Shown: in pieces, positions 1 to 63,179 of the stretch
Position numbering within the stretch: the first letter of the stretch is position 1
Layout: every line of letters begins with the position of its first letter
Source: Aplysia californica
Lineage: Eukaryota
Assembly (NCBI RefSeq): GCF_000002075.1
Contig: NW_004797304.1
Location: 975,328-1,038,506, forward strand
Direction of reading: 5' to 3'
DNA length: 63,179 nucleotides
Made by a program: the position numbers and the translations under genes
Notes under the pieces: model-generated
The model's input: only the letters and a program-made list of their open reading frames with translations
The model's database searches: none
Told to the model about the DNA's origin: nothing

Positions 1-2108
1 ATTACTTTACTATTTTCCTATATATTAATCTCTCTTTCTGTAACACTACTGATTTGGGGGAAACTTGTGGAGATTCTGTAAAACATGTAGGCCTACTCTC
101 TTGTATTCAAAGTAAACTTATTGCCATAATGGTAATAAGTAATTTTTAGTCATTTTAAAAAAGTATAGGATGGATTTTGGTTTGTATTTGGTTATAATCT
201 TCTCGTATGCAAATGCCGGTTTCTCTTCAACTTCATTGTCGCTCACGCAAAAAAAATTTGAGGCAGCATGGTGAAATCAGGCGCTCGTAAAATAAAGAAA
301 GTGAAGAAACTGGCATTTTCCCACAGTTAAAGAAATTTTTTTGAATTTTTGTTTTTTGGCTCTACGCCTTTCATAGAACAAATTTATGAGTGGATTTTAC
401 TGAAAAACGTTGATTAAAGGCTTAAAAGAAGTAAATTTTCAGTCTCCATAGACTCTCAAGCTAAGGAAATTACGCAACTTTGGCGGCCATTTTCTCATTA
501 ATTTTACCTCTGAAACAAGGTGAGCCCCCACCTCCTTCAGTCGCCAATATCTGAACTTATACAAAAGATAAATGGATATTTTTTCCATCTAAAGCAAGGC
601 AAATGGACAGACTTTAAGATGATACCAATGACTCCATGTGCCCTAAAAGTGACGAGCACCTGATTCCACCGCACCGTGACACAGATAGAGCTATAATCTT
701 CTCCCAAAAACTAGCAACAAATGTAGTCCTATCTTGTTAGCTGTTACCTGTTCCGTTGATGAACAGATGCTTGATGGATATATATAAATTTAATGAGCTG
801 TCCCACACTGTGATAAGATGTGTCCTACAATAAAGAGAAGGACTGTTTTTAAAACACATTTTCAGTGCCATAAGAAGGCAGTTGTGGGCTATCAGACTTG
901 TACAGACGTCGGTTTAGTTTAGGTCTCTCAACCCAATTCCGCACTCCCAAAACAACTTTCATTTCCAGAAGACATGGTCTCTTTTGTCTCATATTGTACC
1001 AAGTTGCTGCCACAAAAAATATTGGTACAACAACACATAATTCTTTTGCTCACTCTGTGAAGCAAGGTCAAGGGAGTCAATCACTTTGTGGGGGGAGGAA
1101 GGGTGTGGGGGAGGGAGACGACAGCTACGAAATTGCAGAGATTCTGGCCCTGTGGTATCAGATTGTCCACTTTCAAATCAAAGTCAAATTTGACTCTGGG
1201 CGGTTAGTGGAGGGTGTTTAAACAGTTCGTAGTAATTTGTCATTGTAGTCACTTTCCCATTCCTAATTTCAGGTGTGTTTGCAGTATAAACAGATTATAT
1301 TTATAATTTTGAATGAAAATTAAAATACCTCATCTAGTAAAGAGGACATTTTTGATTCATATTAGTTGATTGAGCGTGTTTTGAGAATGTGCAAATTGAT
1401 AATATGTGGTGTTTTTAGAGATGTTTGTTTCCCATTTCCTGTATATTTATAATGGGAATAGAAATTTTGAATGATCATTAAAAAATCTTAAAAAAAACTA
1501 GGGCATTTATGATTCATAGGAATCGATTTAGGGGTGTTTGCGAATGAGCATACTGATAGTTATAGATAGCGATATGCTGTGTTTGTTGATGTTCGTTTGC
1601 TATTTCAGCTGATTCTGTTGTTGACTTATGGCTTACTACAATGGACTTTGCTTGAGATAATAGGAACACTGGAAAGACGTCATTTAAGCCATGAAAATAA
1701 TTCACTCAATTTCTCTACCTTTTTAGAATATTGGTGGGTGATATAATTAAAAAAGGCGTCTTAGTATTTAAAGTCATTTTGTCAGAATTCACCTCTTCAA
1801 GTTCAAGCCGAGTCCACTGTATTCTGATGTTCTTGTTTCAGAGTGTGTGGTGCATGCCTCTGATCATTAAAAAAGTGACTATTTTCAACAAAGTTTTTGA
1901 TTATTTTTGTTAATGAATTTTTTATAACAAAATTCTTTGGTGTTCGCAACTCTCTCTCTCTCTCGCTCTATCTGTCACTTACACACTTTTATGCACTCAA
2001 GCACACTTTTTTCTCCGTTGCCTTTTCTCTTTGTCAATTTTACCTCCTCCTCACCTCAATGACCTCAGTGTCTTCTTTGATTTTTTGTCCGTCTCTCATT
2101 CATGCTTT

Positions 2109-2505
2109 TTTGTTTTAGTAGAGGTTTTACGGCTCTCGCGACTGCATAGGTCATATGAGCGCCAAGGGATGGATGTTAACAGAGAAGTCCTTACAGGGAA
2201 TCAGACTTACCTCTGCTCACCTCTCTAGCTTCAACAGCACAAAGTCTGCTTCGACTATCAAGGCACCCCGAAAATAGCGGGTCACAAGAGTGTGACCAAC
2301 ATACAAAAGAAGCAGAGGTGTAGTGACGATAGTAAGGATTAATAAAGAAAGAGCAGCAGTTCCCTGTTGTAGTTCAGGCACAGTTATGAGCATGACATTG
2401 TTGGATCAGTCCATTTACAATTCTACTGTGCACTAGAACGAGAAACGTCCCCCCTTTGGGAATGGCCTGAAGACACTTCAGTCAGTGGCACCGCCGCGGG
2501 GGGTA
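2109..2505 (-). mobile_element. Family A short retroelement (~390 bp) with LINE-type 3' stem-loop tail
   Basis: 13-bp TSD TCATTCATGCTTT (2096-2108/2506-2518); homologous copies at 8561-8966 and 24928-25532. Confidence 0.85.
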
Positions 2506-3288
2506 TCATTCATGCTTTGTGGAGCCTTTCTTCACATTCCAAACTGGTGTGTGTAATCTTATTCAATTGTGATGCATTGCAAGTATCGTAAACTCTTACT
2601 GAAACTAGAAAAAAAAAAAATTAGAATAGAAAAGATACAAGAAGATTCTGTTATAATTGGGATCCAGTGATAAATTAAAGGGCAATAATAAAGTAGGCCT
2701 AATTTATGAGTTGGGTGTTCTGTTTAATTCTTTTTGTTATCTCCCAAGATGATTTTGTTCAGCATGACCTCAACCGCATCGGAGAAATGAGAGGCATTGT
2801 AGGCCATGATAATCTAAACTAGGCTCGCTTATCACACGATGCGTTCTGCTTGTCTGCGCATGCCGTTACCTTCCCACTCTCATTCGCTCCGGCCTTCATT
2901 GTTGGCACACGTGGGCACTCCCATTCTTTATTTCGCAAGATCACCAAGTTTCTCAACTGGCGAGGTTTTACATATGTGCACACAGGATCAATATTCCGCT
3001 ATATAACCGATTTATGTGTTTGTCTGATTGCTCTATAACAGTATTTTATTTACAAAGACAAGCAAAAAAAACGGGGTTTTAGAATAGTGTCTTTATAACA
3101 GACTTTTCATTATTTCAGGACTCATCATAAGTGGACTCCACTGTATTACAAATCAGTATCATCATAAGGATTGCACTTTCAAAGACAGATCCTGAATGAA
3201 TATGTAGAAGCCAACTTATCCCTAATATTTTTCACCACACATGAGAAAGCTGAAGATGTTTAAAGAAACCAAAGAAGTATTTTCTTTC

Positions 3289-3457
3289 AGTAAGAGTTTT
3301 ACAGCACTTGCAATGCAATTAGGTCCAATAAGTGCTGAAGATTAGAAGTGTAACAAGCGAGTAACATTAACAAACACCAGAAAGGAGAGATGATGATGAT
3401 AGATGTTTGATAAGAAAGAAGGAGTGAACTACACCTGAGCACCCGCCTCCCATCCAC
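3289..3457 (-). mobile_element. Diverged family B copy
   Basis: Colinear with 9042-9219. Confidence 0.7.
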
Positions 3458-5772
3458 TCAAAAAGTATCACAGAATCAGTTATATATATATAAAAGTATG
3501 GCAGTATGTAAAACTGACTTAAGAAAAAATAATATATATCAGCAACGACATAATATAATGCTTCATTCTTCTTTATTGACACATGTACATCCTGAAACAC
3601 AATTCAATCAAAAATCTTTAATTCATGGCATGAGGAGCGTGAGAGACAATGACTCTGCATACATGCCATTCAAGTCAAAAGTCCAAGGCTTTCTACCTAC
3701 CAGTCCTCATCCTCACAACACAGTACATATTGCAGACCAGCATTCACCTAAACTAGGGGTCCTGAGTTCTGAAGTCAGAGTAGTACAAGAAATTTGAGTA
3801 GAAGAAGCCTACTTCGGACATACACAGACAAAGAGAATCTGATGCTTCATTAGCCAGAGAAGGATAGACTCACAGTTGTGAAAGTATACGCCGTATTTTT
3901 AACTCGCCACAGCAGCATCCTGATTGATCCAGTGTTAAACTACATTAAACGACAGACCAGCATGCACAAATAGAAATTGGCCGGACGAGGGAATCTTTTC
4001 CTTATGTGCAAATTTTGATATATTCGTGCTTCTAGTTTTTAAATGCGGGAAGTATAAGAAAACAATTTGGGACCTGAAAATCTGTTCCTTATGTGCGTGC
4101 TAGGCTAGTCCTCACATAGTTTCACTTAAGATTTCAAGACACCCACCCTCCATTTTCAACATTGGCATATGCCACACAAATTACTGCTAACCCTCATAAC
4201 TCAAATGTTTCACACTGAGTCCCCAAGACAATCTTAATCTTAATCAAGTCTTTAAGAACAAGACAATGCTGTAAACTCCCCGATGCTGAACTTAATACTT
4301 CAGAAATATATTTCATAAGAAAAGAAAAGAAAACAATTCTTGCAGCATAACCTAGAAGTAGAAGTCAGTCATACATTTTGATTCCATCGAAAACTACAGT
4401 TCCTTGCTTTCTCTCAAGTATTCCATTTCACTTAAAACAACAGCATAATATAAACAACTAAATACAATAACAACCTCTGAGTACAAAAATAGTTATCATA
4501 GATGATAGAGGCTGTCCCATTTATTCAGAACACAGCAGCATGGGAGCCACATAAACCTCAGAGGAAAATTTCTGATTTCAAACTGCTTCCAAAATGATAA
4601 GGCAGTATCGCTGCTGTCACAAGAGAAATGAGCTACTCCATTTTACACTGCTATACAGAGTGAGAAAAAAACAGTGAAGAAATTACTCAGTTTTTTTTTC
4701 TGGCAACAGCAATGATATATCACATTGCCGAAAAAAAACAACAAAAAAACCCCACAAAACTTTAAACACATACACATGAAACAAACAGTTTGGAACAACC
4801 ATGATTTAAAAAACCTTACGCATCTGTTCCATATGTTGTATACCTTTGTTCAGCCAAAGGATTATCAGGCTATTTCCATCAGCAGGATAAACACAGGGCA
4901 CAGCATTATTGAAAATCGCCATAACCTCAGCTGGAATCATTCTCCTCTAACTGTAAATGTGCAAATCATACTGAGGTAGAACTTTCACTTCTCATTTAAT
5001 TTGAGTCATCATGGAAGAAAAACCCCTCCTTCTCCTTATGTAAAACTGAACTACAGTATAACATGGATAGCTTGAATATGTCGTGACCGGTCTTGATAGC
5101 TAGGGGGGATATCTTACAAAAATAAAGAAGAAGAAAAAAGGGACCACAGGCACAGGTCGACGGATGCATGATTTCGAGTCTTCTGTGTTCGACCTATCCA
5201 TGTTAAACTCTATCCAGAAATGGAGAGGAAAACAAAAATAAAAAAGAACTCTTAGTTAGATAATAGATGACAAACTTGATTTAGGCAGAACTACTTTTCA
5301 GACTTTCATAACAAATGACAAAGAAACTAGCAAAAAATCCATCACACTGAAAGATTCAGCAATCATAGCGTTAGTTGACAAGATTTGATAGCACAGCAAT
5401 TTGAGTGCAATCAGAACACACGTAAAAAATGAAGGAATAACGCAGTAGACAAAAAGCCGATCTTCTCAAGAGACCCGGCAAATGGAATCATTGTCAGCAC
5501 CATGGAGCATAAAGAGACACAGCGTGTTCTTATACAGTAGTCAGCACAATGACCCAGCTATGTCCCAACTTCCTGAGCACCGAAATGACACTCACGATTA
5601 TCACATCCAGATAGTCATCCTTGATGATACTGTATCGGCTTATCTCTTCATCGCAATCACAAACAATATTTTTGGCCTAAAGCAAAAAAAAAAAAAAAAG
5701 AAAAAAGTTGTCTCTATCAATTGATTAAATGTTATTATAATAGAATTTGGCATAAACTGCCCAACCTCTACT

Positions 5773-7906
5773 TTAGTTATAATAGTTAGGTTGAAACTGC
5801 CCATCTCCACCTCCTCCGCGAGGTCGCTGCTGACCTTGAGTCATTCTGGGCTGGATACCTCTTGGGCTGGGCCATCGGTTTGTGGGGTTAAACCGAGGGG
5901 AGCCTCCCTGCCCAGAGTTTCCCGGTGTGGGGATGAGTCCTGCCCCCTGGGAGCGGGCGGCAAAGTTGAAGGCCTGCACCATCCCAGCCAAGGCCCGCGG
6001 CATGTTGTTGGGCATGTTGTTGGGCATATTGTTGGGCATATTGTTGGGCATGTTGTTAGGCATGTTGTTGGGCATATTGTTGGGCATATTGTTGGGCATG
6101 TTGTTGGGCATATTGTTGGGCATGTTAGCTCCCATGTTGCTGTGAGGCGTCATCAGGAGAGCTCCCTGGGCGTTGCTGGCGCCTTTGTTGAAGTTCATGT
6201 TCTGAGCATTGTTTCCGCCCCCTCCTCCTCCCCCACCACCACCACCCAAGTTATGATTGTCCCTGCCCGCCATCTGCTGAGGGCTGTTCGCATTGGGAAA
6301 CATTCCCGAAGAAGAGATGTTGGACTGGCCAAAGTTCTGCTGGGAGGGATTCTGCATTTTGGGACGAGTCTGGGTGAAAGAGGCGCTCCCGCCCTGAGAA
6401 GGATTTACATACGGCAGAGGCCGATACTGACCTTCGTCCTGGATGGGGACTGTGATGAGGTTGACGTTAGTCCGTGCTTGCGGGTTCTGCAGGCCTGGCC
6501 CAGCATTGCCCTGAGAGCTGTTGAAGTTGTCCACATTTTTGCTGCCCCCTGAGAGGGGAGAAAGCTGTTGGTGGCCGCCGGAACCCGGAAGCAGCTGAGA
6601 CGTTGGCGACGGGATCCGCTGGTTGTTCATTTGCTGCATCATTCCCGGCGATATCCTGCCCTGATTGTACAGCGGCATATTACCGTGGCCCTGATGCATA
6701 GCATTCTGGCCTGAGGACATTGGACTGTGTCCATGCGACATGGGTCCATGGCCAGTTTGCATGTCCCTACGACTCTGCGGAAGGTTATGTCCACCTGAGC
6801 CGTCCAGCCCCTGAAGGCCACCGTGCCGCTGTTGCATGCCGTGTCCCCCCTGCGGAACGTTATGTCCTTGCGGCATGCCATGTCCCCCTTGCGGCATATT
6901 GAGTCCCTGTTGCATGCCGTGTCCCCGAGGCATATTGTGTCCTTGCTGCATGTTATGGCCCTGAGGCATATTATGCCCTTGTTGCATGCCATGCCCCGGC
7001 ATGTTATGTGCTTGCTGCATGTTCTGCCCTTGTTGGACGTTATGCGCCTGAGGCATATTGCGTCCAGGCTGCATCTCTAGCCCTTGCTGCATGGAGCCGT
7101 GTCCTTGGTGCATGATGCCCCCCTGCCCCATCTGCATAGCTCCTCCATGGCCTGGCTGCATGTGAGGGGAGGCCAGACCCATGCCCTGCTGGTGCTGCTG
7201 ATGGTGTTGCATCTGCTGCTGCTGCAGCTCCAGCTGTTGTTGTTGAAGCTGATGCTTATGCTGATGCTGCTGTGAAAGTGGCACCATGTCCAATGGGCGG
7301 TAGATGCTGGGCTCCGAACCACCTTGAACACCGGGGCTGCCAAACGGCAACATGGAGGGAGCCATGGAGCCCGGGCTTGGGGCGGGCGGCACCAGGGGAG
7401 AGCCCCCGTGGCCTGCCGAGGAGGAGGAGCCTGCCACAGAGGAAGCCACCTGTCGCAAATCTCCCAGACCCGGGATAAGGGGTGGGGCCGGGCTAAGCTG
7501 TTGTCCGACCGGCCCGCTGTGGGAGGAGGAGGAGGAGAGATTCAGCCCGCCACCCGCCGAGTGACCTCCCGGCACTTGCAGTGGTGGGGCCAGGTGAGGT
7601 GGCAGACCTAATGAGTTCACAGACAGTGCAGGGTTCCCAACGGGTTGTTGGGTCGCCTGCTGCTGCGCGGCCTGCTGTTGGGTGAGAGGCAGCTGGAGGG
7701 AGGCCTGCGAGGTCATCGTGGCTGGCTGGGAGGAGGACTTGCTCTCCGGCTTCGGCATATGACGATGGGCAATGTGTGACTGCAGATCCCTCTGCGAGAG
7801 ATACGTCCTCCGACATCCTTTCGTGTTGTGTTTCGGAGCGCCGTGGGTGCACACAAAAACAGTTCCAAGAGCAGACTTCTCTACTTTCTGTACTCTAGCA
7901 CCACAT
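5773..7906 (-). CDS. CBLL1: Hakai last coding exon: end of RING, C2H2 finger and long low-complexity C-terminus
   Basis: Acceptor (T)nCCTGTTCCAG ending at 7907; contains [19 protein letters not shown]; stop TAA at 5773-5775. Confidence 0.93.
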
Positions 7907-10900
7907 CTGGAACAGGAAAAAAAAAAAACCCTCATAAAAATCCAAAATTAAGCAAGAGTGAAAGTTAAAGATGCTCACCCATTTGCACTTCAGAAAATGA
8001 ATTTGTTTGACACTTAAACACTGAAATGAGGACACAAAATTGAAGGCACAGCAAAATGTAAGTATCATATATCCTTTTCAAATTTGAAAATAGCTGAGGT
8101 ATTCAAACAACGTTATCCAAATATTTGGGACCCCCCAAAAACATAGGAACTGGTCAAGTTTAAGCAATGCATGGAGTATGTAACACAGAAGTCAATCAAT
8201 AATACAACACAAAACAAACATGCATAAAATAACAAAAGCCATAACACCCTCTTTCCCACACTTCCTTACTTTGTTGGTTTCTCTTTCCTGCATTATCTAA
8301 ATCTTCATATTAACTTTTATTCATCTTCCTCTTGCTACCTGAGTACACTTGTGATTATTATAAGCAAAATTTCACTCCATAGTATCACTACTATCATTCA
8401 CAACGCAAACACAAGATGAACCAACCGTTTGCATGTCTTCTCACACTTCCGGGCACAGTCAAAGCAGAAGATGTGCTTACATGGCAGCTGGGGAAAAAAC
8501 CCAGCGAGAAAAGAGCTTTAAACAGGTTGTGTGACCAGCAGGTGCGACTTATACAGCTCTTTTCAATTTTTTGGGGGGGTAGAGGTTTTATGGCGCCCGC
8601 AACTGCATAAGGTCATATGAGCGCCAAGGGGTGGATCTCAACAGAGAAGTCCTTACAGGGAATCAGACTTAGACTGCTCACCTCTCTAGCTTCAACAGCA
8701 CAAAGTCTGCTTCGACTATCAAGGCAAACCGGAAATAGCGGGTCATCAGAGTGTGACAAACAAACAAAAGAAGTCGAGTTATAATGACGATAGTAAGGAT
8801 TAGGAAAGAAAAAGCAGCAGTTTCCTGTTGTAGTTCAGGCACAGTTATGAGCATGACATCGTTGGATCAGCCCATTTACAATTCTACTGTGCATTAGAAC
8901 GAGAAATGTCCCCCCTTTGGGAATGGCCTAAAGACACTTCAGTCAGTGGCACCACCCCGGGGGGTGTTATACAGCTCTACTAGGTAACATTAGCAAAGGC
9001 TATTTCAGCAACCAGAAAGGAGTCAGGCCAAAGACATCTTTTAGTTTAGTTTTAGTAGAGATTTTACGATGCTTGCAACTGCATAAGGTCATATGAGCGC
9101 CAGAAGATTACAGGTGCTACAAGGGAGTAACAAACACAAAAAAAGGAGGGGAAATAAAGACGATAGACGTTGATAGGAAAGAAGAAGCAAATCACACCAG
9201 AGCAACCGCCAACCACCCACAAAGACATCTTTAACAAAATTATAAATAAACAATTTTCTTAATTCAGAGAAGCAAAAGGAGTAGACCACAGAAACCAGCA
9301 TCTTAAGTAAATAGGAATAAAACGGTAGATACAGATTGGAGAAAGATCAAGTGCACAGATAAAAATGATATTAAAATAGCAAAGATGAACCAAACACAAC
9401 ACCCTCTAGAGTACATAAACAGTTCATAAGCAAACTCCTACACAGATTAAGAAAAGCAAATCTCAGGCCATTATCACAAAATACATCATTTCAAAAGATT
9501 TGATTAGTTTTACGCCCTCTTACTCCAATTTCAAAAGTAAAACTCTGGGCTCCTTATCTAGAGAGTACACATTCCATCCACAAAATAAAAATATTACTTT
9601 GAATTAAGAACTGAACTTCTTCGAGTTGGTGAAGTCTGACACCAGTTACGCAGCCATACACGTTGCCACTCGAAGTAAAAGTCATAACATAAATAGGCAA
9701 AACGTCCATATGAGCCTTCCTTTTCTACTTAGCTCCCTTTTCTCTTAATGATCATAATATAAAAAGTTGTTATCCGTAAAAATACCAGCTTTTTGGCTTT
9801 CGCAAACTGGGAACACTATTAATAAGAACGTTATTTTAAAAAATAAGTACTGACCATACGTCCATAGACTAGAATGGGAAGTTCACACAGTTCACACAGG
9901 TGAATGACTTTGTCATAAATCTTTTCTCCAAGTAAATCAACCTGAAAATACAAAGCAACAATGCAAAATAAAACACAAATTAATGTACTGTATTACTGTT
10001 AAAAGTTAAGCTGACCATTCTTACAGCTATCAAATTAAAATTTTTAATCTAAAAAAAGCTGAATGGCCTTCTTACCAACTTAAAATTAAGGTAAAAATAA
10101 CTGACTAGCAAAAAGCAAAGCTGTGGTACACAATTAAATGAGAAGAGCAACAAACAGATGAAACTGGAACCTTTAAGTGGGCTGGCATCCCAATTCAACT
10201 TTCAGTGATTTTTAAATCTATAACATATTTACTACTAAAAAAAATCAACTTCGCAGTTTCAAGTAACAACATTTCATCCCACAATTTAAACGAAAAGTTA
10301 CGAGATAGTAGTGTCAGTTTTTCCCTTGTGTGATGAAGATGAGCCCACAAAAAGAAAAAAATACCTTGTGGTCCCAGCGCAGAGGTTGATTCTGATGCAG
10401 TGGAGCCAAGTTGTATGCTGCCTTCAAAGTGGGATTCTCCACAACTTCCTCCTCTGAAGAAAAAAATCATACTTTTCTTTTAAACCTGGCCAGCTTCGAA
10501 TAACATAACCTGTACAGGTGGTCAGAACTGAATACCATGAGCCGTAATGCCAGTAAGACTAAACTAATAAAAGTTACGTCGAGGGGACGGATTTCATTGG
10601 AATCAAATCCAAATTCACATTTCATATTTGCACTGAGTATGATCCAAGCATAATGAAAGACAAACGTAGAATCAGATTATAAATATATATTTGTGCAGTA
10701 TAACTATATCACAGTAATCACACTTAACTGAAAATAAGAAACGAAAATAGAATTTCATTCCTGTCATCACACTTTAGAAGCAACATTTAACTTTGAGAGA
10801 GAGGAAAAAAACCCAACCCCAGTCACTATGATCGAGAAGAGAAGTGGTAAAAAGTTTTAACTCTTAAAATAATGATCATAAAGCTTCCTTTGTTCCCAAA

Positions 10901-11004
10901 GCATCACTATCAAGACCAGGACAGTAGCCATGCATGGCCTCTTTCATTAATATCTATACCGTAAGCATGTTTTTACCTGCAAATTCTGTGTCCAGCTCCA
11001 ACAT
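5773..11004 (-). CDS. CBLL1: E3 ubiquitin ligase Hakai (CBLL1), m6A writer-complex subunit; complete spliced CDS ~799 aa
   Basis: complement(join(5773..7906,8426..8487,9855..9941,10365..10453,10977..11004)) = 2400 nt; all introns GT-AG and phase-consistent. Translation [17 protein letters not shown]...LRWDHKVDLLGEK...[39 protein letters not shown]...[20 protein letters not shown] matches the Hakai RING-HC and C2H2 (HYB) signature. Confidence 0.92.
6001..6125 (-). repeat. 12-bp coding minisatellite encoding (MPNN)~10
   Basis: Tandem CAT(G/A)TTGTT(G/A)GG units on the plus strand. Confidence 0.9.
8426..8487 (-). CDS. CBLL1: Hakai coding exon 4 ([20 protein letters not shown])
   Basis: TTTTTTCCCCAG acceptor, CG|GTTGGT donor, 62 nt; RING PCxHxFCxxC motif. 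Confidence 0.92.
8561..8966 (-). mobile_element. Family A short retroelement
   Basis: 12-bp TSD TTATACAGCTCT (8549-8560/8967-8978); same ends as the copy at 2109-2505. Confidence 0.85.
9042..9219 (-). mobile_element. Family B short retroelement (~175 bp) with the same 3' tail
   Basis: 13-bp TSD CAAAGACATCTTT (9029-9041/9220-9232); starts GTGGGTGGTTGGCGG and ends ...GGCGCTCATATGACCTTATGCAGTTGC...CTACTAAAACTAAAC. Confidence 0.85.
9855..9941 (-). CDS. CBLL1: Hakai coding exon 3 (VDLLGEK...[16 protein letters not shown])
   Basis: TATTTTCAG acceptor, ATG|GTCAGT donor, 87 nt; first CxxC of the RING and the YGRM motif. Confidence 0.92.
10365..10453 (-). CDS. CBLL1: Hakai coding exon 2 (EEVVENP...PLRWDHK)
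   Basis: TTTTTTTCTTCAG acceptor, AAG|GTATTT donor; the WDHK motif precedes the conserved LLGEK. Confidence 0.85.
10977..11004 (-). CDS. CBLL1: Hakai first coding exon (MLELDTEFA); exon itself spans 10977-11049
   Basis: Acceptor TTTCCCTCCCAG at 11050, ATG at 11004, GCAG|GTAAAA donor in the phase required by exon 2. Confidence 0.7.
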
Positions 11005-11567
11005 AGTGGGAGGGGGGCGGGGGGAATTGACACAAAAATTTCCTCAAAGCTGGGAGGGAAAAAAGATAAAAAACAAACAAACAAGTTCAATAAACAATTA
11101 ACATTATCATTGTATCCTTTTAGATTCAGAAAGGGCAAAACATCTAAACAAAATGTAGGCCTATTTCTTCACACAGCAGAAGTTAGTATATCTCTGGAAA
11201 TGTGAGTGTATTTTTCACTTAAATTTTGCCTTTGTGAGTTTTCATGTAACACACTGGACATCTAGTATAATACCATGCACTTGACCTCTACTTAATATTA
11301 ACCCAAGTGAATTTTTTTGGCAAAAATGGCTGAAGAACACAGTAGAGAGCTCATCACTTCCTAAAGACCACATCTAAATGTTTCTCCATGAGGCAAAATT
11401 AAAATGTTAGACAGTACAGACTTGTATAAAGCCAATGGCTGTTGTTATTCTCACCCTGGGTGGTAAAATTGAATAGTATCTCTATTTTACTCTAACCCGG
11501 TCTGAGAATACAATGGATTTTATTCTCACCTGGATGTTGACAGCAGATAGTAAACCTAACCTAAATA

Positions 11568-12362
11568 CAGTAAAACCTGTGTAAGACGGCCACCCATTGT
11601 CAAGGAGAAAAGTGGCCGTATAAGGCAGGTGGCCGTCTTAGGCAGGACTGATCAAGATGAAGAAAACAAACCATTCCCATCTGTGGTCCCAATCGAAAGT
11701 AGCTCCATTGTTGTTGTTGATGTTGTGGATGTTGGTGGTGGTGGTGGTGGTTTGTATTTTGTTTGTAATTTTTATTTTGATGCTGATTTTGCACAAGGGT
11801 AACAATAAAACGAAACGTATCAGACGAGGAAAACCGAGTGCCATGTTAAAACAAACTCATGGGTCGCCACCACTCGGAGAACGAGCGACAAGTTCATGTT
11901 GACGTCCTTTGTTACACACTGGGTAAACAGTGACCACTCATCTCACTTACGATTTGTGTATGAGTTCTGGGCCGGGCTTATGGGTCATGATGAGGGATCA
12001 CATGCTTACCTCACAAGCAGCTGAAAATTGGTAGCTATCGGTCAACAGTGGGATCGAGGCCTACACAACATGACCAGTTGGAAGGACTACCTAACAACAA
12101 CGACAGGTGATTGAATTATGACGGCTCGCCCACAACGCCAGGGGCCAATGCACAATTTATGACAAAACGTAATGGAGTCATTAAGATGGCCGTCTAAGAC
12201 AGGTGTTATTGCTTAGTATGATAGGGGTTGTGTATTAAAATATGGTGGCCGCGGCCACGTTGGACAGGTGCCCGTTTTACACAGTTAAATTATATAGAAA
12301 AAACGCAAGGGGGGGGGGGGGGGGGAATGGAAAGTGGCCGTTTGTACAGGTGGCCGTCTTAT
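11568..12362 (+). mobile_element. pogo/Tigger-like MITE, 3'-truncated
   Basis: TA-CAGTAAAACCTGTGTAAGACGGCCAC start; colinear with 29455-31672. Confidence 0.7.
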
Positions 12363-14394
12363 GTAAAAAGATGAAGGAAATTTGGAGTAATGATTACCTT
12401 ACACGATACCCATAACCATTTGACTGAGAGGCAGACGAATTCGGTTGTTCAATTTCAATACCAAAGTTGTCGAAGCCCACAAAACCTGGCCTAATCAGTT
12501 GGAATTGCAAAATGGCCTGGTTTTGCGGGCTTCGACAACTTTGGCGACTATCACATAGTAGTGCTGTTATTCCTTCATTTTCAACCAAAATTACGGCAAA
12601 ATATTTGAGAGGATGATTTTGCTGAAACCAAAGAAGAGGAAATTTCAGATGAAGATGCCTACGTGATTTCTGTTGAATGTCTTTTGAACCAGTGTAAGCT
12701 TTGCACAAGGCTTTGAGGCTCTGATAGAGATTGTGTTGGAAGACTGAAAAAGGTTTGGGATAGGTCTACTGCTTGGGGTGAAACATTTTTTTTTCAAGGA
12801 CTTTTTTTGTGAGTCTAGATCTAAACAGATGATCTGTGTTGAATCACAACATCCTATAATTTCTGTGATAGACTCTCAAAACCTAAACGAAATAAAAAGG
12901 GCGGAAACGAAAAACCCAGGTGAGAATAATATGTGGAGTAGGCCTATTCTCACCCCTAAAAACCAATAATACTACTCCATTACACTGTATTATGCAGGCT
13001 ACAGAGACAAATAGACATAATCTCAAATTTGAGAATAAATTGGGCATGCATCAAATTAAGTACACTGCTTACAATTCAGGGGATTACTATAATCTGGTTT
13101 TGGACCCAACGATAACTATGGAGTGTGGGTTTCGGCTTCACCAACGATTACATCTGGTTCTAAACGAACTTTTTGACATACATGTAGATGTTTGATGTGT
13201 GTTGAGCAAAAGACCAATAAATTATGCTTTATGGTTAAATTATATAAAATAGGGAGGGGGGGGGGGGGGCTAAAAAAAAAACCTTGTTTTTTAAGGTCAC
13301 GGGGGGCAAGCCCCTCTAAAACCCCTGTTAAAAACGTGTGAAAGATTTTACTGCTCATTTGATTTTGTACTGTAAAATAGCAGTGCATCTCTCGTTTTCT
13401 TTTGGATAAAACATCAATACCCAGTATTTAAGTCAGTATCGATATCCAGTACTCTTGGGGCCAAAACCGGAGAATGCCAGACTTAAATTTAATATACGCA
13501 TAGAGCCTACTTTTTATACACACACAGAGTAGAGTCTAAATTTACTGCACACTGTAGGGCTACTGTAGTAGTGTAGAGTTAACCCTAGAAGCGTGCAGGT
13601 CCTAAGGGCGTGAGCAGGGCTACCTGGGAAGCGGCCAGGCCCTATAGACCAAGATTTTCTAGATCTAGATACCTAGGCGGCAATTTTGTAGTTTCGTTAG
13701 TTAAAGACCAAAGCTGAACGCCAGAGACCCTGAATTGCCAGGTAATCATTGAGGGGAAAATCAAAATTTAAACAAAGAATGGCCCTTTTTCGGCAGTTCC
13801 CACCCCTAATTATTATTTGCCGGTCTGGGCCCTAAGAGTCAAGAGTAGGTTCAGGGGTGCAGGGCTATATAATTTGATGTTTTGCAGTTAGGTTGCATTC
13901 CTGTTCTTTGTGTTGCCTATTTGGACATCAAGACTTCCAGATTTCTTCTCTGGAAGTAAACAAATACGTGGTGGACTTTAACGAACGGAACTAGAATCAA
14001 GGCTACCGACCCGAGATTCTTCATTGAGAGAGACAACTGGGGAAAATCATGAATTCCTAAGGTTGTCGAGACAGGCAAAAGTAAATCTAGATCTAGTCCT
14101 AATCCACTGGTCCAGTATTCTTCAATCTTACCAGGTTAAGTAGATCTAGGGCTGGATTGAACTTTGGTGGACCCACCGTGTTTATATTATTAATACGCAC
14201 TAGGCAAACAACGGACTGTACAGTCATGGGTCCTAATCGACCGCTACGCGAACTAGTTCCTGGCGACGCGAGGTGGAGGGAGTGAGGGCTGCGAGACTGC
14301 CCCCGAAGAACCAACGCGAGGCGGAGTGAGTGAGGGCTGAGAGACTTCCTCGAGGAACCGACGCGAGGCGGAGTGAGTGAGGGCTGCCAGAATA

Positions 14395-14397
<3 letters not shown>

Positions 14398-14430
<33 letters not shown>
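14398..14430. repeat. (GA)n microsatellite inside the Merlin element
   Basis: Direct reading. Confidence 0.95.
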
Positions 14431-14433
<3 letters not shown>

Positions 14434-14705
14434 GGGACGAGACAAAATTGTAAACTGACCTGCATTATCATCACTCTTGAAAATCATCCGAATCGTTGAA
14501 AAGATCAAAGTCCGGGATATCAAATCCTCGGATGAGGACGTTTACCGCAGGAACAGGTGCAGGGTTCTCACTATTAACATTAACTGATCCCAGCCGCTGT
14601 TTCTTTTGAGGGGGAGGCAGTGGAGCGAGACCAGAAGGAGCGGATGGACCAGCGCCAGCAGGTTCCCGATTTTCCTGATTATCAGCAGGTTCTCGACTTT
14701 CTTGA

Positions 14706-15643
14706 TTAGACCTGCATGTAGGCTTGTTTTTGCTCCTTAGAGCCAAGATGGCCTTCTTCCTTTGAGTAGAGTAGTCCAACAGCTTTAAGAAATTCTAAGA
14801 AAGGCTGCTGCTTTCCGAATTTTCTTTTTTTTTTAAATTCGGCAAGGTAGCCGCTTATTAAACTCCTGGCAAAACTCTTTTTGCTTTTTTTTATGCAGTG
14901 CCACGTTGTTTCGATGTGGTTGGTGTGTGCACCAGTTTCGGGGTCCTTGAAATTCTTACTGTGATTTACAGTTTGGTGTTGGTACCCCAACGTTGCGATA
15001 GTGGAGTATCCCTTCCAGCAGTCAGAAATTACAACCGACCCTCTCCTAATATATTTCTCAATTAAGGGAATCAACGTTGCTGCTGATCGGTCCTCCACCA
15101 CCACAAAAAAACAATTTTCCTTATTGTCTCTTTCAATCCCCCCAAAAACCCACACTCCATCTACATGTTTCCCCCTGTGATATATTTTCTTTTCCCAAAT
15201 TTACTTTCATCTATCTCTACTACCACACCTTCCCCTCCAATCTGACTGTACCTATCACTGTCTAAAATATCCACACATACATCCCTACAAAAGTTGAACC
15301 AGTCTACTACAGTCTTTTCACTAACCCCACTGTTTATTGGAATAGTCGGCTGCCCAAAAATAAATAATTTTCACTATTGTCTCTAAAGTTAAATGTGATT
15401 TTGAGAAATTTAAGCTCCCAGTCCGGATAATTTTTTCCTGCACTGTCTGTTCTGGCACCTCCAAATTTCCTTATCCACAGAAACCGAACTGTCCTTTAAA
15501 GATGAAAAATATGCACCACAACTACACGTTGTGTCCGAAAAATCAAATAAAAGTTGTCTGCTTCTCAACCACTCCTTCAGTCCATCGGAATGTAAAATCT
15601 CCGCTAAACGGAATAAGCCAAAATAGTCATGATAGGAAGCCAT
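14706..15643 (-). pseudogene. Frameshifted IS1595/ISXO2-like (Merlin) DDE transposase
   Basis: N-terminal Zn-ribbon (CSCG...WRCQNRQCRKK), middle VVDWFNFCRDVC and KFGKRKYHRG, catalytic region WVFGGIERD...SDCWKGY...HQTVNHS...HTNHIE; broken into several frames. Confidence 0.85.
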
Positions 15644-16750
15644 GGTTCGACATCATGCCTCATCAACAAACAACAGAGACTAACTAAAATGAGCGGGACA
15701 ATGCAGAGATACCCAGATGACTTATCAGTTCAAACAATACAAATTAGCGCGCGTAATTGCCCATTGTTGCGTAATGTCTTGGAGGCTGGCTTACGTTTGG
15801 TGGACCGCACCTCCAGCACTTTGACTACGTCGACAGCGATGGGGGCGGGGGGGCCTGCCCCCCTAGTCACAATGATAATTAAGAAAACACTTGGAGGATG
15901 GCTTACGTTTGGTGGACCGCACCTTCAGCAGTTTGGTTACGAAAACTTATAGTATTCGACAGCGGAGGGTGGATGGGAGGTGGGGGGGGGTTTCAGGGGG
16001 GCCTGCCCCCCTGGCCACAATGATCATTGAGAAAACACACATAATGCAAATCAATAATAAACAGAAAACAAAAGGGGACCATGAACATTTTAAATAGTTG
16101 GTTCTGCCCAAGAACTTTAGTGGACCCACATTGCCAGCCAAGGCTAGGCATTAGATACCATGATAAATGCGCTGGTGAAGTTTACCGGACCAGTGAAGAG
16201 AGGGGGAGACATGGTGGAGGTGGTGCCATGCCGTGACTAGATTGACCAATCAACGCTTGGGTCTAGCCACTCGCGCCAACTCACGGGCTTTGCGGTGGAA
16301 AAATCCGGTAGAAACTTTCAGTTGACTAAATGAGCCCGAAGTGAGAGGATGCAGGCAAGAGAGGGAGAGGAGAGAGAGCGCGCCGTGGCGGCCTACGGCC
16401 GCAAGGCCGCGCTGCGGCCAAGGAAGAACAGTGGACCAGCGCATGGCATCACACGACGCCCAAAAGTAGTTCCGGCCCCCCTCAATGGTGGGTCCACCAA
16501 AGTTCAATCTTACCTAGGTCTAGATCTTGTACCGAAGAATTAGGCCTTTAAGGTTTTAAGACTCAGAATAAGATCACTTCTTGTAGCTTCTATCTACTTC
16601 TGCTACGGCTGGCCAATTTATTAATATTGTTATTGAATAGGATAGGACCATTTACACATTCCTCACTCTCACCGAAACAACTGAAACTAAACAAATTAAG
16701 AAACAGGGCTTTGGCAAAAAATGTAAGCACAAAAGTTTGACTGCACTCAC

Positions 16751-16850
16751 TTTTTTCTCAACCGAAAGTAAATTTGATTTTTAAGTTCATTCGGCATTGA
16801 TTCTCATCACTCGAGCGTCTGTCCAGCACAAGAAGCAATTCTATGAGGAA
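16751..16850 (-). other. CBLL1: Putative non-coding exon 1 of Hakai
   Basis: Strong donor GAAAAAA|GTGAGT at 16750 on the minus strand next to promoter-like motifs; the 5' boundary is unknown. Confidence 0.45.
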
Positions 16851-17170
16851 TGAGGAGTTATCGATAAACCGGAAACTGTTTTACTCGAATTATAAAATCT
16901 TTTTAAAATGTGTACCAAACGAATTAGGTCCCGAATGAACCATAAAAAGCCACCATTACTCAAGCCTCTGTTGAAATTAATCTAACAAAGAAAGAAACGA
17001 CGTTTGTTCAAATCTTTAGATGAAAGTTCATTCAGTACCTTTTATTAAAATTAACATAATTCAAGAAGTGATTATTCTTCCGACATTACTCGATGTCGGG
17101 ACTAACTGGACGCATTTCTTTATCAACCCTTTCAACAGTGCGCCAAGTAGCCGCTGAACATGGCGTTGTT
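16850..17170. promoter_or_regulatory. Putative bidirectional promoter between Hakai (-) and MBD4/MeCP2 (+)
   Basis: DRE-type palindrome TATCGATA 16859-16866, ETS core CCGGAA 16869-16874, YY1-like AACATGGCG ~17157-17165; outward-facing splice donors at 16750 (-) and 17298 (+). Confidence 0.45.
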
Positions 17171-17297
17171 TTGAGGAACTTGTAATCTAGGCAAGGCTAG
17201 ATTCTATCAAGAAGAGCTCTCTCCGTTCACGTCAGAGCTGTCTTTGTTCCAGAAGTTTACACACTGAGCACCTCTATGACCTGTTAAGGACTCAAAA
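17150..17297 (+). other. MBD4: Putative non-coding exon 1 of MBD4/MeCP2 gene
   Basis: Donor AAAA|GTGAGA at 17298; the first coding exon (22522) has an acceptor, so an upstream exon is required. An alternative TSS candidate lies at ~17848-17870 (CTTCCGG...AAAATGGCG). Confidence 0.35.
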
Positions 17298-19001
17298 GTG
17301 AGAACAAATTTATTTGCTAAATCTATCATATTGTATCTGTTCATCATAGATGTCCAACTTGATCATGATTGAGCAAGCTGTAAGAATTTTATAAAGCGCC
17401 GGAAAGTGAACCTTCGCTTGCACAGAAGTGGCACTGCTATTGGCAATAGCCAGTCGACTGAATCATTTGATTCAGAGTTGGTTGAGAGAAGTGGTGTGTA
17501 TGGAGAAGCAACAACCAAGACGATCTTAATCTATGACATTATTATCATGATGAGCTTGAAATTGAAGGCAGTGGCAATGGGGCCACCTCTAATGCTCTAT
17601 TCTCACCCTGGGTGAGAATAGCGCAGGCAAGTTTTTTGGCTATTCTCACCCGGTGTGCGTTCACCGTTATAGCCTAGGCCTTTAGGGCAACCAGTGTAGC
17701 GTTCACCCTGAACCACAGAATTCTACACTGTGATAACAGAATTGTAGAATTCTGTGTCGTGAACAAACGTTCCATTTCTACTGTGTTAGTAGAAAAGCGT
17801 GCAATTTTGTCTGTGGAGAGAAAGAGAGAGACGAGTAGCGCAAGAACTTCCGGGCAAAACAAAATGGCGACCCGCGTAGTTCGGCTCGATTCGAAAAGTT
17901 AAATAGCAGCAGTATCTTTGAAGACAACCAAATTAATTTACGTGTTTTAACATCATTTTTTAACTCTAGAGATATTCCTGCGGGGTTAACCGGAAGAGGG
18001 CTCCTATCGATCGATGACCCACTTACGTCGCCCTCGAGCTTGTGCCGCGGGCACCGTGGTCAGACACCAGTCACGCGAGCGTGCCGCGGCAGGTTAGGGA
18101 AACACCTCATCTTTTATATTACGCAGTGGCTATTATTATATTATAGCAAACTGATACGATCAAGGAATAAAAGTTACGTTCACACGAATAATCCCATATC
18201 TCCTCGTCGGTTGATCAGAGACGCTGAGATTGGAAGTTACACCAAATCGAATAACTTTTCCAGAGTTTTCCTGATTTCACACTTAAATTGTTATGAATGA
18301 ACTTGCGAACAGCTGCTTATCAGCTATCGTTCGAAAGAGGAAAAAAATGGGATAATTTCAGAATTTTTTTTATTCAGTTGCTCTCGAATTTCTCCCTCTG
18401 GTAGGACAATGGTTCAAAAACCACCAAATATGATTATTTACATCAGGAAACGTTTGGTGTAAGAATTAGATCGTTTGAAAAGTGAGGAAAGGTGTTTGCA
18501 TTGAAAGATCATGAAAGTCCTATTTCCTGAATATAGTCCTTTCGAGTCCCTCAAGTAAGTGTCTAACTGGGTCAAAATGCTCATATTTCATTGGATGAAC
18601 GTATCACCCGACGCTCTGTTATCTCTACCAACGCCTCGCGTTCCAAAACAATGCAGTAAGTTCCAGATGGACTCACAGGCACTTAAGCAGACTGACGCAC
18701 ACACATTTTAGCACACAGATGCAGACCCCGCAATAAACGAAATGCGTTGCCCGCATGGGACGACGACTGATCAGGGACCAGCTGTGGAGTGCCGCGCGGG
18801 ATTGCGCTTCGGGCAAACATTTATCAGGGACCAGAATCTTAAGGGTTAACTTTGCTTTGGTCAATTTGATCGTCCACACCGAGGCTACCAAAATAAATCA
18901 GGCAAAGCAGGCCACGGCCCGCGCGATTCGAGAGGGCTGGTTAGATCAACTACTGACCAGGCGAGACGGACGCAGGTAGAAGCAGCGCAGTGCATGCATG
19001 A

Positions 19002-19072
<71 letters not shown>
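19002..19072. repeat. (CT)n microsatellite
   Basis: Direct reading. Confidence 0.95.
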
Positions 19073-19074
<2 letters not shown>

Positions 19075-19269
19075 CCGGAAAAGTGGAACCAAAACTACTC
19101 AATATTCGTTTTTGTGGTGTTTTTTTAAGTGTGTTTGTGTGGGTGTGTTTGTTTTTCTCTCATAAACCCAAAGACTTAAATGGAGCTTGTTGAAGTGACG
19201 GATTTAAATTAGTTAAAGGCAATCACTTTGATGAGTTACTAATTAAAGTAGCCCAAGCACCCTAATAAG

Positions 19270-19471
19270 ATTCAAACGAAAACAGAAAGGTTTCGTTTTC
19301 TCATCCTTACACCTTCAGGCCAGTGTCGGCCACATACACCCATGTCATGTATTTTGTGACATTATTTACAGTTTTCTCCTTGTTGGGAATAGCTTTGATC
19401 CAATCACAACGTTGTTTTCGCTCACTGTCAAAATTAGTGTCACAATCACCAACAGAATACTTTCGTGGCAT
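19270..19471 (-). pseudogene. Degenerate THAP zinc-finger coding remnant (P-element/THAP-type transposon)
   Basis: MPRKYSVGDC...WIKAIPN...NVTKYM, then after a 5-bp ACATG duplication GVCGRHWPEG: C2CH THAP pattern with the first Cys mutated (TAT). Confidence 0.6.
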
Positions 19472-21058
19472 CTTGATAAATGTTTAAACTACCAAAGAAG
19501 AAAAAAAACACAAATAGAAAAATACCATAGAATCGATATAAATTAGGATGATTTTGGCTCTCAACTCTAAGGCAAGGGAACTTGGTTTTCTTCCTCTGTC
19601 TTGAGTTTGAGTGAACTTGCAGTAGTTTTACTGACTATATCTAGATCTAGATCTAGTTTTAAACACTTGTACAAGTAAGTCGCAGTCACACAGGCACAGA
19701 TCTAAAGTAGATCTCAATGCTGCACTTGCTTTTTACTTTACTTTTACTTTTATTGACATCTCTAGAATCTAGATCTAATCTAGATCTAGATCTAGCCTAC
19801 AATCCTTTAAAATGGGTACAAATCACCTCTTGATTTAAAATTATAATGCCAACAACTGTAGCCTGTAGCCCCCACCCAAAATAAAATAGAAACATTGGAT
19901 ATCTAATCTACTAAATGGGAAATTGTACAGTACAGTAAGGGTAACTTTCTCATTCTGTCAACACCACTCGCGAGTTAAGTTGAGAAGAAAAACTTTAAGC
20001 TAGGATCACCAACCTCTCCTACTCCTACTTCCCAGAGTCTCTAGTATTAGGCCTAGATCTAGGGGAAACAGAATCTATGAAGTTAACACAATACGTACCA
20101 GAACACGATAATTAACTATCACCGCATTCAAATAGGACACACACGGCTAAAGAAACACACTTTGGCACACACAACACAACATGGCATGGCACGCCATTAT
20201 TCATCGTTTAAGGTGGCATTGTCTGTTGATGGATCACATACTTCTCCTTGATTCGAATCAACACCAGCACTTAATAATATCCTGAAAACAGAATTTATGC
20301 CATAAAGCACAATAATAGTCAACTATCACATTCAAATCGGGAGCAAGGCTAATGAAACACACTCTGAATGAATACTTAGGAGCACGCACACAACACAACA
20401 CGGCACGTCATTGTCTACGACACCTTGTTAGCCTTGTAGGTACACACGGTTCAAATTTGCCCCCGGCCTTCTCGATAAGCCCTCTCGACCCTTTGTTTAC
20501 ATTCGGCTGCTGTTCCTGCTTTAGTTCCGGTATCCTCGGTCCACACCGATAGACAGTAAAGTATCATTAGAGTGGCTTCCTTTGGGTATTTACTTCATGA
20601 ACAGTACAGTGCGTCCATTCGTTGTTTAGTTATGTTAAGTGTGCCTGGTTGCGTTGTCGCCAGCAGTATGGAGCGTTCTACAGCCTGGCGACTTAAGTTG
20701 CACTTGCAGATGCTACTACAAGCGTTAAAAATATCGTCAAAGTTTTCTAAGATCATTTTTAACACGAAATATATAAAACACCGGCTCAAAAAAGGTACCA
20801 ATAGAAATTATATAGTTTATTTTCTATTACAATAATGTGAAGTCATCGGCTTGGAATTATTTTGCCTCAATCCTTCCGCGAATCTCTGAAAGCGTGACCC
20901 CTTCTCCCACTTGGAGAGCACTCAGTATACCACAGTATAGAGCTGATTCACCCACCATGGGGGCTGGTGCGGTGCCGGCCGTCACAGAGCTCTGTGTTTT
21001 TGTTGAAATAACGACAGATCATTGTGTTTGAGGCAATAAAATTTGATTTGCAAAAATA

Positions 21059-21920
21059 CAGTCGAACCTGCCTTTAAAATGGAAACCTGTGTAAAACGGA
21101 AACCTGTCTTTACGGAATCTCCCCGCTCCCCCCCCTTGATATATTCCTCTTTAATTACCTGTATAAAACGGAAACCTGTCTAACGTGGAAATGGAAAGAA
21201 AAATCCGCTCCCTTCCGAAGGTTTCACCTGTCTAAGACGGAAAATGCCTTGCCCGCTCAGCCCTGATTTTAAACAAAACTCGCAAGTTTGATTCCGCCGG
21301 CTCTAAACTTAACGCCATGGCCATACCGCTGGGCGAGAAAGGGGAGTAGGGGTGCAATGGGGGTAGAGTAGTAGTTACCCTTTGTTACCCCATCATGTGA
21401 GCACTGAGCGCTACAGATGGTCAGTGTAGTGTGGGTGTGATATCTCACGACTGCCCGTGAGAGTGCTCGAGTAGCCAGCCACTACGGAAACTTTCCTGGG
21501 TAGCCAGAAGCAAGAGGTGTGAAATAGATTGACCAATGCCTGCCGCCCTGATTGTACGGCCAGCCGAGAAAAGAGTTCCTCGAATCGTTGTTACGATGAT
21601 GGCAGTGAGGGGTGGCATTGGTGGGTGGGACTAAGAGTGGAAGCAAAGGAGGTGTTCCAACGTTTCTGTTTTTAATAGGTCAAACAGTGGTCCTATGAAA
21701 GGCAAGCACTGGTGGTAATTGGATAAATAAGACTGACGCATGTCACTATCAGACAGGATAGCAGCTGAGAGGTGTGAAGTTTTGATAACTGCTTGCCGAT
21801 CGGACAAGCGATCCTTGATCCCACCGGCTCAGCCTTTTGAACCCCCCCCCTAAATTCCCCTGTCTTAGACGGAATTTTTTTCCCGCTCCCTTGTGATTCC
21901 GTCTTACACAGGTTCGACTG
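21059..21920. mobile_element. pogo/Tigger-like MITE
   Basis: TA TSD; TIR CAGTCGAACCTG / CAGGTTCGACTG; subterminal GGAAACCTGT repeats. Confidence 0.8.
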
Positions 21921-21970
21921 TATCTCACGGTCTTGAAACAAAATTAGGCTCCTTATGTCATAGTGATTGT

Positions 21971-22263
21971 CAGGGATGCCAAATCTCAGTTTTTTCAGGC
22001 TTTTTCAGTTGTTGTTTTTTTTTCAAAAATTATTTGGCATCCCTGAAGAAGAAGGCCACTGACATAAGGTCCTTCTTCTCAAGACAGTATAATATTACTG
22101 GAATTGATTAAACAAAGTCCCCATACCCTTACAGAGGAAAGGGGAGAGATAAGAGAGATGTTTTTGTGTGCTCATTTTAAAACTTTACAAGGTTTGTTTT
22201 TTAGGTGAGATGTGATGCTCCACTCATTTTCAGGTTTTTTTTCAAAAATCGTTTGTCATCCCT
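21971..22263. mobile_element. Short hAT-like MITE
   Basis: CAGGGATGCCAAA with inverted TTTG(G/T)CATCCCT at ~22033 and ~22252; GATTGT on both flanks. Confidence 0.5.
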
Positions 22264-22535
22264 CGATTGTACTCGGTTGTAAATGTATAGAGATGTTTGA
22301 TGCATTTGGTACTCTTTTATTATCTCTGTCAAACATGGGGTTGCAGTCAGTCAGCGACTTTAGCAATATTTGATCATATTAAAAACAGCTACTTTGAAAA
22401 TTTAGTTTCTGGTACCTCTTCAACAATTTTGTAATTGCAAAGCATTAAGTTGTATGGGAAAATTTGGGGGTGGCATGCTTTCTTTTGATTTTATAATATA
22501 TATATCTCTTCTTTCTTTTAGGAAGGAGACTCACA

Positions 22536-22752
22536 ATGGACAGCACCGAGTCCAAGTCAACTGTTGCTGTAGAGCTTGTACCAGACGCTGAACTGTCTGC
22601 TCCTTCTAATTTATCTGCTCTCAGTGATTTGAATGAGACGGAAACATTTGCTAATGATGACTCTCCTGGCTCAGATCAAGATCAGGCAGAAAATGACAAG
22701 ACAAATGATGACAGCTTGGGACCAGGGGAAGAGGCTACATCTGACAGTGCTG
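22536..22752 (+). CDS. MBD4: MBD4 coding exon 1 (acidic N-terminus)
   Basis: Acceptor at 22520-22521, ACAATGG start, G|GTAAGT donor. Confidence 0.8.
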
Positions 22753-25700
22753 GTAAGTTGAAGATTATTGGTTGAAAAAAGGCTGTTTTTGGGCCTCGTG
22801 TGCTCTTGAGACAACAGGCAAGTAAAATGGTTGTCCCATTGGAAATTAAGTTTTTCAGAAGATGAAAAAGTACATTCTTCCCTGTTTTCTTTTTCCATCT
22901 TTTTTTTCCTCTACATTTTTAGTCTTCTTTACTATAGATGTGTATTTTCCCATATCAGCATTGCCATGCATGATATCATCAGACTTTTTGTAAAGTAATA
23001 GAACTGTGATCTTTGGCTGTACAGTTTAGTGACTTTTAAGCTGGGTTTCCTTTTCTCATGTGACTCCTAGTAAGGTTTACGGTTTTGTTGATTTGAGAAT
23101 TTATAAGACATGTTTGAAAAACATTTTATATGATTAAGATTTGTATCAAATTGCTTTATTGCTGTGCAGCAGAGAGAGCCAACATTGAAAACATAAAATA
23201 CTATACACTGTGAAATGCTTGTGGCCTATATTAATGTTTAGAGAGCAAAATGTGATTATGATGTATAAAAATAGTGAGCTCATAGTTGTTCTGTCAGGCG
23301 TAAAATTTGAAAGTAGCTAAAAGCTGACATATTTAATTATATTTCTTTTGTTGAAAACATTTTATTAGATCGAAGCCAAACGTCTGAAGTGCCAGTAACA
23401 GAGGAAGATGCCGATGAACAGACAGCTGAAGAATCTGAAGCTGTGACTCAAGATGTTAGCGAGCAGGAAGAAGCAGCAGAGTCTAGCGCTGTGACGGAGG
23501 GTTGTGCTGATGTGTCCGCAGAGTCAGGGACTCTTCCTCAAGCTGTGGAACCACCAGAGGAGGAGGTCACCGGTGCGGAAGCCGGAAGCTCAGTTGCACC
23601 CAAGCGGCAGAGGAAAGCCACGGCTAAAGTGTAAGGATCTTTTGCAGCGCCATCCGCACAACTTGAAGTATTTAGTCTTGCGTATAAAAGTACAAATATT
23701 TTGCTTTATTCAGCTCAAATGCCTCTTGTACAGAGCCACCCTTCAGTTATGCTCGTGCAGTTAGCCATTATTGATAAAGCTGTAAAACCTGGCCATTAAC
23801 TGGGTAAAATTTGCATTAAAAAAATTATGGTGGAACAGTGCAGACCTGCCACTCATCCCGATTTAGTCGGGATATCCCGATTTTTTGCCCCAAATCTTAA
23901 GCATCCTGATTTTCCCGATTTCGATGGCGTGTATCCCGATTTTTTGTCCCAGTCTGCTGTTGTGCCGGATTTTTCTAAAAACTTACTCTGCCTTCTCCTT
24001 TATCGCGGGAAGCACCCGTTGAACTTTTTGTCAGTAGGAACTCTGAGCACTATTTCCCGAAATATCGATGCCGCATTTAGTATTGACTCGCCCCAAGTTG
24101 TGTGTGATCTTTGCCCGCACTCCGATGATAGCCTGGTAACTGTTACAATTTGGGACATACAAATAATCGATAATATTCGTAGTTCCGCTGTTACTTTCAA
24201 TACAAGCCTTGTCCGAGGTCTGGTAACTGCGCGTTCACGCCAAACACTCGGACGAGCGACAGTGTTTCTAACCCTTATGCAACTACATGTAAGTGCGCTG
24301 ACAAGACTAACATACAGCCATTGTCGTTGCTTTAGTCTGAACACATTATGAGGGAAGAGATTTGTTGGTACAATTGGTTGGTCGGCCGCCATTGTTTTCC
24401 TAGAGTACTAGAAGTAGAACGACTGTCGCTCATCTGAGAGTTTTGTGTGAACGCGTATTTAAGTTAGTCAGACCCGTTAATAAAATAAATTGTTTCAGTC
24501 GCGCATTCGCGTCACGTGACATGACATCGCCGTGTGAGTTCTGCGTGTCGGGGACCGTCCGTCGTCCGTTGACAGGGTAAACGTAAGTTCATGTATTTCG
24601 GGACTTATTGGTGGGGGGGTTATAGACACTTGGACTAGGAGTACTTGACGTGATGCTTCAGGATTTACAAAAAATAATGATAACTCGCCCGCGCGCACAC
24701 ACACACACGCACGCGCGTGCATGCAAACAAACAAAGACACTCAGAGGGCATATAGGCCAAGTAATTTATGGACACCCCTGGAAAAATTTTAAGTCAGCTT
24801 TGGCAGTCACCTCAGTGATTTGCTGTTGATCCCGATTTTTTACTCCTAATCCCGATTTTTTCTCCCTGAGATCCTGATTTCGAGGTTTCATAGAGTGGCA
24901 GGTCTGAACAGTGTTTAAAAAGTGATGGATCCACCAGGGCAGTGCTACTGACTAAAGTGTCTTTAGGCCATTCCCAAAGGTGGGACATTAACATGTTCTT
25001 ATCAACAGTAGAATTGTAAATGGGCTGATTTATCGATGTCATGCTCATAACTGTGCCTGAACTGCAACAGGGAACTGCTGCTTTTTCTTTCTTAATCCTT
25101 GCTATCGTCATTTTTCCTTTATTTCTTTTGTATGTTTGTCAGTCTTGTCACTCTCTATTTCCGGGGTGCCTTGATAATCGAAGCTGACTTTGTGCAGACT
25201 TTGTGCGTGGGTGGTTGGCGGGTGCTCTGGTGTGGTTTGCTCCTTCTTTCCTATGAAATATCTATCGTTCTTATCTCCCCTTTTTCTTTTTTATGTTTGT
25301 TACTCTCTTGTAACACCTCTAATCTTCTGACGCTCATATGACCTTATACAGTTGAGAGCGCCGTAAAACCTTTACTCATAAAAAAAAAGACTGTGCTTTT
25401 GAAGCTAGAGTGGTGAGCAGAGTAAGCCTGATTCCCTGTAAAGACTTGTCTGTTAACATCCACCCCTTGGCGCTTGTATGACCTTATGCAGTTGCGAGCA
25501 CAGTAAAACCTTACTAAAACTAAACTAAAAAACTTTAAAATGGAATTTAGAGCCTTTTCTTTTTCTTTCTGTTTTTTATTTTCTTCAGATGTTTTTTCTT
25601 TACCATTGATAACTGATAAAGAGGTCCACCCTCAAGCCCTAGGACTGTTGGATTAACAACAACTGAAAAACAAACAATGTAGATCAGAATCTGGGATTCT

Positions 25701-28700
25701 TAAAGAAAACTTTGGTCACCCAAGAAGCTATTTGCCTTGCTTTCATAGACATGAATTTGATTCCATCTTAAGAAGACATTTTATCAGGTACTTTTGTCAT
25801 TTAAGTAGGATACCTTGCACACTGTTTGAGTTGGCCTCTGCAGGTAGAATTGAAATAGCCCTGCCTCCTGTATGATCTAAACTGTGTCGTGGAGGCATAA
25901 AATGGTTTCTTTTAATAACCATACCTATTTAATAGATTGGATTTTTTTTTTGTATGTACAGGCTCGAGATGGAAGAAGTGAAGATGCACCCAGTAGTGAC
26001 CCCTGGTCCTGCAAAAAGAGGCAGAAAGCCGAAAGGGAAAGCTGTACCAAAAACGCCTGAGCCAGCCAAACAAGCAGAACAGTCAGCGAGCCCTGTGGTG
26101 GACTCGCCGGCAACACCAAGAACGAAAACCAGAGAGCTGCCAAATGGATGGTCCATGAAAGCCGTACAGCGTCTGACTGGTGCATCTGCCGGCAAATATG
26201 ACATCTATTATTTCAGGTCTGTTGTCAGTTTCGTTATATGAAGTGATGGTTTACAACAATTCTTAAAACCGGAATTATTATCAATGTCAATTCCATTTTA
26301 ACAAAAATGTTCACCCTGGATTTATTTTTGGACTTTTTTCTCACCTGGCAGAATTCTGTTCAGACTTAAGAATCAGGTTTTTGACCTTTACATCCTGAGA
26401 CCTATTTCTTTGGGAAAGATGCAGAAGTTATGACTGTGAGGGGAGGGTGTGTTTTAGAATGCTTTGTGTACTTTTTAATGTATCTTTTTATCTCTTTAAT
26501 ATGGAGATGCTTTCAACTGTCTCTTCATGGTGTTTTACTTTGCTGTGGTAATGCTGTTTCACTTCTTTTTATGCTTTCTTTTCTTTTCTGTTCCCGCCCC
26601 CTCACTGCCCCTGTCACCTTAAAAAAACAACTTTTGTCCTCTAGTGTAGTGGGCACCTATATTTGTGTTAGTTTCTTTCAAAGTTCTTTTTACTGCTTAA
26701 GCACAATTATGTACCGGGGTCCATGGTTCAGTTTTTATGAAAGCACAGTTTGGAGCATCAGTCGCATGGGTTTATGTAGGTAGCGTAAACATGGCCTCGC
26801 GGGCACTCATGGCCTTCCGACTGCGTGGTATTGGTGAAATCGGGGTAATTGCGATCGCTGTTTCTTTGCTCTTTCGCTATAAAACACCAAGTGCCGTACA
26901 CCTTGTAAAAGTTCAGCTTTTCTTCGTTACAATGATGTAAGTTGTTTATATGTCCAATTATTAGGAGCTGGAGAATCGCCGACGAAAGTGAAGCCCCTCG
27001 CGGTCGGAATGTGTGGTCGGCCGGTTGAAAAATTGATACGCGTGCATTCAAATGCTTCGCGGAACGAGGGATGATTAAATACAGTCTTTTCATTGGCGAA
27101 GAACTGTAGAGCTTTAAACGGTCTTTCCCGTGGTATATATTTGGCCTTTGGCATTTAAATAGAAAGCTTTCAAAAATGCTGTCAAAATGTTGAAAGATCA
27201 CTTTTTACATAAAATATGTAAAGCACCGGCTTAAAAAAGGTATTAATTAAAAGATCAGTTCATTTTCTATAAGAATAAAGTAATCAGCTTGGAATTATTT
27301 TTCATCAATCCTTCCGCGAGACTCGGAAAGCATGTGACCCCGCACGCGGGGTACACTACAGTATAGAGCAGACTCGCTCGCCGCGGGGGCCGGTGCGGCG
27401 CCGGCCGGGTCAATGCTCGGTGTTTTTGTCGAAATAACGACAGGTCATCGTGTTTGAGGTGATAAAATACTGATTTGTAATGATCTCACAGTCTTAAAAA
27501 AAATTAAGCTCCATTTATTTGTTATAGTGATTGTACTCTGTTAATGTGGAGATGTTTGGTGCACTTGGTATTCTTTTATTGTCTGTCAAACATGGGGTTG
27601 CAGCCAGTGACTGACTTTAACAAATTTAAACAACTATCTTTTTCTTAAAAATTGACTGAGTGGTTAAAGAATGGTACCAAAATGCTCAGTCGATATAGGC
27701 CTTTCAAATGGAACAGATCAATTTGGCATACAGCTACTTTGAAAATTTAGTGTCTGGTACCTAGTTTATGTTGATTTTCTATAGCAGTTATGAAATCATT
27801 TATTATAATTTTTTTTTTTATTGAACAGCCCAGAGAATGTCAAGTGCAGGTCCAGGACAGATGTTACAAACTACGCTGTGAAATACAAAGCTGACCTAGA
27901 CATGGAGCTCTTTGAGTTCAGCATGTCAAAGCTACAGCAGAAAGGATTGGTTGACACAGATGATGTGGTGCTGGCGAGGAAAAAAAGCAGCTCTGTTCCA
28001 CAAAAGGCTGAGAAGGCTCAGGCTCTGAAAGTGAAGCCAGAGAGTGGTGTGAAGAAAGCCAAAGGTCGGCTGAACAATAAATCCCTGTTCAAAAATGCTA
28101 AACTGTCTATAGCGGAGGGAGAGGGGCATGTTCAAGCAAAGTCAAAAGGCTTATTCTCTAAGAAAAAACCTGTTGAAGTGGAGGACAGCCCGCAGAAACT
28201 ACAGAAACTTGTAATTAGAATGCCCTTTGGTAGTAGTAGCAAGGGAAAAATGACCAAGAAAGAGTCTAGTCAGATCTGCTCATACTTTGCTCCAGACGAA
28301 ATGGCAGCTGAGGCTGAGATGGTGACGGAAGAAATTCCAATGGAGGACGAGCAGTTTACAAAGTTGGTGGGAAAGGCTACTAAAAGGAAAGGGACTTCTC
28401 CCATCAAGGGAGTGCCAGTCAAGGGTCAACCAGGGAAGAAAAAGAAAATGGGGCGCCCGAAAAAGAACGCTAATGACAGCACTGAAAATATTTCTCAAGA
28501 CACTACGGCGAACACAAGTTTGCTGGGCTCGTCTTTAGATGCCTCTGCTATGGACACCACAGCTGACACCAGTGTTGTAGATCCATTCGCTTTCCCTGAT
28601 GATGATGATGATGTTCCAGAACCGAGTTCTATGCTAATGTCAAGTATAAAAAGTTCTGCTCCTGTACAGAAGAAAAAAGTAGGCCGCAAACCTAAGAAGA

Positions 28701-31700
28701 GAGGGCGCAAGCCCAAACAAAGCCCGGCAGCCCAAGTTGAGGCTCCGTCAGAGAGTAATGATGCTGAGGAACCTGCTACTGATGAGGTCATTCCTGCTCC
28801 GGAGATTGTTGCTGATGAAGCAGCACCTATGGTTGTAGAAGAAGAGCAGCCGGCAGCCCCTGAGGAGACGCCGATGGTCAGTCCCCCACCTGTTGTAGCT
28901 GTTGACACACCAGTTGTCAAGAAAAAGAGAGGCCGTCCGCCGAAACGAAAACCGGAAACAACCCCTGTTCCCACTGAGCAGGAAACCCCTGAATCCACGT
29001 TGCAGCAGACTGCTGATTCTTCACAACTGGAAACTCCTCCTGCGGAGAACGAGTCTGCAGAGGTGACACCAAAGAAGAGCGGTGTGGAGGAACTGTCCTG
29101 GGAGGACTACCAGAAGCAGTTGGGAGGTGAGAAGGAAGAACAGAAACCTGACACATCTCCACATTTAGACGACGAGTACGATGACCGGAAAAGTCTGCCA
29201 GATGAAGATACAGAGAATTCCATCTCAGACTTCCTGGCCCTTCAGAGCTATATCAAAGCCCCCAAATTTTTGACGGCTGATTACATGCTCAGTGATGGTA
29301 AGGAAGTTCAAATTAAAACAAATTATGTCTCCCTGATTTATAGAGAAAGTTTAAAAACTTTGTTCTGGTCTTTTGTAAACTCTAAGCTTTAATGAGCTCA
29401 CTTTTAGGCTTCAAGTGAAATTTCTCTTGGAGTGGAGTACTTTTTAAATGGCTACAGTCAAACCTGTGTAAAACGGCCACCCATTGTCATGGAGTTAAGT
29501 GGCCGTATAACACAGGTGGCTGTCTTATTCAGGACTGATCAAAATGAAGAAAGCAAACCATTCCCTTTTGAGGTCCAAACCGGGATTGATCTCAGGCTTT
29601 GGACTGCCGTAAGGCAAATTAAAAAAGGTTTTTGTTTTCTTTTGAAAAAGGAGGATTTGTTGCTGATTTTGCGCAAGGGCAAAATAGACGAATGTAAGAC
29701 AATGAAAACTGAGTGCCATAGTTAAACAAACACTGAGTCGCCACCGCTCATACAAGCGATGCTTTTGTCGCAAGTTAACGTTAACATCCATTGTTACTTT
29801 GTTACAGTTTAGGTAAACAAAACAGTGACCAGTCACCTCACATACCATTTGTTTATGAATTGTGGGCGCGGCTTATAGATTATAACGAATCACATGCTAC
29901 CTTAAACAGCAGTTGAAAATTTATTGTTACCCGTTGGTCAACTTGGGTAAACATTCATTGGAGAGACTAACAATAACGACAGGTTATGGATTATGACGGC
30001 CCATCCACAGCGCCACGGGCAGTTTAAAAATTTATGACAAAGCATCTGGCGATGTGTGACCACGCCTGGCCATCTGTGGCAGCATGGGTCTCAATATTCC
30101 GCTATTTAGCGGATTTCCGCTACTGCCATTTCCTCCTCTAAACTCTGCTACCGCGACAGCGGGTCAGTCAGAAAGAGAGTTGCTGGAAGCAGAGTGACTG
30201 CCAGGCCTCGGGAATTACCCGGGAATTCGAAAAAAATCGCAGAGACGCGGGAAAATACATGGAAGATCTCGAATACTATTTGAAAACCAAATCCGATAAC
30301 GTCTTTAATTTCATTTTTGCCGGTCGCGATTGTGATGTTAATTCGGCTTTTCCCGGTCTGAGAGTACGTTTCATGCGAACAAGCGGCTATGGCGGCAAGT
30401 GGAATTGTTTATGACACCGAGGCTCGACCGGAAAATCAAGATCTCAGAAATTTGTCTGTAAAAGTCTGAATACGCAACATTTGTAACATGCAGGTTCTGC
30501 ATTACAAACGTGGTGTCGCCATGAAAATAATGTTCGTCACTGTGCTGTCGCTTGTGGGGGCAACAAAAAAGAAAGAAAAAAAAGTTATACAAGCGTCTTG
30601 TCGGGCTCGTCATTGTGACCAGTCAATGAACCTGTGCGCGTTCTGAGCGCTGCGAAGTACAGGACTCCGGAGTGGGGGGAGATTATTGATTTTTAAAAAA
30701 AAGATACACTCGGGGATGGGGGGAGGGCTGGACACAACACCAGAGGACAAAAAAAGAAAAGAAATTGGAAGCAAATTTTAATGTTTAGAATTTTGATTAC
30801 TACTACAGCTCTCTGCAAAGTAAAGTGTGCGTTAGTGCATGCCTTGTGTATAATCGGGATCCGTCATAACTACTTGTAAGCGTGTTAATGAACTTACGGC
30901 AGGGGCCTAAGTGTTGGCATTTCATTGGATGGGTGACAGTAAATTATGTCTCTATATTTTAGCTTTTTGTTCAAGATTCGCAGATTTTCAGTGTCACTGC
31001 ATCTTGCCCTCCCACAGTTCTTACACCTCTCACACTGAATAGGTTTACTTGAGCTATTCAAGTTGTTACTCTACTTTGAATTTGAGCATCAATTTTGTCT
31101 TTCACGTTTATTATATGAATCATTACATCCAGACTGGTTCATGACAGTCGATATTATGGGTCTAGGCCTTTTCCCAGGCTCAAAACAAGATTCATTTTTA
31201 TATAGTTTATATATGCAGGCGAATATGATGAAGGTAAAATATAAATAAGTCGCACAAGACCACAGTGCGCCTCCACTTTCTGTACGTAATCAAGATTGTA
31301 AATATTTGGTAAGTGACTCTTACTCTTACTTGAAATTATCTTCCAAACCCTCAAATTGGTATGAAATAACCTTGCTTTGATAAATTGATGGTTTTTATTT
31401 CAACATTCTAGGGTCCAACAGTACAATAATAGTGGGTGTCTCGCGAAAATGGGCTTCTGTCGCGATCACGCGGAAAGTTCCTCCTTTTTAAAAATTCTGA
31501 GTTGAGACCCATGGGCAGGTAAATTTGGCTGTAGGCTGATAAAATAAGGTGGCCGCGGCCACATTGGACAGGTGATCGTTTTACACAGGTAAGATACATA
31601 TATTAAAAAAACACAAGGGGGGAAATGAAAAGTGGCCGTTTGTACAGGTGACCGTCATGGCAGATTTGACTGTTTAAACGTGCTATTGAAATGTAATGAG

Positions 31701-34700
31701 TTTATAATTGCCTAGTGATTTTGTTGGGGAAGAGCAAGATTATTAAAAAATAGCTGAAGAACGGAAGGATTTATGTACATAAACTGTGAGATCTCCATTA
31801 TTCCCAAAAAATTTGTATTCTAGAAAAAAAACTTAACCCAAGTATCGTTCTGAAAATACACTAAATCAATTGTTTGTTTTATTCTAAGTAGCTTCATGTA
31901 TGTTTCATGTGTTCTATTCCGTTATGGTTTGATTGCGAAAATTTTAGTCCCTTTGAGCCACTGTCAGTTGGGCACTATATTAATGCATTTTGGTATCATC
32001 AGTATTAATTTTTTGTTTGGCCATTTTGAGTCATAACAGAAGTTAATTTTTCTTCTTTCTAATTTGTTCGCAGCAATCAACATGAAAAGCAAGTATTTCA
32101 AGAAGTCCAACACAGACAATCTGGCTCCACTCAAACTGAGGCGAGATGATAAGTGGGTTCCTCCCCGCTCCCCATTCTGTCTCGTACAAGAATCTTTGTT
32201 CCACGACCCATGGAAGCTATTGATTGCAACTATTTTCCTCAACAAGACTACAGGTCAGTGGTCTTTTTTTTTGGTCCCATGTCCTGATTTCGGTGCCGAT
32301 ATTTGTAGGTTATGTAAAAATGTGTTGACATGGTGCAAGTTGTTCTGTTTCAAGAAAAACAAAACAAGAAAAACGCTACAAGAAAAAGTGGAGTTGTTTA
32401 TGGGTGGTGATCGTGGTGATGATCGCTTATAGGTCAAACAAATATCCGCCAGCAATTCCCTTTGTGGGAAAGGTGTTTTAAATTCAGTACACCCATCTTT
32501 TTTCTGTTATGAAGTGTTCGAGACAGCCCTGTCTAGCCCTGTGGTGCTGTGTCAAAACAGCCCAGTTCCAATTTTTAAGAATTGTGTTGAAGGGGGTGTA
32601 AAATCATTTTCAATCATTGTGTGCTACTCTTTAGTAAGTTACTCCGTATAAAAGTTTACCTTTGATAGTGTTGCACCTGCTGGTTAGTATGTGAATGAAG
32701 AGTAGCTGATTTTTCTGATTCTTTGTTGAACAAGGTTGAACTCATTGATAATGGCCATGTAATGTATTTTGGTATAACAAGACTTAAAGACTTGCACGTA
32801 AATGTACATTTTTTAAAAATTACTCAAAAACAGCCAGCTGCTCTGTTTGCATAGGAATGACAAGAATGTTTCCAAACCCAGCTCTACTTCGTGAAAAAAA
32901 ACCTTGATTTGGTTATTTTGAAGATTTATATTTTAACAAGCTGGGCCTCCTTTCGATGAAAGGAATGATCGGTGCATTAACATCAACTGAAAGTCATTGG
33001 CCTACTATATTTACACTCTTTTGGAATGGAGCAATAAATCTTGAGAGAAAAGTGACCCATGTGTTTCCAAGTTGCCAAATATATAATAGACAAAGGAGTC
33101 CAGAAAAAGCAATGATGGGCATCAAACGAAAGGATCACAGTCGAATTTAGAACGAAGTAAAAAAAACAACATGAGGCTAGATCTATACGGGTTGCACACT
33201 TAAAATAGTGCTCAGTATTGCGCAACAATGCGCGATGGTATCGAACGGAAGTACGGCTTGAAATAAACAAACCTGGCGGATTTTCTAAAATTAGAGACAG
33301 AAGCGTCAGCCTACAAAAGCGATCGGCGGAATAAAGAAATTTAGCTATTTGCACAAAACTGTCTCAAAACTGAAAAAACGAAAGGCGTCATGATCTGGAG
33401 AATATTTTAAAGAATCTTTTGGTGAAAACCACATGTCGAGTGATGAAGCCATTAAAAAGCCTTTTGAATAGCAAAATTCGGCCACCACAAATAGATAATA
33501 GAAAGTTGAGGCTGAAAGATGGCGGGTGGTTGGAGGGTGCCACTGGTAGGTCCTTTTTCTTTTCTTTCCTTCTGTTGTTTCTGTCTATTCTGTCTTGCTT
33601 CTTCACTGCACTATAAAGACCATTATGATTTTTCTTGGCGAGTCCAGGCACTGGTGGGGACACTGTTTGGTAAATGAGGAAAGAGCAGTGCATTTAGTAT
33701 TTATTGATAAGTTATTGTTCCTTGTGTTCCTTTGTCAGGTCGCCAAGCAATACCCACCCTGTGGAAGTTCCTCAACCGCTGGCCGACCCCGGAATGTGTT
33801 CACAGTGACGACCTTGAGGAGATGGCTTGCCTCTTGTTTCCCATTGGTCTCAACTATACTCGATCCAAGACCATCATCAGATTCTCAGGTCAGTGCTGAG
33901 TTTTAAAAAATAATTTTCCAATGCTTTTTTGTACCATTGACAATATAACTGATCAAGAGGTTCACCCTCAACCACTGGGCATTGGGCAGAAATGCTGAGT
34001 TTAATGCATTGTATTGGAAACTGAGGATTAGGGAAAATCAAATATTTGTGGTGTGGTACTCTGTTCACTAAAATACAGTACTAAAGTACTGTGCATCTTT
34101 CAAAACTTTTTTCCTCTATCAACATTGACTGATACAAAACGAGTGAAGAGAACAATGAAAGGGTGGTTATTTCATATGGAGGGGGAGGGGGGGGGGTTGT
34201 TCTCCAATTTTGTAATGATATCAGTATTTTTTGCCTTTTCTATTTTTGCTTATTCGTATGTAGAGTTGGTCTGGAAAGGGTGTGTAGGGTATGCTGGACT
34301 GCAAGGCAAAAGAAAGACACCTTGGTTAAATAAGGCTGTCTTTGATTTTCTGCCTGTTGGAACGAACATCATGACATTATGTGAAATGCTGGCCCCGCGG
34401 AAAATTGCATTTTTGAAATAGAAAAATTGCAAAAAATTGCAAGGTAAACCGCCTAAAAATTGCAAAAAATTGTAACCTTCCCATCCCAGGCGCATTAATA
34501 CGGGCTAAACATTTTTAGTTAAAAAACTTGACAATTTTGAGTACCGGTAGCATAAAAGCAGCACAGCCTTTTAAAAAATCATGACAAACAATACAAATTC
34601 ATCAAATGTTATTAACATTTACTAGTAACAACACACGAGTACATTAACAATAAAGTTATCAACCAAATATAATATGATAACACGTGACACAAAATAACGG

Positions 34701-36799
34701 AACCCTCGGTTTTCGTAATAACTTTTTAATGAAGGCATAAAATTTGACCAAATTTAGTACATACAGGGTACTTGGTTCATGCAAAAAATCTAGAAGTGTA
34801 AGAGGTTTAGTCTATAAAAAACAAACAAATTGACGACAGATTTTCGAAACAACCTCTAAATACATAATAAGCTTATGCTCCAATCAAATCAGATCCTGTT
34901 CTATTTTTCTCTTGAAACCTTCGATACAATGGTAATCTGTATTTAGATCTATTTCAGATTTTTTCTGTTTTAAAACCGGGATGGTATTGTTTTAACACTA
35001 CGTCTAAGTCAAATCGTAAAATACAGCAAATTTTTTCCCCCCATTTATAATTTATAAACAATAGTAATACATGTACTAATGTACATCTAGATCATTTCTA
35101 TAGCACCCACTTCCATGTGAACGCTGCTTAAGGCGTTTTACATAATGGGATGTTTACGTACACGGTACGCGGACACCTAGCCTCAGTGTCTACGTACACG
35201 GTAAATGGCAACCGGGAACGTAGTCTCAGTGTCACGTACACGGTAACCGGGCAGTTAAGAATTCCAAGTTCATTTTTTGTCTTCCGGTGTTGCCTTCAAC
35301 TCCAGCCCTCCCCCGACTGTACATAAAAAATAAAATCAATAATTCCCCCATTCCGGAGCCGTATACTTCGTAGCGCACAGACTTTGAATGAACTTTGGTG
35401 ACCCCAACCGGTACTCACAATGTAATGCGAAAGCACAGGTTCACTGACTGGTAACGATGGCGAGCCCGACAAGACGCGTGTATAACTTTCTTTTTTTATT
35501 TCAACAAGTGACAGCACAGGACAAATATTAGTTAATTTTCATTCCGGTGGGTTACCGTGTATGTAGACACATTCATCATGTACGAACAATATTCACGCGC
35601 GCGCACACACACTCACGTACACCTCACACACGCACACACCTACTTTCTTATCACACGCGCACGCTTACACACATTAGATAAAGGCCTAGCCCAGAGAAGG
35701 CCACCTTCTCGGCCTAGCCTATGTCTCAGTTCGTGTTGTACATGATGCATTCCGGCCTGAATTTCCGGTTATAGCTTTTAGAGTACGCTCAGTAGGCTTG
35801 AGCTGGGCCGATACCATGATTTACGAAGGCCTCGGCTCTGTACTCGCACCATTTCGTATTAAAAATTCTGTTAAAATTAAAGCCTTGATATATTTTTGCC
35901 TAAAATTGCAAGAAATTGCGAGAATTGCAAAAAATTGCGGGTTTATTGCGGAACTTGACGAAAAACGCGCAAGACCGCAATTTCCTGGAGGGTCAGGAAA
36001 TGGTACCGATTAACGTCATGTCATGTTCTATACTGGAATGGTGTCATTTGTTTATCTGTATTGAAGTGTTTGTACCCAGCTTAAGAAAGCAAAAGTCTAT
36101 AAGAATGAGATCCTGTAAATTGAAGTAGTTTGTCCTTGTTTCAAGTTGATTTTTTTCTCTTGTTTTTTCCAGAGGAGTTCCTTACAAAAAGATGGACATA
36201 TCCCATTGAACTCCATGGCATTGGGAAATATGGCAATGATTCATATCGGATCTTCTGCGTCAATGAATGGAAGCAGGTGAGGCCAATTTTTTCAAATCTA
36301 AAATGTCAGACATTTGTTCATCTTTTGCAATTATTGTTTCTTTTACTGTTGGAGTATTTTTTACTTCCCCTCTATCTTTCTAGTTCCATGTTCTACAGCT
36401 GTGCGCAAGAAAATTTTAAAGAATCTACTGAGACTAGAGACCATTTTATATACAGCAGCTGTGTTTTATCGTCGATTACATTTCTTTCTCAATCATGGAC
36501 AATGTTCAAGGGGTATTGCAGTATTTCACTGGTTCATAATCTAATGTTTGCTGTTCCCTTTTGAAAAATTAAGTATACTTCTTTCCTGGTGTAGAGGAAA
36601 TTCGCTGAACGGTTTTTGATACTTGATAAAGTTGTGGTTTTTAACATTGTTCCTTTTTGCATGATCTATGTCGAAATGGAGGGAAATCTCAAACATATTG
36701 TCCAAACTTTTACCTCTGCAGGTGGAGCCGACAGACCACAAGCTCAATGACTACCACCAGTGGCTCTCAGCCAACCAGAAGCAGCTGGGATTAAGCTGA
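22536..36799 (+). CDS. MBD4: Methyl-CpG-binding domain protein 4 / MeCP2-like (MBD + AT-hook-like motifs + HhH G:T/G:U glycosylase), ~904 aa
   Basis: join(22536..22752,23369..23630,25962..26216,27829..29297,32074..32253,33739..33888,36173..36276,36722..36799) = 2715 nt, GT-AG, phase-consistent. [45 protein letters not shown]. Glycosylase [33 protein letters not shown]...[37 protein letters not shown]. Confidence 0.92.
23369..23630 (+). CDS. MBD4: MBD4 coding exon 2
   Basis: TTTTATTAG acceptor, GT|GTAAGG donor; phase fits both neighbours. Confidence 0.8.
23841..24906. mobile_element. Non-autonomous TIR element (P/hAT-like)
   Basis: TIR CAGACCTGCCACTC / GAGTGGCAGGTCTG; 7-bp TSD AACAGTG; multiple subterminal TCCCGATTT motifs. 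Confidence 0.8.
24928..25532 (+). mobile_element. Family A retroelement interrupted by a family B copy (~25207-25388)
   Basis: The A sequence breaks at AGACTTTGTGC and resumes at AGACTGTGC after a complete B copy; both end in the shared tail. Confidence 0.8.
25962..26216 (+). CDS. MBD4: MBD4 coding exon 3 (KRGRKPK motif and N-half of MBD)
   Basis: [27 protein letters not shown]; AG|GTCTGT donor. Confidence 0.92.
26712..27762 (+). repeat. Intronic repeat homologous to ~20750-22420
   Basis: 27200-27540 matches 20755-21050 plus 21923-21970; 27525-27760 matches 22264-22420. Confidence 0.7.
27829..29297 (+). CDS. MBD4: MBD4 coding exon 4 (C-half of MBD, MeCP2-like motifs, long linker)
   Basis: [16 protein letters not shown] completes the MBD; G|GTAAGG donor at 29298 in phase with the next exon. 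Confidence 0.88.
29455..31672 (+). mobile_element. pogo/Tigger-like MITE carrying a nested TIR element
   Basis: TA-CAGTCAAACCTG ... CAGATTTGACTG termini; repeated CAGGTGGCCG motifs. Confidence 0.7.
30083..31513. mobile_element. Non-autonomous TIR element (P/hAT-like) nested in the MITE
   Basis: TIR CATGGGTCTCAA / TTGAGACCCATG flanked by a GGCAG direct repeat. Confidence 0.65.
32074..32253 (+). CDS. MBD4: MBD4 coding exon 5 (start of glycosylase domain)
   Basis: SKYF...[34 protein letters not shown]; G|GTCAGT donor. Confidence 0.95.
33511..33630 (+). repeat. Family D interspersed repeat (head GGGTGGTTGGAGGGTGCCACTGG, related to family B head)
   Basis: Reverse copies near 44190-44298, 46130-46225, 46380-46490 and 60700-60775. 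Confidence 0.55.
33739..33888 (+). CDS. MBD4: MBD4 coding exon 6
   Basis: [19 protein letters not shown]...[19 protein letters not shown]; not recovered in frame by the ORF track. Confidence 0.93.
34389..35996. mobile_element. Non-autonomous TIR element with 6-bp flanking direct repeat
   Basis: Imperfect TIR CTGGCCCCGCGGAAAATTGC / GCAATTTCCTGGAGGGTCAG; GAAATG on both sides; AATTGC(A/G) subterminal arrays. Confidence 0.65.
36173..36276 (+). CDS. MBD4: MBD4 coding exon 7 (HhH motif, catalytic Asp)
   Basis: [34 protein letters not shown]; CAG|GTGAGG donor. Confidence 0.95.
36722..36799 (+). CDS. MBD4: MBD4 last coding exon
   Basis: [25 protein letters not shown], resembling the vertebrate MBD4 C-terminus. 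Confidence 0.92.
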   Translation: MEPTDHKLNDYHQWLSANQKQLGLS

Positions 36800-38932
36800 A
36801 CTTGAGGTCTGCGAATTCTGAGAGAGCCTTGCGGCTGGTTGTAGGAGCTGAAGATGTTCCAAGTACCGAAGCTTGAAATGAGACAGATTTATTTGGCTGT
36901 TTTGTCCAATGACATGGGTCAACAAGTGTAGACAAAGAAGTAAAAGTAAAGTGTAGTCCCCCCCCTCCCCCCATTGTTTGAAATGTTTGAACTGCTTGAC
37001 CTTGTCCACAACATTCATTCCATGATCACCATGAGGGTCAGGGCTATATCTCTTGGGAGCAGGAAACAGTGGGCTGTAATTCCCTACCCTAGAATTACAA
37101 AGTTCTATCTGCTCTCAGTACCTAGTTTTGAGAAATTTTATATAAAAAATTTTGACTTGCACAACATGTCAAGCTTTTTTTAATGCAGTTCTTTGAATAA
37201 CTTGATAACGACTCTGAAAAATCTTACGATTTTGGTGGAGCAGATAGAACATTTGATTTCCAACCTCATTGTCTTAGTAACTCAAAACAGCTGAAAATTT
37301 CGGATAGACCTTGGTAATTCTTAGTAAAAAGATGGTAATTGTTGTAATGCGCGAAGACATGGGAGGAGGGGTATACTTTGCTTTTACCAATACAGAGATG
37401 TTACACTGAGCTGGCATCACCTTTTCCAAGGATGGATGGCTGTTCACTACTTCCCTGTTACACCTCTCTCTTTTCTAATGGAGGTATCCTGGATCTCATT
37501 AAGCGGTTTTGAAAGTGACAAAAGGAACGAGCTACATTAAACAGTCTCTGCTTTTACTGAATAGTATGATAGTATGATGCCCAGTGGTGGAGAACCAAAG
37601 AAAATGTTGGAGAGTCAACAATTGACAGTTAGTTGGTGGGAGGGGGGGGGGTGTAGAGTTCACTGAGACCTTGAGATCTAAATGCTCCTTTACTTTGCTT
37701 CTTGTACAAGTTTGCACATCTGTATAGCTTCAAGGATGAATTGCTATAGATTTAATAAGCAAGTTATTAGCTTTGTAATGATAGGGAATAATGTTGATTA
37801 GGTTCTGTCCAATCTCCTTTTGTTGTCCTCCCCATAAGGTTAAGACTGAGGGGCACTGAAGGGTTCAATATTTCTGAGACATTTCATTTACTTTATAGGT
37901 TATGTAAACTTTGTGTATGGGACTCAAATAAATTATTATGAGTTTTGAGATGATTCAGTTTATGGTATATAAAGTTTTTGTGACCTTTCCAATTGTGTTT
38001 ATGCTGGCATAATGCTCTGAAAAATGTACTTCCTTTTACTATGTTTTCTAGTAGCACTAGCTGAAAATTAATTTTTTCAGTTTGGTGTAATAATCTGTTT
38101 TCATCCCTGGGAAAGGCAGGTTAATCAGTTTTGCCTGCGAGCAGGATCAGGCAGAGAGTGGGCGAAAAAGAGAACTCTCTAGTTTTGTTAAGTAATCTGA
38201 AGGTGAAGGTGCTTTTATTTTGTGGGATGTTTATGGTGTCATCACACTGCTTTCCCCACCCTGTTCTATGCATGTACTTTTAAGAAGAAAACTTAATTTT
38301 TTTATAGATTTGTACAGAAAGTTAATGTCCAAAATGTCTTTGGAATTTTTTTTCAATGTGTTTAGGATCAAGGTTATCATTCACAAACAAGAGGCGTAAA
38401 AAAAGAAAGGTTTTGTTATTTATTGTTTTTCTTGTTTGTTACAAAAAGGTACCATTGCAGTCATTAAACAAGCTTTTCTTTGATCATAGTGTTTAGTTGG
38501 TTATGCCGGAGGTCGTTTGAAAAAAGGTTCGAGTCTCAATCATTGTACTGATTTCTGTTATGGTATTAATTGTTTATTCACCCAGTGTTGTTTTTTTAAC
38601 CGTTTTGTATGAAAAGGAAGGAGGTTGTATCTAAGCTTGGTTATATTTTTATTGATACATATTTCTTACCCACCTTCAACCACATTTGATTAAACTTTAG
38701 GTTATATGATTATTACTCATCTTACAAGACAGTTTATTCTGAGCGTATAAGGGAACCTGTGAGTCTGGATTGAGAGACACGAGAGTTGTTGATGATGTTG
38801 GGAGGAGGGGAATTTTTAAGAAAAGTGAAATTAAAAAATTATCTCTGCAGCAAAATGTGGTTTGTTTGCTATTTCTGTTTGCTTTTGTTCCCCAAGTAGT
38901 CTTTTTGGGATTTAAATACTTCCTTGTCGGTA

Positions 38933-39736
38933 CAGTCCACGCCGGCTTTAAGCACAGTTATCGGAAGAAAGCTGAAGCGTGCTTAATGCCGAAGCGTGCT
39001 TGAGTGTGAAGTAGATATAATCCAGAGATTTTCATGTAGAAAATTTCCTGTGCTATTTCCCTTTGTAAGTAGGCCTATTGTGGTCCTACAAAAGTGTGCT
39101 GTTATTTACACCGCCCATGGTAGTTTTCATTTGTTTGTTTGTTTTGTTTTGTGGTCAAATTGGGAAATGAAAACTTAATTGAGACGGTCAGTCATGATAC
39201 AGCACACAAGGCCTACACACTGCCTGTGCGTACCACTGCCCGCTGTGCACATTCATACCACCGCCTTCATCCCCCCAAAACACGGTCTTTGATCCCACCT
39301 CGCGCGTGAAACTGAATCAGGATTATTGGATAGCGAGAGGCGATAAGGTGAAATCGCCGCCTGCCTCCTTTTCTCATCTCCTCGACACTCTTTGTATTTT
39401 TTTTTGTCTGTGTGTAGCTTTGCCCTAGGCGAGATCCTATGTCCATGCGTGCGGCTGTGTGCATCTCTCTGCCTTCCTCTTTGCACATGTGTGTGTCCAT
39501 CACTTGCGCTGTTTTTGTTTCTCTTAACACACTCACTACTGAGGTGTAGACTGTGTTCGAACTTCGATGGGTCATCATGAAAGTATTGACTGTCTTGTAA
39601 ATGAAGCATGCCTGAAGCCGAAGTTACCGTGCTTAAAGGCGTGTAATTTATATAGCAAAAATTCGGTAAGAGCCGTTTAGCGTGCTTCAGTCCGAAACGT
39701 GCTTTATGCGGGCGTGCTTAAAGCCGTCGTGGACTG
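38933..39736. mobile_element. pogo/Tigger-like MITE
   Basis: TA TSD; TIR CAGTCCACG(C/A)CGGCTTTAAGCAC; repeated CGTGCTT motifs. Confidence 0.85.
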
Positions 39737-39806
39737 TATTGTTAAATCTGCTACTGTTACATTTGTAGTTTGACTAAAAAAAATACATTGATGGATAAAG
39801 GGAGAT

Positions 39807-39975
39807 GTGTGGGTGGTTGGTGAGTGCTCTGGTGTGGTATGTTCCTTCTTTCCTATTGAACATCTATCATCCTTGTCTCTCCTTTTTCTTTTTTGTGTTT
39901 GTTACTCTTTTGTAACACCTCTAATCTTTGGCACGTATATGACCTTACTGTTTTGCAAATGCCATAAAACTTACT
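39807..39975 (+). mobile_element. Family B copy directly upstream of a tRNA-SINE
   Basis: GTGTGGGTGGTTGGTGAGTGCTCTGGTGTGG...GTAACACCTCTAATCTTTGGCACGTATATGACCTTA. Confidence 0.75.
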
Positions 39976-40500
39976 GGGGCTCTCGTACCCTAGAGGTAAA
40001 GGTGTTGGCCTCTCTTTCAAAGGTCTCGGGTTCAAATCCGGGTAGCGACTGAAAAATTTACTGCTCTAAAATTGTCTCCTTTCACCTACCTCCTTTCGTG
40101 ATCTCTAGCATTGTTCTGTCGTCTCCTCTTTCTGCCCCCACCCCCTCACCTCCTTTGCCCCCTCCCCTGGGCTCCTGACTCTTTTTGCAGCCTTTCTACT
40201 GCTACTCCTTGGCTTCTTCTTACTGCTGTCTTTCATCCACACTCCTGATCTTCTAGTAAGAAAGATCTACACCTAGCCTTCTCGAACAAGGGCGAAAAAT
40301 CTCGGAGGGCCCGTGTACAAGTTGCGCACGTTAAAGATCCCTTGGTGGTCTGAAATTGATAAGAGTAGGTTTTGGCCGCCACCCAGGCAAAATTCAAAAT
40401 TTCCTACCAACTGAAAAAGTATAATGCGTCCCATGCGCTCATATGACCTTATGCAGTTGTGAGCGCCGTAAAACACTTACCTAAAAAACTCTTACTAAAA
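39976..40500 (+). mobile_element. tRNA-derived SINE with Deu/Nin-like central domain and the shared LINE tail
   Basis: tRNA-like head with B box GGTTCAAATCC (40029-40039); pyrimidine-rich body; GAGGGCCCGTGTAC...GCACGTTAAAGATCCC...AAGAGTAGG block (~40300-40400); tail GCGCTCATATGACCTTATGCAGTTGTGAGCGCCGTAAAAC. Part of the body recurs at 63091-63179. Confidence 0.75.
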
Positions 40501-43500
40501 GTGAGATTTTTGTAATACGAAAAGATTGTAGCTATACATTACACCCCCGCTGACACAACTTAGATTATTTATGAGGTAGACTGCTTTGACTCTACTTGTC
40601 AGAGCCAGCATGGGCAGCATAGACCATTACATCCCAGCACATGTGCAGAGATGATCAATAAAAAAATAAATAACTTCCACACACGCGAATGGAACTCGTG
40701 TCTTCCTTGTGCAAGTCAAAGAGTCTTACTCTAACCACTGCACTAGACACTGGTTGCAACAGAATTGCAATAGAACAAAAAATATATATCGTCACACTCA
40801 TAAGAGACATTTTTAGAAAACGAGAAAATGCGAAATGTTGGAATTTTGATACACTCAACTGATTTTATATGTGGATTATTCTTTTGTCAAAGTGAACTAT
40901 ACAGACTATATTACCAAGCTGGCTCTGCTCTTCATTTCAGAGCCAAAAACTCCAAACCTGCCAAAAAATGACTAAGGCAGTTACATTATGAGTGTGACGT
41001 TATAGAGAACTAAATAGAATTTTATCATCCACTAGTTCAGGCTCAGAAACAGGCGAACAGCAGACAAAAGGAAAGGGATTAGAATTTGAGCCCACTCAAA
41101 TCAACTGCAAACCAATTCCCTGAACTTAAAAAAAGAAGCAAGACTTCAATGTTATCTGTCTCAACAGTTTTAATATGTCTTAATAGAAGGATGGTTAAAA
41201 AATAGTACAGATTAAAACAAGACTTGACCAGAAGTTCATTGCACAATAATGGCATAGCAATAATAGCATGAATCAGCAAATCAAAAGGGGCAAAACTAAT
41301 AATTGCGTAGACACATATGATGTGCAGCAAGTCCGAATGAAGCTTTAGTAACCTTTTATTGAAACTTTCAAACAGCATTTAATAAGTCATGTAGAAAGTC
41401 TTCAATTTCACAAAACAAGAATCTTTTGACCAGAGTACAGGGTAGTGATTTCAGATGTGTCAGGATGATGATCATAAATCTGCCTCGAATGTCATATTTT
41501 GACTGGGATTTGACTATAACCTCATAAATGAGCTACGTACACCTCATTTTGACTGGCCGCAAACAATTATAATATAAAAGACCCATCATACAACTGAAAG
41601 GAATGAGGAACAAGTATTTTCATGTGAGCAAAAACTGGAAAATGGAACGGAACAATAACTCCTCCAGCATTCTGTGCTCCTAAAATGACAGCACAGGCAG
41701 AAGAGGCTGCTCAATCTCATACGTAGAACACATGATAAAAGCATTGCACTACGAATATTAACGACAACAAAAACAATAGTCATGGTGTAAATGTAAATAT
41801 ATATATGGTATATATGTATTATGTATTATACAAGAGGAATATCCTGAAAATAAATAACCTCCGGAGCCCTTTTAAAAACTTGAGACAGCATTAAGAGACT
41901 CTCCTATGTCTGAGTAAGTGTAGATAGAAAATTTAGACAATTTATTTGACATTTATTTGTCATTTGATTGGAAAACCTATTCGGTCAAATCATCTTTAAC
42001 AGTTTCAATTTAATTTACGTACAGTGACTTTTTTCTATTCTAGTTTGGAATCGATTTCTTAATAGTCTACAAATATAATATACATCATGTACAAACATTG
42101 AACCATAAGAACAGAAACTTATAAAGTTGTTTTTTTCCCAATAAGCAACAAAACATGATTTTATTTGACACTAGTTTTTCTATTTAATTGGCAGAAAAGG
42201 GATGTTCCTTCTCTGGATTTCCCACAAGAAGTCGTTGCCAAACCTATATCACTATATCTATTAGAATAAATTTATATGAGATCCCTGCATATCACTGAGT
42301 AGTATGAGAAGTGGCAACAATGTAATTTCATCAAAGTCGAGAAGTATAACAGCTGGTTGCGACTTAATTCAGCACTGAGAACCAATTCAAAACAACTGAT
42401 TTTGACTATAACCTCATAGATGACATCAAAGGAAGCAATTTTGTACATGTATAAAACACAATGTGCACACTTCCCTTCACGTGAGAGATTTGGCTGTACA
42501 TCACAAATTTTCCAACTATGGCCCTTCCTTGAAACAAATTTTTTTCTATTAGCTCAGCAATTCTTTTCCTTCCATAATTTGAAAAGGTCAGCCCTACCAC
42601 AACAACATCTACGAGGCCACCTCACCTTGGCATGGTATAATCTATTTCTTGTACTTACAGCCAACTTTACAAGCTATATATTAAGAGTCTGACTTTGAAC
42701 ATGCAACACCATTAACATGCATGCACACATCACAGTACAACAAAACTAACACAACAACCACCACATCATTACAAACATTTATCGAGACCACACAACAAAG
42801 AATGTACAGCTCCTCACGACTAATTGACTATGAGGTTTCTATCTAACCTTCAATATTATATTATAATCTCTGAGTAATTTAAGGTTTAGACCTAAGTCTG
42901 CGTTGTGTAAGTCATAAATAAAAGTCAATGACACAAGCAGATTTGTTCCTGTCTCATAATAACTGCATTGCATAAAATGGATTGGGCTACACTTTCAGCA
43001 GACAGAGGTGGACCAATACATAGGCATCGCAAAGGACATATGAGGCAAGGTAAGTTCTCAAATACTTAGATTTTACATTGTCCAAGAAGGTCCGAACTCA
43101 GACATTTCCATTAAAAAGCTGAGAATCCCGACCGCCACAAATTGTCTCAACAACCTACTATTCACAGCTACATAATGAATGTTTAATCACGCACTTGTAA
43201 ATCACATTACATGTATTTTTAAAATCCATACGAGGCTAGCTTTCATTCACATTCTCACATGTCTTGCATTCAAATCCAACATGTATCGTAATTGGCCCAA
43301 GAAAAAGGAGTAACTCCAAATTTTTCAGTCACCCTGTAAAGCAGAGACACGGTTAGACATTTTTTTAAAAACGGCAACGGTATGTTATTTGCATTAATTC
43401 ATTGGCACAACAGACAATGTCGCACATTCTAATCCAAAGCAATATAAACAATCTCATCATTACAATGAGACTGCTATCTCCATACATGTGATATATAAAT

Positions 43501-45617
43501 GGAGGTCTTGATGTGTCTATGACGATAATACTTGCACTTCATTCACTGGCACCGCAGATAATTTTATAATCTTACAACTATACTTGAAGAACGAACCTTC
43601 TACCTTCAATCTTTGGCTGAACAAATCCTTGAAATTTAATAATACAGACCAGTGTGGACAAAAGCCCCATGTGCATATTAATAAATGTTTACTGTCACAA
43701 AGAAAATGCTAAACCTGTTCGACACTGCTTAACACTATTAACAGAAGGAAAATAAAAACTTGGAGGTTTTCATTTTTCTTGCAATATTATCAAAGTGCAT
43801 TGATTTACTTAGAACTTATCGCATGGATTTTGAGCTCGATTGCACTACATCAGTCCGAGATAAAAAGAAAGTTCCATTGTTGTGTATACTACTATATTAC
43901 TATTACTACCTCTAAAGACATCAGTCTTAGGTCGACATGGAATGTCATCAAGTAAAGCATATAGAACAAAAACAAAACATGGATTCTTCAAGCAATGCCC
44001 AAATCCAGAAACAAAGTTTGTTCTTTCACTACTTGATGGAATGTCCACATCATAGTTATGACAAATAATAGGAATGAATTGAAAAATTTGAAACACAAGT
44101 CTTGAGGAAAAATTTTAGTCAGCGAATTATAAACGCATAGTAACCAGTTGTTTAGTCCTAGGGGAAAAAAACACATTGGCATTGACACAATAATAATGGT
44201 CATTCACTGCAGGAGAAAAAGCAAGATTGACAGATAAAATGGGGAAATTGTAAAGAAGTAGAATGTACAAGTAGTGAGTGCCCTCCAACAACCCACGAGG
44301 TTCAGTTGTGTCAGAGGCATCAAACAGGTGAACTACTTTAATTTGGGAGTGAGACACCAGGTGAGGAACAAGAACATCATCTACAAATTTACAACCCACC
44401 TAAATCATACTTTTTCAGTCAGAATGGTTCAGTTTTTCCTGTTATTAATATTATTACACAAAATCCATCACATCTATAATTTCATAAATCCATTATCCAC
44501 ATCATATTTTTACCCAGTTTCCCAGGAAAGCCACTGACTAGCAATGAAGGCATCTAACCCTCCCCTCAACCACTTTACAAATCACAAATTGTCTAACAAG
44601 AAACTAGGGCCTACAGGACAACCAGATGGTAACCCTGATCTGATCAGCAGTCAGTCACTGCCATCAGCACTTACATCATCTCCATCTGCAGACAAGTTAA
44701 CTCATCATATGATAATAAAAATTAGCACAGTCAGGCAAGGATGACTCAAACATATTGGGCATCGACAAATTATGTGTTTGACACTTCCATAATTCTGGTT
44801 ACTCGACAATGAAAAATTAGAGATCTAAGTCGGGGAATGCCAGTTTGTACGAGCTATCTGTGATTTCAAGTTTCCTGTGTTCGTATAGCCTGTACTCAAC
44901 TGATTTGTAAAGCACATATCCTCGCTCGACAGAAACTTCTTTGCCCTATGCGATCTATATCATTACCCCAACAGACCCTAGAATACTCAGAAACATTTTC
45001 GGTGATCTCAACTTCATGGGGAGCATACAGTGCAAGCACCCCATCAACCACTCAAACACTAACAGACTGAAAAGATCTACAGTGTATTCCAACAATGAAC
45101 TAGTCCAATCAAATGATTACATGCTTCAGGTTAAGTCTTAATTTGTATCATTTTTCAGATTACTGTGCAAAAAAATGCTGACCGTACGTTAGTCATCTAA
45201 TGAAAAGATTCTGTTACATTTAAGTAAACATCCTGAGTAAGGAATGTCAAAGCCAGATAAAATACATCTTTCTCAAACTATTTTCTTAGAGGCTTCAAAG
45301 AGCCCTTGCTGACAGGCTCAAACATCTTTTGGATAAAATCCATTTTATATGTAGATCTAGGGCATGCCCCTCCTTTTCCCTTCTCATGCGTTGATGCACA
45401 TAAATAATATCAGTACAGAATCACTCATATGCTATCTAACAGACTTACCCTCAGACATAATCATTGACCCCTAAATTACAAAGAAGACATTCTATGAGCA
45501 GTCAGTCACATCGTTGAGGTGTGGGGGGTGTTTGGGGGAGGGGGGGGGTACTCTCTTCCTTTTTTCTCTTTGGTACCTTCCTGATTGCTATCAGTGCCAT
45601 TATTTTCCGAACAGTCT

Positions 45618-45717
45618 NNNNNNNNNNNNNNNNNNNNNNNNNNNNNNNNNNNNNNNNNNNNNNNNNNNNNNNNNNNNNNNNNNNNNNNNNNNNNNNNNNN
45701 NNNNNNNNNNNNNNNNN
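45618..45717. other. Assembly gap (100 N)
   Basis: N run. Confidence 1.
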
Positions 45718-46668
45718 GGAGGGGGGGGGGGAATGATTTGTTTGACATTACCACCACATTGGATGACAGACAAAATTTCGATCAAGATAAAAACTTAAAA
45801 AGTTGTTAAGGCACAATGACAAGGGAACACAAAAGAAAGAAATACAATATTTATCCAACGTAGGAACAAAAACTTTTTTAAAAAACCCAAATATATCAGT
45901 CACAGTGACAGCATTATATGCACATACAAAGAAAAATGGAAGCATTTTGAGACAGCTTGGTTTTGTGGAAACATTTTTATATTTCATAACGTTACAGCTG
46001 AACGTGTATATATAGTCTCGAGCTTACTCACTGAAGTGGCTGGAATTTCCAATTGAAATGAAGAGCCCTTGTGCCACATGGGTCTGATAATATTTGAATA
46101 AATAGAAGCACATCAATTCAACCATTCAGCGCATGGAAAAGGCAAGATAGACAGACAGAAATAACAAAGGGAAAGAAAAAAAGTATGACCTGCCAGTGGT
46201 GCCCTCCAACCATCACCAAGTCTCATAATGACAAAATAATTAGTCAAAAAGGAATAGCATAATTCTCCAAGGAAACAAAACTTGTCAATGACATTCATAC
46301 AAAAACACTGAGACTATACAGAGGGGTGGACTGAATCAAAACATATTTTGAGTGAGTGTGAGTGAAAAGAAGCACATCAACACAATAATGGTCACCTAGT
46401 GCAGGGAAAAAGAAAGGCAGACAGAACCAAATTGAGAGAAAGAAAAGAAGAAGAACCTTCCAGCAGCTCCCTCCAATCGCCCACTCATTTTTAGAAAAGT
46501 CATCTTAATTAAGTAAACTGACCAACAAAGTTGAACAAGCCACACACTACCACATACATCCTCCCTGGAGAGGTCTCCATTATTAATTCTGAACAAATTA
46601 TACTTTTTTTTTCATCACCTTACCTAGGGCTTTTTATTCTGAGATCTTTAACATGTTTTTTGTTTAAG

Positions 46669-46832
46669 GAAGTGTTTTACAGCACTTGCAACACTATGAC
46701 GTCATATATATAAGTGTCAAAGATTAGATGTGTTACAAGCAAGCAACCAATAAAAAAAAAGGAGAAGGGATCAGGACGACAGTTGTTTGATAGGAAAGAA
46801 GGAGCAAACCACACCAGATCACCCGCCTCCAA
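46669..46832 (-). mobile_element. Diverged family B copy
   Basis: Colinear with 9042-9219. Confidence 0.7.
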
Positions 46833-46854
46833 CATGTGTCAGTTGAAGACTTAA

Positions 46855-47864
46855 GGGACCCTTGAGTTTGTTGATTTTGGGTCAGGCTATGTAAATTGAG
46901 ATGTTGGCTGATTTTTGAAGATCAACCAGTTCTTTGTCTAAAAATAGCATTAAACAGTCTTAATTCTCCTCGTAAATTGTCTTTGAAAACATAAGGGAGA
47001 GTTATTATAGTGAATCTTCACAATAATTGTCGTTTTTAGAAAAATGTCATTTTTTTGCAGTTTTTTCCCCCACTCCTTCCTTAATTTTCATCCTTTTGAC
47101 ATGAAACTTTCAGCAAACATAGATGGCAAGGCTGCCATCAATGTAACAGAGAGATATTTGCGAAAAAAAATAACACTTTTCCATTGGCAAGCGATTACGC
47201 AACCTAAATTTAGAAAAGGTTTTTTATACTTTGGGAAAATTCTTTTCTTTTTTCTTTTGCATTTATTGAAAAAAACTCATTGTTACGCTGATAGGGTCTG
47301 GTTCAGGTATACTCTCACCAACTTTGGTAAAATTTGGTCATTAAATAAGAAAGCCTTAAGGATTGGAAATTTATTGTTAATTTTCAGAGAGGGCGGCCGT
47401 TTCCATAGCAACCGCTGTAGCTATGTCAAAATAAATTGCTTATCAAGAGACTTTTGTTTTTGTAGAGGTTTTACGGCGCTCGCCACTGCGCAAGGTCATA
47501 TGAGCGCCATCAAGAGACTTTACTACGCCTAACTTACGTGTGTACTTAGACTTGATTTCAGGTAACAAACATAGATAATGGGCCTCAAGGGTAGCTCCTC
47601 CCGTTAAGCAGATCTCTATAAATCATTAGTGAAAAATTCCCTTAATAAACTGGATAAACGGTGAATCTTTAAAAAAAGAGGCCCCATTGCACCCCAAAAA
47701 AATTATTTTAAAATACTATGACAAGAACAAATTTTACACCAAAATAGCAAAACAATTTTGTTCAGGCTGCATAATTACTTTCCCATAATGGCTATCAACA
47801 ATATCAAGACATGTATGTAAGTCAAGAAACGTAGCAAAAGTAAATGAAAACAAAATAAGGACTC
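46855..47864. mobile_element. Probable Kolobok-like non-autonomous element
   Basis: TTAA on both flanks, purine-purine start, imperfect TIR (GGGACCCTTGAGTTTGTT vs GAGTCCTTATTTTGTT); contains a solo retro-tail at ~47455-47510. Confidence 0.45.
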
Positions 47865-48064
47865 TTAAGGAGGGAGGCAGCAAGAATGAGAAAACACAAC
47901 AAAAAGCTTTTATTTAAATCTTTAAAAAAAATACGATGAGAAAAAAAAGCAAATGGCCCCATATTTTCTTTTTACACAACTGTTCAGGATATGTGATAAT
48001 GAAAAAGGGGGCATAATGCTGTGTCATGCCAGTTATCAGGTACTAATCAATAAACTTGCAAGTT

Positions 48065-48145
48065 CACACACATACACACACAGACACACACACACAAACA
48101 TGTGCACACACACACATACTCAAACACACACACACACAGACACAG
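48065..48145. repeat. Imperfect (CA)n microsatellite
   Basis: Direct reading. Confidence 0.85.
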
Positions 48146-51089
48146 AGTCCTGAATTAGTAAGAAATCAGTACTTCCATTGCACCAGCAAGGACAACCAAA
48201 ACTATGCGCTAGGAACCCCAACTACTTTTTTCATATCCTGTATAAATCGACAGGTTTTTACCCAAAAAAGTTACACAAAATTTATCATAAACAAAAACAG
48301 ATTCAGCCAGGAGGTCAGGCAGCAGAGGAATTACATGTATACAAATTCCATCTCCCTAATTAATTATCTTGGCAGCCTCGAGAACCAGTTGAATACTTAC
48401 CACTGAAGTTGACAACAATACACACACACACACAAAAATAAACAAGAACAAAAAACAAAAAAAACAAAAACAAAAAAGAAAGAAAGAAAGAAAAATATAA
48501 TTTAACAACAGTGTTAATTACCACTGAGGTCAACAGCAACAACACCAACAGCAACACAAGAGCTAAAAGCTTTTTTCCATGAATAATTCAACGAGCAGAT
48601 TTATGACTGACCAGAAATATGCATGAGCTAACAGGTATGGGATGACTCAGAAGTATCACATGGCAGGACATGTACTGGCCACAGGTCATGTGGAGAGATA
48701 CCAAAATGAGCTAGAGTAGTCTCCATTAATTACCACCACCGTACTGTAGTCAGATTTTTACATTGTATGTTGCTATCATCCCCCACTGCTGCGAGGTGCT
48801 CCTTTTACACAAAAAAATGCGTCATATTTTATTTGACAATCATCTTGCTGTCCCAGCATCCTCAACACTATTGTTCCAGTAGAAAAATTGAGTACAACTT
48901 CAGTACAAATTATCCAATCTCAAGTTTGTAGATATTCTCAGTGTATAACGATTATTGACACTAAACCTAAATCAAAATAGAAAGAAATAAGTATTTTCAC
49001 TTGAATTAAATCATTAAAAGAGTCAATTTGACCCAGACTCGCACATACTAGGTTTTTTCATTTGAAGTATAAGTGCAAAAAAACCTCAGTGTTGTCCTGG
49101 TCTTCAGTGAAGCAAAAGTTATGAAATGAGTCACTGTAATGCTGAAATATATACCAAATTAGGTGCCCTTCATCTTTGCAGGCATGATGAATGGCAATAA
49201 TTTTTTATTGAACAAAAGGGAATTAAATATCAAGCTTCGTAAAACATACGGCAGTATAATGGGTAACTGAAAAATACTGATGACCAGTTTCCAAAAGTAT
49301 GTATGTCATGGAGCACTATAAATATATGCAATACTTTGGGTTCAGCACTCTGAAATCACATTAAGGCGTTTACTGAGAGATCAGATGATATCAATTTGTA
49401 AGTCACAGTGAGTAAATAATGTACAAACAAAAACAAAAGAGAGAAGAAAACTGAGAAATACTTTCAGTTTCAGAGACACAGTTAGACATATACACACATT
49501 GATATTGACAGTCAAAGGCTTTTACTTCTTGCTTTCAGAATTTAAGTACGAAGCAACATACCAAAATACCTTCTATCACAATTTAATTCTGGGCATTGTG
49601 AGGAAAAGTTCACGAAAAGAAAACTGACCATATTGGAGAATTGAGAAGTACCATCTCTAAGAATGCTTAAGTTCATTGACAATAGTTTACAACTGACAAT
49701 AACCACATTTTGAGAAAAATTTCAATGGCTTAGAAAAAGATTGATAAACTTACCATACTGCTGTAACTGATCAAGGTGAATTGAGCAAAAGAGAGGGAGG
49801 GAGGGGGGTGGGGGGGACCCCCTATGGACCTGCACCAACATGCTCCCCGTTGCTATATCTAGGTATTTTGTTTGGTCCAAAGTTTCAGAATTTACTTGAT
49901 ACCAATACGAGGTGTACAGATGACTACAATGAAAGAAGGAAAGGGCGACTTTCTCCTTTTGCCAAGTCTGTTGATTCATTTAATCCAGTGTCAATAGATG
50001 CAAGGTTCAGGAAAGGGCCAATGTTGAAAATTTGCTCCTGCCTCCCTGTTGAAAGTTGTTCTTGATTTTTGCACAAAGCAACATCACCATTTGCAGCAGG
50101 AAAACAAAAAGAGCACAACACAAAAACAAAAACAAATTGGAAAAGACAAAATATGTACTAGGCTACAAGCCCTAAAGATAATAAAATATCCCTTGATATG
50201 GCAAAGATATACTTCACAGCCTCGAGGAGAGAAACCATTCATAAATATACTTTTGATAACCAATTCCCTTCTATGAAGGGTTAGCAGAAAATCAAATCAA
50301 ATAATTAACTGATGAATATACGAAACATAAAATCGATGTGGTAGCATACCTTTGAGAACAATAACAAAATAATGATAAAATGTATTATTTTGACAATATG
50401 AAATGAGGTTCTTCAGTTTGGCTAATCTTAGCTATAGCTCACAGCACAACATATTCATTGAATTTCTTTTCTTTGAATTGTAAATTCCTCATTTCAATGG
50501 CCACAAGTTATAGTAATTTCAATACATATGAGCAACTATCTTTGTTTCAGCATCTGTTATAAAACTGCTGACTGAGACATATGTGGCACTCAGTCAATGT
50601 TCCAGGAGACCCCAAAGAGCATGGCAAAAAGAGACAGTGAAGGAATTCAAGAGTAATATGATTTAAGCACAAAGGGGAACGCTTTTCATATGTTACAGGG
50701 TAATCACTACAGCACTGAATCTTTCAGCCAACATGCTTCAATTTTTTCTTAGAAATAAACAACTCTGAATTACTATTAAATAAATACAGTAGTGAACAGT
50801 GTTTGTCTTAGGAATACTTTAAATTTACTTCTGAGATATTAACATTGCACCAACAACAGACTAGACTTAAGAATATGTACAGACATTGTTACAAGCAGCG
50901 ATCTTAATATTGCACCAGTGCCCAATATATACCCCTCTTAATGATAATGAAGAAGATGTAACACCACCATGAAAAAAGAGAGGAAAAAAACACAATTTGG
51001 CAAGAAAATTCCACATTAGCAATATACTGTAACTTAAGAAAGACATGTAGAGCTGTAGAACATAGCACGATGAATAGGGTACTTTACGC

Positions 51090-53356
51090 TCAGCAGCTCA
51101 TTCCCAGCTCATCCACTTCCTTTTCTCTCTCCTTCTCCACATTGTTCTGCTGTGCTTTCAGGTACTCCGTGTACATTTGACGCGCATGGTGCAGCACACG
51201 CTGCGCATTGTGTCGACGCACAAGCCGGTCAAAGTGCATGGCAATCTCCTCGTAACACATGCCATTGCGCACCACTACGTCCCTGTGCATGGTGAGCAGT
51301 GTCAGACACAGGAACATAAGGAAGGGGTTCCCTGAGCCAAACTCCTGCGGGGGAGGAAGACGCGACGGGTCCCTGATCACGGGCTTGGCACTCGGGCTGG
51401 ATGGCGTGGTCTGTGCACTTCCTGTAGAACTCTCCAATGACTCGGTGGCTTCCTGGCATTCTGAGAGGTGCGAATCAGAGTAATTTTTGGCCATGGCTGA
51501 AACGTCCTTATTGCTAGACACACCATGTAGAACAGGAGCTGAGGGTACGTGTTTAGGAGGCATGCCTTTCTTCGGAGACGCCCCAGGAGATGTGGGAACA
51601 TCAGGTGTCGTATGGCTAGTAGACCGGCGTATAGGCGAAGCCAGCAATCGCTTCATGCTTTGAAAAATTCCAGAGTTTGAATCAGAATTATTGGCTACAA
51701 CTGCTTTAGAATTGGCAGGTGCCTCCGCTTTGATGTAGACTACATTACTAGTGGTAGTCTCTGGTGTTGTTGGGACAGAGCTCAGCTCGCTGGACTGGTC
51801 ATCCTGTCCGCAAGTATTCTCCGAATTGTTGCTGTTGGTGTCCAATGACAAAACGAACTGCGCTTGTAGTTCAGAGCCATCAGAAGACTCTGAGACAGCT
51901 GAGCTCACACTCCAAGTGCGCTCCCCATTCGATTTGGTGAAATGGAAGTCCGAGCTCTCTTCTATAGGAATGGAATTACTGGGTATATGCATACTGACAC
52001 CGCCATATTCACTGTCCTCGGGCACTATGGTATCCAAACTGTCAAAGCCATTTTCCTTGGGGCTAGAATCAACTCCACTCCCTGGATTATCAAGATTGTT
52101 CTTTTTCGAATCTGAATCCGTATCACAGCTACTTTGACTTGTTTTATTCTCATTCTCATCATCAGCATCTTCATCATCATCATCACCAAGGCAAGATCCC
52201 TCCTGTAGAACCTGATCAATACTGCTGGATTTCTTCTGCAATGACCTTGTGAGAACGTTATCAACTTCTGGAAAATCTGATCCCTTGTCTTCTATATCTC
52301 CTGGAGACGTGTCAAACGAGGACATGACGCTTGTGTTGTTGGAGCTATCATGACAGCTCTCGAGGCTCAGGTTGTTGTTCGTCGAGGGCCGAGGTGCGTG
52401 AAGGGTAATTGGCTTGGCAGCCTGCGCTACCCGGTGCAGGGCCCCGACCCGCCTCATGGCCAGGAGTTTGGCGTACATGGCTTGTTTGATAGAGAAGGAT
52501 GGGGTGCAAGGTGAGGTGGACAGTAGACGGCATGAGTAGACAGGGTCAACCAATTCTAGCTCCGTTTGGGGTGGGCTGGGTGGCAGCGTCGCCCACATGA
52601 CCTCCAGAACGTACAGTGCATCAGAGAAGGGAAACTCCCGCTTTAGCTCCAAAAGGAACCAGCGGTAACAGAAAAACATATCTCCGGCAGAGTTCTGCTC
52701 TAAATATGCGTGCAGTTGAGGATCGTACATAGCCAGAACCTCAGACAGATGCCGGAACTTGAGCATGATGGCTGTGCCCTCCACCGTAAAGTTCTCCCTC
52801 AGTCGGTTCATCAGAGCGCAGAAGCAGATAGACGCCTGACCCTCATCTTTCTGAGTGACCAACAGTGGTGATGCCAGGTCGCTCATTCCCTGGCAGTAGG
52901 AGACATCCGGGTGCGTCAAGGCATACGTGACCAGCAGGTGGAACAGCGACAGAGTGTTCTCATTATCTTCGTTGTCTTGACTCCCCTTGTAGAAGTCGTG
53001 AGCGCGGTCTGTGCGGAGCACATCCTTCTTCACCATACTAGTCACGTACTTCACCTCCTCCGTAGCCGTATTGCTCTTGAACTTTTCTCTCCACTCCTCT
53101 CGCAGACGCCTGTACTCCTCCCCTTTTCGCTTCATGTATTCGTAACGGTCATTACCCGACATGTTTGCTGGGAAGATGTTGAGCAGATGCCGCCACGCCA
53201 CTCGTCGTAAGGAGGGTTCGATCCCTCCCTGGTAGATGGACAGTCGGAATTCGTTGGGTCTCATCATGAAGCCAGCGCTGTCGAGGTAATTGTGGAACTC
53301 CATGTCAGACATCGGAGGCTTGATGGGTTTGATGTCACTGTCAGATTGCTTGAAGC
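51090..53356 (-). CDS. TBC1D25: TBC1D25 last coding exon, duplicate copy (probably assembly/haplotype duplicate)
   Basis: Nearly identical to 56925-59191 at offset 5835; only a few clustered substitutions. Confidence 0.7.
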
Positions 53357-53782
53357 CTGTCAGAGGTAATCACAACCAACAGTAAAAATGTCCATTAGGG
53401 AAACAAACTTAACAAATGTTATAGCAATGATATCCATCGAGCTGTGTAAACCTCAACACATAAGAACATCTCTCTGAACTGGACACAGTAAATTTTATGA
53501 AATTTTTATAATGGAAAAGTGAAACACTGATTCACAATTCAGGGGTAGTTTTGAATGAAGAAAAAAATCCACTACTACCTTCCCAACTCTTTTACTATTG
53601 ACCCGCCAATGTTCTGACAACTTTGGTATTATTACAATACAAATTTATCACACAATAGAAGACAAATCGATCACATAGAATACCAGAAAAAAACTAAGGT
53701 AAAAAGAAAGAGAAAAATACCAGAGAGAAAGGAAAGTAGATACAGCGAGTGATGAGAGAGAGGACCTACAATAGCCTATTAA

Positions 53783-54259
53783 CTCTTTGGCTACCATGGG
53801 CCGATCCATCGGCTCCATAACTTCCTAGTTCGTGGCATTATCGGCTCGCGCTTTTCTTTCCCTTTCCCTTCCACAATTTGACTCAACCTGTCAGTTTCAT
53901 GTTTTTAACTGCTCTGCTTACCATACATCAGTCAACCGGTGAAGGAATTTGGCGCCTTTTGTGTTTTATTCTGCTGGTTTTTTTGGGCATTTTTGCATGT
54001 TTTTTTTTACCCGCCCTGTGTTGCTCAAATTAGTTTACACGCATAGCAACGGCAAAATGGCTGATAACCCATTAGGTTCCCGCCCGTCACAACGTTTTTA
54101 TGCTTCAAAAGCCCTGGAAAAGTTTGATGGGGAACTGTCAGTACTTTCCGATAGTGATGTAGGAGGGGATGAAGTTAGACCTGAGTCGGACAGCAGCGAC
54201 AGCGATGAGAATGAAGATTCGCAAAGAGGGGCGTGTGTGCAGGTTTTTTTTCTTTTTTT
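53783..54259 (+). mobile_element. Duplicate left half of the piggyBac-like element (cut by gap)
   Basis: Matches 59618-60094. Confidence 0.75.
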
Positions 54260-54359
54260 NNNNNNNNNNNNNNNNNNNNNNNNNNNNNNNNNNNNNNNNN
54301 NNNNNNNNNNNNNNNNNNNNNNNNNNNNNNNNNNNNNNNNNNNNNNNNNNNNNNNNNNN
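54260..54359. other. Assembly gap (100 N)
   Basis: N run. Confidence 1.
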
Positions 54360-56924
54360 GGGTGGGAGAAAAAACAACAACAACAACAACCCAAGAGCTA
54401 AAAGCTTTTTTCCATGAATAATTCAACGAGCAGATTTATGACTGACCAGAAATATGCATGAGCTAACAGGTATGGGATGACTCAGAAGTATCACATGGCA
54501 GGACATGTACTGGCCACAGGTCATGTGGAGAGATACCAAAATGAGCTAGAGTAGTCTCCATTAATTACCACCACCGTACTGTAGTCAGATTTTTACATTG
54601 TATGTTGCTATCATCCCCCACTGCTGCGAGGTGCTCCTTTTACACAAAAAAATGCGTCATATTTTATTTGACAATCATCTTGCTGTCCCAGCATCCTCAA
54701 CACTATTGTTCCAGTAGAAAAATTGAGTACAACTTCAGTACAAATTATCCAATCTCAAGTTTGTAGATATTCTCAGTGTATAACGATTATTGACACTAAA
54801 CCTAAATCAAAATAGAAAGAAATAAGTATTTTCACTTGAATTAAATCATTAAAAGAGTCAATTTGACCCAGACTCGCACATACTAGGTTTTTTCATTTGA
54901 AGTATAAGTGCAAAAAAACCTCAGTGTTGTCCTGGTCTTCAGTGAAGCAAAAGTTATGAAATGAGTCACTGTAATGCTGAAATATATACCAAATTAGGTG
55001 CCCTTCATCTTTGCAGGCATGATGAATGGCAATAATTTTTTATTGAACAAAAGGGAATTAAATATCAAGCTTCGTAAAACATACGGCAGTATAATGGGTA
55101 ACTGAAAAATACTGATGACCAGTTTCCAAAAGTATGTATGTCATGGAGCACTATAAATATATGCAATACTTTGGGTTCAGCACTCTGAAATCACATTAAG
55201 GCGTTTACTGAGAGATCAGATGATATCAATTTGTAAGTCACAGTGAGTAAATAATGTACAAACAAAAACAAAAGAGAGAAGAAAACTGAGAAATACTTTC
55301 AGTTTCAGAGACACAGTTAGACATATACACACATTGATATTGACAGTCAAAGGCTTTTACTTCTTGCTTTCAGAATTTAAGTACGAAGCAACATACCAAA
55401 ATACCTTCTATCACAATTTAATTCTGGGCATTGTGAGGAAAAGTTCACGAAAAGAAAACTGACCATATTGGAGAATTGAGAAGTACCATCTCTAAGAATG
55501 CTTAAGTTCATTGACAATAGTTTACAACTGACAATAACCACATTTTGAGAAAAATTTCAATGGCTTAGAAAAAGATTGATAAACTTACCATACTGCTGTA
55601 ACTGATCAAGGTGAATTGAGCAAAAGAGAGGGAGGGAGGGGGGTGGGGGGGACCCCCTATGGACCTGCACCAACATGCTCCCCGTTGCTATATCTAGGTA
55701 TTTTGTTTGGTCCAAAGTTTCAGAATTTACTTGATACCAATACGAGGTGTACAGATGACTACAATGAAAGAAGGAAAGGGCGACTTTCTCCTTTTGCCAA
55801 GTCTGTTGATTCATTTAATCCAGTGTCAATAGATGCAAGGTTCAGGAAAGGGCCAATGTTGAAAATTTGCTCCTGCCTCCCTGTTGAAAGTTGTTCTTGA
55901 TTTTTGCACAAAGCAACATCACCATTTGCAGCAGGAAAACAAAAAGAGCACAACACAAAAACAAAAACAAATTGGAAAAGACAAAATATGTACTAGGCTA
56001 CAAGCCCTAAAGATAATAAAATATCCCTTGATATGGCAAAGATATACTTCACAGCCTCGAGGAGAGAAACCATTCATAAATATACTTTTGATAACCAATT
56101 CCCTTCTATGAAGGGTTAGCAGAAAATCAAATCAAATAATTAACTGATGAATATACGAAACATAAAATCGATGTGGTAGCATACCTTTGAGAACAATAAC
56201 AAAATAATGATAAAATGTATTATTTTGACAATATGAAATGAGGTTCTTCAGTTTGGCTAATCTTAGCTATAGCTCACAGCACAACATATTCATTGAATTT
56301 CTTTTCTTTGAATTGTAAATTCCTCATTTCAATGGCCACAAGTTATAGTAATTTCAATACATATGAGCAACTATCTTTGTTTCAGCATCTGTTATAAAAC
56401 TGCTGACTGAGACATATGTGGCACTCAGTCAATGTTCCAGGAGACCCCAAAGAGCATGGCAAAAAGAGACAGTGAAGGAATTCAAGAGTAATATGATTTA
56501 AGCACAAAGGGGAACGCTTTTCATATGTTACAGGGTAATCACTACAGCACTGAATCTTTCAGCCAACATGCTTCAATTTTTTCTTAGAAATAAACAACTC
56601 TGAATTACTATTAAATAAATACAGTAGTGAACAGTGTTTGTCTTAGGAATACTTTAAATTTACTTCTGAGATATTAACATTGCACCAACAACAGACTAGA
56701 CTTAAGAATATGTACAGACATTGTTACAAGCAGCGATCTTAATATTGCACCAGTGCCCAATATATACCCCTCTTAATGATAATGAAGAAGATGTAACACC
56801 ACCATGAAAAAAGAGAGGAAAAAAACACAATTTGGCAAGAAAATTCCACATTAGCAATATACTGTAACTTAAGAAAGACATGTAGAGCTGTAGAACATAG
56901 CACGATGAATAGGGTACTTTACGC

Positions 56925-59191
56925 TCAGCAGCTCATTCCCAGCTCATCCACTTCCTTTTCTCTCTCCTTCTCCACATTGTTCTGCTGTGCTTTCAGGTAC
57001 TCCGTGTACATTTGACGCGCATGGTGCAGCACACGCTGCGCATTGTGTCGACGCACAAGCCGGTCAAAGTGCATGGCAATCTCCTCGTAACACATGCCAT
57101 TGCGCACCACTACGTCCCTGTGCATGGTGAGCAGTGTCAGACACAGGAACATAAGGAAGGGGTTCCCTGAGCCAAACTCCTGCGGGGGAGGAAGACGCGA
57201 CGGGTCCCTGATCACGGGCTTGGCACTCGGGCTGGATGGCGTGGTCTGTGCACTTCCTGTAGAACTCTCCAATGACTCGGTGGCTTCCTGGCATTCTGAG
57301 AGGTGCGAATCAGAGTAATTTTTGGCCATGGCTGAAACGTCCTTATTGCTAGACACACCATGTAGAACAGGAGCTGAGGGTACGTGTTTAGGAGGCATGC
57401 CTTTCTTCGGAGACGCCCCAGGAGATGTGGGAACATCAGGTGTCGTATGGCTAGTAGACCGGCGTATAGGCGAAGCCAGCAATCGCTTCATGCTTTGAAA
57501 AATTCCAGAGTTTGAATCAGAATTATTGGCTACAACTGCTTTAGAATTGGCAGGTGCCTCCGCTTTGATGTAGACTACATTACTAGTGGTAGTCTCTGGT
57601 GTTGTTGGGACAGAGCTCAGCTCGCTGGACTGGTCATCCTGTCCGCAAGTATTCTCCGAATTGTTGCTGTTGGTGTCCAATGACAAAACGAACTGCGCTT
57701 GTAGTTCAGAGCCATCAGAAGACTCTGAGACAGCTGAGCTCACACTCCAAGTGCGCTCCCCATTCGATTTGGTGAAATGGAAGTCCGAGCTCTCTTCTAT
57801 AGGAATGGAATTACTGGGTATATGCATACTGACACCGCCATATTCACTGTCCTCGGGCACTATGGTATCCAAACTGTCAAAGCCATTTTCCTTGGGGCTA
57901 GAATCAACTCCACTCCCTGGATTATCAAGATTGTTCTTTTTCGAATCTGAATCCGTATCACAGCTACTTTGACTTGTTTTATTCTCATTCTCATCATCAG
58001 CATCTTCATCATCATCATCACCAAGGCAAGATCCCTCCTGTAGAACCTGATCAATACTGCTGGATTTCTTCTGCAATGACCTTGTGAGAACGTTATCAAC
58101 TTCTGGAAAATCTGATCCCTTGTCTTCTATATCTCCTGGAGACGTGTCAAACGAGGACATGACGCTTGTGTTGTTGGAGCTATCATGACAGCTCTCGAGG
58201 CTCAGGTTGTTGTTCGTCGAGGGCCGAGGTGCGTGAAGGGTAATTGGCTTGGCAGCCTGCGCTACCCGGTGCAGGGCCCCGACCCGCCTCATGGCCAGGA
58301 GTTTGGCGTACATGGCTTGTTGGATAGAGAAGGAAGGGGAGCAAGGTGAGCTGGACAGTAGCCGGCATGTGTAGTCAGGGTCAACCAATTCTAGCTCCGT
58401 TTGGGGTGGGCTGGGTGGCAGCGTCGCCCACATGACCTCCAGAACGTACAGTGCATCAGAGAAGGGAAACTCCCGCTTTAGCTCCAAAAGGAACCAGCGG
58501 TAACAGAAAAACATATCTCCGGCAGAGTTCTGCTCTAAATATGCGTGCAGTTGAGGATCGTACATAGCCAGAACCTCAGACAGATGCCGGAACTTGAGCA
58601 TGATGGCTGTGCCCTCCACCGTAAAGTTCTCCCTCAGTCGGTTCATCAGAGCGCAGAAGCAGATGTACGCCTGACCCTCATCTTTCTGAGTGACCAACAG
58701 TGGTGATGCCAGGTCGCTCATTCCCTGGCAGTAGGAGACATCCGGGTGCGTCAAGGCATACGTGACCAGCAGGTGGAACAGCGACAGAGTGTTCTCATTA
58801 TCTTCGTTGTCTTGACTCCCCTTGTAGAAGTCGTGAGCGCGGTCTGTGCGGAGCACATCCTTCTTCACCATACTAGTCACGTACTTCACCTCCTCCGTAG
58901 CCGTATTGCTCTTGAACTTTTCTCTCCACTCCTCTCGCAGACGCCTGTACTCCTCCCCTTTTCGCTTCATGTATTCGTAACGGTCATTACCCGACATGTT
59001 TGCTGGGAAGATGTTGAGCAGATGCCGCCACGCCACTCGTCGTAAGGAGGGTTCGATCCCTCCCTGGTAGATGGACAGTCGGAATTCGTTGGGTCTCATC
59101 ATGAAGCCAGCGCTGTCGAGGTAATTGTGGAACTCCATGTCAGACATCGGAGGCTTGATGGGTTTGATGTCACTGTCAGATTGCTTGAAGC
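56925..59191 (-). CDS. TBC1D25: TBC1D25 last coding exon (copy contiguous with upstream exon)
   Basis: Acceptor ACCTCTGACAG at 59192; open frame to TGA at 56925. Confidence 0.92.
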
Positions 59192-60825
59192 CTGTCAGAG
59201 GTAATCACAAACAAAAGTTATAATCTCCAGTAGGGAAACAAACTTAACAAATGTTATAGCAATGATATCCATCGAGCTGTGTAAACCTCAACACATAAGA
59301 ACATCTCTCTGAACTGGACACAGTAAATTTTATGAAATTTTTATAATGGAAAAGTGAAACACTGATTCACAATTCAGGGGTAGTTTTGAATGAAGAAAAA
59401 AATCCACTACTACCTTCCCAACTCTTTTACTATTGACCCGCCAATGTTCTGACAACTTTGGTATTATTACAATACAAATTTATCACACAATAGAAGACAA
59501 ATCGATCACATAGAATACCAGAAAAAAACTAAGGTAAAAAGAAAGAGAAAAATACCAGTGAGAAAGGGAAGTAAATATAGGGAATGATGGTAGAGAGGAC
59601 CTACAATAGCCTATTAACTCTTTGGCTACCATGGGCCGATCCATCGGCTCCATAACTTCCTAGTTCGTGGCATTATCGGCTCGCGCTTTTCTTTCCCTTT
59701 CCCTTCCACAATTTGACTCAACCTGTCAGTTTCATGTTTTTAACTGCTCTGCTTACCATACATCAGTCAACCGGTGAAGGAATTTGGCGCCTTTTGTGTT
59801 TTATTCTGCTGGTTTTTTTGGGCATTTTTGCATGTTTTTTTTTACCCGCCCTGTGTTGCTCAAATTAGTTTACACGCATAGCAACGGCAAAATGGCTGAT
59901 AACCCATTAGGTTCCCGCCCGTCACAACGTTTTTATGCTTCAAAAGCCCTGGAAAAGTTTGATGGGGAACTGTCAGTACTTTCCGATAGTGATGTAGGAG
60001 GGGATGAAGTTAGACCTGAGTCGGACAGCAGCGACAGCGATGAGAATGAAGATTCGCAAAGAGGGGCGTGTGTGCAGGTTTTTTTTCTTTTTTTCATTGT
60101 GAGTGATTTCACCAAAAGTGCGACAACTTTGTATATACTTGACCATTGTGCATGAAACTTGGCCCAGTTAGAGACAACTGGATATACTTCAGTATGACCA
60201 AGTCATGAAGTGATTGGATTTAGCAGCTATACATTGTGAGAAATGTAAGTTGGAAAAATTTTGTTTATTTTTTTTTTCTTCACCTTGTGTTCACTTACCT
60301 CCCATGTTTGTTTGGATTTATGATTTTTTCAATTTTTTTTATTCGGTTAAAAATATTCTACATTCAATTACCTTCATTTTGGTATATAATATGTCTGACT
60401 TCCAGATGGAATTATGCCCATCAGACACAAAAGAAGAACAGGGGTACTTCTGAAATTCTAAGATTAAGAAATGCCTTGGTCACAGCGCGGAAAACGCCTT
60501 GGCAGCCAAAGAGTTAAAAATAGTCACCTCTACTGTTTTAAGTTAATAGAATGCATTAATCTTTTGGTTTGTTAGAGTAGAGTGAAGCACTTCAACACTT
60601 TAATGGTCATTTAATGCTTGGAAAAAGCACAATGATAAACAGAAAACAACAGAAGGAAAAAGCATGAACAATAAACAGAAAACAACAGAAGGAAAAAGCA
60701 TGAATGATACACAGACAATAACAGAAGGAAAGAAAAGAAGTAGGACATACCAGTGGCACCCTCTAACCAACCACACAATTTTGAAAATAAGTTAGTTTAA
60801 GAACGAACGAGAGGGGAAAAAGTAC

Positions 60826-60902
<77 letters not shown>

Positions 60903-61287
60903 GGGGGAAGCACACAGAGGGAGTGACAGAGAGGAAGAGATAGATAGAGAGGAATAAGGAGAGAGACAAAAAGACAGATAGCATCAGACAGAGTAGGAAT
61001 ATGTGTTGATATGTACATGAACTATGCATTATTGAAGCTGGCGAAAAAACACTGTCAATTTCTTCCAACTGACATTTCTTTCTGATCAGACCCCATCTTT
61101 AAAAGCTCTTTAAAAAAAATAAAGTTAACGTCCTCTACAACAAGCTCACCCATCACTCGCTGCACAGAATTCATGGTTTTGCCAATGCCATGTGTGATGG
61201 TGCCCAGTATGGAGCCTTTGTCCAGAATGCTGCTGATCCTGTGCTGGGGGATCTCGGCCGGCGCTATCACATCCCAGTCCTCCAGCT
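56925..61287 (-). CDS. TBC1D25: TBC1 domain family member 25 (OATL1) Rab-GAP, 5'-partial (earlier exons lie beyond the window)
   Basis: complement(join(56925..59191,61150..61287)). Arg finger KKDVLRTD, Gln finger YCQGMSD, FCYRWFLLELKREF; split TBC with C-terminal LPPPQEFGSGNPFLMFLC; upstream exon has the LEDWDVI LC3-interacting motif typical of TBC1D25. Confidence 0.9.
59618..60513 (+). mobile_element. piggyBac-like non-autonomous element (~0.9 kb) in TBC1D25 last intron
   Basis: TTAA TSD; TIR CTCTTTGGCT(A/G)CCA; retains an acidic N-terminal peptide MADNPLGSRPSQRF...SDSDVGGDEVRPESDSSDSDENED typical of piggyBac transposase starts. Confidence 0.8.
60828..60898. repeat. (GA)n microsatellite
   Basis: Direct reading. 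Confidence 0.95.
61150..61287 (-). CDS. TBC1D25: TBC1D25 internal exon with LIR motif (LEDWDVIAP)
   Basis: TTTGTTCTCAG acceptor, G|GTGAGC donor, 138 nt; phase 1 matches the last exon. Confidence 0.88.
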
Positions 61288-61299
61288 CTGAGAACAAAT

Positions 61300-61465
61300 G
61301 TTTTAGTTTTAGTTGTTAGAGTTTTATGGAACTTGCAACACAACTAGATGTATATAAGTGCCAAAGATTTGAGGTATCTAAGAGAGTAACAAACATTAAA
61401 AAAGAAGGAGGGGAGATCAGGACAATAGATGTTTGATAGCAAAGAAGGAGCAAACCACACCAGAA
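61300..61465 (-). mobile_element. Diverged family B copy abutting the TBC1D25 exon acceptor
   Basis: Colinear with 9042-9219; (TTTTAG)n tail on the plus strand. Confidence 0.7.
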
Positions 61466-62577
61466 GACATTCAGATAATAACGAGGAGGGAATAAAGAAA
61501 TAAAACACATCAGTGGTGACCTCCAACCACTCACAGAAAAGAAAGCTAATGAGTAAAGGTTTGTCAAATGTAGTAACTTTGGACATGAAAGATGTGATTT
61601 ATTACAAACAATTTAAAATACAACTGCATATAAAGTGTTGCCTTTGCCATATTGATGACATGAGATATATGATTGAATATTCAGTTCGTTTAAAGATAAC
61701 TGTATTTACAATGGCAACCTTTAAGAGTACAAACGTACATTTATTATAATGTTAAGGCAGTGGTACCTAAAACCAGTCACTACCTAATTCAAGATGCCCT
61801 GAGGGTGGTGGGAAAGTTTTGCAAAATTTTCGGAATTATTATATTATTTCACTCAAGGCATATAAAGTTTCAATTCTGACAGGAACCAGAAAAGGAAAAA
61901 AAAATTAACCTCATCGTTCTGGACCAAAAATTAGGGGGAAACCATACTACCATAAAACCACAATACATTGAAACGAAAAAAAGATGCTTAAAAAATGGGG
62001 AAAAGCATAAACACATGAAATAAAATACAACAGCATTCACTATCACCATACCTGAGTGAGGGTAATTAATTGAGTTAACATTTATAGCACTCCAGAGGCC
62101 TAAAGTTTGTTCAAGCGGAATCAAAGCACAAGAGTAAACTAGTGCAAGTTGGCAATTCCTTCTACAGCCTTCTGACTTCATATCAGAACCCCTGTCTATT
62201 ACTTATTTATCATCTCAAAGGCCAAAGCAGAGGCAGAACATGGCGAGGAAAGGTTACCTAAATTTACAGGAATTGATCCACACTCAGCTGAGTCAGTCCT
62301 CAGTGCTTATGGAGACTGTGTGGTAAAAGTTCACCACAGAACTAATTATAACTAAATTATTCATGCACAAATACTGTGTCATGTTCACTGCTTCATGTAT
62401 CTATCAACAAATCTAGTGTTCTGGCCGCTGTGCTGCTGATGACGAAGATGATGATGATGACCGTTCTCCACAGGCACAGATGACATTGACTTCACATCAC
62501 TAGGAATGAAGTCAGGACTTGTGCGTGAATTTGATTAAAGTGAAGCCTATGCAGGAGACGTATGAGCGAAAATGTGT

Positions 62578-62748
62578 CTTAGTAAAAGACTTACAGCACT
62601 TGCAACACACAAGGTTGCGTAAATTCCGAAGATTAGTGGTGTTACAACAGAGTAACAAACACAAAAAGGAAAGAGGAGAGATATAGGATGATCAATGTTT
62701 TATATGAAAGAAGAAGCAAACCACACCAGAGCACCCATCAAACATCCA
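62578..62748 (-). mobile_element. Diverged family B copy
   Basis: Colinear with 9042-9219. Confidence 0.7.
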
Positions 62749-63090
62749 TTGAGTGAGAACTGTGGTTTGTACAGTCTTTGTCTACCGGCATGGTAGACAG
62801 ATATCAAAGTCTGTTTATTACACCTCTCACTATCCACATGGCTTCTGTGTCCTACCTATACAGAGGGTCAGTGATATGCTTCAACTAATCAGCACAAAAC
62901 AAATTATGTTACATAGGTCAACTATGAAGAGTGAGTGGGTGGCCATCAATGGAATTGGATCAAAACAACTTATTTACCGGTGTAAGTGTGTATATCAGTG
63001 TGTTGTGCACATATTTATGTGTGTTCACATTGCAAGTATCAGTTGGTATACATATATATATACATATCTATGTTGCAAACATAAAGACCT

Positions 63091-63179
63091 CTGGGCTCCT
63101 GACTCTTTCTGCAGCCTTTCTACTGCTACTCCTTGGCTCCTCCTTACTGCTGTCTTTCTGCCACACCCCTGATCTTCTG
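63091..63179 (+). mobile_element. Fragment of the same SINE body (runs off window)
   Basis: CTGGGCTCCTGACTCTTT...CTGATCTTCT matches ~40167-40252. Confidence 0.7.

Follow-up and report, generated by a model that had tools for sequence, protein, structure and literature searches.

The window analysed here is a stretch of 63,179 nucleotides from Aplysia californica, and its main feature is a forward-strand gene at 22536-36799. The gene has eight exons with canonical GT-AG ends and an open 904-aa frame, the translation of which is identical to the database protein P0001. The source assigns P0001 to A. californica and labels it "neurofilament heavy polypeptide [Aplysia californica]", an annotation that can be corrected, as the protein is the product of an MBD4/MeCP2 gene. 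Coding exons 1 (22536-22752, with the ATG at 22536) and 2 (23369-23630) encode an acidic, disordered N-terminus, with a pLDDT below 50 in exon 1. Exon 3 (25962-26216) contains the basic motif KRGRKPK (26014-26034) and the first half of an MBD (26134-26216). Exon 4 (27829-29297, 1469 bp) completes the MBD, which ends near position 27925, and also encodes a conserved short motif and a long disordered linker with further basic motifs. Exons 5-8 (32074-32253, 33739-33888, 36173-36276, and 36722-36799) encode an MBD4-type HhH glycosylase and end with the stop codon at 36797-36799. A previous, sequence-only reading of this DNA had counted 904 residues, in agreement with this model, but had the gene start at 25962, thereby omitting coding exons 1 and 2, which the 904 residues include. 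All the motifs that it named were found where it had located them when checked on the reconstructed translation.

The splice joins from exon 3 to exon 4 and from exon 4 to exon 5 are present in RNA contigs of three out of four runs (three studies), and the fourth run gave an unspliced, DNA-like contig. Two spliced contigs of 3.15-3.2 kb extend ~830-900 bases to either side of exon 4 and thus have room for the whole coding sequence. In an AlphaFold2 model (45 sequences) only the MBD and the glycosylase fold, and 622 of the 904 residues have a pLDDT below 50. The frame of exon 4 runs open for 92 bases into intron 4, to 29392 (29298-29392), and a fragment from a relative (P0122) stops just past the equivalent of exon 4, where a short stretch of unrelated residues closes it, the form expected from read-through into the intron. 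The three spliced runs contain no contig reading through intron 4 into a glycosylase-less isoform, which, since contigs drop rare forms, is no evidence that the isoform is absent; coverage over the exons in raw poly(A) runs is too shallow to judge read-through. At position 28655, all four contig runs and X1 differ from the assembly (T>A), changing S521 in the linker to T; this is either a common allele or an assembly error. An intronic repeat at 25207-25530 is covered by many RNA reads of both strands that continue into unlike sequence and are reads from other copies.

Elsewhere in the window, a large reverse-strand exon (5773-7947) begins with a C/H zinc finger and has a tail rich in Q, G, and M; it is transcribed away from the MBD4/MeCP2 gene and resembles Hakai/CBLL1. 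Two near-identical 759-aa TBC-domain frames, TBC1D25-like, lie on the reverse strand at 51090-53369 and 56925-59204, 5835 bp apart and separated by an N gap, and represent either a tandem duplication or a haplotype mis-assembly. At 14706-15200 (reverse strand) there is a transposase-like, ISXO2/IS1595-like fragment.

The first folded domain of the protein, aa 218-277, is an MBD that scores 21.3 bits with Pfam PF01429 (cut-off 21) and finds its best matches among solved structures in the MBDs of MBD4, MBD2, and MeCP2 (E 1e-9 to 4e-8). Alignment with MeCP2 MBD chains places R230, D240, and Y242, encoded in exon 3, and R252, encoded in exon 4, at the base-reading residues, presumably R111, D121, Y123, and R133 in human MeCP2 numbering, as the sequence-only reading had claimed. 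These residues are common to MeCP2 and MBD4 and are therefore not diagnostic of MeCP2. The domain is divergent, with M225, C251, and S276 in place of the R, F, and T of fish MeCP2, suggesting that methyl-CpG affinity of the Aplysia MBD may be lower. M225 and S276 fall at what we take to be the Rett positions R106 and T158. The sequence identity to fish MeCP2 (32-33%) is no higher than that to vertebrate MBD4 (29-39%). In an MBD tree built from 68 columns, with no MBD2/3 outgroup and with three of 39 proteins left out because the anchor pattern missed them, 20 of the 33 inner branches are open. An extra helix (aa 277-282, pLDDT >85) follows the MBD in the AlphaFold2 model.

The second folded domain, aa 751-904, matches human MBD4 structures with a phmmer E of 4e-67 and solved MBD4 domains with a Foldseek rmsd of 1.1 Å at 67-69% identity. 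It contains the string GIGKYGND (36217-36240) and the active-site equivalents Q773, K792 (arginine finger), Y864, and D884, for which we take Q449, R468, Y540, and D560 to be the human MBD4 counterparts. The arginine finger is K and not R in Aplysia, and likewise in 11 of 94 vertebrate MBD4 records. The HhH glycosylase noted earlier from the sequence is present, and the Aplysia protein would be expected to excise T or U from G:T and G:U mismatches. The glycosylase exon occurs at one locus in the Aplysia genome.

An MBD at aa 218-277 and an MBD4 glycosylase at aa 751-904 identify the gene as the known single invertebrate MBD4/MeCP2 gene, and it is an ordinary invertebrate forerunner of MeCP2 and MBD4. 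As the MBD tree is mostly open, orthology rests on architecture, glycosylase, and literature, which support the previous assignment as a co-ortholog of MBD4 and MeCP2. MBD and glycosylase in one gene is the ancestral state of the invertebrate "Mbd4 group" (Planques 2021, PMC8330077). The suggestion that MeCP2-like reader modules and repair activity are joined here holds, with the repair activity a predicted one, for the MBD and one MeCP2-type motif, and the combination is an ancestral family state and not peculiar to this animal. According to a 2024 review, Biomphalaria yielded no MBD4 homologues (PMC11050768); contrary to this, P0003 and P0005 are such homologues.

In addition to KRGRKPK, the protein carries the basic motifs GRPKK (28451-28465), an 11-residue motif at 28691-28723 that resembles AT-hook 2/NLS of MeCP2, and the AT-hook-type RGRP motif KRGRPPKRK (28925-28951), all encoded in exon 4. 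Matches to the 11-residue motif are mostly confined to heterobranch gastropods. We searched 26 invertebrate proteins with fish MeCP2 segments as queries, using 500 shuffles per protein. The AT-hook-2 string PKKRGRKP was recovered in six heterobranchs and Solemya (7/26), with none of the 500 shuffles reaching the Aplysia score. AT-hook 1 was recovered in one of the 26, and Aplysia does not have it in the MeCP2 position. Neither the RPGRKRK motif nor the Rett-critical NCoR/SMRT interaction domain (NID) was detected in any of the 26 proteins, and the best NID score in Aplysia was reached by 306 of 500 shuffles. In amphioxus, the NID query picks out a PLKKRK string in P0162 (24/1000 shuffles) and a best site elsewhere in P0163. 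Copies of [KR]GRP number three to four in eight other heterobranchs and zero in ten motif-bearing non-heterobranchs (Octopus, Lingula, Lineus, a tick, Haliotis, and five of six bivalves); these hooks likely act as AT-hook or NLS elements. The MeCP2-like modules proposed earlier are therefore borne out for the MBD and one further motif, but not for the patchy AT-hook/NLS-like motifs or the NID; the basic motifs may or may not share descent with the hooks of MeCP2.

The further motif is KLVIRMPF (aa 371-378, 28205-28228), a short linear motif in a disordered region, spanned by a 19-residue stretch of exon 4 (28181-28237). It shows no secondary structure in the AlphaFold2 model and is flanked by stretches with a pLDDT below 50. 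In an alignment of 45 sequences, every row of which was chosen as a motif carrier, mean identity is 0.63 at aa 371-380 and ≤0.31 in the other 10-aa blocks of the linker (aa 291-760); apart from the motif block, no part of the linker is conserved as strongly as the MBD. The conserved pattern is K-L-[VLF]-[VI]-[KR]-[ML]-x-F, with L372 as the sole invariant column and near-invariant columns at K371, R375, and F378. Heterobranch-specific conserved blocks (aa 319-337 and 386-400) lie around the motif within 27926-28290. The counterpart of the motif is human MeCP2 219-226, inside the N-terminal part of the TRD, which we take to begin at about residue 207; the sequence-only reading was thus right about the TRD but not in placing the motif at its very start. 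The full human MeCP2 sequence was not among the sequences used, and MeCP2 was represented by three fish proteins and by the human peptide carrying residues 219-226 that is printed in PMC9798253. A search of the ESM Atlas with aa 355-400 gave no usable match, and proteins shorter than 497 aa searched with aa 212-400 yielded two fragments and no MeCP2.

A scoring matrix trained on 18 spiralian proteins alone recovers the site in all three fish MeCP2 proteins (18.6-20.4 bits, 0/1000 shuffles each), and so upholds the earlier expectation that the motif is conserved in invertebrate orthologs and aligns with the MeCP2 TRD. The same matrix finds the motif in six of six amphioxus records, 14 of 15 held-out molluscs, four of five chelicerates, two of three echinoderms, and one of two Priapulus proteins; single proteins from a crinoid, a spider, and a gastropod lack it. 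Carriers named include heterobranch, caeno-, veti-, and patellogastropods, bivalves, Octopus, the brachiopod Lingula, and the nemertean Lineus, among ecdysozoans two ticks, a scorpion, a sea spider, and the priapulid Priapulus, and among deuterostomes a crinoid, a sea urchin, and amphioxus. For several of the invertebrate carriers, the choice to name them was made once their scores were known, so that the group fractions are not unbiased. A further set of 125 representatives, taken without selection, comprises 67 proteins with an MBD, of which 12 score at 0/200 shuffles and two more at 2/200, and 58 non-MBD controls, of which none passes. With the fish peptide as query, the same site is found in 24 of 26 invertebrates, and the score is significant in 11 of the 26 and not in the other 15. 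Vertebrate MBD4 does not carry the motif (0/80 records with an MBD out of 94, maximum 6.4 bits; 0/3 for hagfish, lamprey, and shark), and pancrustacean MBD4-type proteins are without it in seven of eight cases, the eighth having a weaker score upstream of the MBD.

In the carriers, the motif lies 29-133 aa past the nearest upstream MBD, and 49 aa past it in fish MeCP2. This variable spacing, together with the absence of secondary structure in the AlphaFold2 model, argues against packing of the motif on its own MBD. A related idea is that the motif aids nonspecific DNA binding as part of human MeCP2 205-257, a conserved DNA-interacting region; the preprint reporting this assigns the DNA binding mainly to RPGRKRK at 250-256 (bioRxiv 2025.06.17.659564), the motif matched in none of the 26 invertebrates. 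We regard either role as improbable.

The motif is only eight residues long and the MBD tree is mostly open, and hence a common lysine/hydrophobic motif might have arisen separately in invertebrate MBD4 and in MeCP2; in the mayfly protein P0264, a string resembling it precedes the MBD (4/1000 shuffles). Such convergence is nevertheless very improbable, given the same post-MBD position in spiralians, ecdysozoans, and deuterostomes and the failure of all non-MBD controls. It is made unlikely above all by amphioxus, where the site reads T-P-G-K-L-V-V-K-M-x-F, nearly the vertebrate form, and lies between two RGRP hooks, which makes homology the simplest reading. The comparisons thus support homology of the motif with MeCP2 219-226, its conservation throughout the bilaterians, and its loss in vertebrate MBD4.

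The order of events after the vertebrate duplication can be read from this distribution: MeCP2 would have kept the motif and lost the glycosylase, and MBD4 would have kept the glycosylase and lost the motif. Two further pairs of proteins show a possible vertebrate-like split, though the models may be partial. In Priapulus (P0268 and P0198), one protein has MBDs and the motif and no glycosylase, and the other an MBD and glycosylase and no motif; a scorpion and a spider protein (P0270 and P0194) divide these features in the same way.

Next, we consider what the motif might bind. In humans, the pocket with which the ADD domain of DNMT3A takes up the H3 tail also binds MeCP2 216-226, an interaction that needs K219 and K223 and is strongly reduced upon removal of F226 (Kunert 2023, PMC9798253). 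The binding is weak; a mutant with a KD of 29.3 µM is stated to bind 4-fold more weakly than wild type (PMC9798253). The three human residues correspond to K371, R375, and F378 in Aplysia, and the coincidence of the ADD-critical residues with near-invariant positions of the motif points to an ADD/PHD-type, H3-tail-reading pocket as a lead. The Aplysia genome encodes DNMT1 and DNMT2, while two ADD profiles for DNMT3 gave no match and that of ATRX, serving as a control, did; as the assembly is gapped and was searched exon by exon, absence of DNMT3 is likely and not proven. A review likewise sees no indication of DNMT3 in Aplysia (PMC11050768). Two intronless bacterial-type C5 methyltransferases on small contigs (G000:C4072 and G000:C2252), one beside a helicase-like frame, are likely bacterial contamination of the assembly. 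With DNMT3 not found, the conserved partner of the motif is likely another protein, and the ATRX ADD becomes the first candidate in Aplysia, one that we would still call unlikely when taken singly.

The conserved core of the motif is hydrophobic and would sit more readily in a hydrophobic groove than in the acidic pocket of an ADD, which counts against the ADD lead. Ligands of the HP1 chromoshadow domain follow a PxVxL/LxVxL consensus, and L372-x-I374-x-M376 fits this type. The motif might therefore insert as a hydrophobic strand into the chromoshadow dimer in the register L-x-[VI]-x-[ML], tying a methyl reader to H3K9me3 heterochromatin. A chromoshadow domain is encoded in the Aplysia genome and MeCP2 binds that of HP1, but the binding was mapped mainly to MeCP2 1-55 and was weaker elsewhere (PMC2018631). 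Moreover, many molluscs have I as the central residue, and we consider HP1 less likely than the ATRX ADD. Strand addition to an ET-fold domain (BET ET or the AHD of AF9/ENL), which would link the reader to transcription elongation, is slightly less likely again. The pattern L-x-[VI]-x-[ML]-x-F resembles the AHD ligand consensus LxVxIxLxxV/L (PMC8022399), but the trailing xxV/L is not conserved in the motif. AHD and ET domains are encoded in the Aplysia genome. MeCP2 co-precipitates AF9/ENL and binds AFF4 via its TRD; yet the preprint reports no direct MeCP2-AF9 binding in vitro and no effect of ENL knockdown on the association of MeCP2 with SEC (Sonn 2024). Likeness to HP1, ET, and AHD ligands was judged by consensus patterns only, and a single-peptide search of solved structures with the motif gave no match at E 10. 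The remaining, sizeable share goes to unnamed partners such as AFF4.

Taken together, we find it probable that this is a single MBD4/MeCP2 gene in which the linker motif shares ancestry with MeCP2 219-226 and likely serves as a docking site for a conserved chromatin protein. The MBD would likely bind methylated CpG, and the glycosylase, joined to it by the long disordered linker, would act on the mismatches. A more far-reaching proposal, which we advance tentatively and at somewhat less than even confidence, is that residues 219-226 of MeCP2 form a docking motif shared throughout the bilaterians that predates MeCP2, has a conserved partner other than DNMT3A, and travels with the glycosylase-less reader at each split of the gene (in vertebrates, apparently in Priapulus, and perhaps in arachnids). 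The function of MeCP2 is usually reduced to MBD and NID; if the proposal holds, 219-226 would add a third to these two functional sites in the Rett protein, and Aplysia neurons would offer a place to study it. A 2025 preprint describes MeCP2 205-257 as highly conserved yet uncharacterised (bioRxiv 2025.06.17.659564). An eight-residue element shared by spiralians, ecdysozoans, and deuterostomes, which MeCP2 retains and MBD4 has dropped and which persists in an animal with no DNMT3 found, would point to an older partner and names the exact residues to mutate.

In the literature searched, the accessible texts contain no statement that the motif is shared with invertebrates, the most relevant study of MeCP2 evolution being outside this scope, and the string KLLVKM occurs in one paper only. 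In 2021, de Mendoza and co-workers reportedly described amphioxus MBD4/MeCP2, aligned invertebrate MBD4/MeCP2 with MeCP2, and noted conserved residues outside the MBD. Their extended data may already show the motif, and priority is uncertain.

Compared with known systems, the Aplysia gene combines features that vertebrates divide between two genes. The Aplysia glycosylase is 67-69% identical to the solved domains of vertebrate MBD4 (rmsd ~1.1 Å) and keeps their active-site Q, Y, and D, whereas vertebrate MBD4 (MED1) does not have the motif that Aplysia has. Vertebrate MeCP2 has no glycosylase, in contrast to Aplysia, which in turn has neither the NID nor RPGRKRK of MeCP2, nor an AT-hook 1 at the MeCP2 position; both share the SAGKYD loop, the four base-reading residues, the 219-226 motif, and a later PKKRGRKP string. 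The amphioxus records P0286 and P0287 do not contain the GIGKY motif, while the three spliced Aplysia runs show no glycosylase-less isoform. Relative to other invertebrate MBD4/MeCP2 proteins, that of Aplysia is longer at its acidic N-terminus, carries several basic hooks, and has the divergent MBD of a heterobranch, but it agrees with them in combining MBD and HhH glycosylase in one gene, in its one glycosylase locus, and in the post-MBD motif. The gene class is already known, and the Aplysia gene is an ordinary member of it.
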